Shown here: positions 1 through 64,000 of the stretch, in pieces
How positions within the stretch are numbered: position 1 is the first letter of the stretch
Layout: each line of letters begins with the position of its first letter
Virus record (IMG/VR): IMGVR_UViG_3300043252_000011
Coordinates: 1-64,000 of that record
Direction: 5' to 3' (one strand)
Source of the DNA: a virus
Lineage: Duplodnaviria > Caudoviricetes
DNA length: 64,000 nucleotides
The notes under the pieces: model-generated
What the model saw: only the letters and a program-made list of their open reading frames with translations
The model's database searches: none
What the model was told of the DNA's origin: nothing
Position numbers and translations under genes: made by a program

Positions 1-394
1 GAATGTCGCCAACTTAGAGGTATTCCGATGCACCGACCGAGCGAATTTTTAGCCTGGGCCGTCGAGACATTCGGTCCGGTTGCCCTCAAGCGCAAAGAAC
101 GCCTTATGCGCTTTACTGAGGAAGCAATCGAACTCGCGCACGCGGACGGCCTTAAGCGGGCTGATTTGGATAGGCTTTTGGACCGCGTTTATTCGCGTCC
201 TGCTGGCCATGTGTGGCGCGAAATCGGCCAAGCGCAGGCGTGCCTAGAAACCTACGCCCAAAGCATCGGCGTGTCTGCGGACGAACAGGCGCAGAAGGAA
301 TTTGATCGGGTGCGCAAAATCCCGAAAGAGGAATGGACGAAACGCCACGCGGCCAAGGTCGGCCTTGGTATCGCCGGCTGATACGGAATTAACA
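1..394 (+). repeat. 394-bp exact direct repeat, copy 1 (copy 2 at 52077-52470)
   Basis: Identical from gaatgtcgcc to ggaattaaca at offset 52076; diverges immediately after (tgcaag vs cggaga). Confidence 0.97.
28..381 (+). CDS. MazG-like NTP pyrophosphohydrolase-fold protein
   Basis: WAVETFG...RLMRFTEEAIEL...EIGQ resembles the all-alpha NTP-PPase EExxE motif; SD-like gagg upstream. Confidence 0.55.
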   Translation: MHRPSEFLAWAVETFGPVALKRKERLMRFTEEAIELAHADGLKRADLDRLLDRVYSRPAGHVWREIGQAQACLETYAQSIGVSADEQAQKEFDRVRKIPKEEWTKRHAAKVGLGIAG

Positions 395-672
395 TGCAAG
401 ACGGACTAAAAATTGAAACGGCTGCCGCGTTCACGCTGCGCGACGCAATCCGTCAGCATATGCAATCGTTTGCTTTGACTATCCGTACGAACCGCCGATC
501 TAATCAAGCCGTAGTTGCGGTGTACGTTGACGGCTTGGCGGGCGCCGTGGCGCTAACGATCGCGGGCGGCCACGGCAGCAAGGAAGACGTCGTTAACGCA
601 ACGGTAACTAAGTTGCGTGAAGCTGTGGACCGGGATTTGAGGCATTTGGGAAGAGAACATGCCCAACACTGA
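394..672 (+). CDS. hypothetical protein
   Basis: ATG ORF in tightly packed operon. Confidence 0.6.
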   Translation: MQDGLKIETAAAFTLRDAIRQHMQSFALTIRTNRRSNQAVVAVYVDGLAGAVALTIAGGHGSKEDVVNATVTKLREAVDRDLRHLGREHAQH

Positions 673-865
673 ACCAAATTCGTTGCCGCCAAACTTTGAC
701 AGTTGGATGGATTGGCGCGACCTGTACACGTCGCATGCCGCAGAGTTCAACGCCAGCCCGAAGACTTATTCCGGTGTGGTGTTGCTTAAAATACGGCTGA
801 AGCGCATGGGATTTGTTGGCGTCAATCTGGAACGAGAAATTGAGTTCATAAAAGAAAACGCCTGA
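659..865 (+). CDS. hypothetical protein
   Basis: ATG ORF overlapping upstream stop and abutting the helicase. Confidence 0.6.
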   Translation: MPNTEPNSLPPNFDSWMDWRDLYTSHAAEFNASPKTYSGVVLLKIRLKRMGFVGVNLEREIEFIKENA

Positions 866-867
866 CA

Positions 868-2520
868 ATGCACGCCGGCTTCCCCATAACACCGCCCCCG
901 CTGTTCGTACCGCGCCGGCATCAAACCGAAGGTGTACAGACGCTTATAAACCACGACGGCCGATTCAGCGTCGCCGAAGTCAGCGTCGCGGGTGGCAAAA
1001 GCGCGATGTTGGGAATGCTGGCGCTGCATTACAGCCAGTTCGGTCGCGTACTGATAGTTGCACACAACAAGGAATTGGTGGTTCAAAATGTCGAAGCCTG
1101 CAAGCAACTTGGGTGTGTCCCTGGTGTCTGCTCCGCATCCATCAGCGTCAACGCCTTCGCAAGAGTTACTGTCGGAACTATCGGAACAATCGTTAGTAGA
1201 CTCCACCTTTTCCGTGACGTGGTGGCGATACTTGTGGATGAGGTTCACAGGACGCCACCCGCTAAGTCATCGCAATACCGGCGGCTGTTTGATAAGCTCG
1301 CACAAACCAAAGTCCACGGACTGACCGCAACACCGTTCCGATCGGACGGCACTGGCGATCTTAACCGTACATTCGGGCCGGTTGTTTTCAAATATTCATT
1401 TCTCGACGCGCTCCGCGACGGCTACGTTAAGCCGCTCGTTCCCGTGGATGCCGGCGAGGACGAAACTATTGAGGTCGAAGGACTGAAGACCGTAGCCGGC
1501 GACTTCGATATGGACGAAATGGCGCCGCGTGCGATCAAGCTGTCGCCAAGCCATGCGAAAACAATTTTGGAGGTCATGCAAAAGTACGGGCGCCGTCGCG
1601 TGCTGGTGTTCTGTTGCAATATCGAGCACGTTGATAAGATGGACGCGGAGCTGCAAAAACTTAATGCCTCAGTTGTCGGCGTGCATTCGCGCTCGCTCAC
1701 AGGCAAGCGGGACAAAGCCGTTGAAGCATTCAAAGCCGGCCGCGCTGAAATTCTCGTTTCGTGCAATATGTTCACGACGGGCTTTAACGTTGTGGATATT
1801 GATTACATGGCATTCTGCCGCGCCACCAAATCTGCCGTACTGTACGCACAAAGCCTAGGTCGTGGTGCCCGTATAACGCCATACGCCGCTAATTGCCTCG
1901 TATCGGATTTTGGCGGCAACATTCAACGACACGGCACCCTTGACGCCGTGATGGCAGCTCCGGGGCGCTTGTTGGAGTGTGAAGCGGTGTTACCGTCTGG
2001 ACCATGCGCCGCCGAATGGGAAACATGGGAAAACGGCAAAACCTGCCCAAAGTGTCAAACACTGCATCGTAGCGCACCGAAATGTAAAAGCTGCGGCGAA
2101 GCGTTCGATCCGCATTTCCACGGCATGCGCTGCCCACACTGTCACCAACAGCAATCCGAAATAAAGACGTGCGCAGCGTGCGAGGAAACGTACGCGGCAT
2201 TCTTGCACCCGATATGCCCGTTTTGCGGTTTCGACAACACCGTAACGATGGCGGCCGGCAAGGATCTGAAAATGCGCGGCGGTGCGAGTGAAGCCGTCAA
2301 CATTCGCAAACTGGTCGAAGCCGAGCCGTGGCAGGCCGTGGTGAGCCCGCCGGTCAAAAACCCTTCGGGCGGCTGGACGTTGACAACGAAATTCACTACC
2401 TGTACATGGCCGTACGAAGTGCTACCCGAGCCGCATTCGGTTTACTTGAAGCGTTCGCCGAACGGTCGGTATGTTGCGGCTGGCGTGTACGACAGGCAAG
2501 GACAGATACATCAAAGGTGA
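868..2520 (+). CDS. SF2 DEAD/DEAH-box helicase (RadD/YejH-like) with C-terminal zinc ribbons
   Basis: Motifs AGGKS, DEVH, GLTATP, TTGFN, QSLGRGAR; several CxxC pairs in the C-terminus. Confidence 0.92.
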   Translation: MHAGFPITPPPLFVPRRHQTEGVQTLINHDGRFSVAEVSVAGGKSAMLGMLALHYSQFGRVLIVAHNKELVVQNVEACKQLGCVPGVCSASISVNAFARVTVGTIGTIVSRLHLFRDVVAILVDEVHRTPPAKSSQYRRLFDKLAQTKVHGLTATPFRSDGTGDLNRTFGPVVFKYSFLDALRDGYVKPLVPVDAGEDETIEVEGLKTVAGDFDMDEMAPRAIKLSPSHAKTILEVMQKYGRRRVLVFCCNIEHVDKMDAELQKLNASVVGVHSRSLTGKRDKAVEAFKAGRAEILVSCNMFTTGFNVVDIDYMAFCRATKSAVLYAQSLGRGARITPYAANCLVSDFGGNIQRHGTLDAVMAAPGRLLECEAVLPSGPCAAEWETWENGKTCPKCQTLHRSAPKCKSCGEAFDPHFHGMRCPHCHQQQSEIKTCAACEETYAAFLHPICPFCGFDNTVTMAAGKDLKMRGGASEAVNIRKLVEAEPWQAVVSPPVKNPSGGWTLTTKFTTCTWPYEVLPEPHSVYLKRSPNGRYVAAGVYDRQGQIHQR

Positions 2521-2524
2521 CGAT

Positions 2525-2662
2525 ATGGCGTGGAACCCGCCGCATTGGTTCGTAATGCCGCCTAGCGGTGAAAGTCGCCGTTTTGTAAGTACGCAGGCAA
2601 TGGTGATGTTCTTACGGAAGCACCCCGGCTGCTTAGTGACTTGGGTCATCCATCAAAGGTGA
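2525..2662 (+). CDS. small hypothetical protein (MAWNPPHW...)
   Basis: SD aaggtga then ATG; ends in the same 12 bp as the helicase. Confidence 0.55.
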   Translation: MAWNPPHWFVMPPSGESRRFVSTQAMVMFLRKHPGCLVTWVIHQR

Positions 2663-2665
2663 AAC

Positions 2666-2836
2666 ATGGCAAGGACAGTTGAAACGTACAACGCAGCGGT
2701 CGAAGCCTGCGTACAGACGATTAAAGAAATGAAAATCAAAACTGCGGATAGAGACGCTGGAAGTGGTTACGTTTTTAATGAAACTCTCAACGAAATCATA
2801 AAGGCCATCCGAAAACTTCGCCGTCCTGTCACCTAG
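2666..2836 (+). CDS. small hypothetical protein (56 aa, MARTVETYNAAVEAC...)
   Basis: Manual translation; SD aaggtga; below ORF-track cutoff. Confidence 0.55.
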   Translation: MARTVETYNAAVEACVQTIKEMKIKTADRDAGSGYVFNETLNEIIKAIRKLRRPVT

Positions 2837-2915
2837 CCTTGTACGGATAAAGGCTCTTGACGCCGCCCTAAATTCTTGTCATACAAATCGGCCTTAACCA
2901 ACGGAGAGCGGAACC

Positions 2916-3353
2916 ATGAAAATCACAGTCGAGTTTGACAGCGAGGAAGAATTCAAGGCGCGAATCAAAAATCCGCGCGGCGAGCGGGGCGACGGTGCCG
3001 GGCAGACGACGCAAGCCCCGCCGCCCTTGCAGCCGCCTCAGACGCAGCCTGCGTTCAATCCGACCCCGCCGCCGCCCCAGACAGCCGCGTTTACGCCGCC
3101 CCAAGGCTTCCCTGGCGCGCCTGTTGGACAGCCTGCAGCCGATCCTGTCGTATCTGGCCTCGTCCAGCGTATCTCGGCCCGCATTGACAGCGCGCTTGCC
3201 AGCGGCCAGCCTGCCGACGCGGTGCTGAATTGGTTCCGCGGGCAATGCGGCGCCGAGGCGTCGGCCGCAACCATGGACCAGATCAAGACTGTTTTTCTGC
3301 ACAAGCTGGCGCAGCCGGGGCTGGAGAACATTGCGAGATTGATGAACGCCTGA
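2916..3353 (+). CDS. Pro/Gln-rich hypothetical protein
   Basis: SD ggagag; low-complexity linker and small helical C-terminal domain; occupies the position before DUF2800 in APSE-type modules. Confidence 0.75.
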   Translation: MKITVEFDSEEEFKARIKNPRGERGDGAGQTTQAPPPLQPPQTQPAFNPTPPPPQTAAFTPPQGFPGAPVGQPAADPVVSGLVQRISARIDSALASGQPADAVLNWFRGQCGAEASAATMDQIKTVFLHKLAQPGLENIARLMNA

Positions 3354-3368
3354 CGCGACATTGACCGT

Positions 3369-3532
3369 CGGTTAGCAGAGGGATCGGCAAAGAAAGATTA
3401 CTTGCGTTCGCGTCGGGTACAAGGTGATAGGCGTTCAAAGTAATCAACCTCTGCACCGTTTTCATAATTAGGGCGCACAATGGCGTCCTAGGGGCGGCGG
3501 CTTACAGGTACAATGCGTTACCCGCCGCCCCT
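3369..3532 (+). ncRNA. candidate structured intergenic RNA or DNA hairpin element
   Basis: Stems 3375-3381/3448-3454, 3396-3403/3438-3445, 3469-3476/3483-3490, 3490-3500/3522-3532. Confidence 0.4.
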
Positions 3533-3552
3533 GAATTTTCAAAGGTCTGTAC

Positions 3553-4533
3553 ATGCCCCACGCCCTATTCGCACCATCGTCCGCCGCGACGTGGCTAGAG
3601 TGCTCTTTCAGCGCCCGCAACAGCATACCGGAAGCGCCAAAGCCATTGAAGACGCAACTTGCAGCGGACGAAGGCACGCGCGGTCACGAATTACTAGCCG
3701 CTGCCGTTGCGGAGAATGCTTTTCCTGACGACAGCGACAGTAAAGCAGAAGCCGTTGCTTTAGGTATTAGTTTTGTACGGCAGCTGGAGCCCGGCGATAC
3801 GTACACGGAATTGACGGTAGAACTAACGCACGAATGCGGCGGTACGGCCGATCTATTCAACGACCATCCGTACATCGCCACGATCATGGATTACAAGTTC
3901 GGCAAGTGGGACGTTGACGCGTACCACAACAAGCAAATGCTGACCTATGCCGCTGCATTGCTCAACGAGTGCGATGCCGAATGGTGGCGCCTTGTGATTT
4001 TTCAGCCGAACGGCCTAGACGAAATTCCCTTTAAGCAATGGGTCGCACATCGCAGCGAAGTGATTGCGCATCGCGACCGCGTGTTGCGACAGATTGCCGA
4101 TCGGAGCGCCCCGCGCCCCGGCCCGTGGTGCCGCTGGTGCAACGCATTCCAGCAATGCCCGGCCATGTCGATTGATGCCGGTTTCGTCATGGGTGCCATG
4201 TCACGCGTCCCCGAAAGCCTGACCAGCGAGGAACTTGTACGGCTGTTGCGAATCATCCGCGCGCTTGACGACGTGAAAGCGGTTTATGATGACGCACTGA
4301 CTACAAAATTAAAGCTGGGCTACGCGACGCCGGGTGCCGTATTAAAGCCAGCGCGTGCGTTCCGTGCTTGGAATGACCAAGAGCAAGCGGCCAAAGTGCT
4401 ATACGAACAATTTGGCCCGCGTGGAATCAAGCCCGTGTCCCCAGCGCAGGCCGAAAAATTGGGGCCGGCTGGTAAGCAATATGCGGCTGTCGGAGCGCAT
4501 AAGCCCGAAGGGCAGTTGAAAGCGAGTTATTAG
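3553..4533 (+). CDS. DUF2800 / Cas4-like PD-(D/E)XK exonuclease
   Basis: HALFAPSSAATWLEC, EGTRGH, GTADL, DYKFG, QMLTYA, CRWC...C. Confidence 0.88.
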   Translation: MPHALFAPSSAATWLECSFSARNSIPEAPKPLKTQLAADEGTRGHELLAAAVAENAFPDDSDSKAEAVALGISFVRQLEPGDTYTELTVELTHECGGTADLFNDHPYIATIMDYKFGKWDVDAYHNKQMLTYAAALLNECDAEWWRLVIFQPNGLDEIPFKQWVAHRSEVIAHRDRVLRQIADRSAPRPGPWCRWCNAFQQCPAMSIDAGFVMGAMSRVPESLTSEELVRLLRIIRALDDVKAVYDDALTTKLKLGYATPGAVLKPARAFRAWNDQEQAAKVLYEQFGPRGIKPVSPAQAEKLGPAGKQYAAVGAHKPEGQLKASY

Positions 4534-4534
4534 T

Positions 4535-4897
4535 ATGATCGGCATTGAAAAACTGACCAAGTATCGGCTGTGTTATCTGGCAACGCCGTATAGCAAATTT
4601 CCCAGCGGCATCCACTGTGCGTTTGTCGAAGCGTCGATCTTCGCTGCGAGATTGCTCGCGCTTGGCGTTAAAGTTTATAGCCCGATCGCTCACACGCACC
4701 CGCTCGCAATTTACGGCAACATCGATCCGTTAAACCTCGATATTTGGTTGCCATTCGATGCTGCAATGATGGACGCTTCTGAGGCGCTACTGGTCGCCGA
4801 AATGACGGGCTGGCAAACCAGCAAGGGCATTAAACACGAAATCGACTATTTCACAGACGCCGGGAAGGATGTTCATTTTTTGCCATACCCCCTATAA
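4535..4897 (+). CDS. DUF1937 / nucleoside 2-deoxyribosyltransferase-like protein
   Basis: YLATPYS...VYSPIAHTHP...GWQTSKGIKHEI. Confidence 0.8.
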   Translation: MIGIEKLTKYRLCYLATPYSKFPSGIHCAFVEASIFAARLLALGVKVYSPIAHTHPLAIYGNIDPLNLDIWLPFDAAMMDASEALLVAEMTGWQTSKGIKHEIDYFTDAGKDVHFLPYPL

Positions 4898-4904
4898 GAC
4901 TCAC

Positions 4905-4933
4905 TTGACCCTACCTGCCTTTGTCAGTACACT
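4905..4933 (+). promoter_or_regulatory. sigma70-like promoter of the SSB gene
   Basis: TTGACC-N17-TACACT. Confidence 0.7.
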
Positions 4934-4985
4934 CCAAATTCCCTACCGGCTGGGTTAGCCGGATTGATAAATGATAGGTGATAAA

Positions 4986-5756
4986 ATGGCTAACAGACAA
5001 TACGAAGCTGCAACAGTGTTCAATGCTCGCATTGCTGACATGCGGCATCTGTGGACGCCGAGCACAGTGTACAAAGGGCAGCCGACGCAAAAGCCTAACT
5101 ACTTCGCCATGTTCTTAGTTAAGAAAACCGTGGCGCAGTGGTTTCAGGAACCGGCACTCGCGGGCATTTCGGCGGCGTGCGGCAAGATCTACCAGAACAA
5201 CCCGCATATCCTTGTTTGGCCCGTCGTTGACGGCGACATGCCGAGCCCGGAAGGCAAATCATCTGAGTTTGCCAAAAGTCATTGGCTGTTTTCGGGATCG
5301 AGTGCCAACCCGCCGAACGTCGAAATCGTACAAGCCGGCGGTGTACTTACGAAGCTTACGAACAAAGTCGGTGTAAAATCCGGCGATTACGTCATGGCCG
5401 GCGTGACTGCGGCCGTAAAACAGAATGACCCGCGCGGCGTCAAGCTCTACCTTAACGCCGTCGTGTTTTCGTCGCCGGGCGAGGAAATCGTATTCGCCAA
5501 CTCCGTCAGCGGTGCCGAACTGATGCGTATGGCGGAACAGCAAGGCTTGCGTCCAGCGGGTTTCAGTCCTTCGCCTGGAGGCTTTACGCCGCAACAGCCC
5601 TTTGGCCAGCAACCGCAGGGTTTTACGCCGCCGGGAAGCAGCTTTGCCCCTACTCCGGGCGCCCCTGCAGCCCCGGCCTTCGCTGCCCCGGCCCTCACTG
5701 GTCCGGGTTTCGGTGGGAATGCGACATACCCTTCTAACCCCTTCGCACCGCGCTAA
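4986..5756 (+). CDS. ssb: DUF2815-type phage single-stranded DNA-binding protein
   Basis: VVDGD, SGDYV, GVKLYLNAV motifs; lies between DUF2800 and PolA; SD aggtga. Confidence 0.8.
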   Translation: MANRQYEAATVFNARIADMRHLWTPSTVYKGQPTQKPNYFAMFLVKKTVAQWFQEPALAGISAACGKIYQNNPHILVWPVVDGDMPSPEGKSSEFAKSHWLFSGSSANPPNVEIVQAGGVLTKLTNKVGVKSGDYVMAGVTAAVKQNDPRGVKLYLNAVVFSSPGEEIVFANSVSGAELMRMAEQQGLRPAGFSPSPGGFTPQQPFGQQPQGFTPPGSSFAPTPGAPAAPAFAAPALTGPGFGGNATYPSNPFAPR

Positions 5757-5769
5757 ACCGTCAGAGAGG

Positions 5770-5794
5770 GCGGGGACTTCGGTCCCCGCTTTTT
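5770..5794 (+). terminator. Rho-independent terminator-like hairpin
   Basis: GCGGGGAC-TTCG-GTCCCCGC followed by TTTTT. Confidence 0.85.
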
Positions 5795-5796
5795 CC

Positions 5797-7734
5797 ATGC
5801 CGCATCCTGACGACCTATTGGCCGATTTTGAGACGCGCAGCCGTTGCGATCTTAAAAAGGCCGGCGCGAGGCGCTATGCGGCCGATCCTTCGACCGGCAT
5901 CACGTCGGTCGTTTGGCAGTTTCGCGGCACCCGCAAACGCGCCTGCCCTGTGCATCCGCATTTAGGCACGCACGCGCTAACGGACTTGTATGTCGATGTA
6001 CGGCAATGCCGCCGGTTTGTCGCGCACCACGCAAATTTTGACGTGAGTATTCTACGCGCGGTCAATCCGTTTCTCGATCTGCCGCTGCCAAAAATCGACT
6101 GCACAATGGCGCGGGCACAATCGCTTGCACTTCCCGGCGGTCTTGACGAAGTTTGCAAGACACTCGGCATTCGGGGCAAAGACCCGCGTGGACGCGAACT
6201 TGTCATGAAGACATGCCGGCCGCAGCGTGACGGCACTTTCAACGAAGATGTACAGACATTTCGTGAGTTGCTGGAATACAATGACCGGGACGTAGATTGC
6301 CTAATCGATTTAGATAGTCGGCTGCCGCCGCTCACGCCAGACGAGCGTTTGATTTTTGAACGTACATGGCGAAAGAACGAAATCGGTTTGCCGATCGACG
6401 TACATTTGGCAACCGCCATTGCAATGCGACGGCAGGAAATTGAGCAAGAGAGTACCGCGACGCTGATGGAACTGACGCAGAACGCGGTAACGAAACTGTC
6501 ACAGCGCCAGCGCATTATCGAGTGGTGCAACAGCGGCAACCGCGCTGCCGAGTTGGAAAGCACGCAAAAACACATCGTCGCTGAAAAACTGGCCGATGAA
6601 AATTTGCACCCCGACGTACGGATTGTTTTGGAATTGCTGCAATCCGAAGGCGGCTCCGCGCCACTCAAAGCGCAAGCCCTGCTGGATCGGCACGTCGGCG
6701 GCTTTTACAAAGACGCCACTCGGTACTTCGGCGCGCGGTCAGGCCGTGGCACGTCCGAAGGTGCCAACATGTTTAACATAGCGAGACCATCGGGTAAGTA
6801 CGACGGGCAGGACGGACGGCCGACAATCGATAGCGTTATTCAGGGCCTTAAAGCCGGCTTCAAATATAACAACATTGCGCTTACCGATTGCCTTCGCAGT
6901 ACGGTCGTAGCTCCGCAAGGCTGGATGGTCTGCGACAACGACTTATCGGGCGCAGAATACCGCCTCGCAATGTGGATGGCGGGCGATACCGAGCGTCTGA
7001 ATGTGTTGGCGACCGGCGGCGATCCGTACATATACAACGCCATTGCCATGGGACGTTGCCCGCCGGGATCTACCAAAAAGACGCACCCGCATGAGCGACA
7101 GAGCTACAAATCGGTGACGCTGGGCGGCAACTACCAACTCGGTTGGAAAACATACATGGCGCACCAGCGTCGCGCCGGCAACAACGTAGACGAAATCAAA
7201 GCCCGCTCCGATATTGACGGCTACCGGCAAGCAAACCCACTTCTCGTGTCTCTTTGGTTTGCGCTCGCCGACGCGTTCAAGTTCGCGATTTATGAGCAAC
7301 CGGGCCGCATATTTCCTGCTGGCAAAGTCGCTTTTCAGAAAGATAGCCACGGCACCGTATGGATGCTGCTACCGTCCGGCCGCGCCGTACCGCACTATTC
7401 CGCGCATATCACGTACGGCGGTGAAATGGTGTTTTTCCGGGCCAAGTTCGGTGCGATGTTGCGGCGAAAAGCATTTGGTGGTTCGTTGCTCGAAATTGCC
7501 TGCCAGTCCATGACGCGGGACTTAGTAACGGCGGCTGAGGCCGACATTGAACGCGAGCTGCCCGACGTAGTGCTGATCTTGGACGTGTACGATTCAATTT
7601 TATCTCTTGCGCGTACTGACGTTGCCAGTGTACGGTCGCAACAGATGCGTGAGATTATGCGGCGCCCGCGTGCGTGGACTTCGGGGCTGCCGCTGGATTG
7701 CGAAGGCTACGAAAGTCAGAGGATGTCGCGATGA
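5797..7734 (+). CDS. DNA polymerase family A (APSE-like) with 3'-5' exonuclease domain
   Basis: Exonuclease DFET, AHHANFD, YNDRD; motif A DLSGAEYR, motif B RQSYKSVTLGGNY, motif C VYDS; start taken at ATG 5797. Confidence 0.93.
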   Translation: MPHPDDLLADFETRSRCDLKKAGARRYAADPSTGITSVVWQFRGTRKRACPVHPHLGTHALTDLYVDVRQCRRFVAHHANFDVSILRAVNPFLDLPLPKIDCTMARAQSLALPGGLDEVCKTLGIRGKDPRGRELVMKTCRPQRDGTFNEDVQTFRELLEYNDRDVDCLIDLDSRLPPLTPDERLIFERTWRKNEIGLPIDVHLATAIAMRRQEIEQESTATLMELTQNAVTKLSQRQRIIEWCNSGNRAAELESTQKHIVAEKLADENLHPDVRIVLELLQSEGGSAPLKAQALLDRHVGGFYKDATRYFGARSGRGTSEGANMFNIARPSGKYDGQDGRPTIDSVIQGLKAGFKYNNIALTDCLRSTVVAPQGWMVCDNDLSGAEYRLAMWMAGDTERLNVLATGGDPYIYNAIAMGRCPPGSTKKTHPHERQSYKSVTLGGNYQLGWKTYMAHQRRAGNNVDEIKARSDIDGYRQANPLLVSLWFALADAFKFAIYEQPGRIFPAGKVAFQKDSHGTVWMLLPSGRAVPHYSAHITYGGEMVFFRAKFGAMLRRKAFGGSLLEIACQSMTRDLVTAAEADIERELPDVVLILDVYDSILSLARTDVASVRSQQMREIMRRPRAWTSGLPLDCEGYESQRMSR

Positions 7735-9122
7735 TGCAGGATACGTACGAAGATTTTTTGGCCCGCAAATCGGCGCTTCCTGTTCATACGGGACTATCCC
7801 GTACTTTGGAGTTGTCGCCTAAACTGCGCCCTTTTCAGCGTGACATCGTCACTTGGGGTTTGCGGCAAGGCCGCGCTGCGGTATTTGCCGGGACCGGCCT
7901 CGGCAAGACATTTCAGCAACTATCCTGGGCGAAGGAAATTCAGCACGATACTTGGCGCCGGATACTCGTTCTGGCGCCGTTGGCAGTCGCGCAACAAACC
8001 GTACAAGAAGCCAAAAAATTCGATATTGATTCGGTCGAATACGCCCCCGATCGCGCGTCGATTAAATCTAACATCGTTGTGACGAACTATGATCGTATCG
8101 ACAATTTCGATCCTGCGGATTTTGCCGGCATCGTGCTCGATGAGTCCAGCATCATCAAAGCGCACGACAGCAAAACCAGAGCGAAATTGATTGAGTTCAC
8201 GCGAGACATTCCGTTCCGGTTGCCATGTACGGCAACACCTGCACCAAATGATTACGTTGAGCTTGGCAACCATGCGGAATTTCTAGGCGTATGCAGCGCC
8301 AAGGAAATGTTAGCAACGTGGTTTGTCCACAACAGCTCGATGAAAGCCGTAAGCGCCAAAAACCACGATAAGAAACCGGCTGCGGAGTGGCGTCTTAAGG
8401 GCCACGCGGAACAGGAATTTTGGGCTTGGCTTTCATCGTGGTCCGTAATGCTGCGGCACCCTAACGAACTAGGGTACGATGAGCCGGGATACGATCTTCC
8501 GCCGTTGCATAAGCATTTTATCACGGTCCCGTCAGATCTTCCCGCTGCGCACACGCTATCCGAACGTTTGCGAGCGCGGCGTGACAGCACAGTTGATCGC
8601 GTACGGACGGCGGCGACGCTGGTTAACATGCAACCAGATCGGCCGTGGCTGGTATGGTGCAACTCCAATCTGGAATCTGAAATGCTGACGGCTGCAATTG
8701 CCGGTGCAGTCGAGGTTAGAGGTAGCCACCCTGCCGAGCTTAAAGCGCAGCGCCTATTAGGCTTTGCAAACGGCACTGTGCGCGTGCTTGTCAGCAAACC
8801 ATCAATTGCCGGCTGGGGTATGAATTTCCAACGTTGTGCCGATATGGTTTTTGTTGGGCTCAACGATAGCTTTGAGCAACTATTCCAAGCAATCCGGCGT
8901 TGCTGGCGGTTCGGACAAACATCGGACGTACGCGCGTATTTCATCGCTTCGACTGCGGAGGGTGCCGTCGTCAGCAATCTTGCCGCCAAGGAAGCCGCTG
9001 CCGATCGCATGGCGGATGAAATGTCAAAGCACACCCGAACACTGATGACGCGAACGCTACATGGCATCCGTACGCTCACGCAACATAAAAACACTATGGA
9101 GGTTCCTTCATGGCTGCGGTGA
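7731..9122 (+). CDS. SNF2-like SF2 helicase
   Basis: GTGLGKT, LDESS, TATPAPND, GMNFQ, QAIRRCWRFGQ; ATGA overlap with the polymerase stop. Confidence 0.9.
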   Translation: MMQDTYEDFLARKSALPVHTGLSRTLELSPKLRPFQRDIVTWGLRQGRAAVFAGTGLGKTFQQLSWAKEIQHDTWRRILVLAPLAVAQQTVQEAKKFDIDSVEYAPDRASIKSNIVVTNYDRIDNFDPADFAGIVLDESSIIKAHDSKTRAKLIEFTRDIPFRLPCTATPAPNDYVELGNHAEFLGVCSAKEMLATWFVHNSSMKAVSAKNHDKKPAAEWRLKGHAEQEFWAWLSSWSVMLRHPNELGYDEPGYDLPPLHKHFITVPSDLPAAHTLSERLRARRDSTVDRVRTAATLVNMQPDRPWLVWCNSNLESEMLTAAIAGAVEVRGSHPAELKAQRLLGFANGTVRVLVSKPSIAGWGMNFQRCADMVFVGLNDSFEQLFQAIRRCWRFGQTSDVRAYFIASTAEGAVVSNLAAKEAAADRMADEMSKHTRTLMTRTLHGIRTLTQHKNTMEVPSWLR

Positions 9123-10093
9123 TCGATCAAGCGTCCGGTAAGGACTGGCATCTTTGGAACGGCGATTGTGTTGCCGTAGTACGCGCATTGCCAAATGAAT
9201 CCGTACACTACACTATTTATTCGCCGCCGTTTATTTCGCTGTACACGTTTTCCGACGACCCGCGCGACATGAGCAATTGCCGAGCGGATGCTGATTTCTG
9301 GCAACACTATAAATTTTTGATTGCCGAGGTCTATCGCGTTACCAAGCCCGGCCGGCTTGTATCAATCCATTGCATGAACTTGCCAACGTCCAAATTGCGG
9401 GATGGTTTCATCGGGCTGCGCGATTTTCGCGGCGACATCATCAAAGCGCACCAGGAGGTAGGTTTTTACTACCACTCCGAGGTCTGCATCCGAAAGGACC
9501 CGGTGTCGGCAATGCAGCGAACGAAAGCGATCGGTTTGCTGCATAAGCAAATTGTTAAGGACTCGAGCATGTCGCGCATGGCAATCCCCGATTACATCGT
9601 CACCATGCGCAAGCCCGGCGACAACCCGGAGCCGATTGCGGGACAATTCGACGCTTACTACGGTTCTGAAACTACAGTTAACGGCACGCTACCAAGTCGA
9701 GAATGGAGCGAAGAAGAAGAAAAGATGATACCGTGCATTGCGTCACCCGGCACGAAGCAGTACAGCATTGCAGTATGGCAGCGGTACGCAGAGCCGGTAT
9801 GGGACGACATTGCACAAGGCGACGTGCTATCTCGCAAAGAAGCGCGTGAGGAAACCGATGAAGCGCACATATCGCCGCTACAGCTCACGCCGATCCGGCG
9901 ATGCCTGGAGCTTTGGAGCAACCCCGGCGATACTGTGCTTTCACCTTTTGCTGGCATTGGCTCGGAATTGTACGTATCTCTGCAAATGGGACGTCGTGCG
10001 ATCGGCGCCGAATTAAAACCGTCGTATTGGCGCCAAGCTGTACAAAATTGCGAGCGCGGTGCAGCGCCGCTAAAAATGCCGTGGGAAGCATGA
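9110..10093 (+). CDS. N4-C/N6-A DNA methyltransferase (beta class)
   Basis: Catalytic SPPF near the N-terminus, SAM motif SPFAGIGS near the C-terminus. Confidence 0.9.
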   Translation: MAAVIDQASGKDWHLWNGDCVAVVRALPNESVHYTIYSPPFISLYTFSDDPRDMSNCRADADFWQHYKFLIAEVYRVTKPGRLVSIHCMNLPTSKLRDGFIGLRDFRGDIIKAHQEVGFYYHSEVCIRKDPVSAMQRTKAIGLLHKQIVKDSSMSRMAIPDYIVTMRKPGDNPEPIAGQFDAYYGSETTVNGTLPSREWSEEEEKMIPCIASPGTKQYSIAVWQRYAEPVWDDIAQGDVLSRKEAREETDEAHISPLQLTPIRRCLELWSNPGDTVLSPFAGIGSELYVSLQMGRRAIGAELKPSYWRQAVQNCERGAAPLKMPWEA

Positions 10094-10590
10094 CCGCACA
10101 AATCGGCCGTTTCACCATGCGCGACCTAAACCCATGGGAAGGGTCGCAGTTATTCGTACTGACAGGTAATCCCGACGTGACGCGCTATTTAGGCTTTCGT
10201 ACGCACAAATCCGTGGACGAAGCAACGCAACTCATAGAGCAATACCGCAACAGCCCGACAAAATGGCAAGCCGTGTGTTCTAACAATGAGATTTTAGGCG
10301 TAGTCGGCTTGGAGGTCGCGCGGCATCAAGTAACCATGTCGATTATGTTTCGGTCGGGTTGGAAAGCACGCGGTGCCGGCCGCGAGTTTTGCAGGCCGTT
10401 CGTACAGTGGATTTTTATACACCCGCAAATTTGGCGGTTATGGACATACGTCCACGTTGACAACATTCCAGGGCGACGCGTGACGGAGCGCATAGGTGCG
10501 CAGTGCGAAGGGCTGTTGCGGCGTTTTGAGTTTTTCCCGAATGTGAGTACAGAGCCGCAAGACTGCTATATTTATTCAATCGTTCGTTAA
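10090..10590 (+). CDS. GNAT acetyltransferase (RimJ/RimL-like)
   Basis: RGAGRE acetyl-CoA motif, VHVDNIPGRRVTERIG...EG; ATGA overlap. Confidence 0.82.
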   Translation: MTAQIGRFTMRDLNPWEGSQLFVLTGNPDVTRYLGFRTHKSVDEATQLIEQYRNSPTKWQAVCSNNEILGVVGLEVARHQVTMSIMFRSGWKARGAGREFCRPFVQWIFIHPQIWRLWTYVHVDNIPGRRVTERIGAQCEGLLRRFEFFPNVSTEPQDCYIYSIVR

Positions 10591-11231
10591 AACGGCAAAC
10601 TGCCAAGTCCGCTAAAGATGGACCCAAGGCCGCTACCTTTGGCGTTACCTTGCTTCGCTTGTGCTTGCGCCAGCGCCGTTACGTCCGCGTTTTCCGCATT
10701 GGTGGTGCTTACGTCCTGACCGAGTGATGTTTGCCCGACGCCGATCGCCTGGAACATATTGCCGAGCGCACTTTCGAGCTGGCCGAACTGTTGCTGATTG
10801 CCAGACAGATATTCGTTGTACGCATTGTTTGCATTCTGAGCGACGATGCCGTTGTTGATCGTGCCCAGCGCACGTTCGTTTGAGCCGGAAAGCAGACCAC
10901 CCTGCGCTGCTGCGCTGTTGTTCTGTGCTTCGTCCGCTTGCTGTAGCTGGTACTGCGCAGCCGGCGTGTTCGTGTAGCTCGACATGAATTGATTGTAGCC
11001 CTGCGTGTTGTTCGCAAAGGCTGACGCACCACCGATGGCATTTGAAGCAGTTGGCAGGAACGATTGACCAAAATTGATAAAGGGCTGTTGCATGCCCTGT
11101 ACGGCATTCGTGTTAGCCGTAACGGTGTTTTCGCCTTGCGTAATATCTTCGGAACCGATTTGAGCGCCAATAATTTGGCCGATGCCGCTGCCAAGGCCAC
11201 TGCCCATGCCGGTCGTTGGTGCCATCGACAT
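10587..11231 (-). CDS. DNA ejection/pilot-type internal virion protein (P22 gp7-like)
   Basis: Gly/Ala/Gln/Asn-rich; TPAAQYQLQQ...NSAAAQGGLLSG motif. Confidence 0.7.
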   Translation of the reverse strand: MSMAPTTGMGSGLGSGIGQIIGAQIGSEDITQGENTVTANTNAVQGMQQPFINFGQSFLPTASNAIGGASAFANNTQGYNQFMSSYTNTPAAQYQLQQADEAQNNSAAAQGGLLSGSNERALGTINNGIVAQNANNAYNEYLSGNQQQFGQLESALGNMFQAIGVGQTSLGQDVSTTNAENADVTALAQAQAKQGNAKGSGLGSIFSGLGSLPF

Positions 11232-11278
11232 TTCAGGTCCCTTGCATTTTGTATGACATTCGGGTAAGCATACCATCT

Positions 11279-11476
11279 ATGGCCGTGAACACCATAATGA
11301 TTTCGGGCAGGCTGCCCAAGGCCCTCGTAGAGCGCCTGGACTACGTAACCCGCAACATCGACAGTGACACGGTAAAGAACCGCTCTGCGGCGCTCCGTGA
11401 AGCGCTGGAGGCATGGCTGCCGGGGCGCGAAGATCGGTTAAGGGAGCTGGGTATCCTTGCCAAGAAAACCCGTTAA
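11279..11476 (+). CDS. ribbon-helix-helix (CopG/Arc-like) DNA-binding protein
   Basis: ISGRLPKALVERLD...NRSAALREAL. Confidence 0.8.
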   Translation: MAVNTIMISGRLPKALVERLDYVTRNIDSDTVKNRSAALREALEAWLPGREDRLRELGILAKKTR

Positions 11477-11831
11477 GAAGACGCCCAAGCCGAAGGGGCC
11501 TTCGGAAAACGAGATTCACGTAAAGGCGTGGGCTTGGGTCAGGCAGGCGCACCCGGCGCTGCTTATTTTTCATGTCGCCAACGAACGTAAAGCCCATGTC
11601 CAATATCACGTCAAAATGAAGCGCAAAGGCGTGCTTGCCGGCGTGGCTGACTTTCTCGCGTTTCCGGCCGATGGCCGTAAACTCGCGATCGAACTGAAAG
11701 ACGGCAAGGGCGCGCAAGATGCGGAGCAAGTCAAATTCCAACGGCGATGGGAGGCCGCCGGCGGTCTTTATTTTATCGCACGTACGGTTGAGGATTTCCA
11801 GTTTATTATTGGTATGATGCAATTTAGCTGA
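11457..11831 (+). CDS. VRR-NUC nuclease
   Basis: SENEI, FHVANE, GVLAGVADF, IELK, Q. Confidence 0.88.
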   Translation: MPRKPVKKTPKPKGPSENEIHVKAWAWVRQAHPALLIFHVANERKAHVQYHVKMKRKGVLAGVADFLAFPADGRKLAIELKDGKGAQDAEQVKFQRRWEAAGGLYFIARTVEDFQFIIGMMQFS

Positions 11832-11832
11832 T

Positions 11833-11885
11833 TTGACATCAATTTGTAGACGTGCTATTGTACGTACATCGTAAATGCTGGAGAG
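11833..11885 (+). promoter_or_regulatory. conserved phage promoter/leader cassette, copy A
   Basis: TTGACA-N17-TATTGT, palindrome TGTACGTACA, SD GCTGGAGAG. Confidence 0.85.
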
Positions 11886-11891
11886 TACGCC

Positions 11892-12056
11892 ATGCTTATA
11901 AAAGACTGGGTAGGTCAATTGTATTGCATAGAAATTGCCTATGTAGCGTTCCTCGGCGGTTTCGTTGTTTGGATTGATGACGATCCATATAATGAAGGCG
12001 AGCCGTTTAATTCGCGCCGCGACGCCATTGCCGCAATGCGGCACTTATTCCGGTAA
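11892..12056 (+). CDS. small hypothetical protein (54 aa)
   Basis: Manual translation after SD ggagag; TAATG overlap with next gene. Confidence 0.6.
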   Translation: MLIKDWVGQLYCIEIAYVAFLGGFVVWIDDDPYNEGEPFNSRRDAIAAMRHLFR

Positions 12057-12574
12057 TGTGGATGCGCTGGCACCTGAGTCACCGTGCGGACCCTCTCGCT
12101 GTACCTCTAGCGGATCGACATTATAATCGACAAAAAATAGGTTCCCCGCAATTCGCACCACCCGGCCGCTGCGTAGTTTTATTGTCAGACTGCATGCGAG
12201 CTTTCTGGATTACGTCATGGCCGTACGCACAATACGTTAAGCATCAATGGGCAGGTGCGTGGACGTGTAGCGCGTTTCGTTCTGAGGATGCAGGGATTGC
12301 TTCAGAATTAATAAAAGAAGCAGTTGCAGCAACTCGCGCTGTATACGGTGATGCTCCGCCGCTAGGTATGGTTACGTTCTTAGATACGAAGGAAGTGAAA
12401 CCCATAAAAGTACGTGGTATTCCAACATGGGGCCGTACATGGGAGTTAGCCGGTTTTAAACATGTAGGATGGACGAAAGGCGGTCTTATGGCATTTCAGT
12501 TGCTTCCGTCAGACATGCCCGCCCCGCATCCGGCTTTGCCTATGGACGCTTATCCATGGCGAGTACGTAATTAA
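12056..12574 (+). CDS. Mom-like GNAT-fold protein, possible DNA modification
   Basis: ADRHY..Q, CSAFRSE..ASELI, MVTFLD, GRTWELAGF..VG pattern. Confidence 0.5.
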   Translation: MWMRWHLSHRADPLAVPLADRHYNRQKIGSPQFAPPGRCVVLLSDCMRAFWITSWPYAQYVKHQWAGAWTCSAFRSEDAGIASELIKEAVAATRAVYGDAPPLGMVTFLDTKEVKPIKVRGIPTWGRTWELAGFKHVGWTKGGLMAFQLLPSDMPAPHPALPMDAYPWRVRN

Positions 12575-13014
12575 GCAAACGCAACCCACGCACCGGCAAT
12601 CTTGCCGTACAAATACGAACCGACGCCGCCCGTGTTGTTGATGTATAAATCATCGTTATTGCCGAGCCCGGCACCGGGAGCGCCGGAACCGTTTAAGATC
12701 TGGTTGCGCGCCGTCAGAGTTACGATACTAGCAGTGTTGGCTGCGATGTTGGCGGTATTCGTCGCGATACTATTGGTGTTGATCGTGATGTCGGCGGTAT
12801 TTGTCGCAATGTCGGCAGTGTTGGTCGCGACCTCCGCAGCGAGAGTGGCAACTTGGATAAACAGTGCCGGCAATCCTTGAACTTCGTCAGGATCGATTAG
12901 TCCTTGACTATTTAAGATAGATTGAATTTCGAGCAACCATCTATTTAGTTGCTGACCAAAAGCGCCGAACGATACGGGCAGTTGCGGCGGTGGTGGTAGT
13001 TTCAGCGCCATCAC
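12571..13014 (-). CDS. virion structural protein with heptad coiled coil (tail needle-like)
   Basis: NTADIAT heptad repeats; follows the gp10-like gene. Confidence 0.6.
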   Translation of the reverse strand: MMALKLPPPPQLPVSFGAFGQQLNRWLLEIQSILNSQGLIDPDEVQGLPALFIQVATLAAEVATNTADIATNTADITINTNSIATNTANIAANTASIVTLTARNQILNGSGAPGAGLGNNDDLYINNTGGVGSYLYGKIAGAWVAFA

Positions 13015-14489
13015 GTACCTGCCGATATTTGCGCAAATATTTCGTCAATTGTGAACGGCGCTTGTACACCGCTGTACTGCAGGCGGAATTGGCGCCGCCG
13101 TCCCGTACCAAAACTGCGACCAATTGCACGCCGGGTGCCGGGCTGCGGCATCGTGATTTGCCGAGCGCCACGCCACGTCACAGCTCTATCTTCGGACCAG
13201 TCCAGTTGAAAATTTCCGGCTGCCGGTCCCATGGACGATGTTACGTCGATTGAATCATAAGTTTGTCGTGTTTCCTGTCCGCTGGAACTAGCTTTTATTA
13301 AGTTGCCTGCACTTCCGCCAAGCCAAGGCGTTATTATCATGCGCTGCAAAGCACCAGCCGGTTCCGAATTGCTGTTTATGTTCACCGTACAGACTTGGCC
13401 GGTGTCGAGCCCCACATACGTAACGCCGCCAACATATTCCGTAGCGCAACGACCCGCATGATCTAGCCGTCCACCCGGCGACTGTCGGTAAGACCAGACG
13501 CCAGTCGAACCACACAGCTCCAAAGTCCACTGGCCGGGCAGCGTCAATACGTAGAAATCGCCGCCGCCCTGCCCGTACGCGTATGCCGTCAACGTCGCTA
13601 GTTGCGTAGTCGTGAGTTGTTGCAAGAGCAAATCAATCCATGCCGGCGATATTGGCTGACCAGTTTGCCCCGTACACATCCATATGCGGCGGTCGGTTCC
13701 CACGAACATGATTATATCGCGTAAAATTGCCAGAGATAGGCGTGCAGCTAGCCCCACGGAATAGAGTGAATTGGGGTACGCCGTGAATGCGAAATCCGTC
13801 TGTCCGCCGGGATTGTACCATTGTTCAAGCGAGCGGGAGCCAAGCGGCCACAACACAAGCCCCGACACTGCAAGATCTACGACGCGATCGGCGCGGGCTT
13901 CCTTCGTCGCAAAGCTGTTCGGTAGTACGTTAGCCGGGTCCAGCGGTTGTGAGCTGTACATTTTGGCGTCTTGATTAGCGTAGAAATTGGACGCGGCGGA
14001 CCATACCGTTATGTTATTTAATTCAGCAACGGCGGACGGATCGAAGTTAATACTGGCGTCAAAATCGGCGTTGACGACGCCAGCGGCCGGCGTTGCCGTG
14101 TAGCCTGTGCCGTATTCTGCCGGATTATTGGTATTCGCGTTAGACGCAATGGCGAGCGCCGTACGATCTTCGGCAAAACGCATAACCGGCTGCTGCGCAT
14201 TCACGGCGACAAAACCCGCCAACGTCGGCGCCCCGGTTTCCGCACCGTAGTATATCGAGCCGTCCGCGTGCCCGGTCCATACCGTTTCAAGCGCCTGCCC
14301 TATGGTAATGCAAGGTGCTGCTGTAGGCTGGCAAACCTGCGTAAGCCCTGGCGCACCGACAAGACGCGCTTTACCGGGCTTGCCTTCTTTTTGTTCGCGC
14401 GGGACGACGCGCACATTGACAAGTTTCCCCGCGCCTTGATCTAAGTTAAGAGGATCTTGGAACGAACCTAGTATGTCGATTGTACTCAT
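13011..14489 (-). CDS. packaged DNA stabilization / tail hub protein (P22 gp10-like)
   Basis: EARADRVV, LGSRSLEQWY, LDWSEDRAVTW, GTGRRRQFRL; 492 aa. Confidence 0.8.
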   Translation of the reverse strand: MSTIDILGSFQDPLNLDQGAGKLVNVRVVPREQKEGKPGKARLVGAPGLTQVCQPTAAPCITIGQALETVWTGHADGSIYYGAETGAPTLAGFVAVNAQQPVMRFAEDRTALAIASNANTNNPAEYGTGYTATPAAGVVNADFDASINFDPSAVAELNNITVWSAASNFYANQDAKMYSSQPLDPANVLPNSFATKEARADRVVDLAVSGLVLWPLGSRSLEQWYNPGGQTDFAFTAYPNSLYSVGLAARLSLAILRDIIMFVGTDRRIWMCTGQTGQPISPAWIDLLLQQLTTTQLATLTAYAYGQGGGDFYVLTLPGQWTLELCGSTGVWSYRQSPGGRLDHAGRCATEYVGGVTYVGLDTGQVCTVNINSNSEPAGALQRMIITPWLGGSAGNLIKASSSGQETRQTYDSIDVTSSMGPAAGNFQLDWSEDRAVTWRGARQITMPQPGTRRAIGRSFGTGRRRQFRLQYSGVQAPFTIDEIFAQISAGT

Positions 14490-15173
14490 CTATGCACGCA
14501 CGAAGCGTAACCACATTTGGCCTCTGGCGTAGTCACGCCAGCGCGCATTGACACGTTCGGCGTCCGCAACGATAGGGTCCGTTGGGCTTAGCACGCGACC
14601 GTACGAGCCCATGATGCGGCGGCCGAGCAACAGCGTAGCGTCGTGTATGCCTTCCGGCGGCAATGCAACCACGTCGCTGCCATCCGGTGCGGAAATCAAG
14701 GCCAGCCGGCCGCCGTATTCGATCAGCGCCTTTGCAGGGGCGCGCGGCGGCTGCCATGCAGTGATCAGCACCGAACCGTCCGCCTGTCGTTCCTGATGCC
14801 ATTTGGTTATAATGCCGGGGTACGTCGTGCGTACAACATCCGAAATAGGAACCATGCGGGTTTCGCGGTTCACTGTCAAAACTATATCGTTCATCCAAAT
14901 AGCGCGTACGGCTACTGCGTCAACTTGGACCAAATACAAGGGGCTGCCGCTGCCGACTACAAACGAATAAATTTGCAAAGGAATACCGGGGGGCAGTGTG
15001 ACCGCAAGGCGCTTGATGAGGTACTGACACGCGCCGTCTGCTTGTTCGTTGCGGAGCAAATCATTTAGGATGGCGACGTTGTTCACTATGTCCGTGGCTG
15101 TGGGTGATTCAGTTTGATCTACTATACCGAATAGGTGCAGTGCTTCCGTGATGATTTGGGCGGCGGTGGTCAT
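14490..15173 (-). CDS. head-tail adaptor (P22 gp4-like)
   Basis: MTTAAQIITEAL..FGI...E.P...LNDLL..EQADG N-terminus. Confidence 0.75.
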   Translation of the reverse strand: MTTAAQIITEALHLFGIVDQTESPTATDIVNNVAILNDLLRNEQADGACQYLIKRLAVTLPPGIPLQIYSFVVGSGSPLYLVQVDAVAVRAIWMNDIVLTVNRETRMVPISDVVRTTYPGIITKWHQERQADGSVLITAWQPPRAPAKALIEYGGRLALISAPDGSDVVALPPEGIHDATLLLGRRIMGSYGRVLSPTDPIVADAERVNARWRDYARGQMWLRFVRA

Positions 15174-15412
15174 CGTTTTTTAGCCTTGTGACGCTTGCGT
15201 TCAATTTTGGTTGCACTCTGATGTATTCGGCATCGTTTATGTAAAATCATCTTACCTTTGTGCTTACGCCACGAAAAGCGGTATTCGTGAGTAAGCCCAC
15301 AACCGCAACAAGTTATAAACCAGAACCGCGGAACGGTAGTCCACTGTGAAAAATGCCGAGACGAAATTTGTACGGATTTCCTCTTTTTGAGTTTTGCCCA
15401 GCGGAATGCCAT
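15170..15412 (-). CDS. hypothetical Cys/His-containing basic protein
   Basis: CCGCGLTH; overlaps next start. Confidence 0.55.
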   Translation of the reverse strand: MAFRWAKLKKRKSVQISSRHFSQWTTVPRFWFITCCGCGLTHEYRFSWRKHKGKMILHKRCRIHQSATKIERKRHKAKKR

Positions 15413-15413
15413 A

Positions 15414-16031
15414 TCAAACCTGCTTCACGGCAGCCCAAGGCGGCGACCATAGTTGATCGTTCGGCAAATCTGAGTCTGTCTGCGTCACACCCGCCAGCTC
15501 ACCCGCTTCATTTGGCGGTGTCACTGTACGCACGGAATTGCTCGGAATGAAAGTGCCATCGTAATCTTGCGGTACGATGGTTGTCAGGTTAAAGACTTTG
15601 CTCGGTAGCGGAGCGTTCGGCCCCATGAACGCCGCCGACTTTCCAAGGCTGGCGTAGTACGGAACCGACGTAAGCAGCTTGGCGAGCCGCGTTGCATCGT
15701 CCGGCGCGGCAACAGGTGCGGCAGCGAATACCGCCGTGGTGCCGCTCACGGGGCCGTTGCCCCATATGGCGTCGAGATTGTAACGGAGTGGCAGCGGTTC
15801 CGGTGGCGGTTCAATCGATTTATCGGGAAACGCTTGAAAGTCGTAAATTTCTGGCCAGGGATCAAAACACGGACGAGTAGAACGTCCGCTTGTTTTTGTA
15901 CACACAAGCAAGCCGGTCAGACGCTCGCGCTTCAGGGTGCTGTAAAGGACGCGGGCGTTGCAGCGTGAGCACGCGCCCCATACGGCATAGCTGGGGAACT
16001 TTGGGACGCCCGTGTGGTGCGGCGTTGACAT
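15414..16031 (-). CDS. conserved head-region protein with N-terminal Cys motif
   Basis: CSRC...GLLVC...CFDP; directly downstream of the capsid gene. Confidence 0.65.
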   Translation of the reverse strand: MSTPHHTGVPKFPSYAVWGACSRCNARVLYSTLKRERLTGLLVCTKTSGRSTRPCFDPWPEIYDFQAFPDKSIEPPPEPLPLRYNLDAIWGNGPVSGTTAVFAAAPVAAPDDATRLAKLLTSVPYYASLGKSAAFMGPNAPLPSKVFNLTTIVPQDYDGTFIPSNSVRTVTPPNEAGELAGVTQTDSDLPNDQLWSPPWAAVKQV

Positions 16032-16061
16032 GCCGGAACTGTATCACACCGGCTGCGATGT

Positions 16062-16094
16062 AAAAAGGCCCCCGGTTCGCCAAAACCGAGGGCT
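16062..16094 (-). terminator. terminator after major capsid gene
   Basis: GC-rich hairpin followed by TTTTT on the minus strand. Confidence 0.7.
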
Positions 16095-16125
16095 TAAGTT
16101 GGGAGGTTAACGCCTTACGCAACGC

Positions 16126-17058
16126 TTACGCATTATCTGCGCCAGGACTGACATAAACGGTTCTCCAGTCCACTATGGAAGCGGCACACCGGAACCAAAG
16201 CGCCATGAGCTTCGCTTGGTTGCTCCAGTTGCTATCCTCGCGCATTTCCAGCGCGGAACGCTCCCAAAAGGTGAAGCCCTGGCCGTTGTCCTTGTCCTGT
16301 TCGGACGTTTGGATGAAATAGTTGTCTTTGTCCACGAGGTACGGCGTTTCAACGACTTCCGGCAGCGCGCCAGTCGATCGCAGCACGTTGATGTTGTTCG
16401 TCTGCGCGTTCCACTGCAACGGCGAGCCGAGAATACGCCGGGTTTCCGGGCCGCTTTCCGGAGACAGGATGACGCGGCGCGGCAGCTCGTTGATGATAAA
16501 GCCGCGGCCGTTGCGTGTGTACGAAATCTGAATGACGGCGTTCTCAAACGCCAGTTCCGACACGTTGGCCGAAACGAGCAAATTGCTTTGCAAGCCGGAA
16601 GCGGTTGGATGGCTCGCGGAGCCCAGCGGCACGCCGTCAGCGCGGATGCCGTTCACGGCATCGACGGCGACCTGAAGTGGCGCATGGGCAATGTATTCTT
16701 CGGTTTGACGCGCGCTGAAAGCCAGCTCTTTCATCATGCGGGCGCCGACATCTTCGTACAGATTGTCGTCTTCGGCTTCGCGAGATACCGCGACAGCGAG
16801 GCCGTACGAAGCATGTGTGACCTGAGTGCGGTAGCCTTCGTTCGGTACGTCGAATTGCACGGGCTCCAGTTCCGGCTGCTGCACGGCGAGGCCAAGGCCG
16901 GCGCGCTCGGTCATGAATTCTTCAAATGCTTTTTCGGAGGGCTTCGTGTCGAAGAATTTTGTGTAGATCGGTTCGAGCCGTTCGTAGTCCAAACCGAAAA
17001 GGGCATAGAGCCCCGGCCAGTATTGACTTGGCTGCAAGGAGCGATCGATTACCTGCAC
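16126..17058 (-). CDS. major capsid protein
   Basis: WPGL..LFG.DY, SEKAFEE, YGLAVAVSREAEDDNLY, DGVPL.S.SHP; SD ggag, GTG start, own terminator. Confidence 0.88.
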   Translation of the reverse strand: MQVIDRSLQPSQYWPGLYALFGLDYERLEPIYTKFFDTKPSEKAFEEFMTERAGLGLAVQQPELEPVQFDVPNEGYRTQVTHASYGLAVAVSREAEDDNLYEDVGARMMKELAFSARQTEEYIAHAPLQVAVDAVNGIRADGVPLGSASHPTASGLQSNLLVSANVSELAFENAVIQISYTRNGRGFIINELPRRVILSPESGPETRRILGSPLQWNAQTNNINVLRSTGALPEVVETPYLVDKDNYFIQTSEQDKDNGQGFTFWERSALEMREDSNWSNQAKLMALWFRCAASIVDWRTVYVSPGADNA

Positions 17059-17207
17059 GTTTTATCTCCGTACGTTGCAGCCTCGCGAGGCCAAAGGACG
17101 CCAAAACCCTATAGCGGGTAAGGGAACTTAGCACCCAATGCGGCCGGGCGCAATATGTGGTATAGAGGCTCTTGATTTGTCATACCGACTGTCATACAAG
17201 GGGCCGC

Positions 17208-19139
17208 ATGCGCGATCTTCCCGTTCTAAAGCTGGACCTAACGAAGCCACAAGATTTTGGCAACGTCGCCGAAAAACTTGGCGAGGATGAACGCCGTACG
17301 CTCGCAACCGATGTTATTGCGCTGATCGGCATAGACGAACAATCGATGTCGGATTGGCTTGGGGAGGCCAAAGGTTACCTCGACAAAATTGACAACGACG
17401 AAAACGACAATCCGAACGACCGCGAACAAGAAGGCGCTGGGGAAGAACCGCCGCCAAAAACCGAAATGACATTGTCTGCGGTCATTCAGTTTTCAGCCCG
17501 CGCGACCGATGCTCTGCTAGGCGAACCGGATTTAGCGCGGGCCAGCGAGCCAGGTAGCGAAGACTTAGCAGCGTGGGTATCCAGTCAACTCCGTACAAAA
17601 GACCCAAACTGGACTTTGGACACGGACCCGCTCGTAATTCATATGTCCGTTACCGGTTTGGGCTGGCGCAAGCGCGACTTTGACGATGAAGACCGCGTAT
17701 TTCATTCGGCCTTTCGTCCGTGTACGGATGTTATCATAAATAGCAGCGTTCGTTCCGTAGAGCGCGCCCCGCGTATTACTGATATGTTTGAACGTTATCC
17801 GTACGAAATAGATCGTTTGATCGAACGCAAAAAATGGGTTGCTTACGAACCTGTTTATGATGAACGCGACCCACAAGCGCCGAAACGATTTTACGATGTT
17901 GACTTGTGGCTTGATCTTGACGGCGACGAAATAGACGAACCATGGACCGTCGTTATCTCGCGAGACGATACGCCGGAAATTGTACGTATAAAGCCGCGGT
18001 GGTCCAAAAAGACTGTCGTAAGTACGGACGATGTTCTGTATTTTAATCCAATCCGCCGATTTTATCCGTACCGATTCCTGCCGGACCCGAAGGGTACTTT
18101 CCTGCCCATGGGATTTGGCAAGTTGCTTGATCGTACGGAAAGCTCTGCCGATCGGCTTTTAGGGTCCATTGTAGATACCGCCAAAAGCGAAAGTGAAAAT
18201 GGCGGCGTACTTGCCGGTGGCGGCTTTGGATTGCCCGACAAAGTTGAACTAAAAAATAATCGCATTGCCACTGTCAATACGGACGGCGCCCCACTCGCTA
18301 ACAGGTTCTCTCCGTTCCCGGTCAAATCAGTGTCGCCCGGTTCCGTCGCAACGCTCGAAAAATTGATGACGCTTGGCGACCGTCTTGCCGGCACGCTGAA
18401 CCTTTTGGAAAATGCGCCGTCGTCCATGACTGCTACCATGGCGAAGGGCATCATAGACACTGGCACGCAAGTCCAGTCCGCTGTACATCGGCGGCTCGTC
18501 GCGTCCATGACGCAAGAATTTCGCATGTTCGTCCAGATGGCGGATGCCTACGACATGCTGCCCGAAGGCATATCGGCTTCCGGCAAAGACGGCGTAGCAG
18601 TCACGGCGGACCCATCGTTGGCAACCGAAATGCAGCGTACGGCATTGGCCGGCATTTACATGGAGTTGATGAAAGACCCTATGACGAAATGGGACGAGGT
18701 CCGCATGCGACTGTATCGCACGCTGCGGCTTCCTGACCCGCAAAAACTGATAGGCCAAGGTCCGCAGCCACCGCAAGCCACGCCTAACGAAAAAATGAAA
18801 GGCATGATTGGCCTTGGCAAGCTGCAAATCGACCAGATGAAGGCTAAGGCGATGGTGGCTGTACAGCTTACCCAAGCCTTGCTGAATATGGTCGAAGCCA
18901 GCGGCGGAATGCTTGACAATCGAGCGGCTTTGCTGCAAATGGCACAGATAGAACAAACCGTACAAGAGCTAATGGCGGGCGCGAACAATGCAGGCGGCAT
19001 CCTTAGCGGAATGGATCAACAGTCAGGAAACCAGAGCCCTGGTGACGTATCTCAAGTTCCGCCGGGAACCGGGGGTGGCAATGTTCCTCCAGGGTCTGCC
19101 GACAATCCCGGAAATGCAGGCGCGATCAGCGGGAGCTGA
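17208..19139 (+). CDS. portal protein
   Basis: About 640 aa; GLGWRK, Y.FLP.P.G.F..MGFGKLL, Q/P-rich C-terminus typical of podovirus portals. Confidence 0.85.
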   Translation: MRDLPVLKLDLTKPQDFGNVAEKLGEDERRTLATDVIALIGIDEQSMSDWLGEAKGYLDKIDNDENDNPNDREQEGAGEEPPPKTEMTLSAVIQFSARATDALLGEPDLARASEPGSEDLAAWVSSQLRTKDPNWTLDTDPLVIHMSVTGLGWRKRDFDDEDRVFHSAFRPCTDVIINSSVRSVERAPRITDMFERYPYEIDRLIERKKWVAYEPVYDERDPQAPKRFYDVDLWLDLDGDEIDEPWTVVISRDDTPEIVRIKPRWSKKTVVSTDDVLYFNPIRRFYPYRFLPDPKGTFLPMGFGKLLDRTESSADRLLGSIVDTAKSESENGGVLAGGGFGLPDKVELKNNRIATVNTDGAPLANRFSPFPVKSVSPGSVATLEKLMTLGDRLAGTLNLLENAPSSMTATMAKGIIDTGTQVQSAVHRRLVASMTQEFRMFVQMADAYDMLPEGISASGKDGVAVTADPSLATEMQRTALAGIYMELMKDPMTKWDEVRMRLYRTLRLPDPQKLIGQGPQPPQATPNEKMKGMIGLGKLQIDQMKAKAMVAVQLTQALLNMVEASGGMLDNRAALLQMAQIEQTVQELMAGANNAGGILSGMDQQSGNQSPGDVSQVPPGTGGGNVPPGSADNPGNAGAISGS

Positions 19140-19248
19140 CGAAATATTGCGGCTGTTGATGCAGCCGCCGGAAAAGATCATTGAAGCGTTTGAAAACGCG
19201 GCCAGAGAGTTAAAAGACCACACCCGCGACCGCCCGGAGCTACGTTAA
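18988..19248 (+). CDS. small conserved protein following portal
   Basis: EWINSQETR pattern; TAATG overlap with GroES. Confidence 0.6.
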   Translation: MQAASLAEWINSQETRALVTYLKFRREPGVAMFLQGLPTIPEMQARSAGADEILRLLMQPPEKIIEAFENAARELKDHTRDRPELR

Positions 19249-19850
19249 TGAGCAACATCGGCGTACATGATTTCGCTATACCTCACGGCGACGTACAGCC
19301 GACGCGGGATATGGTGCTTGTTCGGTTGCCACTGTCACCTAAGAAGGTAGGAAGCTTTTACGTTCCTGACGGGTTCCGCGACATGGCACAGCATAACGTC
19401 ATGGTTGGCCGCGTTGTCGCCATGGGGCCGCTTGCGTTCGTCTATAAAGACGCAGGTGGAAATCTAGCGCGGCAGCCTGTAAACATAGGTGACTGGATTG
19501 TTTTCCGTCCGTACGCTGGTACGCAGACGACAGGCGGCAAAATTTCCACAAGTAACTGGCGCTACCTGTCCAGCTTTCAAGACGTGATCGGCCTCGTTCC
19601 CGCGGATAAGATGCCGGACCCGGCAACGCTGCTATGGGAAGAAGCTGAAGTCGAAGCCAGGACGGCCACGCCCGGACCCAAACCAACAGAGAGTTTCGGC
19701 GGCGAGCCGCGCGAACGTATCACGATAAAGGATAAACCGCGATATGACGGTCCTTTCGAATACGGAAAACTGTGCCCCAGCGGCGTTCCTTGCACGTCGG
19801 ATCGTTGCAGGGAAGCGGATCAATGCTTAGGTGGCGCGTACAGCCAATAA
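19248..19850 (+). CDS. groES: GroES/Cpn10 co-chaperonin
   Basis: QPTRDMVLVR, GRVVAMGP, VNIGDWIVFRPYAG. Confidence 0.85.
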   Translation: MSNIGVHDFAIPHGDVQPTRDMVLVRLPLSPKKVGSFYVPDGFRDMAQHNVMVGRVVAMGPLAFVYKDAGGNLARQPVNIGDWIVFRPYAGTQTTGGKISTSNWRYLSSFQDVIGLVPADKMPDPATLLWEEAEVEARTATPGPKPTESFGGEPRERITIKDKPRYDGPFEYGKLCPSGVPCTSDRCREADQCLGGAYSQ

Positions 19851-19859
19851 AGGTGCCCG

Positions 19860-20516
19860 ATGCCCGAACTTAACGTCATGTTGCTGGAACAAGCCCGCAA
19901 CGGCTTGCAAGCGGAACTTGATACCGCCGTAACGAACGGCGACACAGAAGCGGCGCGCAAGGTCGCTGCAAAAATTAGTGACTTGAACGGTGCCGCCGCG
20001 CCCAAGCCGTCAACGGCGTACGGTGACACTGAGATTCACGCCGAGCTGAACAAACTGCCGTGGTTCGGCGTGGACCCGAAGAAGTCGGGCCGTACGATTG
20101 AACTTGGCAAGACGATGGACCCTAAGAAATTCGGTACGGCTGCCGAGTTCGCGGCGGCGCTGGTCAAAGTCGTTGACGAAGAATTTAAGCCGGCTGCCGC
20201 CGCGGCGCCGGAAGGCGAAACCGATGAAGAACGCGAGACGCGGGAAGCCGAAGAAGCGGAAGCTGCTGCCGCCAAAGCGAAAAAACCACGCGCCAGCGAC
20301 GGCCCAACGGAAGGCGATGCCGGCGGCACGCGCCAGCGCCGTACATCGGGACCGTGGGTGAAGATGTCCGATGCCCCCGCCGACGTGCAAAGAGAAATAA
20401 ACCGCACGGCGGACAAGTTCGCTCCGAAGACCAAGGAAGGGCGCGAAAAATTCGTGGCCAAGGCGCTTGAAGCGCACTATGCTAAGGCGCAGCTCGCCAA
20501 GGGAAAGAAACCATGA
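19860..20516 (+). CDS. putative capsid scaffolding protein
   Basis: Acidic helical protein, PWFG motif; position after portal and GroES. Confidence 0.6.
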   Translation: MPELNVMLLEQARNGLQAELDTAVTNGDTEAARKVAAKISDLNGAAAPKPSTAYGDTEIHAELNKLPWFGVDPKKSGRTIELGKTMDPKKFGTAAEFAAALVKVVDEEFKPAAAAAPEGETDEERETREAEEAEAAAAKAKKPRASDGPTEGDAGGTRQRRTSGPWVKMSDAPADVQREINRTADKFAPKTKEGREKFVAKALEAHYAKAQLAKGKKP

Positions 20517-20755
20517 ACCGTCGCAAAGCTACGTTAGTTCTTGCCAGCATAGTTGGCGTCATGGCCCACAAAGTCAAAGCCGAAGATCAGCAGCCATCTT
20601 GGTCATCATCAGGTATCACTCCGATGGCGAACATTTCCTTAAGACCGACGTCAATGATTTTCGATCTCAAAGGCTTCAAAGACTATACATTCCACTTAGA
20701 AGGCAAAACGCTAACTTTCACACCCGAAGAATTATTCGAGGCACTTTCATCATGA
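20513..20755 (+). CDS. hypothetical protein with RR-type N-terminal signal
   Basis: MNRRKATLVLASIVGVMAHKVKA; ATGA overlaps on both sides. Confidence 0.55.
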   Translation: MNRRKATLVLASIVGVMAHKVKAEDQQPSWSSSGITPMANISLRPTSMIFDLKGFKDYTFHLEGKTLTFTPEELFEALSS

Positions 20756-21303
20756 ACAACGACCCAACAAACCCCTTCGCCGGCATCCCCGGCGCGCTGA
20801 AGCCAAACCCGCCGCCTGGGGTGCCGGAGCCGCAAACTGCCGGCGACGCCATGGCGAGCGCGTCACCATTCAAAGAACCGCTGGACGTTGATGAAATCAT
20901 CAAAAACCTGACGCTCGATCGGCCGCTGAAGCTGTTCATTCCGAACAAGGAAAAATATCCACAATACGAATTCAGGATCATCAACAGCATTCCGCATGAA
21001 ATTGCGGACGCCCACAACAAAGGCTTTCGCGAAGTCACCGACCCGGAAATGTCGGCGCTGTTCCGCGATCTTGTCGCCGGTACGGACAAGGAAGGCAAGG
21101 CATTTCGGCCGATTCTGTGCGCGCGTTCAAAGGCCGTTGGCGAGCACATCCGCAAACGCTATCGCATTCAGCTTGCCAGTCTGTACGCCGGCATGGACCC
21201 GAGCAACAAGGATCTGGCCGGTAAATACACGTCCAACGTGGACGCCAAAGATGGCACCAAAGGACAATTCACCGGGGCCGGTTTCCGTATCAAGACGGGG
21301 TAG
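20752..21303 (+). CDS. conserved head-module protein
   Basis: YEFRIIN...KGFREV...ILC pattern; follows scaffold. Confidence 0.65.
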   Translation: MNNDPTNPFAGIPGALKPNPPPGVPEPQTAGDAMASASPFKEPLDVDEIIKNLTLDRPLKLFIPNKEKYPQYEFRIINSIPHEIADAHNKGFREVTDPEMSALFRDLVAGTDKEGKAFRPILCARSKAVGEHIRKRYRIQLASLYAGMDPSNKDLAGKYTSNVDAKDGTKGQFTGAGFRIKTG

Positions 21304-21306
21304 AAA

Positions 21307-21522
21307 ATGATACTGTGGGCTGTATGGTTAGCCGTCATCGCAGGCAGTTTTGCGCTGTTTGAGGGGCAGGCACTTTACCGGGGCACCCCGACATTATCGC
21401 GCTGGGTGTGGACCGTAAGCAAAGCGTGGCCGCCGTTCCCATACGTTGCCGGTTTTATTACCGGATTTCTCGCCTGCCATTTTTGGTGGGGCGGAATTGC
21501 GTGCTTCGCACCTGTACAATAA
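21307..21522 (+). CDS. small Trp-rich two-TM membrane protein (homolog of 60155-60394)
   Basis: FE..AL...PTLSRWVW...WPPFP..AGF.TGFL.CHFWWGG. Confidence 0.75.
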   Translation: MILWAVWLAVIAGSFALFEGQALYRGTPTLSRWVWTVSKAWPPFPYVAGFITGFLACHFWWGGIACFAPVQ

Positions 21523-21602
21523 AATCCGTACTGTGGCACGCAAGCCACACCATACGGGCGTATAATCTCCGCAGGGCATCACGCCCGATATAGGGGACCC
21601 AT

Positions 21603-22409
21603 ATGCGCAGACTTATGTTGCTCACCACGGCGTTGACCGCGCTGGCAATGCCGGCAATGGCAGCCGATATGGCGGTCAAAGCCGTTCCGCCCGTTCCGTA
21701 CGTCGCACCCGTTACTTGGTTTGTCGGTGTCCTTACTGAGGCCGACGTAGCCCAATCGAGCGTCAGCGGGACCAATGTCTTCGCCACAAGTCTCGCCAGC
21801 GGCGATCTGACGGCCACTGGTGGCTCGGTTGGCGGTCGAGTCGGTTTCATCGGCACCGGACAACTCGGCTGGTATCGAGGCATCCTGACCGGCGAATGGG
21901 CCAACATCTCCGGCACCAACAGCGTAGGCGCCACGGCGACCACAAGCGCCGCCAGTGCGTCGATCGCGAGCCGGTGGTCTTCAACCCAGGAGTTCGATAT
22001 CGGCGTCGAGTGGCTGCAGCGGATCACGGCGGCCCTTCCTACGCTCGGCAACATCAATCTGTTCCCGAGCATTACGCCAATCACCCCGAATGTCCCTGTC
22101 GGTACGCCCCGGCAATATATCGGTGCCGGCTTAAAGGAGGCCGGACTCAGTGGCTCGTTTGGCATGGCCAGCGGAACGACAGTCGGCGTCTATCCGATGG
22201 TCACTGGCGGCTTCATCTGGCCCACGCTCGGCACCAACGGCAAACCCAATGGCGGCGCAATCGATGCATCCGCCGGCATTGCTTTCCCGGTCAAGGGCTT
22301 CAGCATGGGGAACGTGTTCGCTACCAACGGCGCCCCGCTCACGTTCGGGGCTGGTGCCAATCTCGGCACGCAATACTGGACGCGGCTGAGCTATGACTTT
22401 GGTTTGTGA
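21603..22409 (+). CDS. outer-membrane beta-barrel (Omp25/RopB-like porin family)
   Basis: Sec signal then AADMAVKA; amphipathic strands; C-terminal LSYDF; SD gggga. Confidence 0.8.
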   Translation: MRRLMLLTTALTALAMPAMAADMAVKAVPPVPYVAPVTWFVGVLTEADVAQSSVSGTNVFATSLASGDLTATGGSVGGRVGFIGTGQLGWYRGILTGEWANISGTNSVGATATTSAASASIASRWSSTQEFDIGVEWLQRITAALPTLGNINLFPSITPITPNVPVGTPRQYIGAGLKEAGLSGSFGMASGTTVGVYPMVTGGFIWPTLGTNGKPNGGAIDASAGIAFPVKGFSMGNVFATNGAPLTFGAGANLGTQYWTRLSYDFGL

Positions 22410-22415
22410 TGCGTT

Positions 22416-22448
22416 TGGGGGCGGCTAACTGCCGCCCCCATTTTACTT
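22416..22448 (+). terminator. terminator after porin gene
   Basis: TGGGGGCGGC-TAACT-GCCGCCCCCA-TTTT. Confidence 0.8.
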
Positions 22449-22789
22449 TAGCGAATTTTTTCAATTGCCTCGATAACAAGACTCGTAACCGTACGCCGGG
22501 TTTTCTTCGCCTTGGCGTCGATTTTGGCCTTTTGCGCCTTGGTCAAGCGCATATCTAGCCGTTCCGAACGGGCGTCACCGTTAAGCTTGTGTTTTACCGC
22601 GCGCCGTGCCGCCTTTAGCAGCGCCTTCACTGGCCGCTTTTTCTTCGCTTTCGACTTAGCGGCCTTCCGCTTTTTGGCTCTGGGCTTCACAAGCCGTTTT
22701 TTCTTCGCTTTCGGCTTGGTGCGTTTTTTGGCCTTGGGCTTCGGCTTTGCCGGTTCCGGCGGGCCAATGTCTGCGAGAGGGGTATCCAT
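22448..22789 (-). CDS. Lys-rich histone-like protein with C-terminal RHH domain
   Basis: KPKAKK repeats; RSERLDMRLT..QK...TVTSLVIEAI. Confidence 0.75.
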   Translation of the reverse strand: MDTPLADIGPPEPAKPKPKAKKRTKPKAKKKRLVKPRAKKRKAAKSKAKKKRPVKALLKAARRAVKHKLNGDARSERLDMRLTKAQKAKIDAKAKKTRRTVTSLVIEAIEKIR

Positions 22790-22809
22790 GGCCTACAATC
22801 CTCGTACGG

Positions 22810-22852
22810 TTGACGATGGCGATGGCATAGCGTACATTGCCGCACAGGTCAA
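22810..22852. promoter_or_regulatory. interdigitated opposing sigma70-like promoters
   Basis: Plus TTGACG-N17-TACATT (22810-22838); minus TTGACC-N17-TATGCC (22852-22824). Confidence 0.6.
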
Positions 22853-22876
22853 CACAGGTACGGAATGGAGCTGGAA

Positions 22877-23278
22877 ATGAGCATCGATGACGTGACGCCC
22901 GAAGAAACCGTCAGAATTGCCGGTATCCTTGAACAAAAGGTTACGCAGGCATACGCCGACAAAAACAAGTTCAAGGCCGAAGCCGATTCCCTGCGCACAG
23001 CACTCGACGTAATGACCGCTGATCGGGATTACTGGCGACATCGAGGCGAAGAAGCCGAACTGGAGCGCGACGAAGCGCGCGAATCCGAAGAATACATGCA
23101 CCGTCAATGGGAGAACGTCGGCGCGGTTGCCAGAGAAACGCTGGAGTATCGTAACGCACGCAAAAAGAAACCGCGTCCGCAGCTCGTTCTATCGGCTACC
23201 GAAACGGACGAGGCGCGCCACAACGCGACGGTCGCACAATTTGCGCCGCCTCATATTCGGAATCAAGAAAGGCAATAA
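22877..23278 (+). CDS. coiled-coil hypothetical protein
   Basis: SD ggag; charged helical sequence. Confidence 0.7.
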   Translation: MSIDDVTPEETVRIAGILEQKVTQAYADKNKFKAEADSLRTALDVMTADRDYWRHRGEEAELERDEARESEEYMHRQWENVGAVARETLEYRNARKKKPRPQLVLSATETDEARHNATVAQFAPPHIRNQERQ

Positions 23279-23290
23279 CAGGACGATAGC

Positions 23291-23533
23291 ATGGCAAAAA
23301 TGAAATCAGATATTCCGCTCGATCAAGCCATTGCTCTTGTTCGCGCATGTCAAAAGCTGAATTGCGATACAGCCGAACAACTATTCGCGATGGTTGAACG
23401 TCGAGCCGCAGAGGCGGCTAAGGCCGTCGAGCTGCGGGCCGCGCTGGCACCGTTTGCTAATTGGGCAATGCACCCATCGGAAAAGCCGTCGCTTACGGAT
23501 TGCAATCGCGCTCACCGAGCCTGGAAGAAATAG
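23291..23533 (+). CDS. hypothetical protein
   Basis: SD agga, ATG. Confidence 0.6.
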   Translation: MAKMKSDIPLDQAIALVRACQKLNCDTAEQLFAMVERRAAEAAKAVELRAALAPFANWAMHPSEKPSLTDCNRAHRAWKK

Positions 23534-23554
23534 CCACTAACCGCCGATTTGCCG

Positions 23555-25129
23555 TCAACTCTCAATCGCCATCGAAATAGCACAACAGTCCCAACGATCG
23601 GGGGAGCGACCAATCTCTTTCCTGATTTTCTCTTTCGGCGTCATAAACAACCGCGCTTGCTCATCACGCCGGCAAGCATTTTGTCCCCACTTGTACGCCG
23701 CCGCTTCCTCTTGCGCCATTTTATCATTTGGCATCGATACCCGGCCGCCAAGCCAGCGCAGCAACTTGTCATGCAACTCCGCACGGCGATTGCCGTACAT
23801 GACAGAATTATGGGCGCCATGGCTGAATACCACAGGCACGATCTTTTCCGATCCCAACTCTCGCATGCGCAAACGGCAGCCGGCGACTAAATCGCGCCCA
23901 TAGCCACCCGTGCCGTCGATCAAGATAGCGTCCATGTCGAAACGCTTGTATGTCGCTACGAGCCAATCTGATGCCACATTGGCGTCACGGCTGGCCAGCT
24001 CGCCCCATACCCGCGCCCCGATCGCGGAGCCTTGCCGATCGCAAACAAAGGGCTTGTCCTGACCGTCGCCTGCCGGGTCCACGCAAAGCAGCTTCAATGC
24101 CCCAGCGGAAGGCGCCGGCTTGCTGGTCATGGCCGCTTGGACCAGCGACGCCGGGTAGAAATCCAGCGTACTGTCGGCCATGAAACATTCGCTATAAATA
24201 GCCGGATATTCCTGCCGCGTCAGCCGATGAATCGTCTCGGGCTGACCGCCGTTCATAGTCGCAATCGTGTAGTTTTTCAGCCAAAAGAAATAGAGGTGTT
24301 CACGGTCCAGGCCGTGCAATTTGGCGTAGTCCTCAAACTCCCTAGGAGCAACCCAACCTGCAGGAACCTCTATGCGGTATTCCGGCATGACGGTCCACGG
24401 TAGGAAATGAATACGCCACGGTCCCTTGTTATTTTGTTTGTGGGCTTCCTCGCACATATTGTAGAACATGCCGGATTGCCCATTGCCGGTACTTTCCTGC
24501 GTTATCTCCGTCCCCGGTAGATCTTGTACGGTTTGCAAAAGACCCGATGACAAATCTTCCGTGTTGTCGAAGAAAGCTGCTTCCGACAGATGCAATAAAT
24601 GAAAATCATCGGAACGGCCGATGTCGCCGCCGTCCGCAGACGCAACTTTGTATAGCGATTTCAGCTTATCAAAAATCAACTCGTACGAGTTCGTAGCGCC
24701 GATCGATGGGCGCACGGCCGGCGGCAAACCATTAGCAAATTCCTTGATTTCACGGTGCAAATTACCCGCACTATCCGCGCGGTGCGCCACAACTTGCGCA
24801 CGCCGACCGAACATAGTTGCAGTTTGGTGAAAGTACCGACCGCCGATGTACGTACTGACGCCCATGCGGCGTGCTTTGGGTATGAGTGCCCGCACCATGC
24901 CGAACACTTCGCGCTCCCGCTCTATGCGGACATGAAGTATCCGTTGTGCGCTGTTCAATATAAATGGAATGCGCTCGCCGCCCTCGCGGGGGCGTATGCG
25001 CATAAACTTTTCGCGGTAATAGTCGAAATTACAGAGTTTCGCCCGTACGGCTTCTTTAGTCTGTACGGGCGAAACTGCCGGCGCGGTCCACGGGAAATTC
25101 AAGGGGATGCCCCGATTTGACAAAGCCAA
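23555..25129 (-). CDS. terL: terminase large subunit
   Basis: KARRMGVST (Walker A), LHLSEAAF (Walker B), ESTGNG, VDPAGDGQD nuclease motif, SPDRWD; start uncertain. Confidence 0.93.
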   Translation of the reverse strand: MALSNRGIPLNFPWTAPAVSPVQTKEAVRAKLCNFDYYREKFMRIRPREGGERIPFILNSAQRILHVRIEREREVFGMVRALIPKARRMGVSTYIGGRYFHQTATMFGRRAQVVAHRADSAGNLHREIKEFANGLPPAVRPSIGATNSYELIFDKLKSLYKVASADGGDIGRSDDFHLLHLSEAAFFDNTEDLSSGLLQTVQDLPGTEITQESTGNGQSGMFYNMCEEAHKQNNKGPWRIHFLPWTVMPEYRIEVPAGWVAPREFEDYAKLHGLDREHLYFFWLKNYTIATMNGGQPETIHRLTRQEYPAIYSECFMADSTLDFYPASLVQAAMTSKPAPSAGALKLLCVDPAGDGQDKPFVCDRQGSAIGARVWGELASRDANVASDWLVATYKRFDMDAILIDGTGGYGRDLVAGCRLRMRELGSEKIVPVVFSHGAHNSVMYGNRRAELHDKLLRWLGGRVSMPNDKMAQEEAAAYKWGQNACRRDEQARLFMTPKEKIRKEIGRSPDRWDCCAISMAIES

Positions 25130-25176
25130 AATTTTAGTTTATTGTACGTACATCGAAAACGCAGAACGCTGGAGAG
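25117..25176 (+). promoter_or_regulatory. conserved phage promoter/leader cassette, copy B
   Basis: TTGACA-N17-TATTGT, TGTACGTACA, GCTGGAGAG. Confidence 0.85.
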
Positions 25177-25181
25177 CAAAG

Positions 25182-25397
25182 ATGAAAATAGACGAAAGCC
25201 GCAAAGGGATGCTGCCGTGGGCCGTCGCCAAAAAGCCCGGTTACGTAGGTAAAGCATCCGGCCTGTACTTTCATTTTTACCGCACTGAGAAAGAAGCCGA
25301 AGCGTGCCGCCGCGCTTTAAAACGCCAAGGCAAATACCAAGAGTCGGTTAAGTACATGCCAGGTCACTGCTACGAACTCGGCACGATACTATTTTAG
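25182..25397 (+). CDS. hypothetical protein (moron-like)
   Basis: Downstream of promoter copy B, opposite strand to its neighbours. Confidence 0.65.
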   Translation: MKIDESRKGMLPWAVAKKPGYVGKASGLYFHFYRTEKEAEACRRALKRQGKYQESVKYMPGHCYELGTILF

Positions 25398-25401
25398 ACT
25401 G

Positions 25402-25752
25402 CTACGGCGCCACCGTCGCCCCTGTATACGGAACGCCTGGTGTGGCGCTCTCCTGTTTAATGGCAGCGACAATTGCCGGCGTTGCCGCGATCACGTCGGG
25501 GTTATTCGGCAGCGCGTCAGCGGTCGCCTTGTCGGTAACAACCGTTGTCTTCGGCATCTTGCCCACGGTGTCTTTGAGCGACTGCGCACGAGTGACAATG
25601 ACGGGCCACAGAACCGCGCCGGCAGCAACCAAACTGTATATCAGCGTCGTCCAATCTGCGGCACCGAGCCCGAGCACACCTTTGGCAGCAAGCGCGCCCG
25701 CGATTGTGGCAATGATCGGAGCTAAGGTGGTTTGAAGCTGCGTTTTGTTCAT
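25402..25752 (-). CDS. putative holin
   Basis: Two TM segments; similar to 59926-60153; downstream of endolysin. Confidence 0.6.
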   Translation of the reverse strand: MNKTQLQTTLAPIIATIAGALAAKGVLGLGAADWTTLIYSLVAAGAVLWPVIVTRAQSLKDTVGKMPKTTVVTDKATADALPNNPDVIAATPAIVAAIKQESATPGVPYTGATVAP

Positions 25753-25815
25753 GTCGAAGCATCCCCGTTAATGGATGCCGTACACATACCACCTGTCAGA
25801 CAAAGAAGCAACAGT

Positions 25816-26064
25816 CTAGTTCTTCTTATTGAGTCTGGCCTCGATCTCGCCAGTTGTTGGGCGTGTCTGCTCTAGTGTTTTAATGCGATCTTCTAGACGA
25901 TCACTCTCACGTTGATAATCACTTTTCAAACCTTCATATCGTTCTTTGGTATTTTTAGAAAATTCTTCGTGCTCACGAATGGACAGGCTTTTACCGAGCA
26001 ACTGAGCCGCGAGACTCAGGGCGGACAAAACTACGGCCCCAAGAGCTATGTAGGAAGAATCCAC
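25816..26064 (-). CDS. N-terminal TM plus coiled-coil lysis-cassette protein (homolog of 58326-58577)
   Basis: YIALGAV.LSA..LA.Q.LGKSLSIREHEEF. Confidence 0.75.
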   Translation of the reverse strand: MDSSYIALGAVVLSALSLAAQLLGKSLSIREHEEFSKNTKERYEGLKSDYQRESDRLEDRIKTLEQTRPTTGEIEARLNKKN

Positions 26065-26084
26065 AGTTGCCCCCGCACCCCGCT

Positions 26085-26801
26085 TTACCCCGTCACTATA
26101 GCGGCATCAATTACCGCCCATGTATGCGGCCCCGGCATGCCGTCAGCCGTCAGCGAATGCTTCGCCTGAAACCATTTGACGGCTGCTTTAGTAAGATCGT
26201 CGTACTGTCCGTTCACAGCCAGCGGTGGCGCGTAGCCGAAGCTATTGAGCGCGATTTGCAAATTCTCAGTGGTGTACAGCCCGACTACGGCCGACGCTGA
26301 CGCAGGCGGCGCTACCTTGGCCACCGCCGCCTCGAATACCTGCCGCCACGCTTCGGTGCCGTCGTGACCGCCGGGACCGCCGCCCCAATCGTTGAAGATA
26401 TTACCGCCAAGGCGCATTTGCGGATGCCGCTGCCCGTTCGGGTCCGTAGGCAGCCCTTGGTCAGTGAAGCCGTGGATAAGGTCGCTGCCGGCCATCACAG
26501 TCGCAATCGCGGCATTCATCTTCGCTTGCAGCGCCGGATTGGCTTGAAGCTGCCTGATAGTCCGGGGGTACGCACCCCGATTGTACGGCCCGTAGAAACC
26601 ACTATGCAGCATTGAAAGCACGGTTTGCTTCCAACCGCGCGAGTTGCAATACAGAATGCGGTTAAGAAGGCTTTCGAGGCACGGAACCGGGTGCGCGCCG
26701 TCTTCCGTTATCATCATGGCGCATACTTGGTCATGCGTAGTCGGGTCTGCTATCTGAGCGGCGAACTGAGCGCGTTGCTGTGCGATGTACGGATTGGTCA
26801 T
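26085..26801 (-). CDS. endolysin with C-terminal peptidoglycan-binding domain
   Basis: LQIALNSFGY...TKAAVKWFQ..HSLTADGMPGPHTW; N-terminal E...ESLLNR hydrolase-like motif. Confidence 0.8.
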   Translation of the reverse strand: MTNPYIAQQRAQFAAQIADPTTHDQVCAMMITEDGAHPVPCLESLLNRILYCNSRGWKQTVLSMLHSGFYGPYNRGAYPRTIRQLQANPALQAKMNAAIATVMAGSDLIHGFTDQGLPTDPNGQRHPQMRLGGNIFNDWGGGPGGHDGTEAWRQVFEAAVAKVAPPASASAVVGLYTTENLQIALNSFGYAPPLAVNGQYDDLTKAAVKWFQAKHSLTADGMPGPHTWAVIDAAIVTG

Positions 26802-26805
26802 TCAA

Positions 26806-28065
26806 CTATCCCTGAATTTCCTGCAGCGTCATAGTGCCGCCTGCTTCAGATCCGTTCCCTGTGACACCTTGGCAGTATATCGCATAGGTTTGCGTGGTGA
26901 CCAATCCAGGCGCGTGGAGCATGACGAAAGAAACCGGAATCGTGTTCACGTTGATCGTTGAAGGCTGGCCGATTAAGGTCCCGTTATTGGCAAGCGAAAG
27001 TTTTACACCGTCATTTGTAGTAATGCTGGTATTCGACGCCGCGGCGTTTACCAGCACGAGGTTAACCGCGCTAGTCGGTGTGATTGGGCCGCTAACGGCA
27101 GTCGTGATATAAGCCGGCGTTGTACAGGTCGTGGAACCGCTTACGTTCACAAATGGAGCTGTCTGTACCACGTCTCCCGGCTTCGCGATACCAGGACCGA
27201 ATATTTGCAGACTCGTACACGAATTCCCCCAAGCGCCGGCAACAGTCTGCCCGCTTCCGAAACTGCAAAACCCGATTATCCGTACGGCGTCGGCAGCAAC
27301 GCCGGCTGTGGCGTACAAAGTACCGCCAGTGTTAGAAGACCCACCAATGGTTGTAGTGGTTGGTAGCGTATGTTCCCAAGCCGCACATGGAAAAATAGTC
27401 GTCTGGTTACTGCACGTCGCCACCGCCAGCTCAGGAACGCCCGCGTTGTACTCTAGAAAAATCCACACACGAAACGGCACGCCATTTGAAGTGCCGAGCG
27501 TCGCACCGTTGGGGATGGTGATGGACTGCGTAGCAGTGATGGAAGCAAACGTAATCGTGCCTGTCGTTCCTACAGTAGACCGGAACGGCACTATGACCGG
27601 ACTGCCGCTGCTAGGCGCAGCGCCGTTCGCTTGCGTCAACGTGATGGTAAGCGCGTTACCGGAAGCAACAGCCGACAAACCGAGATTGATCGGCATATCG
27701 TAGCCGCCTGTCGTACTGACAGCACTGCAATTAACTCCGGTGCCGGATACGTATTTCAGTGCTTGATTGACAGCCGTACAGTTCGGCAGCGGAAGATCGG
27801 TTACGGTAGTACCATTCAAACTGCCTTTCACCGTATTGGCAGCGCCGGGCGTAAAGCCGCTGTTGGCGATAGTGCCAAAGCCTGGATCGGCGGAAGGGCC
27901 GTTACTGACAAGCGGCTGTCCTGCCGTGCTGGGTACTGCGGCATTGAATCCGGTGTTGCCAGCGCCCTTGCCGATCGGCACGGAGTGGATTGCCGTCTGC
28001 TGCGCCAGCGCAGGCGCGCAAACCAGCAAAAACGCAAGAGCGGCAGCGGTACGGAGCATTTTCAT
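26806..28065 (-). CDS. tail fibre/appendage-like protein with Sec signal peptide
   Basis: MKMLRTAAALAFLLVCAPALA-Q; G/T/S-rich beta structure; PGDVVQ...MTLQEIQG C-terminus; ATGA overlap. Confidence 0.7.
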   Translation of the reverse strand: MKMLRTAAALAFLLVCAPALAQQTAIHSVPIGKGAGNTGFNAAVPSTAGQPLVSNGPSADPGFGTIANSGFTPGAANTVKGSLNGTTVTDLPLPNCTAVNQALKYVSGTGVNCSAVSTTGGYDMPINLGLSAVASGNALTITLTQANGAAPSSGSPVIVPFRSTVGTTGTITFASITATQSITIPNGATLGTSNGVPFRVWIFLEYNAGVPELAVATCSNQTTIFPCAAWEHTLPTTTTIGGSSNTGGTLYATAGVAADAVRIIGFCSFGSGQTVAGAWGNSCTSLQIFGPGIAKPGDVVQTAPFVNVSGSTTCTTPAYITTAVSGPITPTSAVNLVLVNAAASNTSITTNDGVKLSLANNGTLIGQPSTINVNTIPVSFVMLHAPGLVTTQTYAIYCQGVTGNGSEAGGTMTLQEIQG

Positions 28066-28673
28066 GGTATCAGTATCCAAGCGTTAAGATCGGGGGACGG
28101 ACGGAGACGCACACGCGCCAAGTAATCGGCGGTGGATTGCAAATTCCATGTTGCTTGCTGCATGATCGTAGCGCCGCCAACCGGCGAAACTAAAATTTCA
28201 TGGTTAGCAACACCCGTTGAAAAATCGGTGAGTACAATATCCTTTTGCGTAAGATACTGCGCTGCAATCGAGGGGAGCTGTACGGCTGTGTTAGCCGGCG
28301 CGGCGCGTTGTATGGCAGCAAGTGATACGCCGGGGTTAATAACGTTGTTCGCGTTCGGCAGCGATTGAAAAACCGAACCGGACGGCGACAAGAATGCTTG
28401 CCACAACGCAGGCGTCGCAACTTGATACTGCCCTGCTACCGGATTCCAGATGTACAGTGTGCCTTCCGCCGTCCATGACGGGATGGCGGGCTGAAACCAA
28501 AGCGTGCTCGCCTGATTTACAGTCGGCGCCGTCTGCCCGACCGAAAGAGCGAACATGCCAGCGCGGGCCAGCGCGACAACAATGTAATCCAACCCCGGCA
28601 TTCTTTCCGAACGCACGGCGCTGCCGACGAGCCGCAACAATCCGATGAAGTCTGTCGCTGGATTGTAGCTCAT
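28062..28673 (-). CDS. virion structural protein
   Basis: Within the structural operon; fibre-like motifs. Confidence 0.6.
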   Translation of the reverse strand: MSYNPATDFIGLLRLVGSAVRSERMPGLDYIVVALARAGMFALSVGQTAPTVNQASTLWFQPAIPSWTAEGTLYIWNPVAGQYQVATPALWQAFLSPSGSVFQSLPNANNVINPGVSLAAIQRAAPANTAVQLPSIAAQYLTQKDIVLTDFSTGVANHEILVSPVGGATIMQQATWNLQSTADYLARVRLRPSPDLNAWILIP

Positions 28674-29098
28674 ACGTTGTGCTCGTTTTCAGCGGTATAG
28701 AGTGGGTTAAGCGCGACTGCCACTGCCGCAGGGTTGGCAGGCCATACGCCGGCAGCCTTTGGCCCTAAAATGGACGGCTGCAATCCGTAGTTCGGATAGC
28801 CGCCCCACATCAAACAATAATCGCCGTTCGATCCTAGGTCGTTTGTCGGCTGCGCGGAACTGAACCAGTTCAACGCGGCTTGGTAAATCGCAGGCACGGC
28901 GAACAAGTAGTTGCCCCACGAACTCGTCTTGTCATTGGACCGCCTCGCGTACAGAAACCAAGTCTGCGTGTCTACGTACACATCGCCAACGACGCCGGCA
29001 GACGGCACAGGCTCGCCCGTACCACGCAGCACCGGACCGAATTGCTTCGTCTGCGCAAACACGCCGCCCTGAATTGTGCCATTGTCAAAGCCACTCAT
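28670..29098 (-). CDS. virion structural protein (tandem paralog of 29095-29724)
   Basis: MSGFD.GT.QGG.FAQTKQFG shared. Confidence 0.75.
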   Translation of the reverse strand: MSGFDNGTIQGGVFAQTKQFGPVLRGTGEPVPSAGVVGDVYVDTQTWFLYARRSNDKTSSWGNYLFAVPAIYQAALNWFSSAQPTNDLGSNGDYCLMWGGYPNYGLQPSILGPKAAGVWPANPAAVAVALNPLYTAENEHNV

Positions 29099-29724
29099 AC
29101 GGCATGCTCGTCTTCGGCAGAATATAATGGATTCAAAGCGACAGCCGCAACAATCGGCGCTGACTGCTCCGCACGCTGAATAACAGGCGTGTTTCCGAGC
29201 TGCGGCACCGGAATGGATAAGACATACTCGCTATCTTCAGCGGCGACGATGAGCTGCCATGAATTGCTGAACGCAATAGGTGCACCTTCGTCCAGTTCGC
29301 CAGCCGGCAGCGAATAGCCTGCATAGGCGGGGTCAAGCAATAAATCCGGGCCATCGCCGCTTTCAGGCCAGTAACCGTTGACGTTTGGACCACAGAAAGA
29401 CGGCTGGAGTCCGTAGTTATTGAAGCCAGCCCAAAGCAAGCAATAATCGCCGTTCGCTCCAAAATTGTTCGTCGGCAGCGACGAACTAAACCAATTCAAA
29501 CCGGATTGGTACTGCGCCGGAACGGCAAACAAATAGTGGCCCCACGGGTCGGTGCCTTCCGCGCTGCGTTTTTCGTACAAAAACCATGTCTGTACGTCAA
29601 TGTATAAATCACCGACAACGCCGGCCCCCGGCACGGGCGGCCCGGAACCGCGAAGGATCGAGCCAAACTGCTTTGTTTGGGCAAAAATGCCGCCTTGCGC
29701 AGTTCCTTGATCGAAACCGCTCAT
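29095..29724 (-). CDS. virion structural protein (tandem paralog of 28670-29098)
   Basis: Same N- and C-termini with an internal insertion. Confidence 0.75.
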   Translation of the reverse strand: MSGFDQGTAQGGIFAQTKQFGSILRGSGPPVPGAGVVGDLYIDVQTWFLYEKRSAEGTDPWGHYLFAVPAQYQSGLNWFSSSLPTNNFGANGDYCLLWAGFNNYGLQPSFCGPNVNGYWPESGDGPDLLLDPAYAGYSLPAGELDEGAPIAFSNSWQLIVAAEDSEYVLSIPVPQLGNTPVIQRAEQSAPIVAAVALNPLYSAEDEHAV

Positions 29725-30137
29725 GTGGATGCACCAACATCGCCTGTACGGGCAATCTGCATATCCATAACAACGCCCGTACTTTCGGCATTGTTGATAT
29801 TAACAATACGCAAGCGCGCCCAACCTTCACGATGAGCACGGCGGGACGTGGCAACGACGATATTCTGCCATTGATCGATTGGACGCGCGGAAGCATCCGG
29901 GTCGCCGCCATACATCTTCATTTCCATGATGACTTGGACTTCGGGCGCAATCGGCGACGGCGTGATGGTGCTCGACGCGGCGGAAACAAACGCCAACGAA
30001 GCGCGAGCTATATTAACAGAAATGGTATTGCCCTTACTTACCGGCAGCCACCCGGTCGCGCCGCCGACGAAATCGGCGTACACGGTATCGTTCTGATTGT
30101 TGATTCGCGTTGCGCTGCCGCCCGGCCGATAGAACAT
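29721..30137 (-). CDS. virion structural protein
   Basis: Beta-rich ORF in operon; ATGA overlap. Confidence 0.6.
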   Translation of the reverse strand: MFYRPGGSATRINNQNDTVYADFVGGATGWLPVSKGNTISVNIARASLAFVSAASSTITPSPIAPEVQVIMEMKMYGGDPDASARPIDQWQNIVVATSRRAHREGWARLRIVNINNAESTGVVMDMQIARTGDVGAST

Positions 30138-30149
30138 ATCCGTACAGCC

Positions 30150-30407
30150 CTACCGGCCTTTGTCGAAAGCCGTATTGCCGGAATATCGCGTACTGGAGCC
30201 GCCACCGTCGCCGTGATTGGACTTTGCCAGCCGGCGGTTGCCCATGCCGGTGTCCGCCACCGCGCCGGGATAGTGCTTCAACTGCCCTTCCGGCACACCA
30301 CCGCGCCCGGTGAATTTCGTAGCCGGCGGCCCCATTTCATTGGGTACGCAATCGTTATTGCCGGTCTTATTGAAGCCAGTTTTTAGACCGCGAAATCGAG
30401 TGCCCAT
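30150..30407 (-). CDS. Gly/basic low-complexity protein
   Basis: SD gagg before ATG 30407. Confidence 0.55.
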   Translation of the reverse strand: MGTRFRGLKTGFNKTGNNDCVPNEMGPPATKFTGRGGVPEGQLKHYPGAVADTGMGNRRLAKSNHGDGGGSSTRYSGNTAFDKGR

Positions 30408-30470
30408 GGTGCCTCTGTCCAGTTTGTATGACGCCTTCAAAGCATCATACCACTCGGTTCCCGGCTTTCA

Positions 30471-30498
30471 TAGGCCCCCGCCACGCGGCGGGGGCCTA
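30471..30498. terminator. 12-bp perfect hairpin (terminator or processing site)
   Basis: TAGGCCCCCGCC-ACGC-GGCGGGGGCCTA. Confidence 0.55.
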
Positions 30499-30547
30499 CG
30501 CTGGTAAGGCGTTAGCGGTCGCGGCCGTATTCGTCAGCACGAGACTG

Positions 30548-30928
30548 CTACGCTTGCGGGAAGGGCTGTTGCGGGCGCGTGCCCGCTTCGCGGAACGGCG
30601 TCGAATCGCGAGCCGGGACGGAGCTATCGAACAGATGCGGCCAGTTTATCTTGGCCGTGCCTTCCGGGTCGACGTCGCCCTCCTTGCGCATACGGGCGAT
30701 CGCTTCGTCCTTGGTCGCGGGTGCGACGTATAGCGGATTGCCTTCGTGCGCTTGGTCCTTTCGTTCGTCTACCAGCTCGGTATCGGGATGGTCGATGAGC
30801 TGCTTGACGCGACCGTGTGCCGATGCAGCGATATCCGCAAGGTTCTGATTCTTCAGCTTGCGGGCACGCTCTTCCACACCTTTCAGCACGTCAAACATGC
30901 TTTGGAGGGTATTCTTCAGATCAGCCAT
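30548..30928 (-). CDS. hypothetical protein
   Basis: Strong SD aaggag. Confidence 0.7.
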   Translation of the reverse strand: MADLKNTLQSMFDVLKGVEERARKLKNQNLADIAASAHGRVKQLIDHPDTELVDERKDQAHEGNPLYVAPATKDEAIARMRKEGDVDPEGTAKINWPHLFDSSVPARDSTPFREAGTRPQQPFPQA

Positions 30929-31088
30929 GATTCGCTCCTTTGGGTTGGCATGATGCCGAGTATATCAACTTTCGGGACGCAAAGAAGTTCATTTCTTCGC
31001 CTTCCGATTGCACAGCCGCGCTATCGTCATATGCACCTTGGCAAGCAGACGATGCCGGCGCGCAAGACTCAGGTACTTCGCACGGCGT

Positions 31089-31376
31089 TTAGTACTCCCG
31101 ATTAATGCCCCTGGCATTCGCGTCATTTATATAGCCCACGCCTTTGCGCAAATTCCGAATATCTTCTTCGACATTTTGTATGTCGTCTTCCGCACGTCGT
31201 AGCCGATCGGCCTCGACTGCAGACGTGATAAGCAAACCTTTGGTTTCCTTCACGTCGGTTTCAATACGCTGGATTTTGCCCGTCAGTTTTCCGGCGAAGA
31301 AACCACCGCCCCCGATTGTGAGTACGAGATTCAAGGCGGCAACCCCGGCTGCTACTGTCCCCGCGTCGATAATCAT
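31089..31376 (-). CDS. TM plus coiled-coil protein
   Basis: N-terminal hydrophobic helix, charged coiled coil. Confidence 0.65.
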   Translation of the reverse strand: MIIDAGTVAAGVAALNLVLTIGGGGFFAGKLTGKIQRIETDVKETKGLLITSAVEADRLRRAEDDIQNVEEDIRNLRKGVGYINDANARGINREY

Positions 31377-31482
31377 TGGGCGCCTTTTCTGAGCACGTTT
31401 TTGGTCAGAATTACCGCCGCGTAGACGAACAATGCGATCATAATAAGCGCCAAAACGGGACTGCCATACGGGTGCATAAGAA

Positions 31483-33396
31483 TCACGGAGTCGGTGTTAA
31501 GATAAGTTCTACATCAGCAAATGCACTGTTGCCTTCTGTTTGAGTAACTCTGAAGTATAAAGTGGGGAAACCGGCGACTGTATACGTAGCCAGGTTATTA
31601 TTATTAATAGTTAAATTTTGTGCATTATTAGCAGTGCCGTCCGATGCGGTTGACACCGTCACTGCCGATCCCGACGTGACGATCTGCGTGCCGCCGCCGC
31701 TAGTCGCGGTAAATACCCCAACCTGTGATGCCGTAAGCGATCCCGTCGCTCCAATAATGCGAATAGAGTTTATGAGGTAGCGCGAAGCCCAAGCTGGCAA
31801 ACTAACTGAGAGCGGAGTGTCCCCGACTGCATTGAAATTCACTCCTGCGGCGATGACAGCCAACGTCGTTGACGCCGGATTTCCGTTTAAGTAGTAACCG
31901 CCGCCGGCAGCCAAGTTGACCGTAGACGGTCCTTTATCTGCTCCCACAGGCGGCGTGGTACCTGAGAACGTACCAAAATAAGTGCCGCCGTCATTAAAAA
32001 CGCAAAACCACGGAGCTTGAACTACGGCATTTATTGCAGTTGTGTACTCACAGTCTCGTGTCGGCTCCGACGTACTGCTCCAATTAGCATCTGCGTAAAC
32101 CTGGAAACTACCGCGGCCAAATACCCATCCTGGGCCGCCAGAAACACAGGTTGCGCAGTACGCACCGCCGCCACCGAAGGAGACGAGATTATTGCCGTTG
32201 ACGATCGCGGTAGGCGCGGCCAGCGTGCCGTTGGCGTACATACCGGTGAAAGACGGGCTGTCAGTGCCGCCGTTAGGAGTTGCGATAGCGATATATCGCG
32301 TACCTTGGCCGTCCACATTTGCAGCGGCGAAAGCAACATCGCCGCCCAGTAAAGCCGATGAAATCGGAGCGGCATTTAGATTAACTGCGGCCGTACCACC
32401 GCTAAAAGTCCATCCGGTTGCGTAGGTCGCAACACAGTTCACGACGTTCGTAATTATTCCATAAAACAAACAAAGAGGCCGCAGCGTTCCGCCGTTGTAA
32501 GCCACAGAGCCAAAAGCAGAATAGCCTAGTGTGGTGTCGGCGCCGAAACGTGCGCAGCCGACCGGAGCGCTTGCATTTGCGATAAGATCGGCATCGCAAT
32601 CATCGTGCCAAGTTATAAAACCTTCCGCGTTTGCTGTTGCCGTCCCGTTAGGCATCAAATCAGATGCCATTCTAGTATTTACCGTAGTTGGCCTGGCAGT
32701 TTGAACAGGAAAAGTCGTAATCGTAGGACGCGGCAAGATTTGAAACTGATTGCCGCCAGTACCGAAAAACAATTGATCTAAAAAAGTCCCGGTCGGTATC
32801 GCAGAAGTTCCAGTGGGGTTGCCCAACGCCTGCCCCGCCTGTATTACTGGCGTGCCGCCCCCACCGCCCGACGTTGTCTGATCGTAAAAAATCGGTTCGA
32901 TCAAAAGCGTATTGACCGGGCCGCCCGGCGAAACTGCACACACGCGCGCTTGTGTGTACATCATATAGTAGTCAGCTTGCGGCGATGCTTGGATTACATT
33001 GCTGGGCGGCGTTGATGGGCACGCGGCGCTCCACGAAACCGTCGTACCGCCAGCTACAGTCATCGCAGCGGAAAGCGTTATGCCCGTTGTACCGTTGTAC
33101 GCAGCAACCGTTGTTCCCGACGTGATTCCCGCACCGGAAATCAGGCCGCCAACAATCGGTGGTATTGCTGGCGTCGCTGTCAGCGTCAAAGTCGTAGATG
33201 AGCCTGACGTGCTGCCGATGCCAGAACCTTGGGACGTGAAAATTGACGCGTTGCCCGCGATCATGCGGACCTTGATCGGGCCGTTACCTAAATCGGCGAC
33301 TGCATTTGCAGCGATCGGCAGTGTGATGGCGTTCTGTGCGTGCGCGTGAAGCGCCGTACAGAGCAGAAACGATAAGGCGAGTAGAAATCTGCGCAT
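31483..33396 (-). CDS. large fibre/appendage-like protein with Sec signal peptide
   Basis: MRRFLLALSFLLCTALHAHA-Q; N-domain paralogous to 35562-36107; multiple Cys. Confidence 0.7.
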   Translation of the reverse strand: MRRFLLALSFLLCTALHAHAQNAITLPIAANAVADLGNGPIKVRMIAGNASIFTSQGSGIGSTSGSSTTLTLTATPAIPPIVGGLISGAGITSGTTVAAYNGTTGITLSAAMTVAGGTTVSWSAACPSTPPSNVIQASPQADYYMMYTQARVCAVSPGGPVNTLLIEPIFYDQTTSGGGGGTPVIQAGQALGNPTGTSAIPTGTFLDQLFFGTGGNQFQILPRPTITTFPVQTARPTTVNTRMASDLMPNGTATANAEGFITWHDDCDADLIANASAPVGCARFGADTTLGYSAFGSVAYNGGTLRPLCLFYGIITNVVNCVATYATGWTFSGGTAAVNLNAAPISSALLGGDVAFAAANVDGQGTRYIAIATPNGGTDSPSFTGMYANGTLAAPTAIVNGNNLVSFGGGGAYCATCVSGGPGWVFGRGSFQVYADANWSSTSEPTRDCEYTTAINAVVQAPWFCVFNDGGTYFGTFSGTTPPVGADKGPSTVNLAAGGGYYLNGNPASTTLAVIAAGVNFNAVGDTPLSVSLPAWASRYLINSIRIIGATGSLTASQVGVFTATSGGGTQIVTSGSAVTVSTASDGTANNAQNLTINNNNLATYTVAGFPTLYFRVTQTEGNSAFADVELILTPTP

Positions 33397-34349
33397 CAGA
33401 AGTTCCACCCATTGGTCGCGCTGCGCATATTGGCGAGCATGGCTTGATAGGATGAGTTGAGATCAGCGGGCCAAATGCCGGCTTCGCAGACAAAACCCGC
33501 GATCATGCTCAGAGTGCCTGCCGAGCGGCCCATAAAATATTCAGGACCGCTTAATGCGGTGCCGCCGGAACTCGCTGTGTTTGTATTTGCGCTGCTATCC
33601 GACGCAAAAAGAGGCGCCGCGGCATTTACAACATTCAAAAGTGCGTGGGGCGCTCCATCGGCTACCGTGAGAGAAATTGTTGCCCCATTCGAGGTTTGAA
33701 CAGTGTTTGCAGAATTACCAAATCTAAGAAAAGTCAAATTGGTTCCATTGCCAAAAATGTTTTGCACAGTTGTATTGCTGCCTGTTCGCTCAGTAACCGC
33801 CGTCAGCGTATAGGGGGCAGATTGAGAAATATTTCCGGCAGTTTTCAGTACCGTCGCTGCATTTCCCGTCCCCGCCGCGCACGGCAAACCATTCTGCGCA
33901 CTGAGCGTCAGCCCCGGCATATTAGCGAGCGTCGCCTGAACGACGTGATTGCCGGTGCCGGTTTGATCGTAGAGTTTTGTGATGCTGCACGCGACGTGTG
34001 TGATGGTGCAGAACGTTGTCACGCTCACAACCGGGGCTCCGGTCGGACACACGACGGCAGCCATATTGGCAAAGCCGTTCGTACCGACGTTGAGCGTACA
34101 GGTCGCCAGCCCTGTTGCGGTGTCCACAAGATCGGCTAGCGGACTTTGCGCGGCGGCGTAGGCGGCATTGTAGGCGCGGCCGGCGGAGTAGAATGCGATG
34201 GCGCCACTGGCGATGTCGCCGGGGCCTTGGTATCCGGCGGCGGATTTGACGGTATTAAATACGCCTTCGCCGATCAATTGCGCTGATGCCTGCCACGCAC
34301 CAAAAAGCACAACGCATGCTGTCAGCCATGTCAGAGCGATTTTGCGCAT
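33396..34349 (-). CDS. signal-peptide protein with arabinofuranosidase B (GH54)/ConA-like domain
   Basis: GPGDI...RAY...FC...CSITKLYDQTGTGNHVVQA resembles the AbfB catalytic N-terminus; signal ends ASA-Q. Confidence 0.6.
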   Translation of the reverse strand: MRKIALTWLTACVVLFGAWQASAQLIGEGVFNTVKSAAGYQGPGDIASGAIAFYSAGRAYNAAYAAAQSPLADLVDTATGLATCTLNVGTNGFANMAAVVCPTGAPVVSVTTFCTITHVACSITKLYDQTGTGNHVVQATLANMPGLTLSAQNGLPCAAGTGNAATVLKTAGNISQSAPYTLTAVTERTGSNTTVQNIFGNGTNLTFLRFGNSANTVQTSNGATISLTVADGAPHALLNVVNAAAPLFASDSSANTNTASSGGTALSGPEYFMGRSAGTLSMIAGFVCEAGIWPADLNSSYQAMLANMRSATNGWNF

Positions 34350-34351
34350 GG

Positions 34352-35230
34352 TTACTTATAGTCGATGTTGATCTGCACGCCGGTCGCAGCATTCGTATTG
34401 TCGTTATCAGCAACCGCGCCTGTGTAGCAAAAACTGATTCCGTTTGCGAACAACTTACCGCCGGGATAGTTCAAATGCAAACCCGGACTGATCACATTCG
34501 ACTGTACGGGGAGGTTGTTCACGACGCCAGTTGCCGAACTACAAGTCGGCGCGCTGGCACTGTCGTAAAAACGAAAATCACCGAGTGTCGTTGTCGTGTT
34601 GATAATCGTAAGATCATAAACAGTCCCCGCACTGGCTTTAACGTTCGTTGAATTATTCGACGCAGCAGATCCTACGTGATACGGCGTCGCGCCACCCGAC
34701 GCGCTCGCCGAAGGTGCTACAAGCCACGGCACTGTATTCGGGGTATTACCCGGCTGTACGGTCCATGTACCGGATTGCGTTGCAGCTACCGTTGCCAGCG
34801 GCGTAAGCGCAGTAATCTGCGCTGCAGTGAGCACTACAGGAATCGAAGCCGCCGCAAGTTGCTGACCAAGCGTGTACGGCCAAAACGTGCCAGTTACTTT
34901 CAGATTACCATTTACGTCCGTTTGGAACGCGACCATCTGACCAGTAGTCAACGTCGGCGGCGATGATAAGTACTCGGCACCCGCTGCAGTCCCCGCGCTA
35001 GGAAAGACAGCGCCAAAATTTGAAGATGTTCCGCCGCCGCCCCCGCCCCCGCCGCCGTCACACAGCTTCCCCGTCGTATCCATCGTAAGAATGCCGTACG
35101 TGCCAGCAACGTACGATACGGGCGGCGTACCACACGCCGACACGATCAGGGCTTGCAATTGCTGTTGAGCGCTCACGGGCACGCACAGAGCACCAAGCGC
35201 CAGCAAAATGAAAAATAGAAATTTCTTCAT
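34352..35230 (-). CDS. structural-like protein with Sec signal peptide
   Basis: MKKFLFFILLALGALCVPVSA-Q; C-terminal VKASAGTVY...FYD...G..FANGI beta-sandwich. Confidence 0.7.
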   Translation of the reverse strand: MKKFLFFILLALGALCVPVSAQQQLQALIVSACGTPPVSYVAGTYGILTMDTTGKLCDGGGGGGGGGTSSNFGAVFPSAGTAAGAEYLSSPPTLTTGQMVAFQTDVNGNLKVTGTFWPYTLGQQLAAASIPVVLTAAQITALTPLATVAATQSGTWTVQPGNTPNTVPWLVAPSASASGGATPYHVGSAASNNSTNVKASAGTVYDLTIINTTTTLGDFRFYDSASAPTCSSATGVVNNLPVQSNVISPGLHLNYPGGKLFANGISFCYTGAVADNDNTNAATGVQINIDYK

Positions 35231-35538
35231 CGTGCGCGCCCCGTATCGATCTTTTCGATCACGCCGGTAAACGCCGTTGCGCCGACAACAACCATGCTGT
35301 AGCGCCCCGCCGGCAACTGCATTTCTGTGTAGCCGGCTGCAGCCGCCACCGGCATGGCAGGCACGTACGTTGCTCCGTCAGGCAGCAACCTTTGCAATTG
35401 GTAGCTGGTAAAGCCACCAGCCGCTATCGTAAGCCCGTACCTGCCTGCGTCCAGCTCAAAGTCGGTTGCTGGCGTGGCGGCAAGATTGACCCAGGACTGA
35501 TAGCTACGCGGTATGGTCTTTATAGGATTGGCAACCAT
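35227..35538 (-). CDS. small virion structural protein
   Basis: Beta-rich; in operon. Confidence 0.6.
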   Translation of the reverse strand: MVANPIKTIPRSYQSWVNLAATPATDFELDAGRYGLTIAAGGFTSYQLQRLLPDGATYVPAMPVAAAAGYTEMQLPAGRYSMVVVGATAFTGVIEKIDTGRAR

Positions 35539-35561
35539 CGGATGCGCCCCTCATTGGGTGA

Positions 35562-36107
35562 TTAGTGCGCTCCGATGGGGTATTGAGCAATCAGCCCGCC
35601 AGGACCGCGATTGCCGTACGCGCAAACGCGAGCCTGCGTGTACATCGGAAGATCGGAACCGACTGCGGCTTGAACCAGCGCGAGCGGCGCCGTAGGCGGC
35701 GCGGCCGGACACGCTTGACCCCACGCGAGCGGGGTGGACGCCGCGACGGTCATGGCTGCCGAAAGGGTGATGCCAGTCGTACCGTTGAACGCCGTGACGG
35801 TCGTGCCCGACGTAATGCCGGTGCCGGAAATGATGCACCCTACACACGGCGGATCGGCGGCAGCGGTCGCCGTCAGCGTGAGCGTGGTGGACGAACCGGA
35901 CGTGCTGCCGATGCCAGATCCTTGGGACGTGAACAGCCCCAAGCTGCCCTGAAGCGTACGAATTTCAGTCGGGCCGTTGCCCAAATCGACGACGGTATTC
36001 GAGACTACGACTGTCGGGACCTGTACAACAGTCTGCGCAAGCGCGACAGTCGGCGCCATCAAAAGCAGTGCAGCCAACGCAGCGCGGATATTGGCGATAA
36101 GTTTCAT
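35562..36107 (-). CDS. structural-like protein with Sec signal peptide
   Basis: MKLIANIRAALAALLLMAPTVALA-Q; SD gaagga. Confidence 0.7.
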   Translation of the reverse strand: MKLIANIRAALAALLLMAPTVALAQTVVQVPTVVVSNTVVDLGNGPTEIRTLQGSLGLFTSQGSGIGSTSGSSTTLTLTATAAADPPCVGCIISGTGITSGTTVTAFNGTTGITLSAAMTVAASTPLAWGQACPAAPPTAPLALVQAAVGSDLPMYTQARVCAYGNRGPGGLIAQYPIGAH

Positions 36108-36147
36108 TGTGCTGTTTCCTTCGTTACGATGATTGCGCGCTGTACGG

Positions 36148-36885
36148 CTAGTCTTCCACGAACGCAGCGCCGCCGCGATAGTGACGGCTGCTATTGAACT
36201 GCACGAGTGCGACAAAACCGGCGGAAGTCGGATCATTGCCGATTTGATTGCCCGAACTGAGCAAACGCAGCGGCAGCGTTGACGTGGTTTGGAAAGTCGC
36301 CGGATCGAGCGACACGCCGGAAATGCCGAAGCGCGTTGCTTGCTGTGCGGCATTTGCTTTCACGTCGATGCCGGCGCCAAGAATCAGGTTGAACGCGGTA
36401 GCCGGCACAGTCGGCATCGTGATTTCCATTTCCAAGCTCGGGCTCGTATCGACGGCAGCCCAGCACTCGGTCGAAGCTGGCGCGTACTGAAAGCCGTTCT
36501 TTGCCTGATAAAGCGTGATCGGGCCGAAGCCGACAACCACGCCGGCAATGATGCTGGTCGTGTCGCCGGGCACCCAGCGGGTGATGTTCGGGTCCATGGA
36601 TTGGTTGCCAAGCAACGTACCGCCGCCGTTGCCGATGACGACTGATGGCGTTGCCGGGGTGCCGATGTTGTACGGCATGTCGGCCGCGCCGGGCGTGCCG
36701 ATCGAGCCGGAAGCCCACACGACGATATCGCCCCGGAAAATCGCTGCGGCGTTGGCGGCCGGAATGTGGAAATAACGGACAGTCGCTTGCGCTTGGGGGC
36801 CGCCGTCGCGAGGCGTCACAGGTAGGAGTCCCGAATAGTGTTTAAAGCCACCCCCAAGCGTACCGGCATTAATGATGTTCACCAT
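36148..36885 (-). CDS. capsid decoration / minor capsid protein
   Basis: YFHIPA...AIFRGDIV...AGVVVG...LPLRLL pattern of capsid-associated decoration proteins; SD aggag. Confidence 0.65.
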   Translation of the reverse strand: MVNIINAGTLGGGFKHYSGLLPVTPRDGGPQAQATVRYFHIPAANAAAIFRGDIVVWASGSIGTPGAADMPYNIGTPATPSVVIGNGGGTLLGNQSMDPNITRWVPGDTTSIIAGVVVGFGPITLYQAKNGFQYAPASTECWAAVDTSPSLEMEITMPTVPATAFNLILGAGIDVKANAAQQATRFGISGVSLDPATFQTTSTLPLRLLSSGNQIGNDPTSAGFVALVQFNSSRHYRGGAAFVED

Positions 36886-36977
36886 CGAGAAATCTCCTGC
36901 GTTGCGTCATACAATTTCATTGACACACTACACCGCTAAAGCGTATGACACCAACTCTTAAATAGGCGGGGGTTTCC

Positions 36978-37535
36978 GTGAAACCGTGTAACACTTGTGG
37001 CGTCGTGAAAAATTTAGAGCAATTCCATACGCACTCAACACGCGACGGGCGCCGTAATAAATGCGCCGAATGTGAAAATAAACTCAGGCGCGAACGCCGG
37101 CAGAACAATCTAGCAAAAGAACGCGCCCGCGATAGAAAACGCTACCGTACAAATCCCGTACGGCGGCTGAACAGCCAAAGATTACGCGCAGCTAATTTAG
37201 ACCGATACAAAGCCAATGACGTACGCCGACACGCTGCCGATCCGCGTAAAAAAATGTTGCGCGCCGCACGAAAGCGCGCTAAAGAGTACGGTAGAGAGTG
37301 TACAATAACCTTAGCAGATATTATTGTGCCCCCGCTGTGTCCGTTGCTAGGCGTCCCCATAACAGTTGGGACCGCTAAGGTCCACAACAACTCACCTACA
37401 CTTGATCGCAAGGACAGCACAAAAGGATACGTACCCGGCAACGTGTGGGTTATAAGTTGGCGCGCTAATCGTATGAAATCTGACAGCACACTTGAAGAAT
37501 TAAAACTTTTTGTAAAAAATTGGCCAGTCACATGA
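36978..37535 (+). CDS. HNH-like homing endonuclease
   Basis: CxxC N-terminus; CPLLG...SPTLDRKDSTKGYVPGNVWVISWRANRMK. Confidence 0.8.
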   Translation: MKPCNTCGVVKNLEQFHTHSTRDGRRNKCAECENKLRRERRQNNLAKERARDRKRYRTNPVRRLNSQRLRAANLDRYKANDVRRHAADPRKKMLRAARKRAKEYGRECTITLADIIVPPLCPLLGVPITVGTAKVHNNSPTLDRKDSTKGYVPGNVWVISWRANRMKSDSTLEELKLFVKNWPVT

Positions 37536-37687
37536 CGCACCCGTGGGAAAAGCCACCAGAGCCGGACTACAACGAAATACCAGAATTCCTAAAACGCGAA
37601 TTGCCGCCTAATCACGCAAATAATCTTCAAGAGAAAGCCCAAGATTGGCTTCCGCCTTGGGGACCCACGAATTCGTCTCATTCCTGA
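37532..37687 (+). CDS. 51-aa micro-ORF with FtsZ C-terminal-like peptide
   Basis: Manual translation MTHPWEKPPEPDYNEIPEFLKRE...; ATGA overlap with the HNH stop. Confidence 0.45.
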   Translation: MTHPWEKPPEPDYNEIPEFLKRELPPNHANNLQEKAQDWLPPWGPTNSSHS

Positions 37688-37916
37688 GTGCCGCACGTAC
37701 AACGCCGGTAACGCCACTGTCGCGCGCCCGCTCGAATAGCAGTATTTGGCCTTCCGCGAGCGCCTTGTCGATTTCAGGATCGTCTTTCACCGTATTCCAA
37801 TCGATACCAGCAGCTCGCGCCGCCAGTTCGTACGGTACGCCTTCCTGCAACCGCGCGATCATGATTTCACGCGGCGTTGTTGCTTTGGGCTTTTGGGGAT
37901 AAGACCACGGGAACAT
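37608..37916 (-). CDS. putative terminase small subunit (HTH)
   Basis: RLQEGVPYELAARAAGI...DPEIDKALAEG. Confidence 0.55.
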   Translation of the reverse strand: MFPWSYPQKPKATTPREIMIARLQEGVPYELAARAAGIDWNTVKDDPEIDKALAEGQILLFERARDSGVTGVVRAALRNETNSWVPKAEANLGLSLEDYLRD

Positions 37917-37924
37917 TATTTTGC

Positions 37925-38320
37925 CTACGGCGAGGCCCCAACGCCTTGCACGGCACCACGTTGCGCGATCGTACCGGCAACATCACGCGCCGTACGAGCA
38001 CCGTTATCCGGCATCGCACCAAGAATATCGGAGAACTTGGCAGGGCTGCCGGCCGCGCGTTCCTGCATCCGATTTTCGCCATCCGCATACGCAGCCCACT
38101 GTGCAAACCTATGATGAGGGGCTGAGTCGCCAGGCTGGATAAAAATTACGTCACATTCTTCCGTACATCTACAGAGCGGAGTTCCGTTGCCAATAACGAT
38201 CATGACGTCGATAAGACGTGCGTTGTGCACTTTAGTTATTACAGCCGCGAAAGGTATATTGTCCGAACACCTATAGCGGAACCAAACAGTACGCCCAGCC
38301 TTTAATTCTATTTCAGTCAT
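37925..38320 (-). CDS. hypothetical protein, apparently chimeric C-terminus
   Basis: GRTVWF...PFAAVITKV N-domain; ends AQRGAVQG like the upstream gene. Confidence 0.6.
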   Translation of the reverse strand: MTEIELKAGRTVWFRYRCSDNIPFAAVITKVHNARLIDVMIVIGNGTPLCRCTEECDVIFIQPGDSAPHHRFAQWAAYADGENRMQERAAGSPAKFSDILGAMPDNGARTARDVAGTIAQRGAVQGVGASP

Positions 38321-41300
38321 TGCACTGCCCCCGAACGCAGCACGTCACCCTGTACAGCCCCGCGCTGCGCCACGTTGCCGGTGATAGCCTTCAGAGTCCC
38401 GTCGTCTTGCAAGTCCTTCATGAAGAAATCCTTAAACTGTACCGGCTGGCCAAGAACCTTGGCGTTCATGTACTGACGCATTACCCTGTATATGCGCTGG
38501 CCGCCAATACCCGCCGCAGCCGTAGCGGAGAGAGCGCCGAGCGTTGGGACGCCTGCGGCATTCGCCGATAGCTCTCCCGCGATGACTGGCAGCATCAATT
38601 TCCAGTCGGCAGGCGCCCCCACTTTCATTGCGTTAAACGCACGCATGGCACCCGGGTCGTCACCCGCAAACGACTTAAAAGCAGTCTCCATCGCGCGGCG
38701 CGCTGGCGAATTACCGCCTTCTAACAGTTGCTGCATCCGGGCGTAGTTCATGCCGCCCGAACCTGTCATGATCGTCGCCCAGCTTTTATCTAGTTGCTCC
38801 AGACGGTCGATAACTTGTGGAGCTCTAGCAGGGCCAAACACGTACTTTGCCGCCGCTACCTGTTGATTGCGTACGCCCTGAAAAATATTATCCATCGCAT
38901 CCGCGCTCGGCTTATCGGCATTTTGCAAAAACGCCATGCGCTTTTGTATTAATTCAGAACCAGCATTTTGCAGTTGCTGCCATTTCTGACTCCAGTTATC
39001 GGCCGGAGCCTTAACCAACATTTCCGCGTGCTCCGCATCGGGCACGAACTTAGCTTCAACCGTGCCAGTCGGATTTTCCGACGTGCGTATCTGCGCAAGC
39101 GGGCCGTCCGGCGTCGGTTGATTTGCTTTTGGGACGCCAACGCCAGTGTTCTGCACATCCTGGCGAAGTTGATTATAACCCTGCGATGTTTCATTTGCCG
39201 CACTTCGCGCACGGCCCATGACAACGGCTTCGCCGCGTGGTACGTCGCCTTCCGACGTAACCTTGTGCGCATACGCTACTTCGTCAGGCTTCGCGTTCGG
39301 CAGCATGTCTTTAATCGTTGCTTCAGCTTTCTCCTTCGCAGCCTGTGCAGCTAAGTACTTCGGATTATCACCAGCGCCATCGCCCGGTAGCTTTGGCTCC
39401 GTTGTGGCGAGCGTTTGGTTTGCTTCGTGCAGATCCTTCGCAGCGGCTTGTACGGTTTTTTGCGCGTCGGTTGTGAATAAGCTGTAAACTTTATTCAGCC
39501 CCATGCCGAGCGCGTGGCCAAACAGTCTACCGCCAAGACCTTCAGCGCCGCCGCGCAAGCCAGCGTCAACTATGTCAGCCGGGGTACCGCCTTCCACTGC
39601 TGTCGCACCCGCTTCAATAGCGGCGCTGCCGGCAGTTTGGCCGCCGAGTACCGCAAGCCCCGTTTTTGTTAGCAATTTACCAGCGGGCACAACACTGAGA
39701 AGGCCACCAAGTGCAGCTTGTTCGGCGATCTTTGTTTTACTTTGCGGGTTGCCCTGCAGGTAGTCTTTCAGAACTTGACCGCCGCCGCCGCCGATCGCAC
39801 CGCCAATAACTTGACCCGGCAAACCAGCGCGCGAGCCGATAAGCGATCCGACAGTAGAGCCGGCGGCGGGCAACGCGCCTTCAAGCATTTGCGTGCCGCC
39901 CTGACGCCCTTGCTCTTGTTGCTCCGGCGTAAGCTGGTTCCACGCCGTCGCGGCAGGGTCGTCCATCGGATTGCCCGCTGCCGGCTGTCGGCCCGGCGCT
40001 GCGCTGGACTGTGGTACTGTGCCCTCTGTAGCGTCGGCATAGCGTTGCAATACCGTTGCGACAGTCGGCCGCCCTCTGAAAAATCGCGGATTGTTTCTCG
40101 CAGCCTCTTCGCCGACAACCGTACGTGCATCGGCATTAGGATCGGCCTGCAACAGTTTTGGGCCGCCAGCCGTGCCGAGATTGTGCGCAATGTACAGCGA
40201 CGTGTCATTAACCGGCAGCCCGGCCGTCTGCAATGCAGTCGCGTTCTTTTGCGTAAAAGTAGCGAGCGCCGCTGTCTGCTGCGCTGGCGTCGCGTCCTTG
40301 GCACGATCAGGGGCACCGGGTGGCCGATTGTCTTTCCAGGTCTGATCCGTGAATCCGTACGCACCCGACGCGCTGGTGCTCGCGGTAGTGGCCGTCCATG
40401 GGTTTGCTTTTCCGGGCGCCTCGATGCCTTGCGTAGTTTGCGCGTACGTTGGCGACGCACCTGGAGGCATCGAAGGCTGGCCCGTACCGCCGCCGGGCGA
40501 TTGAGGGGCCGGGAGGTTTGACGGCGGTACGGGTTGCGCTGGGGTTACAGCGCCGGCATTCTGGTCCGGCTGTTGTACGGGTGTCAAGGGGGGTCGCGGC
40601 GGCTGAGCGCCGTTTACGTTCGATCCTTGCGGAAAAAATATACGCTGATTGCCGCGCACGACGCTGGGGTACGAACGCCAGCCATTAATCGCGTCAACGC
40701 GGCCTTCCTCGTGGTATTGCGCAACGCTGTCTTTCAACGACGCATCAAGTGGTATGTCCTCCAACGGGCGCCCAATCTGTCCGGCGTAGCGCATTGCCCC
40801 ACTAACGCGCCCAGCAGCTTGCTCTTGCGCAAATTTGTAGTTTTCGTTCGCGATGAACTGCATCCCGCGCTTTGTTTCATCCGAAATGCGCGGCGCGTCG
40901 CCTTTTCGGCCGCCATCAACCCAATTCTTATATGCGCCCAGCTCGCTTGTCGCGCGATTCAGGAAGCCTTCAAAGCCGCCTTGTTGCTTTCCGAACATCT
41001 GCGACAAGCCCGTGGTGCCGGCAGCGGCCGATTTCTCAGCCACGTCGCGGCCGACGGCGCCCAACGTGTCTTTCAGCAGCGCCAAACCGGCCGACGAATT
41101 GTACATCTGGTCATTAAGCGCCTCGTTCCTGAATTTGTTCGCTATGTTGTACTGATTAAGCGCGCCTTTTACGTCGTCGCCCGCAAACATCTTGTCGCTT
41201 TTTTCAAGGCGTTCTGCCGTCGTTGCGTTCCAGCCGCCGTCTTTCGGGGCGAGGCCATATTTTTCAACCTGTACGGAACCGTTAGGGCCGACATTGCCAG

Positions 41301-42258
41301 TCTGCCCGTCAATGGACCGCGTACGGACAGGAAAACCAGCAGGCTCGTTTGAGCTACCAACGCGAATATCGCCTTGCAACGCGACTTCCACATCTTTTGG
41401 AGCCGTGCCATCGAAATTCGTGATGTTGTTAAGTTTCTGCGTAACCTGAGAATGCAGTTGCTGCGCTTGCGTAAACGCCGCGCCGTGTTGTTGCACTCCA
41501 GCCTGCCAGTCCGACACTTTTTCCGGTATCGTTTGGAATCCAAGCGAAGTGATGGATTGCTTTTCTTCCGGCGTTAGGCTGCGGAGTACGGATGCGTACG
41601 CGGGTTGATTGTCGCCGGCAGCATTTAGTTTTGTGATGGCCGTGCTGGCTGCGGCGAGCCGCGCCCCGGCACCGTCAACAGCGGTCCCGGCAAAATCCTG
41701 CACCCAATCGCCCTTGCCGCGCGCCTGGAGATATTTGGCTTTACTGAAATCGCCGGACTTATACTGGTCGAGCAACCAATTATCCACCGTGTCATTCGTC
41801 ATGAACGGGTTTTGAGCGGACGCCGGCATTCCAAAATTGGTCGCACTTTTCTGGATGTCGGTTTGCTGTTGCTTTTGCGTTTTGATATTCTGCAGTTGTT
41901 CGGTCAGTTTTGGCAACGCATCACGCGCTGCCTGTACGGATTCGGGTGCAAATATCTGCATAAGAAAACCGCCGAAGCCGCTGGCCGTCGCGATCTTGCT
42001 GGTGCGATCGACGCGCTGTTCAAGCAGGTTCGCCGACTGGTCAAGCGCAGTTGCTTTCGGATCCTCTAGCGGTTTGTAGTTCGGAAACGGCGAGACGAAC
42101 GAGTTACCGAATGTTGGCCCGCTGTCTTGCGGTGCAAGCGCTGTCGGCGCTGCCGTGGGCATATCCAAACCGCCGGCCGGCAACACGCCGCTGCCATCGC
42201 CGCTATATGCTGGCGAGCCCGATTGAGTATCTAGGCCACCGCCGAAAACGTCTGACAT
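38317..42258 (-). CDS. large internal virion/ejection protein with lysozyme/transglycosylase-like domain
   Basis: 1313 aa, A/G/Q-rich; IEA...SASGAYGFTDQTW...LYIAHNLG.AG..KLL. Confidence 0.8.
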   Translation of the reverse strand: MSDVFGGGLDTQSGSPAYSGDGSGVLPAGGLDMPTAAPTALAPQDSGPTFGNSFVSPFPNYKPLEDPKATALDQSANLLEQRVDRTSKIATASGFGGFLMQIFAPESVQAARDALPKLTEQLQNIKTQKQQQTDIQKSATNFGMPASAQNPFMTNDTVDNWLLDQYKSGDFSKAKYLQARGKGDWVQDFAGTAVDGAGARLAAASTAITKLNAAGDNQPAYASVLRSLTPEEKQSITSLGFQTIPEKVSDWQAGVQQHGAAFTQAQQLHSQVTQKLNNITNFDGTAPKDVEVALQGDIRVGSSNEPAGFPVRTRSIDGQTGNVGPNGSVQVEKYGLAPKDGGWNATTAERLEKSDKMFAGDDVKGALNQYNIANKFRNEALNDQMYNSSAGLALLKDTLGAVGRDVAEKSAAAGTTGLSQMFGKQQGGFEGFLNRATSELGAYKNWVDGGRKGDAPRISDETKRGMQFIANENYKFAQEQAAGRVSGAMRYAGQIGRPLEDIPLDASLKDSVAQYHEEGRVDAINGWRSYPSVVRGNQRIFFPQGSNVNGAQPPRPPLTPVQQPDQNAGAVTPAQPVPPSNLPAPQSPGGGTGQPSMPPGASPTYAQTTQGIEAPGKANPWTATTASTSASGAYGFTDQTWKDNRPPGAPDRAKDATPAQQTAALATFTQKNATALQTAGLPVNDTSLYIAHNLGTAGGPKLLQADPNADARTVVGEEAARNNPRFFRGRPTVATVLQRYADATEGTVPQSSAAPGRQPAAGNPMDDPAATAWNQLTPEQQEQGRQGGTQMLEGALPAAGSTVGSLIGSRAGLPGQVIGGAIGGGGGQVLKDYLQGNPQSKTKIAEQAALGGLLSVVPAGKLLTKTGLAVLGGQTAGSAAIEAGATAVEGGTPADIVDAGLRGGAEGLGGRLFGHALGMGLNKVYSLFTTDAQKTVQAAAKDLHEANQTLATTEPKLPGDGAGDNPKYLAAQAAKEKAEATIKDMLPNAKPDEVAYAHKVTSEGDVPRGEAVVMGRARSAANETSQGYNQLRQDVQNTGVGVPKANQPTPDGPLAQIRTSENPTGTVEAKFVPDAEHAEMLVKAPADNWSQKWQQLQNAGSELIQKRMAFLQNADKPSADAMDNIFQGVRNQQVAAAKYVFGPARAPQVIDRLEQLDKSWATIMTGSGGMNYARMQQLLEGGNSPARRAMETAFKSFAGDDPGAMRAFNAMKVGAPADWKLMLPVIAGELSANAAGVPTLGALSATAAAGIGGQRIYRVMRQYMNAKVLGQPVQFKDFFMKDLQDDGTLKAITGNVAQRGAVQGDVLRSGAVQ

Positions 42259-42321
42259 TTTGACCGCTCCGCATGCGAATTGCGGGACGGTAGCATGATT
42301 AGAGCTGGTTTGTCACTTAGG

Positions 42322-42585
42322 CTACCTAATGAATATCTGTGCACGAAAAAACCTACCAATTCTGAATCCAAACTCTCGTCTTACGCTGCGTTTCTCAGCT
42401 TCGTTTGCCGCAGCAACAATAAATTCAGCATCCGCACGGGTCAAACCGTAGCCAGGAGACCCGCTGTCAGTGGACCACCCCGGCGCCTCAGGATCGGCGC
42501 TCACAGTCCATATTTCAGCTTCGTCCCGCTCGGACCCTTTGCTGTAAGAGCAACCTTCATCGCAGACTGCGTACCACTTTCGCAT
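42322..42585 (-). CDS. hypothetical protein
   Basis: DAEFIVAAAN phage small-protein motif. Confidence 0.55.
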   Translation of the reverse strand: MRKWYAVCDEGCSYSKGSERDEAEIWTVSADPEAPGWSTDSGSPGYGLTRADAEFIVAAANEAEKRSVRREFGFRIGRFFRAQIFIR

Positions 42586-42635
42586 CTTTAACCCCGTTAA
42601 TTGTACGGTTAGTGTGCATCCTTTTCCGTACACTG

Positions 42636-42791
42636 TCAACTGCGCCGCTTTCCATAAAGCAAACATACGTACAACCGATATGCTTTCACAGCCAAATGCC
42701 TGCCGCCGCTAGGATACGCAATGTACACATACGTTGGCCACTGAGGCCAAGTATGCCACAACACACTCAATTCGCGACCAAATATTCTCAT
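42636..42791 (-). CDS. small hypothetical protein
   Basis: ATGA overlap with the GcrA stop. Confidence 0.45.
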   Translation of the reverse strand: MRIFGRELSVLWHTWPQWPTYVYIAYPSGGRHLAVKAYRLYVCLLYGKRRS

Positions 42792-43249
42792 GCTGTACTC
42801 CGATAAGCCACACTGCAATGTTCCGCACAGTACGGCTTGCCTTCGACGGCGCTGCCACCACAGAAAAAGAAATCAGGCGACAATGGGTCGCCGAACGGCC
42901 ATTTGCAAACGCCACTGTTGAGTTGCAATAGTGTACAGCGCTGCGCGGCTGGAATATTGGAACCGTCAGGTAGGACTGGCAATAGAGCCGGCGCGTTTAT
43001 TTCGACATAGTCGAAGCGGTCGCCGTGATTAGTGAGGCGCTTAACTTTTGGCCGTGTCTTCGATCTGTCTTTGGTGCTCTGCGGACGCTCCCCTAAACCA
43101 AGACGGTGTGCTTTCCCGATGCACGCATTACGCTCCCCCGGAAAACCTAACTGAGCAGCAATATCGCTAAATGAATATCCTTGGGCGTGCAGCTTACGAA
43201 ATTTTGCTTCGCGCTCGATCGTCCATTTAATTACCTGCGGGGCGCCCAT
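42788..43249 (-). CDS. gcrA: GcrA cell-cycle regulator homolog
   Basis: WT.ER...G.S...IA.QLG..RNACIGKAHRLGL and CKWPFGDP...FFFCG...GKPYCAEH..AY. Confidence 0.93.
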   Translation of the reverse strand: MGAPQVIKWTIEREAKFRKLHAQGYSFSDIAAQLGFPGERNACIGKAHRLGLGERPQSTKDRSKTRPKVKRLTNHGDRFDYVEINAPALLPVLPDGSNIPAAQRCTLLQLNSGVCKWPFGDPLSPDFFFCGGSAVEGKPYCAEHCSVAYRSTA

Positions 43250-43458
43250 CACACTTTGCTCCACGGCATCCAGGCCGTGCCGACGACGCTGTAAAAGAAT
43301 TTCGTCTCCCGATCATGGCGCGGTCCCCACACAACACGTACGCCGCTGGGTGTACATTCGACAACTTCGCCATGACCGCGGACGTAAATGCCGCCGCCGA
43401 TGGCGTGATTTACGATCTTGTCGCCTTCTTTGAGCGCGGAGAATTCTTGCAAGTTCAT
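43249..43458 (-). CDS. hypothetical protein (SH3-like)
   Basis: LKEGDKI...GEVV...VVW; coupled to neighbours. Confidence 0.6.
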   Translation of the reverse strand: MNLQEFSALKEGDKIVNHAIGGGIYVRGHGEVVECTPSGVRVVWGPRHDRETKFFYSVVGTAWMPWSKV

Positions 43459-43691
43459 GACGCAGCCCCGACGTAGACGATACGAAAACCGATCTTGTGA
43501 AGCGCGATGATTATTGCGGACGCGTCATTCGGGTCGAAATCGTGAAACCCGTTATGCATGAGTGCTTGCTGTGCAGCAACTAATTCCGCCGGTTTGTACA
43601 GCTTGTTTACGTGCTCAGCCATCCTGGCCCATTCCTCGTTGCTGGCGTGACTTGTGAGTACCGTCAGGATAATGGTCGCGCATATCCCCAA
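43455..43691 (-). CDS. hypothetical protein
   Basis: Coupled ORF; start uncertain. Confidence 0.45.
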   Translation of the reverse strand: MGICATIILTVLTSHASNEEWARMAEHVNKLYKPAELVAAQQALMHNGFHDFDPNDASAIIIALHKIGFRIVYVGAAS

Positions 43692-44042
43692 CGACGTGCG
43701 TAACCCGGCCTGAATACTTTGGCATGTCCTTAATTGACAGCTTCATGCGCGGATCGGGTTGCGATGGCGTAAAGCACGCTATTAGCTTTGCCAGCATTTT
43801 CTTCATCTTACCACCCCGAACGCGTGCATAAACACCGCACCGAACGAACAACCAAGCATCAAGCCGAGCCCGATGCAAACAAATAAAGTCAGCTTTTCGG
43901 TGCGCGTCATAGCTCGTCATCCAGTAAATCGAGGATGCCCAATAGCACGTCGACGATGAACTTGTCACGGCCCGGTTCGTCAGCATGGCGTTTTATGCGT
44001 TCACGGAGTCGTGCGATTTTGGCGTCGATAGATCGCTTACGT

Positions 44043-44240
44043 TCAACCACGGCTCAACTCCCTCTTAATCCTGGCAACCATCGAACGGCTGCACGTGTAC
44101 AGCCGCTCCGCTTCCGGACTGCGTGGCCTATCGGCTTCACGTACCGATGCATCGCTGGCGATAATCACACTCGCCAGCAACCTTTGTACGGCGTTGAGCA
44201 GCCTGCCGCGCCGGTCCCGTTTGCGGTGGTAGCGTGTCAT
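44043..44240 (-). CDS. small basic hypothetical protein
   Basis: ATG ORF with aggtga upstream. Confidence 0.5.
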   Translation of the reverse strand: MTRYHRKRDRRGRLLNAVQRLLASVIIASDASVREADRPRSPEAERLYTCSRSMVARIKRELSRG

Positions 44241-44306
44241 GGCACGTCACCTAACAACAGCCGAAGATTATGTGCCATGAGCGTCTTTTTTATTTTTACG
44301 TGGCAT

Positions 44307-44717
44307 TTAATACACCACTCGCTTGCCAGCTTCCGGCTTGAACGAAGCCACGGCAACGAACGACTTGCCTTCGTCACCCAGCTTTTCCATTTGTGCCGGC
44401 GACAGCAGCTCGCGTTTGAACGCCTTGTCGCCAAGCGTCTCTTGCGCAAGCACGGCGGTAGTCTCGGGGTCGCTCCAGCGGCGATGCACAACAGCGTCTT
44501 TGACGACAACGCCGGGAATCAGCTCGCCGTTGCCGATCGCACGCGCTTGAATTTGTGCATCGATGGCAGCTTGGAATGCACCGATTGCCTGTACGGCTTT
44601 CACCATCGGGACAAGGTTGGCGCTTTCGATGGCGTCGGCATTGATAGCTTGCAATTTGGCAAGTACCGATTCGAGATCGGCGTAGACGGTGGCTAAGGCG
44701 GGGATGTTCGTATTCAT
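44307..44717 (-). CDS. stand-alone paralog of the DUF2800 C-terminal region
   Basis: PG..K....R.W.D...SPAQ.EKLG..GK...V...KPE shared with 3553-4533. Confidence 0.8.
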   Translation of the reverse strand: MNTNIPALATVYADLESVLAKLQAINADAIESANLVPMVKAVQAIGAFQAAIDAQIQARAIGNGELIPGVVVKDAVVHRRWSDPETTAVLAQETLGDKAFKRELLSPAQMEKLGDEGKSFVAVASFKPEAGKRVVY

Positions 44718-44720
44718 AGT

Positions 44721-44776
44721 CGCTCTCCAGCGGTTTGTCGATGTACGTACAATAACACCTTAAAAACCTATGTCAA
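44721..44776 (-). promoter_or_regulatory. conserved phage promoter/leader cassette, copy C
   Basis: TTGACA-N16-TATTGT, TGTACGTACA, AAACCGCTGGAGAG. Confidence 0.85.
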
Positions 44777-45226
44777 GCGATTATTTCGCTTTTCCAACCG
44801 CCGACCGTAACCCCAGCTCGTTTCGGTGTCCATGCCCAAAAGCCACGCCAGCTTGCCGAGTTCGTAACCCTCACAGATGGCGTCCCAATGGGCCACAGCC
44901 GCTCGCCCATTGACCGGCGAGGCAACGATGGCAATCCGCAAGGCTGACGCTGCAGGCTCGTCGGCAGCCGCCAGAACGCGTTGCTTGCGTTTTGTACGTT
45001 CAAAATCCGTACGTCGCAAGTTACTGATCGCCACAAGATCCTCAACCACGCTCGCAAGCAAGCCGCCGCAAAGTTCCGCCAGTTCGATCGGTAACCCGGC
45101 TTGCCTGCAGGCTATCGTCAAAGTCGGGCTTTTCATCCGTACAAGCGCGTTGATAGCCGGTTGATGCCGCGCAACTGTCTGTACGGCCAGTTCGGGCAGC
45201 CGTGTGTGCGTAATAAGTGCGTTCAC
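44768..45226 (-). CDS. hypothetical protein
   Basis: GTG start with SD aaggt. Confidence 0.6.
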   Translation of the reverse strand: MNALITHTRLPELAVQTVARHQPAINALVRMKSPTLTIACRQAGLPIELAELCGGLLASVVEDLVAISNLRRTDFERTKRKQRVLAAADEPAASALRIAIVASPVNGRAAVAHWDAICEGYELGKLAWLLGMDTETSWGYGRRLEKRNNRLT

Positions 45227-45329
45227 GTTTCGTACCTTTCACGATTGGATGATACTCTCCCTTCGTCCCCCTCGTCTAGTGGGTGTTGATGCCTATGCTT
45301 ACTAACACCCTCCCACTTCAAGGGGGTGA

Positions 45330-45460
45330 TTGAATATGCAGGCTGTAAATTTACGGCTTTTCACCATATATTTACAGCTAAGACTGTGGTAAATTTACAA
45401 CAAATTTATGGTGTAAAATAAAATTCACAAAAATTCATGAGACCCCTTTACAACTCTTTT
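45330..45460. other. AT-rich region with AAATTTAC-like repeats, candidate replication origin
   Basis: GTAAATTTAC palindromes at 45345-45354 and 45389-45398 plus degenerate copies, at a strand switch. Confidence 0.5.
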
Positions 45461-45503
45461 TGAGGGGCGTAGAAGGGTGTCATACAAACCGCTGGAGAGT
45501 GAC

Positions 45504-45785
45504 ATGCAGACCGAGGATTATAAAGGCGCCCGGATACTGGCAACAGTCGAGCACCTGGGCGAAACGTTTCAAATTGTACGGTGGCGCGTCAACGGCAAGC
45601 CATGGCGCAAGTACATGGCACTGTTGTACGGCGGCATAGTTATGTCGTATGGCAAAGGCGAAACCAACCCAACCAGAGCAGCTACTGAGTTCAAACATCT
45701 TTTTGAAAAAACCTTTACCGACCGCACTGAAATGCTCACCCGAATCCAGACTCTGAAACACCAGGCAGCCGGCCATTGCGACTGA
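45504..45785 (+). CDS. hypothetical protein
   Basis: SD ggagag. Confidence 0.65.
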   Translation: MQTEDYKGARILATVEHLGETFQIVRWRVNGKPWRKYMALLYGGIVMSYGKGETNPTRAATEFKHLFEKTFTDRTEMLTRIQTLKHQAAGHCD

Positions 45786-45797
45786 AAAGGAAACATC

Positions 45798-46277
45798 ATG
45801 CACGCGAAATACGAAGGCCAACTACCGGACGGCTGGCAACGTGGCGAGCCGGTTACGAAATACTGGAACGGCGACTACATCCACCTTTACCGGGTTGTAC
45901 GGCCTTGTGCAACGTGCGGCGCTGAAATTAGTCTGGACGTAACCAGAAAGGCGCTCGAAGGCACCAAAAAGAACGCCGGGCTGCTGCTGCGCAACTGTCC
46001 AAAATGCCGAGCGGAACGCAAGGCCGGCGGTCCCGGCTCGCGTGGCGGTAAGTCCAGGCCGGTTGCCGGTGATGCACCCGTGGTTGTGCAGACTGCGATT
46101 CCGGCCGAAATAACGGAGGAACTTGAACGGCTCCGTATGGCAAATGCAACCATGAAAGAGGAACTTGACGGGTTGTACACACAATTAAAGGAGTTGCGCG
46201 AACGCCCTGGCGAACCTGAACTGTTGCAAAAAAGTCACTCAGAAAATAATGTGAAAATGCCTTGGGAAAAGAGTTGA
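45798..46277 (+). CDS. zinc-finger plus coiled-coil protein
   Basis: CATC...CPKC; SD aagga. Confidence 0.7.
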   Translation: MHAKYEGQLPDGWQRGEPVTKYWNGDYIHLYRVVRPCATCGAEISLDVTRKALEGTKKNAGLLLRNCPKCRAERKAGGPGSRGGKSRPVAGDAPVVVQTAIPAEITEELERLRMANATMKEELDGLYTQLKELRERPGEPELLQKSHSENNVKMPWEKS

Positions 46278-46334
46278 CAGAGCGCGGGAATGCGTGTACT
46301 TGTACGTACATCGAAAACGCAAACCGCTGGAGAG
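46274..46334 (+). promoter_or_regulatory. conserved phage promoter/leader cassette, copy D
   Basis: TTGACA...TGTACGTACATCGAAAACGCAAACCGCTGGAGAG. Confidence 0.8.
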
Positions 46335-46339
46335 CGAAA

Positions 46340-46510
46340 ATGATTACCCGAATCAAAACCGACGAAGAACTGGTACAGGAAGCCGCCCGCAAGTTGGCCA
46401 TCGCTTGCAGCGGTGCCGAGTTTGATGCGGCGTGTGCTGACATGGTCGAAGCACTGCGTTATGCTCGTTCCGTGCAATGGTGGTCGCAGTTCGAGCGGGA
46501 GGTTGTGTGA
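46340..46510 (+). CDS. small hypothetical protein
   Basis: Downstream of promoter copy D. Confidence 0.6.
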   Translation: MITRIKTDEELVQEAARKLAIACSGAEFDAACADMVEALRYARSVQWWSQFEREVV

Positions 46511-46728
46511 TGACCGACATGAAAAACGTAAAATTTTTGCGCGACTTGCCGGGCGGCTCCACCTATCATTTAGGAACCGCCGTTTATTATCCGAACGGCC
46601 CCGGCTGGCGCTTTATTTCTAACGTTAGTTCGCACAAGGGCAGTCGTAAGTTCCACGCGACAATGGAAGCATGCGTACCCCGTTGGGTCGGCTACCCTGG
46701 CAAATGCCGCAGTGAGGTCAAGCAATGA
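46510..46728 (+). CDS. small hypothetical protein
   Basis: TGATG coupling, SD ggagg. Confidence 0.6.
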   Translation: MTDMKNVKFLRDLPGGSTYHLGTAVYYPNGPGWRFISNVSSHKGSRKFHATMEACVPRWVGYPGKCRSEVKQ

Positions 46729-46766
46729 GCTACGGCCGCCACAGCATTATCGCGGGAACTTAAGTC

Positions 46767-46943
46767 ATGACGTTAAAAATCCACACAGAATTTGTCTACC
46801 CACCGATTCCAATTCGTCAGTTTGATTGGTCGGCAGTGACTGACAACTACGAACCGGGATGTCCGATTGGTTACGGCCCTACGGAACGAGAAGCGATTGA
46901 CGATTTGCTTTCTCAAATTGAGCCAGAGGAATGGAGTGAATGA
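46767..46943 (+). CDS. small phage protein (PPIPIRQFDW...GYGPTEREAI)
   Basis: Manual translation, 58 aa. Confidence 0.6.
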   Translation: MTLKIHTEFVYPPIPIRQFDWSAVTDNYEPGCPIGYGPTEREAIDDLLSQIEPEEWSE

Positions 46944-47113
46944 GCTACGGCCGCCACCACAGCCACGGCGGCCTTGGCCTCTTTGCCATCGTCGCCGCCA
47001 TCGCATTTGCCTTCGGCGTACGTACAGCGCGCATTATCGTCGGCGGTACGTTGCTGATCGGCGCCGCGTTCTTCGGCTACGTCATGTTTCGCGTGATTAT
47101 GGGGACGATATGA
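46940..47113 (+). CDS. small two-TM membrane protein (MSYGRHHSH...)
   Basis: Manual translation, 57 aa, ATGA overlaps. Confidence 0.6.
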   Translation: MSYGRHHSHGGLGLFAIVAAIAFAFGVRTARIIVGGTLLIGAAFFGYVMFRVIMGTI

Positions 47114-47460
47114 GCAAGCTAATCAAATTTCAGCTAAAATTAAAAGACGGCGTTTCGATTGATTGCGTAGGTTACGTTCCGTACGAAGGATCACCTCTTG
47201 CGTTGACGCGCCCCCTGTTTCAAGGTAGGGCAGGTATTGAATTTGATGAATCGCAATGGTGCGTGAGGCACATCCGTACAAGCATGAGCTTAGGCTTTAC
47301 GCGTTTTGAATCGCGTAAAGCAGGCATGGCGTTTATCGATCTCTTGAAACCGCGCGAGTGGTGCTGGGTTGTTTGCGATGAATCAAAGGGCAAAGAATGC
47401 CCCGAAATAGTGCGCTGTTTTGAGTTGTACCAGAACGCTGTGAAGGTGAGCGTATCGTGA
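47110..47460 (+). CDS. hypothetical protein
   Basis: ATGA overlap, SD gggga. Confidence 0.6.
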   Translation: MSKLIKFQLKLKDGVSIDCVGYVPYEGSPLALTRPLFQGRAGIEFDESQWCVRHIRTSMSLGFTRFESRKAGMAFIDLLKPREWCWVVCDESKGKECPEIVRCFELYQNAVKVSVS

Positions 47461-47558
47461 CCAGCAACGAACAAGCCAGCGAACTCCTAACGCTCATTGC
47501 GCTGTCGCTATTCCTGGCCATGGTGTTGTCGTGGTCGGCTATCATTGGAGGCTAGAAT

Positions 47559-47771
47559 ATGCCACGGCGGTCTGGAATAAATTGGAATTTACCTGATGGA
47601 AATCTGTCAACGGGTGACGCGCAACTCGCGGTACTGATGGACATTCGGGACGAACTGAAAGAGTTAAACAACAAACTCGCTTGCTTTCGCGTCCGCAGGA
47701 TGCTCAACACGGTGCAGCGCATTGACAAGCGTTTGGCCAAAAGGTTGCCGCTCAAACAGCGGGGCGTTTGA
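47559..47771 (+). CDS. hypothetical protein
   Basis: SD ggagg. Confidence 0.6.
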   Translation: MPRRSGINWNLPDGNLSTGDAQLAVLMDIRDELKELNNKLACFRVRRMLNTVQRIDKRLAKRLPLKQRGV

Positions 47772-47861
47772 CAATTCCATAGCGCGAGCATAAAAAGAAA
47801 AACCCCGATACGGGCTCGACTCCGTACCGGGGCTAGAAGCGCACCACAGCTAGGGCCTGCG

Positions 47862-49928
47862 ATGCTCGCTCCCACTAGCACAACCGCGTACGACATACAA
47901 TCTTTTTGGGACGCCGCGATTGCACGCGGTCTTTTCCCCCTCGCCATAGCCCGGAACAGCAAAGCGCCGATCGGCGCGGGTTGGAATCTGTGGACGCACC
48001 CGATCGTGCACCCCGGCGCCGGCAGTGTCGGGCTCCGCTGCGGCGATAACGGCCTGACCGCATTCGATTGCGACCACGCGGACCCGCAAATATCGCAACG
48101 TCTGCTGGCGGCTTTTCGTTCCGTACTCGGCCCGAACATCCCCGTACGCTGGGGCCGTGAACCAAAATTCCTAATTCCGTTTTATCTCGTTGATGCGCCC
48201 GTACAAGGCCGCACATTTACATTTCCAGATGGCAACAAATTACAATTAATGGGCGGTCAGTTCGTCGCGTTCGGTCCGCATAAAGATACCGGCCAAGACT
48301 ATCGCTGGGAAAACTGGAATGTTGAATGGCCTCGACTGACAACGGAGCAACTGCAAACAGTCCTGTCCGAAGTCCCGCTACGAGCTGGTACGTCATTGCG
48401 CTTCGCTGCCGATCATGAAACCGCCAGCGCCGATGAGCTGAAATACGCGACGCCGCAGACGTACGATGAATGGGGAGCCGGCCGCGAAGCTGCCGCACGT
48501 TATCTCGGCATGCTGAAGCACGAATTACTAGGCAAAACCGAAGGACGCGGATCTACAATCTTTGCCATCGTTGGCGTGCTGAAATTTGCCGAGCAACACG
48601 GCATGTGCACGCGGCGTGAAATCGAAGATGCCATCACCGAGGCCGGGCATAGTTTGGACGAAGGCATCGGCGGCCGTACGCTTGGCGAAGAAATAACGCG
48701 GCAGGACCAATTGCCGGTACTGCGCGGCAACCTGATTATGCAAGCAGTCATGTCGCGCCGTACGATGCTGCAAGGTTTGCACGACGCACAGACAGCGCCG
48801 ACGCTGGCGTTACGCAGTGGCTTTGAAATATCCTTGGAGGACGACAATGCCGAGCTGCCATGGCTATTATATCAGAGGATACTTTGCGGCGAGGTTCACT
48901 TTTTCACCGGGCACAGCGGCGCCGGCAAGTCCGCGCTTGTTACTGATTTGGCCTTCCAATTTCTTCGGGGCCAAGCGTGGTTGGATGCTGACAACGAACG
49001 TACAAACGGTCATGTATTGTGGGTTGCCGCTGAAGACGACTACGGCACAGAACGACGCGTGAGGCACTTATTACGCCAAGAGCCAAACGCAACCGAGCTG
49101 GCATCGCGCTTCCACATGATACGCAGCATCAACGAGCCGCTGGCATTCGAGCAACAATGCGTAGCGCAGGTTCAAGCTATGGCCGCAATGAACAAGCGCG
49201 TCGATATAATTACGCTGGATACTTGGGGCGCGAGCGGTCTTTGCTTCGCCGACAATGATACCGAAGCCGTGCTGAAAGCCATGTTTATTCTGAAAAGCGT
49301 AGCGCGGCGTACGGGTGCGGCTGTACTTGTCACCGATCATTTACCGCTCGGCAACGAAGACGCTTGGCAAAAAGGCAACGGCGCCAAGTCTGGCAACGCT
49401 GGTTTTGTTTATCGCGTCACTGGCGGTCGCAACGATTACGTGTCAGTTGATTGCGGCAAGGCGCGCGGTGCTCCGAAGGCCAAAAGTTATACGGGTAAAA
49501 TCGTTTCGGAAAACTACGGCAAAGACGTAAAAGGCCGTACAACCACCGTGAATATATTCAAGCGCATTTCCGAAGTCATCAAAGAGAACAAAGAACAGTC
49601 CGCCGTGCTCAGGCTTGCCGCAATACTGCCCGGAGTAACTGCCGCTGGTATGGACGCCTTGCGCGCCGGCAGTATCGTCCGATTCGATAGTGTGGCTGCC
49701 GAGATAGGCCATGCCGTTAAAGGCGAAGTGCCCGGCTATGTCGTCAGTAAGGATGCCGCTAAAAAGATGTTCGAGGATGGTATAAAGGGCTTGCTAGAGA
49801 GTGGACATTTTAGGGCCTTGTACGGTTATCCGTTTCTTGCTATTTTCCCGCCGAGTGGTAGTGTACGGCAAGAACTGACGATACCGTTTGTAATAGACAT
49901 CCCGAAGGAGAGTTTTCCATGGCAGTGA
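47862..49928 (+). CDS. primase-polymerase (PrimPol-type) fused to AAA/RecA-like helicase
   Basis: KAP...W, VGLRCG...AFDCD; Walker A GHSGAGKS, AAED, Walker B ITLDT, VTDH. Confidence 0.88.
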   Translation: MLAPTSTTAYDIQSFWDAAIARGLFPLAIARNSKAPIGAGWNLWTHPIVHPGAGSVGLRCGDNGLTAFDCDHADPQISQRLLAAFRSVLGPNIPVRWGREPKFLIPFYLVDAPVQGRTFTFPDGNKLQLMGGQFVAFGPHKDTGQDYRWENWNVEWPRLTTEQLQTVLSEVPLRAGTSLRFAADHETASADELKYATPQTYDEWGAGREAAARYLGMLKHELLGKTEGRGSTIFAIVGVLKFAEQHGMCTRREIEDAITEAGHSLDEGIGGRTLGEEITRQDQLPVLRGNLIMQAVMSRRTMLQGLHDAQTAPTLALRSGFEISLEDDNAELPWLLYQRILCGEVHFFTGHSGAGKSALVTDLAFQFLRGQAWLDADNERTNGHVLWVAAEDDYGTERRVRHLLRQEPNATELASRFHMIRSINEPLAFEQQCVAQVQAMAAMNKRVDIITLDTWGASGLCFADNDTEAVLKAMFILKSVARRTGAAVLVTDHLPLGNEDAWQKGNGAKSGNAGFVYRVTGGRNDYVSVDCGKARGAPKAKSYTGKIVSENYGKDVKGRTTTVNIFKRISEVIKENKEQSAVLRLAAILPGVTAAGMDALRAGSIVRFDSVAAEIGHAVKGEVPGYVVSKDAAKKMFEDGIKGLLESGHFRALYGYPFLAIFPPSGSVRQELTIPFVIDIPKESFPWQ

Positions 49929-50087
49929 AAGACGATCCGAAAGCCATTGCCAAATTACTCCGAGCCATGGCTAAAAGTGAACACGGTCAATGTTATGGGT
50001 GGCACGTAATTTTAAACGCTGCAGCAAATTTGCTGGACGCAACGGCAAAATAATGGGCATAGACGCAAACGGCGAATTTGATGGCAT

Positions 50088-50345
50088 TTGTGCCTGTGGA
50101 AAAGCCGCTATGGATGGAATCAGATGTATCCTTGGTGCTACCCACATGCCTCTGAATCGTCAACCACACAAGCCGCGCTCTATGCCGTGGGAGACATCGT
50201 CTATTCCGGCCGCGAGCGCGGAACCGTCGTTACCGTGGACGCAGACAAGGCTACCATGGGAGTAGTTTGGGAAGACAGTGATGACGGCAAGCCGATTACA
50301 TATCCGATGGACGCAGACTACTTGAGTAAGGAATTTCCATGGTAG
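50088..50345 (+). CDS. hypothetical protein (SH3-like)
   Basis: VGDIVY...GTVV...VVWED; start uncertain; overlaps another ORF (49990-50265). Confidence 0.45.
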   Translation: MCLWKSRYGWNQMYPWCYPHASESSTTQAALYAVGDIVYSGRERGTVVTVDADKATMGVVWEDSDDGKPITYPMDADYLSKEFPW

Positions 50346-51289
50346 CGTACTACAACGAAAAAGACCCGTTCGCAGCGGAATGGCTACGCAAATTAATTGC
50401 TGCGAACATCATCGCACCCGGCGACGTTGACGAAAGAAGCATTGAAGATGTTATTCCCATGGAACTCGCCAAGTACACACAATGCCATTTCTTCGCCGGC
50501 ATCGGTGTCTGGTCTTACGCCATGCGCCGCGCCGGCTGGCCCGATGACCGCCACGGCTGGAGCGGTTCGTGCCCATGCCAGCCTTTCAGCCAGGCAGGCC
50601 AAGGCGCGGGGTTTGCTGACGAGCGGCACCTATGGCCTGCGTTTTTCCATCTTATCGAGCAGTGCCGCCCTGACATCGTTTTTGGTGAGCAGGTTGCGAG
50701 CCCGGACGGATTTGCTTGGTTCGACCTTGTACAGTCTGACATGGAAGGTACGGACTACGCCTTCGGGGCGCTCGATCAATGCGCTGCGGGCTTCGGCGCG
50801 CCGCATATCAGACAGCGGCTATACTGGATGGCCTACGACAACAGCGCGGGACTGGCCCAGCAACAGCGCAACGGAAGAATACCATTCGGAACGCTGGTCG
50901 CACTCCCGCGGGAAGGCGCTGAACGAATTAACGGAGCAACTAGCGGGATGGAACAGCACGTCGGCGTCGGACGGGAATGGCGGCAAACGTCCGCACCCGG
51001 ATACGACAATGACGGGGCGGCACCCGAACGGCAACAAAATCAATATGGGGGTGTCATCGCAAGCACACCTAGCATTCTTGAACGTGCAGCCGGCCCGACT
51101 AACGGTTACTGGCGAGCTGCTGATTGGCTCCGATGCAAAGATGACAAGTGGCGGCCAGTTGAACCCAGCGCATTCCCGTTGGCTCATGGGGTTGCCAATT
51201 GAGTGGGACTTCTGCGGGGTTACGGTAACGCTATCGTCGCGCCGCAAGCGCAAGAATTTGTGAAGGCAGCCATGCAGTACATGCCATGA
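50339..51289 (+). pseudogene. C5-cytosine DNA methyltransferase alpha chain interrupted by in-frame TGA at 51200-51202
   Basis: Motifs I FFAGIG, IV GSCPCQPFS, VI GEQV, VIII HIRQR; motif X GYGNAI lies after the TGA; downstream stop 51289 overlaps the next ATG. Confidence 0.75.
50397..51263 (+). CDS. overlapping-frame beta chain of the C5 methyltransferase (M.EcoHK31I-like)
   Basis: Open +1 frame with WPTTTARD and motif-IX-like LNPAHSRWLMGLPIEW; true start probably internal. Confidence 0.65.
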   Translation: MLRTSSHPATLTKEALKMLFPWNSPSTHNAISSPASVSGLTPCAAPAGPMTATAGAVRAHASLSARQAKARGLLTSGTYGLRFSILSSSAALTSFLVSRLRARTDLLGSTLYSLTWKVRTTPSGRSINALRASARRISDSGYTGWPTTTARDWPSNSATEEYHSERWSHSRGKALNELTEQLAGWNSTSASDGNGGKRPHPDTTMTGRHPNGNKINMGVSSQAHLAFLNVQPARLTVTGELLIGSDAKMTSGGQLNPAHSRWLMGLPIEWDFCGVTVTLSSRRKRKNL

Positions 51290-51609
51290 GTGATATAGAG
51301 GTTTTTCCCTGGGACCCGCCACAACGATCGGTGGAAGACACCATCGAATTGATACGAAACGACTTTGCGTACGCTGTTGCAAACACCGCGATTGTAGTAC
51401 ATTCCAACAATCCGGCGTTCGCCTTCATCGCCAACACGCAGCGGGGCCAGCTCGTACCGCGCGGGGAGGTTAAACTGTCGGACGGAACGACGGTTGAATT
51501 GCAGGATATCGGGATGTGCCAGCCCAACGTGCCTCACATGACCGTACAGCAGATCATGACGCGTATCTGGAAACTGGCGAGTGATTTGGGGTTGGAGATT
51601 GTGAAATGA
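51286..51609 (+). CDS. hypothetical protein
   Basis: ATGA coupling. Confidence 0.6.
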   Translation: MSDIEVFPWDPPQRSVEDTIELIRNDFAYAVANTAIVVHSNNPAFAFIANTQRGQLVPRGEVKLSDGTTVELQDIGMCQPNVPHMTVQQIMTRIWKLASDLGLEIVK

Positions 51610-52037
51610 CAAAAGACGAAGTTATTAATAAAATTGTCACTGATCTAGCGTGGCGCGGGCCGAGCGGACGACCGATGAATTTTGTTTGTCTAACACGTGA
51701 ACAAGCGATAGTCCTAATAAAGCCAGAGCCAGAAAAAGAGACTTCTAAATGACCGCATACTGGCCAACGGCTGCCGTAATGCAGCATCTGGACGGCTACC
51801 AGCGAGTCGGACTGGTAAACGCTTCGCTCGGCACGTCGCAACTAATGATGGTTGCCTGCCATATAACGCGACCAGCAAGATATCCGCCTGCACGTCATTG
51901 GCAGTCATTCAATCGAAAGGCGCCGGAATGCGTTGCGTTTACCTGAGCTACCCCGACTACGGCCAATGGACCGCCCTGGAGCGCGGCGGCTTTGTGGAAA
52001 TGTGGGACGATTTCGGCTTTGTGATGGACGCGCTGCA

Positions 52038-52066
52038 TTGACAGCGTACGGTAGCAGGTGTACAGA
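52038..52066 (+). promoter_or_regulatory. sigma70-like promoter upstream of the repeat
   Basis: TTGACA-N17-TACAGA. Confidence 0.5.
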
Positions 52067-52076
52067 ATAACAACAA

Positions 52077-52470
52077 GAATGTCGCCAACTTAGAGGTATT
52101 CCGATGCACCGACCGAGCGAATTTTTAGCCTGGGCCGTCGAGACATTCGGTCCGGTTGCCCTCAAGCGCAAAGAACGCCTTATGCGCTTTACTGAGGAAG
52201 CAATCGAACTCGCGCACGCGGACGGCCTTAAGCGGGCTGATTTGGATAGGCTTTTGGACCGCGTTTATTCGCGTCCTGCTGGCCATGTGTGGCGCGAAAT
52301 CGGCCAAGCGCAGGCGTGCCTAGAAACCTACGCCCAAAGCATCGGCGTGTCTGCGGACGAACAGGCGCAGAAGGAATTTGATCGGGTGCGCAAAATCCCG
52401 AAAGAGGAATGGACGAAACGCCACGCGGCCAAGGTCGGCCTTGGTATCGCCGGCTGATACGGAATTAACA
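52077..52470 (+). repeat. 394-bp exact direct repeat, copy 2
   Basis: Identical to 1-394. Confidence 0.97.
52104..52457 (+). CDS. MazG-like protein (identical to 28-381)
   Basis: Same translation. Confidence 0.55.
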   Translation: MHRPSEFLAWAVETFGPVALKRKERLMRFTEEAIELAHADGLKRADLDRLLDRVYSRPAGHVWREIGQAQACLETYAQSIGVSADEQAQKEFDRVRKIPKEEWTKRHAAKVGLGIAG

Positions 52471-52481
52471 CGGAGATTGAT

Positions 52482-52712
52482 GTGAAAAAGACGATCACGC
52501 CCGACGAGCGCCTCCAAGCCTTCGCACTCTTTGTAATGGCTTGCCAGCACGCTCAGGAATGCCGCCGATACGAGCGGGCCATCGCCAAGATTTTCGGCGA
52601 CACCGACGAGTTCAATTCGCGGGTTAGCGATTCCATCTACGGGAGTGAGCCCAATGGGGCCTCTGTCGAGTTCGATGAAATCTTGGAAGGCAACGAGATC
52701 AAGGTGAAGTGA
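52482..52712 (+). CDS. hypothetical protein
   Basis: SD ggag, GTG start. Confidence 0.6.
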   Translation: MKKTITPDERLQAFALFVMACQHAQECRRYERAIAKIFGDTDEFNSRVSDSIYGSEPNGASVEFDEILEGNEIKVK

Positions 52713-53128
52713 TGGCGCGCTTTGCTGCCCAAACTCGAGTTGGCGTCGATCAAACCCGTGTTGAGATCGAGCGCACGCTGGCGCGCTATGGTGCCACCGC
52801 GTTCGGCTACATCAGCAAGCAGGGCGTGGCCATCATTGGCTTTGAGGCGGCTAAGAGGCACATCAAAATTACTGTGCCGCTTCCAGTCGGCGAAGATGAA
52901 AAGACGAAGCAGCAAGCCCGGCAGCGCTGGCGCGCCCTACTCCTGGTCATCAAGGCCAAGCTCGAATCTGTCGAAAGCGGCATCGAGACTTTGGAGGAAG
53001 CATTCTACGCAAACATCGTCATGCCGGACGGCCGCACGATCTATGAAAGCACGCGCGAGCATGTTGCGGTCGCTTACAAGACCGGCAAGGTGCAGGGACT
53101 TTTGCCGGATTACACGAAGTCCGGTTAA
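52709..53128 (+). CDS. conserved phage protein
   Basis: T.V...EIE..L.RYGAT.F...QRWRALLLVIKAKLESVESGI. Confidence 0.75.
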   Translation: MMARFAAQTRVGVDQTRVEIERTLARYGATAFGYISKQGVAIIGFEAAKRHIKITVPLPVGEDEKTKQQARQRWRALLLVIKAKLESVESGIETLEEAFYANIVMPDGRTIYESTREHVAVAYKTGKVQGLLPDYTKSG

Positions 53129-53150
53129 TGACAGAACACTCGCCAACTTC

Positions 53151-54053
53151 ATGACCCAGGCAGCGACCATAGAAGCTCCTACCCGCCCGGCACTCCGCTG
53201 GCACGGCGGTAAGTGGAAGCTCGCGCCGTGGATCATGTCGCATTTCCCGCCGCACCGGGTCTACGTTGAGCCGTTCGGTGGTGCTGCCTCCATCCTGCTC
53301 CGCAAGGAGCGCGTCTATGGGGAGGTTTATAACGACCTGGACGACTGGGTTGTGAACCTATTCCGCGTCCTCCAAAACGAGGAACAGGCGGCACGCCTAG
53401 TCCGGCTGCTCGAGGTCACACCCTTCGCCCGGACTGAATTTGAAGTCGCGCGCAAGCTCGGCGAGGCGGAAGGCGACCCGGTTGAATTGGCCCGCCGGCT
53501 GATAATCCGATCCTACATGGGCTTTGGGTCCAATGCGCACGACGGCCGATCGACAGGCTTCCGGTCGAACAGCAACCGTAGCGGCACGTTGCCGGTGCAA
53601 GATTGGGCCAATTACCCCCAGGCGCTGCTTAAGATAGTCGAGCGGTTCCGAGGCGTGGTGATCGAACATCGTGACGCCACCGCCGTCATGGTGCAACACG
53701 ATAGCCTCGAGACGCTGCATTACGTGGATCCTCCATATCTCCCTGAGGTCCGATCGCCGGCAAATAAATACGGCCTGAAATACCGGATGTACCGGCACGA
53801 AATGGACGCTGCCGGCCACCTAACGCTGATTGAGGCGCTGCACCAGCTCGAGGGAATGGTCATCCTATCCGGTTATCCCCCCCCTTTGTACGAATCCGCG
53901 CTGCCTGGCTGGCGACGATCAGAGACGGCCGCCCTAGCCGATGGCGCGCGGAAGCGCACGGAAGTTCTTTGGATCAATCCGGCCGCCGCCGAAGGCCTCG
54001 ATCGCGTGCGGCGAGGTCATGAGTTTGGTTTGTTCGCAACAGTTGGCGGTTAA
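53151..54053 (+). CDS. DNA adenine methyltransferase (Dam/D12 class)
   Basis: LRWHGGKW, YVEPFGGAAS, EVYNDLD, YVDPPY. Confidence 0.92.
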   Translation: MTQAATIEAPTRPALRWHGGKWKLAPWIMSHFPPHRVYVEPFGGAASILLRKERVYGEVYNDLDDWVVNLFRVLQNEEQAARLVRLLEVTPFARTEFEVARKLGEAEGDPVELARRLIIRSYMGFGSNAHDGRSTGFRSNSNRSGTLPVQDWANYPQALLKIVERFRGVVIEHRDATAVMVQHDSLETLHYVDPPYLPEVRSPANKYGLKYRMYRHEMDAAGHLTLIEALHQLEGMVILSGYPPPLYESALPGWRRSETAALADGARKRTEVLWINPAAAEGLDRVRRGHEFGLFATVGG

Positions 54054-54075
54054 CTTCTGCTTAACAGGGACACCG

Positions 54076-55675
54076 ATGGCTGAGCACTGGAAAGATAAGG
54101 ACGGCGTGATCCACTGCGAAGGCGTCGAGTCCGGCGACTATCTGCTTTGTGGCCTAGCGCCGGAAGGCGAGAATGGCGACGATGAATTGCCGACAAAAAC
54201 GCACGCTTCGATCAATTGTAGCAATTGCGTCGCCATCATTGCCTTTTGCCGCCGCATCCGACCGGGAGAATTTGTATCAACCGTGCGAGCACAGAGGTAA
54301 CGGCAATGGCTATCGTCGAAGTTCACCTGGTCGAAGATCGCGCCAAAATCTATAGCAGCACGGGCGCTGTTTACGAGATTTGCGACGATCATTTTGACCA
54401 ACCGACTGTCAAAGTCCTAGAAATGGGCGGCCGTGGTTATGAACGCTCGCAAACGCAAGTCGAGAGAGACGATCAGCTAAAACGCTATCGTCGGGCGCTT
54501 GAAAATATCATGTACTGTGAGGCGACCATGTGCGCCGACTACGTTGAAGAAATGAAGGAACTTGCACGCAACGCCCTTATGAGGCCGCGATGACCCGCTC
54601 CCAACTCGAAATGGCCGCCCAGGCAATCGCCAAAGAACACGGCTGCGGCCTGGACGACAATGGCGGAATATGCCCGGCCGGCGACAAAGGCGAGCCATGT
54701 ATGTGCGAGAGGTTCGCGCGGGTTGCGTTGCGAGCGGCAGAGGAATGCGCGCTTTGCGAAACACCGGAGACAACATGATCTTAAAAAACGGCTTCGATAC
54801 AGGAAAGTCCTGTTGTTTTTGCGGTGCCGACATTACCAACTGTGAACGAGGCTATGCTGGAGAGCCGTGTTGTCGCGCTTGCGGCAAGGGCGGCAATGGC
54901 GAGCCTGACGAGGCTTACATGGCTTACAAGGGAAACCTACCAGCGCCGCTCTGGTTTTGGGGATGATAGCGATGGCACGAGACAAATTCGATATGGCGGC
55001 GAGTTTCATCGTCGAGGAACATATCCGTATCTACGACAAGATGGTGCCGCATCCCGACGCGATTAAAGACGCCGTCGCGAAAGAATTGCGCCAAACATGG
55101 AACGAGGCCATTGACGCGGTGATCGCCAAGGCAAAGACAATCGCCGCCGTAATCGACTAACCCGTCCAATGTAGGGAGATTCATGATGGCGGCGAAGGAA
55201 GATCATCTGCGCGACCGGCTTCTGCGGATCGTGCTTGACGCGATCGAGCTGAAAGAGGTCTCCCGCGAGGAGGCGCTGGCCGCCTGCATGGGTACTGCAG
55301 CAACTGTCCTCGGCACCTATTCGGAAGATCAGCGTGAGGCAGTTGCGCTGGCGCTTGATGGCGTCTTGCTCAAACACGCCAATGCGCGCGCTCGACAGCT
55401 CCGATCTGGGGAAGTCGACGCCGACATGGCGCGCGCTAATCAGTAGAATGTCGCTCAAAACCCAACCACGCGAAGATGCCACGGGCCGATATGGCTTCGA
55501 GGGCGATTGGGGTCGCAAATGTCTCTGCGGTCACGAGCTTGGCGTTCACACCGCCGCAGCGCCGCACGAGTGCATGAACGCGGATCGGCACCACATGATG
55601 GGTGGTCCCTGGATGGACAAGACGATCACGGCGACGACCTGCTACTGCACCAAATTCAGACCAGTAAAAAAGTAA
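54076..55675 (+). other. run of small coupled hypothetical ORFs (54076-54300, 54306-54593, 54590-54778, 54775-54966, 54963-55160, 55183-55446, 55448-55675), several Cys-rich
   Basis: Consecutive ORFs with SD sites or start/stop overlaps. Confidence 0.6.
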
Positions 55676-55785
55676 CATCACATTAACTTGGAGAAATCCC
55701 GTGAAGATCATCATGCGAAACGCGCACGATACACTTGCAGCCTTCCAGACCGCGCAGGGCATGGAGAAGGCCGGCTAACGATGAA

Positions 55786-56010
55786 ATGTCGGAAAATGGC
55801 TGGCAGCCAATTGAAACAGCGCCAAAACATCGGCACCATCATCTGATGATGTGGGGCAGCGGCATCGGATTCTATCGCTGCACGTTCATAGGCGTGTGGG
55901 TCGGTGATCGGTGGCAAGAGGCTTATGGTAATCGGGATGCTGATCCAACTCATTGGGCGCCAACACCAGAGCCACCGGATAACGCCGAGATAGTCGGGAA
56001 AAACCCATGA
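55786..56010 (+). CDS. DUF551-like phage protein
   Basis: WQPIETAPK...PTHWAP.PEPP. Confidence 0.75.
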   Translation: MSENGWQPIETAPKHRHHHLMMWGSGIGFYRCTFIGVWVGDRWQEAYGNRDADPTHWAPTPEPPDNAEIVGKNP

Positions 56011-56390
56011 CGCCGATCCAGAGAATCAAAGCCGAGCGCCAACGTCAGATCGATGTCGAGGGTTATGATGGAAAACATGATGATGCGCACGATAGCGGCG
56101 AACTGTTGCGAGCCGCTGTGCTATACTATCAGCACACGATGTTGCAGCTACGGATGGAGCCACCATTAAAATTGCGCGGCGACGGCGCACCGATCGGTTG
56201 GCCCTGGGAGGCGGAATGGTGGAAGCCAAAAAACCACATGCAAAATTTGGAACGCGCTGGCGCCCTCTGCTTGGCTGAAAAAGACCGTCTGCTGCGCTGC
56301 CGCGGCGGCTGGGTTGAGCACGTCAATCAAAAACTTCGCCTAATTTGCGCGGCCATCAAACAACTAGATGAAGCAGCGAGTAATCCCTGA
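56007..56390 (+). CDS. conserved phage protein
   Basis: AERQRQI..EG...HDD.H..GEL..AA..Y...WPW...WWKP...L.RAGAL.LAE. Confidence 0.75.
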   Translation: MTPIQRIKAERQRQIDVEGYDGKHDDAHDSGELLRAAVLYYQHTMLQLRMEPPLKLRGDGAPIGWPWEAEWWKPKNHMQNLERAGALCLAEKDRLLRCRGGWVEHVNQKLRLICAAIKQLDEAASNP

Positions 56391-56405
56391 ACAGCAGGAA
56401 GAACT

Positions 56406-56699
56406 ATGGCCTATACGGCACAAGAGATTATCGATCACCTTCGCTACTTTTGGCAAAAGGCCGAAGGTATCGACTACGGCCAAGAGCACGAGGTCATGAA
56501 AGCCGCCGCGGCCCAGATCGAATCCGACGCGAAGGTGATCACGGCGTTGAGGGAGACGCTTGAGGGATACGCATGTTATGGATTGGAGAAGTGCCCAGTT
56601 CCAAAGCTCAATGACGGTTCGTGCATTCACGCCGGTACGGGCCACTGCGGCGACGCGGCATTCCGCGCTATTGAGCAGACAGCGGGGGAAACAAATTAA
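56406..56699 (+). CDS. hypothetical protein
   Basis: SD agga. Confidence 0.55.
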   Translation: MAYTAQEIIDHLRYFWQKAEGIDYGQEHEVMKAAAAQIESDAKVITALRETLEGYACYGLEKCPVPKLNDGSCIHAGTGHCGDAAFRAIEQTAGETN

Positions 56700-57097
56700 A
56701 TTCAGCGGCACCAAAGACCTTGAAATCGAACTGATGCCCGATAGCTCGGTGAGATTGACGATGCGCTATGCGACATCCTACGAGGCCACAATCGCATATG
56801 ACGAGATTACCACTGCGGCAAGGACGGGCAAGCTCAAGATGAACCTCGAGCTGGGCGAAGTCTTGGAAGAAGAAGGCCCACGAATATAAGCGATATGTCG
56901 GGAAACAATGGAGAAACAGAATGGGAATTAACTTAATCGGCTTAGGCCGCGATGTCGCACCTAAGATAGACACGAAAGCACGGGAGCTAGCACGCCTTCG
57001 GGATGCTCTTGAAAAAATTGCCCACGTTACGGGAGAAGATGATCCTGCTATATCATGCTTATCCGGTTGCCACACACAAACGCTTGAGAGGTACTAG

Positions 57098-57439
57098 ATG
57101 TTGATCGAACGCCGAGGCTTGTTGACCGGGATCGTCGCAACTCTTTGCGCGCCTTCAATTGTGCGCGCGGGATCATTGATGCGGATCGCTGGCGAGCGGT
57201 ATCGAATTTGGGGGTTTTCGTGTCCTTTGCTGCCGCCAGCGGAGGCGGCCTACAACAATCCGGCTTTATGGGACAAATATCTCGGGCCAACTCGCCGCCT
57301 TCAATTCGGAACATGGACGTTTTTCGGCAAAACCGGGAACGTCTATACCGACGACGTGATTGACTTTGCGAAGCAGGAATATCCGGATGCGCTCCCGTGG
57401 CCTGCGCATCAGGCACAAGATGTAGGGCTGTGTGTCTAA
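57098..57439 (+). CDS. hypothetical protein with twin-arginine-like N-terminus
   Basis: ERRGLLTGIVATLCAPSIVRA; SD gagg. Confidence 0.6.
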   Translation: MLIERRGLLTGIVATLCAPSIVRAGSLMRIAGERYRIWGFSCPLLPPAEAAYNNPALWDKYLGPTRRLQFGTWTFFGKTGNVYTDDVIDFAKQEYPDALPWPAHQAQDVGLCV

Positions 57440-57776
57440 ACCGGATAAGCATGTGCTATATTATGGCCGTGGGCTCAAAAGATTGCGCTGGAAGCACTCG
57501 ACTAACAAGAGATATGTCGAAATGGGCGATCATCGCTTTGAATTAAAGGCTGAATTTTCCATGCACGGGCATGAGAAGAAAATAAATTGGAATCTAAATT
57601 GGAGCGATAGTATCCCCGAGCGCTTGGCGGAATGGGTTGAACAACAGTATCAAGAAGCCATGAATTTCTGGTACGAAGCCGAATGGACCGCCGAAGATCA
57701 TCGTAACGCCGAAATAGAGAGAACCGAACGGGCAGAGTTGGATCGCCTTAAAGCCAAATACGAACCGCCACACTAA
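57432..57776 (+). CDS. hypothetical protein
   Basis: Coupled ORF. Confidence 0.55.
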   Translation: MSKPDKHVLYYGRGLKRLRWKHSTNKRYVEMGDHRFELKAEFSMHGHEKKINWNLNWSDSIPERLAEWVEQQYQEAMNFWYEAEWTAEDHRNAEIERTERAELDRLKAKYEPPH

Positions 57777-57788
57777 ACAAGAGTTAGC

Positions 57789-58022
57789 ATGGTCATGAGC
57801 CAATATCTTTCGCTTTACGATGCCCAGACTGAAATCCTGCAGTGGCTTGAATCGAAAGGCCACGCGGTTGATTATGGTTCTGGCAAACCTCTCGATGATT
57901 GGCGGGTATGGCAGATGTGCAAAAGAAAGCGGCGGTTTCAGATGCGTCCAGAGGAAGATGAGCGTCGCCGCGTGTACGCCTGTCCGCATTGCGAGGGCTG
58001 GCATTTTACCCGGCGCCGATAG
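57789..58022 (+). CDS. small zinc-binding protein
   Basis: CKRKRRF...YACPHCEGWHFT. Confidence 0.6.
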   Translation: MVMSQYLSLYDAQTEILQWLESKGHAVDYGSGKPLDDWRVWQMCKRKRRFQMRPEEDERRRVYACPHCEGWHFTRRR

Positions 58023-58050
58023 TAGACAAGTTAACACGCAGGAGCTTGGA

Positions 58051-58329
58051 ATGAGCAATACTGACGGACAGCGCGATATCACCTTGGCGATGGAAGCAGA
58101 ACTCGCGACAGTGTCTAAGACCACCGTGGCAGCAGCAGCCAAAGCGGCGGAAGATCAAGACATCGCCTATGTGATGACGCAGCAGATCAACTGCATCATC
58201 GATGCCAATGTGCGGCTTCGCGGCTCGCACCGCCTCGTCGGCGCCGATGTCCAGGCGTGGGTCAACATGGTGGATTATCTGACGCGGGAAAAGGAAGGAC
58301 TTACCGCAAAGCGCCAGCGGCAGAACTAA
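58051..58329 (+). CDS. hypothetical protein
   Basis: SD aggag. Confidence 0.6.
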   Translation: MSNTDGQRDITLAMEAELATVSKTTVAAAAKAAEDQDIAYVMTQQINCIIDANVRLRGSHRLVGADVQAWVNMVDYLTREKEGLTAKRQRQN

Positions 58330-58577
58330 TCAGCTTTCTTATCAAGCCGCGCCTCGATCTCGCCAGTTGTCGGTCGGGTCTGTTCAAGCGTCTTAACCCG
58401 ATCTTCGAGCCGGGTTGTCTCCCGCTGGTAATCACCTTTCAACTCATTCAATCGTTCTTTGGTGTTTTTGGCAAATTCCTCATGCTCGCGGATCGACAGA
58501 CTCTTGCCGAGCATTTGGGAGGCAAGAGTGATTGCAGAGAGGATGACCGCGCCAAGTGCAATGTAGGTGGGGTCCAT
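58326..58577 (-). CDS. TM plus coiled-coil protein (homolog of 25816-26064)
   Basis: Highly similar protein including GKSLSIREHEEF and TLEQTRPTTGEIEARL. Confidence 0.8.
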   Translation of the reverse strand: MDPTYIALGAVILSAITLASQMLGKSLSIREHEEFAKNTKERLNELKGDYQRETTRLEDRVKTLEQTRPTTGEIEARLDKKAD

Positions 58578-58930
58578 CAGCCATGCGGCAATTCAATCCG
58601 CCTCAACCGCTGCTCGTGGTCTTTCGTAATGTCTTTCAGGTCGGAATCAATCTGTGTCTCGGTCTTGATATGATCGTCGAGCTTGGTCGTCAGCACATTC
58701 AAATTGGTTATGGCCTGTTGCTGGGCATCGTTGATCTTGCTGATGGCGGTCCACTGCAATTGAATGCCGGTTTCGGATTTGGTTTTAACATCGACAAGCG
58801 TGCCCCAGGCCAAATAGATCGCGGCCGTGCCGGCGGCGCCGATGAGCGTGATGAGGATTCGGAATACCCAAGCGGTTGCCCGTTCCTTGGTCTCGACGAA
58901 TTCCTGTAGCGTCATGCCGATCCTGCTCAT
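58577..58930 (-). CDS. TM plus coiled-coil protein
   Basis: Single TM, C-terminal DHEQRLRRIE. Confidence 0.65.
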   Translation of the reverse strand: MSRIGMTLQEFVETKERATAWVFRILITLIGAAGTAAIYLAWGTLVDVKTKSETGIQLQWTAISKINDAQQQAITNLNVLTTKLDDHIKTETQIDSDLKDITKDHEQRLRRIELPHG

Positions 58931-58992
58931 TTCGCGCCCGCCAATACTAACGTCTTCGAAGTTTCGTGCTACTCATCCACAAGTCCCGGTAC

Positions 58993-59027
58993 GAAAGTAT
59001 GGGGCCGCATTGGCGCGCGCCCCATAC
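58993..59027 (-). terminator. terminator after second porin gene
   Basis: GTATGGGGC...GCCCCATAC then TTT on the minus strand. Confidence 0.55.
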
Positions 59028-59054
59028 CGACTGACTGACGCTACTCCCTCGACG

Positions 59055-59852
59055 TTACAGGCCGAATTCGTAACTCAACCGCGTCCAATACTGCGTGCCG
59101 AGGTTGGCGCCCGCACTGAGTGTGAGCGGAGCGCCGTTTGTCGCGAAGGCGTTACCCATGGTGAAACCCTTGACCGGGAATGCAACGCCGGCAGAAGCAT
59201 CGATCGCGCCGCCGTTCGGCTTGCCATCGGTGCCGAGCGTAGGCCAAATGAAGCCGCCAGTAATCATCGGGTAAGCGCCAACGGTCGTGCCGTTCGCGTT
59301 ACCGAAGCTGCCACTGATTCCGGCTTCTTTGAGGCCAACGCCGACGTATTGCCGTGGTGCTCCGACAGGAACGGTCGGGGGAATCGGCGTGAAGGTCGGA
59401 AAGTTCGTCACCGGCAACGTCGGGAGGGCCGCATAAATCTTTTGCAGCCATTCAAAGCCGATGTCGAATTCCTGCGTCGCGGCCCATCGACTTGCGATTG
59501 CTGCGCTGGCTGCGCTTGTCGTGGCAGTTGCCTGCACCGTATTGGTGCCAGTGATATTCGACCATTCGCCGGTCAATTTGCCTCTGCACCATCCGATAGC
59601 GCAGTGGCCGACATAACCGACTTCGCCGCCGACCGCGCCACCCGTCGCCGTGAGATTGCCGCTTGCGAGACTCGTGGCAAAGACATTGGTGCCGCTGACA
59701 CTCGACTGCGCGACATCAGCCTCGGTGAGGATACCGACAAACCAGCTGGAACCGGCCGCGGTAGCTGCCGGTGCCTTCAATGGCAAGTCTGCCGCCAGAG
59801 CCGGTACTGCCAGCGCGGTAAGCGCCATGGTAAGCAGTAGCAATTTGCGCAT
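59055..59852 (-). CDS. outer-membrane beta-barrel (homolog of 21603-22409)
   Basis: Signal then AADLPLKA; ends LSYEFGL; SD aggagg. Confidence 0.8.
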   Translation of the reverse strand: MRKLLLLTMALTALAVPALAADLPLKAPAATAAGSSWFVGILTEADVAQSSVSGTNVFATSLASGNLTATGGAVGGEVGYVGHCAIGWCRGKLTGEWSNITGTNTVQATATTSAASAAIASRWAATQEFDIGFEWLQKIYAALPTLPVTNFPTFTPIPPTVPVGAPRQYVGVGLKEAGISGSFGNANGTTVGAYPMITGGFIWPTLGTDGKPNGGAIDASAGVAFPVKGFTMGNAFATNGAPLTLSAGANLGTQYWTRLSYEFGL

Positions 59853-59925
59853 GGAAACCTCCTGTTGAGTTACGTGGTCAACCATACGCTTTTAGTTGTG
59901 TCTTTGGTGCAACACAGTTTGGAAA

Positions 59926-60153
59926 TCAGCGACCGATCGCGCCTCCCGGCTGCGTGCCAGGGGAGTTTGCTGGAGCGCCAATGACCTTGCCGGTGCGATT
60001 GTTTACTACACTCCACACTGCGGCGCCCACCGCAACTATGGCGGCGGTAATGTCACCGACATCGCTCTGGGTAATCCATCCCTTTGCGACCGCATAGGCG
60101 AGAGCCGGCGGAATGATAGCACGCAGAATTCCAGTGATTTGATCGTAGTTCAT
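59926..60153 (-). CDS. putative holin
   Basis: DQITGILRAI...AKGWI...AAVWSV, two TM segments. Confidence 0.7.
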   Translation of the reverse strand: MNYDQITGILRAIIPPALAYAVAKGWITQSDVGDITAAIVAVGAAVWSVVNNRTGKVIGAPANSPGTQPGGAIGR

Positions 60154-60154
60154 G

Positions 60155-60394
60155 TCACTTCCCCTGATTGACTGGTTTGAAGTTTACGATGCCACCCCAC
60201 CAAAAATGACAACACAGAAAGCCGGTCAAAAACCCGGCAATCCATGGAAATGGCGGAAACGCGGCCGTGATGTTCCAGACAAAACGCGACAGCGTGGATG
60301 TTCCGTCATAGAGCGAATAGCCTTCCATCACCGAGAAGCTGATGACGATCAGCAATAGCCACACCGCCCATTTGATGCTGCCTTTCATCATCAT
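60155..60394 (-). CDS. small Trp-rich two-TM membrane protein (homolog of 21307-21522)
   Basis: STLSRFVW...FPPFPWIAGFLTGFLCCHFWWGG. Confidence 0.75.
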   Translation of the reverse strand: MMMKGSIKWAVWLLLIVISFSVMEGYSLYDGTSTLSRFVWNITAAFPPFPWIAGFLTGFLCCHFWWGGIVNFKPVNQGK

Positions 60395-60972
60395 ACCGTC
60401 TCCCTCGTGAAGGTTACTGTCGGATCAAGTTTTGCAATCATCCACAAAAGCGGCGCACAGCCAGGTTGCGGGTCCATGACGGTCGATGACCAGACATGAT
60501 CGCGAATCCATTTGCCGGGTTGCTGAATGTTCGTGCAGCCCCAAATGTACGACGATGGATGGCCCCACGCTTCCGAGCCGACGCCATTGAACAGCAGCAT
60601 ATAGTAGAGCTGCTTCTCGAGCCGCCAATCGCTGATGCTGCCCCAGCCCTCGACATTGATAGCATCCACACCACCGTCAATGAAAGCATTTGGGCCAATG
60701 AAAGGACCGCGCCCCACGGGCACTTCCGTGGTTCTGAGCGTCAGCGTTTGGCCGTTGCCTAAATAGGTTTTGAAATTCGCATCGCTCTCGCGGCGATGAA
60801 TGCAAGCGAGCATTTGCCATGGCACACGGGTCTTGGATTCGAGTACCTGATATGTGACTTTGTTGTTGATCGCAAACTGCGCCTCCTCCGTGAATGCCTG
60901 CACGCGGCCGGCATTGATGGTCATTGCGTCCCACCATTTCGCATAGCGCGGCCAGATGTCGGAGTAGCGCAT
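60391..60972 (-). CDS. lysozyme-family endolysin (COG5526-like)
   Basis: VPW..IH.RES..F..YLGNG...VP.GRGPF...SSYIW.CTN...GKWIRDHVW...D.QPGC..LL. Confidence 0.8.
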   Translation of the reverse strand: MRYSDIWPRYAKWWDAMTINAGRVQAFTEEAQFAINNKVTYQVLESKTRVPWQMLACIHRRESDANFKTYLGNGQTLTLRTTEVPVGRGPFIGPNAFIDGGVDAINVEGWGSISDWRLEKQLYYMLLFNGVGSEAWGHPSSYIWGCTNIQQPGKWIRDHVWSSTVMDPQPGCAPLLWMIAKLDPTVTFTRETV

Positions 60973-63512
60973 TAGTTGATCCCATAAACGAGAATTGAGC
61001 CGGACGTGATATTGCCGCTGTCCATAAGAACCTGGAAGCCATCAACGACGCCTGCGGTGTTCCAGTAGCCCGACATTTGCCCGGTAAAAGGAGGCGCGGA
61101 GCCCGACACATAATTCGCAAATCCACCGATCATGCAAATTGCATTGGCGGACGGATTAGTAATCGTGATCCAACCGCTCATACCGGGAGCCGAGTTGGCC
61201 AGTGAAAATCCATTTGCATCGAGCGGGTAACTTAATGGAATATAGCCTGTCGGGCCGACAGAACTCCCGCTTGATGAATTGATCCAACCGCCAAAGCTGC
61301 TGAGATAACCGCTCGATTTGTAAGCACCGCCGGAATGGATTTGCAGTTCTAGGATTTTTTCATTCGTTGCCGGAACGATGGCCTGAAATACCAGCAGATA
61401 GGACGTGTAGGTATTGTTGATCGGGCAAGTGCCGGATGTCGGCGAGGCATTGTTGATCGATGTCGAATTGCTCGCGGTGATCGTGCATAGGTAGGTCATC
61501 GCGCCGGTGCCGTTGGCACTCGCCCACGTTCCATCACCGCGCCAGAAGGTTCCTGCGCTGGCGCTGGTGCCGGAATTGAGATTGCTGACCGGAAGATTGC
61601 CGGTGACGCCGGTGCTGAGCGGCAAGCCGGTGGCATTTGTCAAGACTGCCGCGGATGGCGTGCCAAGCGCCGGCGTCGTCAATGTCGGCGACCCGCTGAA
61701 AACAAGCGAACCCGATCCGGTTGTGCTTTCCGCCGCCGCTGCGCGGAAGATGCGCCATGCCGCGCCGTCGTAGCCGATGAGCAAATCGAGTGCGCCGCCG
61801 CCGCCGGTAACCGTCGTATTCGGCAGCTTGCACGCGCCATCCCCGCAATTCGCCGCGAGGCCGTCGATGATGTGGGAGATTTGGCCGGCGGTCGGGGAGG
61901 CGGGGAGGCCGGCGTAGGTGTGGGCGGTGATGATCGGATCAGTGATCGTCGGCGCTTGCTTGCCAACAAGAATGCCGGTGCCGCTTATACCTTCGCCGTC
62001 GCTGTCTTGATAGCCAAGAGAAAAATTACATCCGCCGCTTCCCGGAAATATGCTGGCGCACGCCGTGGCGTTCGGCAAATTAAGAAAGCCGGGGCCTTGA
62101 CCGTTGAATTGCGAGCCGGTGCCTGTACCTGAAACGATCCATCCCGTGACATCAACGCTGGAATCAACCGCCTGTGCAAAGTTGCCCGACCAAGAGACCG
62201 AACTGCCGATTGTTGTAGTGCCGCCTGCCGCTAGATTGGCTCCGGCACTCAGGTTCCAATGATTGATGAAAGTAGTATTAGATAAAAGCGTTTCATTGGT
62301 GGCATTGACCGTAACGCCTTTGCCGGTTGCGGAAACATGGGAGCCTGAATTTCCCCAAGCGCCCCAGACGATTCCGCCATAATCGCAGATGGCTATCTGT
62401 CGGCATTGAATGCCTGGCCCGGCGCCATTGACAGCAGTGATCTCCAAATTGTTGACGCCGGCTTGGCCGCCGTCTTGGAGCAAAATACCCGTCGCGCCGC
62501 TTGGCACTTGGAGCACGACGTTCGACGGCGTGATAGAATTACCGTTGATCGAGAGAAGCTGGCCTGAGCTGCCGCCGCTATTTCCTTGATATGTGCACAG
62601 CGCGCCAGCAGTCGCGGTTGCGTAAGAACCACCCGACCCGTCGAGAAGCTGAATCGGTCCCGCCGCTCCTAAGAATGTCGCAATCTGTTTTACAAACGAA
62701 CACGCCGTCGCCAGCGTGCAGGCATTCCCCGAACTGAGACAATTGCCGCTGCCGGTTGCGCTCGGCGCGGCGTAGAGCGGGAGACCGCCGACGGGCGCAA
62801 CTGCGCCCCACACCGCAACGTCTTTTAGGAGCGATCCGGTGGAGTTATTCCAAATTGCTACATCGCCGATTGTGGATGAGGACGGCCCGACGATATTGCC
62901 AGTCCCAGGCCCGGCAGGAAGGCATGTTGGCGTCAATCCATTCGCACCGAGATTAAGAAACGCCCCAGCACAAGCACTCGGCTGCGGCAGTGGTCCCATC
63001 GTGTTGCCGGGTTGCGAAAACAGCCCGCGCCCGGTCAGGTCGTTGGTCTTGTCCCAAAGCTCACGCTCGACCGTGGTGGTTTCGGTCATGCGCTGGTTGA
63101 GATCGCGCGCCGCAACGCCGCGGCCTTCAGTGAATTGCGTCAACTGCCGCGGCCGTTCGGCGCCGACGATCTGCACTGTGCCGGTCTGGACCGCGTTGAA
63201 CGTCAGCACCGCATTGGTGATCGGCCGCGGGATGGTCGACAGCGGGCCGGTGGTTGAAGACAGCGACCAGCCGAAATTTGGGTCGGTCGAGAGATAGCGG
63301 ACGCCGTTCACCCAAACTTGCAGCCACGCATCGATGTCCGACCCACTGGCAAACAACGCCATATTCACAGCACAACTACAATTATTAGCGCTCAAACTAT
63401 ATGACGTTCGTCGCTCAGCATCAGGTAGCGCCGGCACAGCAGGAGGCGCCTGAGCAGCAGCAATACGCAGGCTCAACAACAGAAGTAAAATGATTGCCAT
63501 TGCTCGGCGCAT
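60972..63512 (-). CDS. tail fibre/spike with Sec signal peptide and T7 gp17-like N-terminal anchor
   Basis: [21 protein letters not shown]; RTSY...V.VNG...LTF...F..G...A.DLN...E anchor pattern; many Cys; [18 protein letters not shown] fibre repeat. Confidence 0.72.
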
Positions 63513-63513
63513 T

Positions 63514-64000
63514 TTACACTCCAAAGCTCAGTGCCCAAACCGGAGTCATGGGAGTTACGCGCGAGCGGCGGTTATTTGCTTGTTCTTTCGCTGTTGCCCA
63601 ACGACAATTTTCGGGCGAATAATCGCCGTTGACATTAATGCGATCAAGGCTGTGCTTGGAGGATGGCCTGCGACCCATATCATCGAGAAAGTTTTGATAA
63701 TCTTGGCGCCATCGCACACAAATAGCGATGCCGCGTCCGCCATATCTCGAATAGCATTTATTGTTTCGATTATAACAGCGACTTCTCATGGCGGCCCATG
63801 CTTTATACTCAGGGGTAGCATCTGTTTCGCCATGAGTTCTTGATCTATGACCGAGCGTTGCCAAGTTTTCTCGACTAAGGCACCCACAACTTCGGGTATT
63901 TCCAGTGCGCAGCAATGAACCAAAAACATCGGATTCGCCGCCGCAATCACATTTGCAGCGCCAGCGACCCTTTCGCTCATATCTCTGATAACTTGACGAA
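63514..64000 (-). CDS. HNH homing endonuclease (5' partial)
   Basis: SCGC, W.AMRSRC...[34 protein letters not shown]. Confidence 0.88.

Follow-up and report, generated by a model that had tools for sequence, protein, structure and literature searches.

The window, a 64,000-nucleotide stretch (positions 1 to 64,000) of the 98-kb virus record IMGVR_UViG_3300043252_000011, encodes six proteins with predicted Sec leaders. We consider it probable, short of assured, that these are receptor-binding appendages (fibres, tailspikes and lectin-like subunits) made as Sec pre-proteins and joining the virion around lysis; export, cleavage, disulfides, pyroglutamate and joining are all inferred. A proposal that could equally well stand or fall is that in a large, uncultured set of soil podophages the entire host-recognition apparatus (adaptor-bearing fibres, tailspikes and lectin-like subunits) is made in the periplasm, Sec-exported, disulfide-bonded and pyroglutamate-capped, and is fitted to fibreless particles from the cytoplasm only between holin triggering and outer-membrane rupture. 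What is implied is an exported-fibre route for tailed phages of which no description was found, and which would break with the wholly cytoplasmic assembly of textbooks.

The record probably consists of two phage genomes fused by the assembler at a common 394-bp repeat, so that the preliminary description was right to speak of a second phage beside phage A. Both are probably podophages infecting Bradyrhizobium-like soil bacteria, and relatives of these proteins with a named source come from Bradyrhizobium. The hallmarks of tailed icosahedral phages (terminase, portal and endolysin) are present, together with a P22-type gp10-like connector protein in phage A. A gene that resembles those of outer-membrane proteins and likewise encodes a leader occurs in each phage (21603-22409 and 59055-59852).

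The six leaders lie on the minus strand at the starts that had been claimed for them, each composed of a basic n-region and a hydrophobic core and ending in a small-x-small site before Gln: MKMLRTAAALAFLLVCAPALA then QQ (419-aa protein, ALA site, start 28065), ...TALHAHA then QN (637 aa, 33396), ...GAWQASA then QL (317 aa, 34349), ...LCVPVSA then QQQ (292 aa, 35230), ...APTVALA then QT (181 aa, 36107) and ...SLRIAAA then QA (846 aa, 63512). All six meet the sequence criteria for Sec and signal peptidase I (basic n-region, an uncharged h-region some 10-15 residues long, a small residue at both -3 and -1, a cleavage point 18-30 residues from the start) and start with ATG; a Shine-Dalgarno-like stretch is present in four, and in the remaining two the start touches or lies within the end of the preceding gene. 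These calls rest on an n/h/c plus AxA heuristic and on conservation in relatives, without a trained predictor. Scanned over every ORF of the record, the heuristic flags the six leader genes; it flags neither the capsid protein (16126-17058), the gp10-like protein (13011-14489) and the terminase (23555-25129) nor a 1313-aa internal protein and a 245-aa protein (36148-36885), in agreement with the earlier claim that core proteins, the 245-aa 'decoration' protein among them, are leaderless. Greedy calling gave about 75 genes of 50 aa or more in phage A; against this background, the chance of five leader genes falling within some 14-gene run is about 0.007. Homologs lacking the leaders would have refuted the reading put forward in the preliminary description; leaders are in fact kept in hundreds of relatives and in 47 of 48 viral contigs, their sequence drifting while the leader itself persists. 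Export by the Tat route is ruled out by Lys-Lys variants among the leaders. The mature parts contain 30-35% G+S+T and only 2-3% K+R, and their characterization as fibre or lectin-like is borne out by folds, distal domains and the domain architecture of relatives.

In the second phage, the 846-aa protein (60972..63512, minus strand; AAA then Q) is read from its gene position and AF2 fold as a T7-gp17-type tail fibre, predicted to be exported. The gene order runs MCP, tail tubular A and B, internal proteins, HNH and then the 846-aa gene, which meets the positional test for a gp17-type fibre (after the tail tubular A and B genes and those for the internal core); gp17 of T7 likewise follows internal core genes. 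For residues 31-160 of the AF2 model, the 15 best structural matches are without exception N-terminal adaptors of podovirus fibres (Z 6.6-9.4, alignments of 103-139 residues, rmsd 4-8.7 Å), T7 gp17 among them (7ey9_b, Z 8.6; 7boz_b, Z 8.1); the superposition covers residues ~3-120 of T7 gp17 and other podovirus adaptors (PDB 7ey9, 7boz, 9efk, 8i4m; PF03906) at Z 8-9.4. The model is of medium confidence (pLDDT 77) and, by the tool's warning, Z values of 8-9 can be common; PF03906 (Phage_T7_tail) was not recovered, no Pfam family matching the N-terminal 200 residues of the protein and four relatives at E up to 10. Unlike T7 gp17, the protein adds a 20-residue predicted cleavable leader, after which the adaptor fold starts immediately, and a conserved 'QAPPxVPALPD' linker; its family also differs in having two or four conserved cysteines in the adaptor region and no PF03906 match.

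The family comprises 659 cluster representatives (HMMER), and no relative was found among 50,697 sequenced phages. The leader is followed by Gln at +1 in about 180 of 195 relatives and by Ala in about 13, one sequence being cut short; at the cleavage site in 187 of them, position -1 is Ala (89%) or Gly (10%) and position -3 is Ala, Ser or Val (95%). Across hundreds of these proteins the adaptor domain is the best-conserved part, and as with T7 gp17 a single adaptor N-terminus is joined to many distal domains, including pectate-lyase, SGNH and Peptidase_S74 chaperone domains. As modelled, the 846-aa protein would be a T7-gp17-type fibre; its docking to the tail is inferred, and the evidence leans towards virion attachment.

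In phage A, the 637-aa protein (31483..33396, minus strand; AHA then Q) is a predicted exported tailspike or fibre with a conserved N-terminal domain of about 150 aa and an exchangeable C-terminus. Its 74 relatives (408-1115 aa) share the N-terminus, with leader and +1 Gln in 70 of 70, and have C-termini that include PF12708, PF13884, PF13472 and PF26209; identity to L002 and L004 is 68-92% in the N-terminal and 12-50% in the C-terminal part. By joining a conserved N-terminus to unrelated C-termini, Peptidase_S74 and pectate-lyase among them, the family meets the criterion for an exchangeable receptor-binding module. This build, with enzyme-type C-termini in relatives, is shared with P22 gp9, and the gp10-like connector of phage A is likewise of P22 type; gp9 differs in being leaderless and folding in the cytoplasm, and no similarity to its head-binding domain was found in searches that included Pfam and PHROG. 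The 181-aa protein (35562..36107, minus strand; ALA then Q), also predicted to be exported, is a paralog of the 637-aa N-terminal domain (61% identity to residues 30-169, E 3e-28), the A-x-A-Q site and two Cys being invariant in an alignment.

The 419-aa protein (26806..28065, minus strand; ALA then QQ), whose gene adjoins the endolysin gene on its upstream side, is a predicted exported fibre: its residues 127-419 share 34% identity (E 5e-36) with the distal region of P0185, a protein from Bradyrhizobium sp. 48 that itself has a leader and an N-terminus of gp17-like type, and the C-terminal ~140 aa vary among close relatives. The 317-aa protein (33396..34349, minus strand; ASA then Q) is a predicted exported beta-sandwich, lectin-like or GH54-like, with 189 relatives on phage-sized contigs; most of the 29 read have a leader, followed by Gln in about half of those, and at the nucleotide level the gene is 80-88% identical to positions 73694-74665, in the second phage. 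The best fold match of its AF2 model (pLDDT 86.6) is the similarly sized catalytic domain of a GH54 alpha-L-arabinofuranosidase (PDB 1wd3, chain 1wd3_A; E 2e-9, TMq 0.61), with further matches to pentraxins, LamG-type domains and the tailspike of cyanopodophage Pan3. A weak PF09206 (GH54) hit, seen also in some relatives, is a further resemblance, though its 19.4 bits lie below the curated cut-off of 25; identity to the GH54 domain is only 17%, lectin-type folds match too, and the resemblance is one of fold and score, with the catalytic Glu/Asp pair unmapped. The 292-aa protein (34352..35230, minus strand; VSA then QQQ), predicted to be exported, is conserved over its N-terminal ~80 aa and variable towards the C-terminus (58-70% identity to orthologs over the first 80 residues, mostly 17-32% beyond); the look-alikes found for it in the ESM Atlas are exclusively viral.

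None of the five leader proteins of phage A yielded a virion-anchor fold, and for the 317-, 292- and 181-aa proteins this absence would suit a different account, namely that the proteins are exported but never enter the particle, cutting or masking surface polysaccharide or receptors of the infected cell so as to block superinfection, ease release and stop progeny sticking to debris. The leader combined with enzyme-type domains in relatives (pectate lyase, SGNH esterase), the GH54-like fold of the 317-aa protein and a polytopic membrane protein, weakly matching O-antigen ligase, in some related clusters point the same way. We nevertheless think it unlikely, because a free enzyme has no need of a tail-adaptor domain, yet this domain is the most conserved part and matches solved fibre adaptors. 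The second phage, in which no alternative, leaderless fibre-like ORF of at least 200 aa was found, would moreover be left without a receptor-binding protein, and a satellite-like element (a small integrase-plus-primase element in a Bradyrhizobium chromosome) pairs such a fibre with an adjoining nozzle gene, 47% identical to that of the second phage. Action on the envelope may hold for the smaller cluster members, compatibly with the main explanation; attachment to the virion is somewhat favoured over action on the infected cell in the case of the 846-, 637- and 419-aa proteins.

Cysteines make up 1.75% of the mature leader proteins versus 0.48% of leaderless structural proteins (Fisher p 7e-11), and their mature number is even in 11 of 12 leader-bearing proteins and in 176/192, 50/53 and 107/113 members of three family sets, which are related and hence not independent events. 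This pattern, read from sequence, is compatible with disulfide bonding outside the cytoplasm; enrichment and even counts both fit the several-cysteine, disulfide-bonded character proposed earlier, the disulfides themselves being inferred. No record-encoded DsbA, thioredoxin or plant-type glutaminyl cyclase was found. It is conceivable that the hydrophobic segment is not used for export at all, the fibres folding and attaching in the cytoplasm, as those of T7 and P22 do, with the segment removed, buried or serving as a transient tether to the inner membrane. To our knowledge, tailed-phage assembly is cytoplasmic in all known cases; large, fast-folding trimeric fibres are awkward substrates for Sec; and the same adaptor exists in a single leaderless variant, L065, so the domain can work without a leader. 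L065, however, has lost precisely the adaptor-domain cysteines, retaining none there and an odd total of 9. Oxidised proteins outside the cytoplasm typically have even counts. The segment also shows all the features of a cleaved Sec leader, with A/S/V at -3 and A/G at -1 in nearly all 195 relatives, and codons 2-44 of the 637-aa gene contain no in-frame start codon, so that a leaderless isoform by internal start is not possible. Retention in the cytoplasm is on these grounds distinctly improbable.

The first gene of the late unit of phage A encodes the 245-aa leaderless protein (36148..36885, minus strand), which has no Pfam or PHROG match and whose counterparts in the related contigs L002, L004 and L009 show 75-96% identity; its position is taken by a Bbp16 cement-protein gene in L021, a distant relative. 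Two terminator-like hairpins precede it, one at 37259..37279 (minus strand; 7-bp stem with 6 G-C pairs, then a T run) in the 720-nt gap upstream of the unit. Such a hairpin before the unit, the outer-membrane-protein-like leader gene in both phages (21603-22409, 59055-59852) and the well-known occurrence of exported phage proteins beside tail genes might indicate lysogenic-conversion genes (morons), comparable with lambda lom and bor or T5 llp and expressed from a prophage to alter the host surface. We hold this to be barely credible: no integrase was found in the record, the G+C content of the cluster is like that of the rest of the genome, and promoter-like sites do not exceed their frequency in shuffled sequence. 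Starts and stops of the cluster genes abut or overlap leaderless late genes and the endolysin gene (26085..26801, minus strand, leaderless; PG_binding_1 E 3.7e-15 and endolysin PHROGs), the 419-aa gene ending 4 nt before the endolysin start, and the proteins are large, modular and of tailspike type, not small exclusion factors. The criteria for a moron (own promoter/terminator, deviating composition, temperate phage) are thus not met. Lambda Lom and Bor, T5 Llp, phi80 Cor and SAR or signal-peptide endolysins are exported and encoded near tail or lysis genes. They resemble the present proteins, if these are exported as predicted, in being phage proteins that leave by a host route before lysis, and differ as small exclusion factors or lysis enzymes from modular, adaptor-bearing receptor-binding proteins.

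Under the preferred reading, that of receptor-binding proteins made as Sec pre-proteins, capsid, connector, nozzle and internal proteins would assemble in the cytoplasm late in infection, while the fibre proteins would leave via SecYEG and be cut by signal peptidase I after A-x-A, exposing Gln, which may cyclise to pyroglutamate. In the periplasm, the host Dsb system would pair the cysteines and the fibres would oligomerise; they could there, where enzyme-bearing, also modify the infected cell's own surface sugars. Opening of the inner membrane by holin would mix fibreless particles with periplasmic fibres within the still-confined envelope, and the fibres would dock by their conserved N-terminal domains before endolysin finishes lysis. 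Receptor-binding proteins are the last parts joined to podovirus tails: P22 gp9 tailspike is added last to tailless heads, spontaneously and also in vitro, and adding free fibre in vitro can complete T7 particles that lack fibres. P22 heads were reportedly completed in vitro with free tailspike by Israel et al. in 1967. Because these proteins go on last and such completion works in vitro, docking at lysis is plausible, and the spontaneity of final spike addition makes it feasible; post-holin joining has to be fast and efficient, for which no precedent was found. No paper on exported tail fibres of tailed phages was found in the literature, nor any cultured phage with these proteins, so that there is no proteome in which their presence in the virion could be checked.

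Filamentous phages offer a parallel to the inferred pathway in g3p and g8p, virion proteins with Sec leaders that are disulfide-bonded in the periplasm; their virions are assembled at the membrane and extruded, unlike the tailed icosahedral particle considered here. Gln at +1 is shared with the Q-rule of Bacteroidetes, a phylum in which cleavage by signal peptidase I exposes Gln genome-wide (PMC5837995) and in which Porphyromonas gingivalis phage proteins of unknown function with Q-rule leaders have been read as surface modifiers (PMC10367356). The rule presupposes a Bacteroidota host with a high Q-value across its genome and a glutaminyl cyclase in the inner membrane. Here, by contrast, the named relatives are from Bradyrhizobium, not Bacteroidota, and the proteins are the phage's own fibres. 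The +1 Gln could just reflect a host-wide preference; it provides a test case for the Q-rule (pyroglutamate protection) beyond Bacteroidota.

If the reading is true, assembly of tailed phages would be split over two compartments, lysis timing would become part of morphogenesis, and host Dsb and Sec functions would be phage host factors, for a receptor-binding family of at least 659 sequence clusters. Such fibres would then need periplasmic or oxidising expression for folding, and host-range engineering of rhizobial phages would have to retain the leader. For annotators, leader-bearing ORFs should not be dismissed as non-structural.

Several leaderless or small proteins are encoded among the leader genes. 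The 103-aa leaderless protein (35227..35538, minus strand), whose start overlaps the upstream gene by 4 nt, is 67-100% identical in close relatives and has no Pfam or PHROG family match. A 95-aa protein (31089..31376, minus strand) that has a membrane helix at its N-terminus and a charged, helical tail, and for which family searches gave no match, is 88-99% identical in L004, L009 and L010. Four small leaderless proteins of 138, 209, 142 and 203 aa (28062..30137, minus strand), without a family match in Pfam or PHROG, are candidate cytoplasmic tail or adaptor parts; they are 79-100% identical in close relatives, and the 209- and 142-aa proteins are paralogs with 64% identity.

The 98,428-bp virus record, whose first 64 kb form the window, has its bases 1–394 repeated identically at 52077–52470 and its bases 1–127 repeated at the record end (98302–98428), a 127-bp end overlap being a common assembler word length. 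Because of these two recurrences, the record most likely consists of two circular phage genomes joined at the shared repeat, phage A (1–52076; ~52.1 kb) and phage B (52077–98301; ~46.2 kb), and the 98 kb probably represent an assembly chimera, not a single phage. Its G+C content is 57%, and tRNA and Rfam scans of the window gave no matches. Phage A carries an ejection-protein-like gene (10587–11276), a P22-gp10-like connector protein (13011–14489; phrog_578, E 3e-37), a capsid protein (16126–17058; PF25209), a terminase (23555–25129) and a 1313-residue internal protein with a transglycosylase segment (38317–42258). Phage B displays T7 gene order, running from the capsid protein (77522–78481) through four leader-bearing genes (73694–76342), tail tubular A (72908–73648), tail tubular B (70216–72771), internal proteins including an SLT protein (64177–70216) and an HNH gene to the gene of an 846-residue fibre (60972–63512). 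For the terminase the closest match reaches 31% identity, and for the nozzle protein a Microcystis phage counterpart reaches 30%; judged by such comparisons, neither phage is close to any cultured phage.

Classical Sec-type leaders, each ending in a small-x-Ala site followed by Gln, are found on five phage A proteins of 419, 637, 317, 292 and 181 residues (26806–36107) and on the 846-residue protein of phage B (start 63512), at the six positions proposed in the preliminary description. They were assigned with an n/h/c-region plus AxA heuristic applied to all ORFs, without a trained predictor, and are supported by conservation in relatives. The same scan left head, connector, terminase and internal proteins unflagged, in agreement with the earlier claim that core proteins lack leaders, and the mature parts are indeed rich in Gly, Ser and Thr (30–35% together), with few charged residues. 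That the second phage repeats the pattern holds for the leaders, which there mark five genes of fibre type, namely the 846-residue one and the group of four located between those of the capsid protein and tail tubular A, but only partly for the Gln, several phage B sites being followed by Asp, Thr or Ala. Tat export was ruled out, with Lys-Lys replacing Arg-Arg in many relatives and the leaders being short and strongly hydrophobic, as were lipoproteins, the +1 residue never being Cys, and, for the 637-residue protein, a leaderless isoform made by internal initiation. The phage A cluster lies in a late operon and no tyrosine integrase was found in the record; that it represents a set of prophage conversion genes is very hard to credit. 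Separately, both phages encode a leader-bearing protein of 265–268 residues (21603–22409, plus strand; 59055–59852, minus strand; 74% DNA identity) without a Pfam match, whose leader ends in ALA or AMA before ADLPLKAP or ADMAVKAV and whose C-terminus reads YEFGL or YDFGL; the pair looks like an alphaproteobacterial outer-membrane β-barrel, a Lom-like moron.

Relatives without leaders would have refuted the idea of export; instead, leaders are retained across the 317-, 637- and 846-residue families. The 317-residue protein has 189 relatives, on contigs mostly of 40–65 kb; the majority of the 29 that were read possess a leader, followed by Gln in about half of these, and runs of 3–7 consecutive leader-bearing genes surround such relatives in 17 viral contigs. 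For the N-terminal domain of the 637-residue protein (74 relatives), a leader with A-x-A and then Q is present in 70/70 full-length sequences. The corresponding domain of the 846-residue protein recovers 659 cluster representatives at E ≤0.001 (430 at 1e-30); among 195 sequences, the +1 residue is Gln in ~180 and Ala in ~13, 99% have Ala or Gly at −1, and 47 of the 48 viral contigs encoding this domain include the leader. Between close relatives of the 317-residue protein, residues 1–40 are 28–40% identical, as against 78–88% for the following 40, a comparison in which the sequence of the predicted leader drifts while its character is kept. In light of this retention, a leader that is not used for export appears improbable.

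Among the phage-B-like contigs (L073–L109) with enough sequence upstream of the gp11-like gene, 25 of 29 have 1–4 ORFs with leader-like N-termini separating the capsid gene from that of tail tubular A; the scan covered at most 5 kb on that side, and its heuristic is certain to include some false calls. Gene content in this region differs from contig to contig; in T7-like phages the same position is normally empty. In some relatives the leader-bearing cluster also includes a polytopic membrane protein of 325–363 residues (related contigs L005, 8332–9309; L013, 8534–9532; L021, 8105–9196), for which the L005 copy gives a weak, below-cut-off match to O-antigen ligase (Wzy_C, E 8e-4); its role could lie in altering surface sugars or in glycosylating the exported fibres, which are rich in Ser and Thr.

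An AlphaFold2 model of the first 220 residues of the 846-residue protein (pLDDT 77) was compared with the PDB using VIA-align, and its best 15 matches are podovirus tail-fibre N-terminal adaptors, all from solved tail complexes; these comprise LME-1 (Z 9.4), P-SCSP1u (Z 8.7) and T7 gp17 (Z 8.1–8.6), together with adaptors of Carin-1, HRP29, PhiM1, Kp7 and Kp9. Model residues 31–160 superpose on fibre-chain residues ~3–120, and since the adaptor fold aligns only from residue 31 onward, the model places the leader, together with a short conserved linker, as an add-on ahead of the tail-attachment domain. The Pfam T7-tail model does not match the 846-residue protein, and likeness to gp17 is therefore taken to mean that it works like gp17, not that it belongs to the same family. 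Within the gp17-like family the adaptor includes the stretch PALPDTERRTSY, and its relatives span 481–1293 residues, with C-termini that include pectate-lyase, β-helix, NosD and Peptidase_S74 chaperone domains; those of the 637-residue family include PF12708, PF13884 and an SGNH esterase. The combination of one N-terminus with many C-terminal domains in both families is a hallmark of receptor-binding proteins. Among close relatives, neighbouring genes are mostly 75–100% identical and the C-termini of the 637- and 292-residue proteins only ~12–50%, with the last ~140 residues of the 419-residue protein at 20–55%; the distal 290 residues of the latter match (34% identity, E 5e-36) those of a Bradyrhizobium sp. 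48 protein with a gp17-like N-terminus.

The 181-residue protein is a free-standing copy of the N-terminal domain of the 637-residue one. The 317-residue protein is modelled as a β-sandwich (pLDDT 86.6) whose nearest fold is the catalytic domain of a GH54 arabinofuranosidase, followed by trans-sialidase lectin-like domains, pentraxins, LamG-type domains and a cyanopodophage tailspike; on this basis, whether it is a lectin or an enzyme remains undecided. Pfam and PHROGs searches with the five phage A proteins returned a weak PF09206 match and otherwise none, and profiles of the 317-residue family and of the 181/637 N-terminal domain found nothing meaningful among PDB sequences. The fibre or lectin-like character initially attributed to the leader-bearing proteins is thus borne out by an adaptor fold, exchangeable C-termini and a lectin-like fold. 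Phage B contains no leaderless ORF of at least 200 residues with fibre-like composition.

Cysteines make up 1.75% of the mature leader-bearing parts versus 0.48% of leaderless structural proteins (p 7e-11), and their number is even in 11 of 12 mature leader-bearing proteins, in 176/192 gp17-like fibres (p 3e-35), in 50/53 members of the 637-residue family (p 6e-12) and in 107/113 of the 317-residue family (p 5e-25). The sequences are related and the parity p-values overstate their independence; despite this kinship, the bias to even counts is strong. Counted for the adaptor domain alone, 151 members contain four cysteines, 38 contain two and 3 contain three. In the related contig L065 (IMGVR_UViG_3300045282_000095), a gene at 5995–8586, directly following that of the nozzle, carries this adaptor in leaderless form, with the N-terminus MPSPVAVPALPD; this fibre lacks Cys in its first 340 residues and has an odd total of nine. 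Single as it is, the leaderless case does show that the predicted leader and the adaptor cysteines occur together or are missing together. Three genes upstream of this fibre, before the gp11-like gene, L065 also has a 123-residue ORF with a twin-arginine-type leader (MDRRGFLTGLL...).

In the absence of experimental data, we consider it somewhat probable that the receptor-binding proteins are exported through Sec and joined at lysis to particles built in the cytoplasm. Sequence analysis alone shows that leaders are present and conserved, that the mature parts have receptor-binding character, that the cysteines follow the pattern described and that the genes sit in a late operon; Sec export, cleavage, disulfides and attachment after holin action are inferred from these features. 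The fibres would pass through Sec and lose their leader, the exposed N-terminal Gln possibly becoming pyroglutamate, and would acquire disulfides from host Dsb proteins, as neither DsbA nor thioredoxin was found encoded in the record. A plant-type glutaminyl cyclase was not found there either. Since the endolysin has no leader, the inner membrane is expected to be opened by a holin-type mechanism; this would unite the two compartments and allow the fibres to attach. In P22 and T7, tailspikes or fibres are added last and can be added in vitro, which removes the main mechanical objection.

Alternatively, the proteins might be exported and yet have the infected cell as their only target. For the three small ones (317, 292 and 181 residues) such a role is quite possible, and it is compatible with attachment of the others to virions; as an account of the whole set we hold it unlikely, and a chromosomal locus bears on the question. 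One fibre relative resides within the 8.8-Mb chromosome of Bradyrhizobium sp. 215_C5_N1_1 (CP197229.1, ~3.58–3.60 Mb), in a small integrative element (locus L023, 3191–15099) that encodes an integrase, an HTH protein, a Toprim/AAA_25 primase-helicase, a few small ORFs and a leader-bearing gp17-like fibre adjoining a gp12-like nozzle 47% identical to that of phage B. Judging by gene content, the element resembles a phage satellite equipped with its own tail tip for re-tooling a helper's tail, and, with fibre and nozzle as all that it carries of a tail, it argues that the fibre works on the virion. A separate 11.9-kb Logan contig, present in four samples, has this gene set in unchanged order.

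Four relatives are named by their sources as Bradyrhizobium proteins, and family members occur in Bradyrhizobium sp. 215_C5_N1_1, sp. 48 and sp. 18BD. A pattern scan of species genomes yielded a single distant locus, in a MAG of 70% G+C, around which a 401-genome phylum sample produced no match. Our literature search turned up no account of tail fibres exported through Sec, a silence explained by the absence of any match to the 317-residue protein, the 637-residue protein or the 846-residue N-terminus among 50,697 phage records (megablast, tblastn). Closest in the literature come the Bacteroidetes Q-rule (PMC5837995) and a comment that unknown proteins obeying it are encoded by Porphyromonas phages (PMC10367356). 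What this window contributes is the same strategy on two different podovirus backbones that have a near-identical module in common, along with the cysteine parity statistics, the leaderless contrast and the satellite-like element.

Two further features of phage A lie near the fibre genes. Upstream of the gene for a 245-residue protein lies a gap of 720 nt (36886–37607) in which no ORF is convincing and whose minus strand has a pair of terminator-like hairpins (37279–37259 and 37164–37144); the gap measures ~660–690 nt in two close relatives and 115 nt in a third, and may contain an insertion or a regulatory RNA. Between the exported-fibre genes, two adjacent leaderless paralogs without a family match (28670–29098 and 29095–29724) are 64% identical over 134 residues and share the same last 20 residues.

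Follow-up and report, generated by a model that had tools for sequence, protein, structure and literature searches.

A soil podovirus has a single receptor-binding fibre or tailspike, which is encoded with a conserved leader ahead of its tail adaptor and probably folds outside the cytoplasm, in which tailed-phage particles are built. The gene lies on the minus strand at positions 60972-63512 of the window (the whole analysed stretch of 64,000 nucleotides, positions 1 to 64,000 of the virus record IMGVR_UViG_3300043252_000011) and codes for 846 aa. We established the identity of the gene, the fold of its tail adaptor, the anatomy and conservation of its leader and its cysteine signature. Textbook assembly of tailed phages is wholly cytoplasmic. 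The best explanation overall, to which we give an even chance, is that this fibre is exported and docks late onto fibreless particles. The gene and its surroundings contain the following features.

63514..64000, minus strand, continuing to contig position 64125: HNH endonuclease gene (phrog_374, 3.4e-56)
63519..63522, minus strand: ribosome-binding site GGAG, read directly from the sequence, 6 nt ahead of the ATG
63453..63512, minus strand: signal peptide, residues 1-20, predicted from sequence anatomy and family statistics
63018..63452, minus strand: mature N-terminal tail adaptor, residues 21-165 (AlphaFold2 model, Foldseek, VIA-align)
62820..63017, minus strand: conserved neck of the N-terminal module, residues 166-231, with C181 and C197 (homologue coverage profile, alignment, cysteine positions)
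61959..62786, minus strand: right-handed parallel beta-helix body, residues about 242-517 (AlphaFold2 model and VIA-align)
61533..61958, minus strand: residues 518-660, pLDDT about 40 as a monomer, holding C556 and C561 (NCGDGAC)
60975..61526, minus strand: C-terminal beta-sandwich, residues 663-846 (phrog_14820, 5.6e-15; model; weak Foldseek matches)
60391..60972, minus strand: 193-aa protein, its start overlapping the fibre stop by one base
60155-60394, minus strand: 79-aa membrane protein, downstream of the fibre
59926-60153, minus strand: holin of the Pam3 gp28 family (PF23987, 7.8e-14)

The fibre starts with the ATG at 63512-63510, which is located 6 nt downstream of GGAG (63522-63519) and separated by a gap of 1 nt from the stop of the HNH gene, itself inserted ahead of the fibre and behind the last internal virion protein. 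The 21 N-terminal residues quoted in a preliminary description of this DNA are correct. That description had named a true start beyond the hydrophobic segment as the outcome that would speak against a leader; this objection fails because the alternative starts (TTG 63524 and ATG 63500) both precede the hydrophobic core, and no further in-frame Met occurs before residue 51, which is within the conserved domain. The fibre gene is part of a late operon in which stops and starts overlap, and lies directly 5' of the lysis genes, the same position as T7 gp17. The 193-aa protein encoded downstream recurs 3' of the fibres of relatives (4 loci); no match to it was found in Pfam, PHROG or PDB, and its assignment as a lysin is unsupported.

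The leader consists of an n-region (MRR), a 12-residue h-region and a c-region (RIAAA) followed by Q, and the signal peptidase I cut is predicted between A20 and Q21. Its earlier designation as a signal peptide is borne out by the presence of every sequence feature of the cleavable Sec type, conserved across the family. A survey of homologues for leader conservation, proposed in the preliminary description as a check, yielded leaders in 182 of the 184 relatives examined, with a median length of 22 residues and an n-region charge of mostly +2. Among 88 leaders, position -3 was occupied by A, S, V or T in 85 and position -1 by A or G in all, while position +1 was Gln in 81, A in 6, D in 1 and never Cys. 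The identity amounted to 24% at positions -18 to -4 versus 77% in the 18 residues past the cut, with 81% of the core being hydrophobic or small and nearly no charges; the sequence of the leader drifts and its physico-chemical character is kept. All of the best 150 representatives carry 10-61 residues ahead of the adaptor, and leaders are present on fibres with very different bodies, regardless of the body fold. We consider it very likely that the leader is a functional export signal, and these sequence features strongly indicate that the fibre is exported and cleaved by signal peptidase.

Five loci of the same phage type code for leaderless relatives (L053 and L061-L064, with identical adaptors in L061-63). 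Their proteins begin with M-x(3-6)-PALPD, 1-3 residues from the predicted mature N-terminus, and their adaptors are devoid of cysteine. Leaderless and cysteine-free members fall into one well-supported group of 18 in the adaptor tree, which is unrooted, and a gain of the leader is indistinguishable on it from two losses.

The mature protein begins with an adaptor which is modelled as a beta-sandwich with a long helix, of the type of the T7 gp17 N-domain, and with a conserved C45-x-C47 motif. The AlphaFold2 model of residues 1-235 had a pLDDT of 84.8, and the top 17 matches obtained with it in Foldseek were all N-terminal domains of podovirus fibres. Alignment of model residues 25-161 by VIA-align resulted in a Z score of 12.3 with the LME-1 fibre (rmsd 2.8, 124 residues) and of 10.0-10.6 with T7 gp17 (7ey9, 7boz, 8e4g), the values for 7boz being Z 10.1 and rmsd 3.3 over 111 residues. 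The podovirus-fibre adaptor pattern claimed in the preliminary description is real, as judged by this fold and by the position of the gene (see below). Of the similarity check suggested there, the fold comparison came out positive and the profile-profile match stayed below significance: 44 family adaptors compared by hhalign with 10 adaptors of the T7 family reached an E value of 0.13 over 98 columns, with the alignment in the correct order and the motif F..(E/D)..G....A.DLN matching the T7-family consensus. Searching the fibre protein against Pfam by hmmscan returned no family at E <= 1, and a six-frame search of the entire contig with PF03906 (Phage_T7_tail) was negative at E <= 10, which leaves the fibre below the membership cut-off of 25.2 bits. 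No result was obtained by phmmer and the family profile against PDB sequences, nor any match by tblastn of the N-terminal module against 50,697 isolated phage genomes. A predicted complex of tail tubular protein A with three copies of the mature adaptor scored 0.00 and was uninformative either way.

In the solved fibres, the adaptor domain begins at residue 2-5, and VIA-align placed model residues 25-33 opposite residues 1-5 of the solved chains. Unlike in the known members, the adaptor start at residue 25-33 is not the N-terminus of the primary translation product. Because the eight annotated T7-family fibres contain only 0-14 residues ahead of the adaptor, the 20-residue leader represents an addition. 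The swappable N-terminal module terminates at residue 231, the end of the neck. At least 657 clusters (50% identity) contain the adaptor at E <= 0.001, and the alignment of 44 adaptors shows 16 invariant columns; judged from these sequences, the adaptor is under strong constraint.

The phage itself is a podovirus of ~46 kb, located at about 52.1-98.4 kb of the contig, with a T7-like virion module, and its host is probably Bradyrhizobium. The module contains, in this order, the genes for the large terminase, a T7-type portal (PF12236), a protein with a weak match to the T7 scaffold, the major head protein (phrog_212), tail tubular A (phrog_394) and B (phrog_376) and three internal virion proteins, one of them with a transglycosylase, followed by HNH, fibre and holin. 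The fibre gene thus follows the internal virion proteins, and its module also codes for a T7-type portal and for tail tubular A and B; the T7 order of gp16, gp17 and holin is the order seen here. Related loci were found by using the alignment as query, whereas a single-protein query led only to 2 motif matches; in 41 of 58 such loci, the fibre is preceded on its own strand by homologues of tail tubular B and the internal proteins. The contig and each of the 58 loci contain a single adaptor copy, which speaks against a leaderless alternative. The gene product is almost certainly a T7-type fibre.

The body of the fibre is predicted to resemble a tailspike or polysaccharide depolymerase by its modelled fold. 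VIA-align matched 215-250 residues of the beta-helix with Z scores of 14-17 to tailspikes and enzymes of the pectate-lyase fold, and VexL, a periplasmic capsule depolymerase, was among the best structural matches; Foldseek alone gave weak matches (best E 2.7e-3). Against isolated phage genomes, the body yielded short motif matches only, including one to Bradyrhizobium phage ppBjS10J-1. Residues 518-660, modelled with low confidence, probably form a trimer-dependent shaft. The C-terminal beta-sandwich, which shares 31% identity with a protein of Pelagibacter podophage HTVC019P and shows a weak likeness to lectin or galectin-type folds in Foldseek, is probably a distal binding domain.

The cysteine strings noticed in the preliminary description do occur, at residues 258-271 (GNC..NAC..ATAC) and 556-561 (NCGDGAC), and the cysteines of the beta-helix are at 258/265/271/306, 370/376 and 485/495. 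The fibre contains 2.0% Cys, arranged in close pairs, versus 0-0.7% in the nozzle, portal, head and internal proteins. Its total of 17 is odd, leaving C793 unpaired. Among 168 leader-bearing relatives, the mature protein has an even number of cysteines in 152 and an odd number in 16, counts that are non-independent since the sequences are related. In the first set, each of the 136 leader-bearing proteins has 0, 2, 4 or 6 cysteines in its adaptor, and the wider set includes four further proteins with 3.

The preliminary description had also regarded this gene as independent support for extracytoplasmic fibre maturation, coming from a phage whose fibre differs from those of another phage on the same contig (phage 1). 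This stands in so far as the N-terminal modules of phage 1 are unrelated to that of this fibre, but not with respect to the shared contig, presumed host group and module pool. Proteins with N-termini of the phage 1 type (e.g. P0015) share the body of this fibre and also bear leaders.

We infer export, cleavage, disulfide bonding and late docking of the fibre in the following manner. The primary product would be a precursor whose Sec signal peptide is cleavable; it would pass SecYEG unfolded and be cut by signal peptidase I ahead of Gln21. In the periplasm, it would fold, trimerise and acquire disulfide bonds, while fibreless particles would be completed in the cytoplasm. Only when the holin opens the inner membrane would the adaptor dock at the tail (adaptor/nozzle ring), either before the envelope bursts or after. 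Kinetics speak against assembly after lysis, which would demand that six trimers find each particle while the contents dilute; assembly should therefore work well only by mixing inside the still-closed envelope. Late docking gains plausibility from phage P22: Israel, Anderson and Levine reportedly observed in 1967 that its tailspikes attach spontaneously to completed heads in vitro. In its full extent, the proposal is one of two-compartment building: heads and tails made in the cytoplasm, secreted, Gln-trimmed and disulfide-bonded fibres clipped on after holin opening, lysis timing serving as the last assembly step, and the trait spread over at least 657 clusters and over other fibre types of Bradyrhizobium-type phages. 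We hold it tentatively, at slightly less than an even chance.

Whether the exported pool is also the virion pool appears about evenly balanced. Alternatively, most of the fibre may be exported for a job off the particle, with the virions taking a small unexported fraction from the cytoplasm; such a pool, acting from the periplasm or the cell surface, might cleave the polysaccharide receptor on the surface or mask it, thereby blocking superinfection and keeping progeny off debris. This second reading is rather unlikely, although the depolymerase- or tailspike-type beta-helix with VexL among its best matches, the temperate nature of the relatives (integrase present) and the location of family members in Bradyrhizobium chromosomes all fit it. 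It also gains from the codon for V26, which is GTG in 23 of 48 genes as compared to 23% of the Val codons elsewhere, and a minor internal start may exist in some members. Such a start is impossible in 21 of the 48 genes, where none of the last 11 codons ahead of the LPD motif (from the hydrophobic core to the adaptor) is of the start type, and we rejected a conserved internal start producing a leaderless isoform as a general feature. If the precursor stayed uncleaved, its docking end would bear 20 hydrophobic residues, at the place where the leaderless relatives and the solved fibres begin. Retention of the leader whatever the body fold, the strong constraint on the adaptor with its invariant columns and the placement of the gene within the late operon likewise argue against an off-particle job for most of the fibre.

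A different role for export would be that an uncleaved or slowly cleaved signal-anchor holds the fibre at the inner membrane, on its periplasmic side, up to holin-triggered depolarisation, as in SAR endolysins. Timed release would prevent premature diffusion, and the gene adjoins lysis genes, but the core is Leu/Ile/Ala-rich (mean Kyte-Doolittle 2.14) as opposed to the Gly/Ala/Ser-rich weak helix of SAR domains, a canonical A-x-A site ends it in 88 of 88 leaders, and the predicted mature start matches that of the leaderless relatives; we regard tethering as very unlikely. Still more improbable is a Tat leader, by which the fibre would fold and trimerise in the cytoplasm and be exported folded. 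Many leaders, including the one of this fibre (MRRAMAII), show RR followed by hydrophobic residues, but only 87 of 182 contain RR, the others having KR, RK, KK or a single basic residue, and S/T-R-R-x-hydrophobic-hydrophobic occurs in only 2 of 182; in addition, the leaders are short and strongly hydrophobic, and paired cysteines suit periplasmic folding. That the segment is no export signal at all, being a mis-called start or an internal structural helix of the virion, is hardly credible: AlphaFold2 does predict a helix with confidence at residues 2-14 (pLDDT 82-91), but conservation at the protein level starts at residue 21, all possible starts are 5' of the core, the segment is conserved in character and not in sequence, and the solved homologous adaptors have no such helix.

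If late docking of an exported fibre is true, SecA/SecYEG, signal peptidase and DsbA would be phage dependency factors, and the last assembly step would be tied to holin timing. Fibres could then use disulfides, which the cytoplasm disallows, and the failure of such fibres when expressed in the cytoplasm for engineering would be explained. These proteins would be mislabelled by annotation pipelines in which the presence of a signal peptide counts against a virion role. The question is directly testable. Sequenced Bradyrhizobium strains contain members of the family.

Compared to known systems, the fibre shares the adaptor fold (Z 10-12.3) with T7 gp17 (7ey9, 7boz, 8e4g; PF03906) and the fibres of LME-1, Carin-1, P-SCSP1u, Kp9, HRP29 and A4. 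Common to T7 gp17-type fibres and this family are also the F..(D/E)..G....A.DLN stretch at the equivalent place, the modularity of a conserved N-terminal anchor with swappable bodies and, for gp17, the gene position after the internal virion proteins and ahead of the holin. Different from them are the 20-residue secretion signal ahead of the adaptor, where the known fibres have 0-14 residues, the conserved CxC together with two more cysteines, and a sequence without significant match to PF03906 or the T7-family profile. The beta-helix of residues about 242-517 is shared with HK620, Sf6, CBA120 TSP2, Acinetobacter phage Fri1 gp49 and VexL; phage tailspikes are made in the cytoplasm and are leaderless, whereas this protein has a leader and paired cysteines in its body. 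Full-text literature searches gave no description of a secreted tail fibre for tailed phages, the nearest report being that of Matrishin et al. (2023, PMC10367356) on signal-peptide genes of Porphyromonas phages, whose products expose Gln on cleavage as predicted here; tail parts are unmentioned in that paper. Signal-peptide and SAR endolysins, spanins and exclusion lipoproteins of tailed phages are, like this fibre, products of late or accessory genes using the host Sec system, but none of these exported proteins is known to be a receptor-binding part of the virion. Virion proteins with cleavable Sec signal peptides are represented by g3p and g8p of the Ff phages, the disulfides of g3p being DsbA-dependent. 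The Ff phages are assembled at the membrane and extruded without lysis, whereas the phage described here is a tailed podovirus released by lysis, with its capsid and tail made in the cytoplasm.

The tail fibre of the right-hand podovirus in the record is encoded on the minus strand, directly behind an HNH endonuclease gene:

60972-63512, minus strand: gp17-like tail fibre, 846 residues
63514-64000 of the window, running on to contig position 64125: HNH endonuclease (phrog_374), an insertion that separates the fibre from the last internal virion protein

The fibre start codon (ATG 63512) is preceded by a GGAG motif 6 nt upstream, and the stop codon of the HNH gene lies 1 nt upstream of it, while the fibre stop shares one base with the start of the next gene; from these tight junctions at both ends, the gene is embedded in an operon. 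Homologues of the endonuclease were found in 2 of the 58 related loci, neither of them at the spot upstream of the fibre. The preliminary description had considered that the real start might lie downstream of the hydrophobic segment, but this does not hold. Both alternative starts, TTG 63524 and ATG 63500 (the latter used in the public gene call P0002), are located upstream of the hydrophobic core, and the next methionine is residue 51 within the conserved domain, so no choice of start removes the leader.

The right-hand phage genome covers ~52.1-98.4 kb of the 98,428-bp record, which IMG/VR classes as complete with direct terminal repeats (G000:C1:1-98428) and whose first 64 kb make up the window. 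Its relatives are contigs of ~44-49 kb, which fits a record consisting of two phage genomes joined by assembly. The virion module of this genome is encoded on the minus strand in the following order:

minus strand: large terminase
minus strand: T7-type portal (PF12236)
minus strand: weak match to T7 scaffold
minus strand: major head protein (phrog_212)
minus strand: tail tubular protein A (phrog_394)
minus strand: tail tubular protein B (phrog_376)
minus strand: three internal virion proteins, one with a transglycosylase domain, then the HNH insertion and the fibre
minus strand, directly downstream of the fibre: 193-aa protein, 79-aa membrane protein and Pam3-gp28-type holin

The succession of internal virion proteins, fibre and holin is the same as that of gp16, gp17 and holin in T7. 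Homologues of tail tubular protein B are present upstream on the same strand in 41 of the 58 related loci, and those of internal proteins A and B in 39 and 36, respectively. Isolated phages are only distantly related, the nearest being Pelagibacter podophages and Microcystis phage Mwe-JY08 (30% in the nozzle). Because the fibre-family members named at NCBI (P0065, P0071, P0111) come from Bradyrhizobium, this genus is the likely host group.

Further leader-bearing proteins were noticed in the same genome. A 276-aa protein of the lysis cassette (window 59055-59885), which matched no Pfam or PHROG family, carries a leader and ends with an outer-membrane beta-barrel-like C-terminus closing on F-G-L. 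Outside the window, between the head genes and tail tubular protein A, four consecutive small genes on the minus strand (contig 73694-76345; L004:9694-12345) code for proteins of 208, 165, 174 and 323 aa, each opening with a signal-peptide-like leader and containing 4, 2, 4 and 6 mature cysteines, respectively. The 323-aa protein shares 72% identity with a leader-bearing 317-aa protein of phage 1, the other phage on the contig (compare window 33396-34349), although their leaders differ.

The proposed T7-gp17-type adaptor was borne out by its fold, but not by significant sequence similarity. An AlphaFold2 model of fibre residues 1-235, built from 80 aligned sequences, reached a mean pLDDT of 84.8, and the top 17 Foldseek matches in the PDB were all N-terminal domains of podovirus fibres from portal-tail complexes. 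VIA-align gave Z 12.3 for LME-1 (rmsd 2.8 over 124 residues), 11.3 for Carin-1 and 10.0-10.6 for T7 gp17 (7ey9, 7ey7, 7boz, 8e4g), and Z ≤6.4 beyond the fibre domains, for unrelated beta-sandwiches. The fibre protein had no Pfam match, and the family profile retrieved no fibre from the PDB, the sole match being a dehydrogenase at chance level (E 0.62). Alignment of the family with ten T7-family adaptors by hhalign yielded E 0.13 with the correct order of alignment, superposing the family motif QF.E..GV.ARDLN on DF.DGS.L.A.DLN of the T7 family, which is the adaptor pattern given in the preliminary description. As the relationship cannot be demonstrated by sequence, the modelled domain is filed as a structural and positional homologue of the T7-family fibre adaptors rather than assigned to the Pfam family.

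The leader is an addition to this adaptor. Structural alignment places model residues 25-33 on residues 1-5 of the solved fibre chains. The adaptor begins 0-14 residues after the start in eight annotated T7-family fibre genes, but is preceded by 20 residues here (MRR, an uncharged Leu-rich core and R-I-A-A-A, followed by Gln21). Among 88 homologues, the leader has a median length of 22 residues, with an n-region charge of +2 in 57, A, S, V or T at position -3 in 85, A or G at -1 in all 88, and Gln at +1 in 81; none is a lipoprotein, since Cys is absent from +1. Of the 184 proteins in a wider set, 182 carry the leader, the remaining two being truncated gene calls which still end in A-x-A or G. 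A HMMER search of 1.84 billion representatives returned 657 clusters at E ≤ 0.001, and in all of the best 150 of these, the adaptor begins at residue 11-62, mostly at 19-33. Signal peptides evolve by sequence drift while the character of the core is kept. In the family, pairwise comparison gave identities of 24% (positions -18 to -4) and 77% (the 18 residues past the cut); hydrophobic or small residues make up 81% of the core, which contains 0.06 charged residues per protein. Twin arginines occur in just 48% of the leaders and a Tat motif in 2 of 182, indicating the Sec rather than the Tat pathway.

Five of the 56 IMG/VR loci lack the leader (L053, L061-63 and L064), among them the following adaptor members:

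L053:10004-10501: leaderless adaptor
L061:10010-10507: leaderless adaptor
L064:9995-10492: leaderless adaptor

The leaderless members open with M-x(3-6)-PALPD, 1-3 residues from the predicted mature N-terminus, have no cysteines in the adaptor and, where upstream sequence is available, are accompanied by the same podovirus genes. L053, L061 and L064 represent natural controls for leader experiments. In a tree with masked cysteines, the leaderless and cysteine-free members fall into one supported group of 18; on this unrooted tree, gain and loss of the leader are indistinguishable. The adaptor is present in one copy on the contig and in each of 58 loci. An obligatory leaderless isoform as a family feature was rejected because 21 of 48 genes contain no start-type codon from the core to the adaptor, and the codon of the nearly invariant Val26 (window 63435-63437) is a non-start codon in 25 of 48. 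This codon is GTG in the other 23 (48%, vs. 23% of Val codons at the other positions of these genes); judged from these gene sequences, it is not a conserved start despite this enrichment.

The Cys-rich body described previously was confirmed: the fibre contains 17 cysteines (2.0%), compared to 0-0.7% in other virion proteins of this phage (nozzle, portal, head and internal). Most of the fibre cysteines are spaced as close pairs (45/47, 181/197, 258/265, 271/306, 370/376, 485/495, 556/561 and 676/696), leaving C793 without a partner. All 136 leader-bearing adaptors of the first set have 0, 2, 4 or 6 cysteines, and the wider set adds four proteins with three. Among the 168 proteins with a leader and a length of ≥450 residues, the mature count is even in 152 (151 for the bodies alone); the binomial p of ~1e-28 exaggerates the significance because the sequences are related. 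Such pairing fits folding in an oxidising compartment without proving it.

The fibre is built of swappable modules (residues 1-231, 232-620 and 660-846). A parallel beta-helix was modelled for residues ~242-517 and scored Z 14-17 against tailspikes and depolymerases of the pectate-lyase fold, no fold was obtained for 518-660 in the monomer model, and 660-846 form a beta-sandwich (phrog_14820) with weak lectin-like matches. Proteins sharing the body but carrying different N-terminal modules, including the phage 1 type, have A-x-A-Q leaders as well.

In cultured Bradyrhizobium genomes, the leader-bearing fibre is found within small integrated elements instead of full prophages:

L005:3191-15099: integrated element, Bradyrhizobium sp. 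chromosome CP197229.1
L075:3899-12115: integrated element, Bradyrhizobium sp. 18BD

One element contains an integrase, an AlpA-like HTH protein, a Toprim and AAA_25 primase-helicase, the fibre, a tail tubular protein B homologue (phrog_376) and a small terminase (phrog_2538), and the other an integrase, a T7-scaffold-like protein and the fibre. No head or portal gene was found near either. From their gene content, both look like phage satellites that would supply a helper podovirus with a nozzle, fibre or scaffold of their own.

In podovirus assembly, the fibre or tailspike joins last, externally and spontaneously, as reportedly established by in-vitro tailing of P22. We propose that the fibre precursor would be exported via Sec and cut ahead of Gln21, that the fibre would then fold, trimerise and oxidise in the periplasm, and that it would meet fibreless particles once the holin opens the inner membrane. 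We consider the chances of this full chain, from export to docking, to be about even. Its weak point is kinetics, since docking either has to take place while the still intact envelope confines both partners or has to tolerate dilution. In the main alternative, which we regard as rather unlikely, the exported pool would act elsewhere, for instance by destroying or masking the receptor, and virions would use a small unexported fraction. The literature searches turned up no tailed phage with a secreted tail fibre. Signal peptides with Gln after the cut were reported on Porphyromonas phage genes, tail parts not being included (Matrishin et al. 2023, PMC10367356). The Gln21 codon of the fibre is located at window 63450-63452, and the leader-bearing proteins of phage 1 also show Gln after the predicted cut. 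This residue may give rise to an N-terminal pyroglutamate. Among neighbouring Bradyrhizobium host genes with leader-like N-termini at L005, Gln follows the cut in one of four, as judged by eye. The arrangement resembles the "Q-rule" of Bacteroidota, whereas the likely host here is an alphaproteobacterium.
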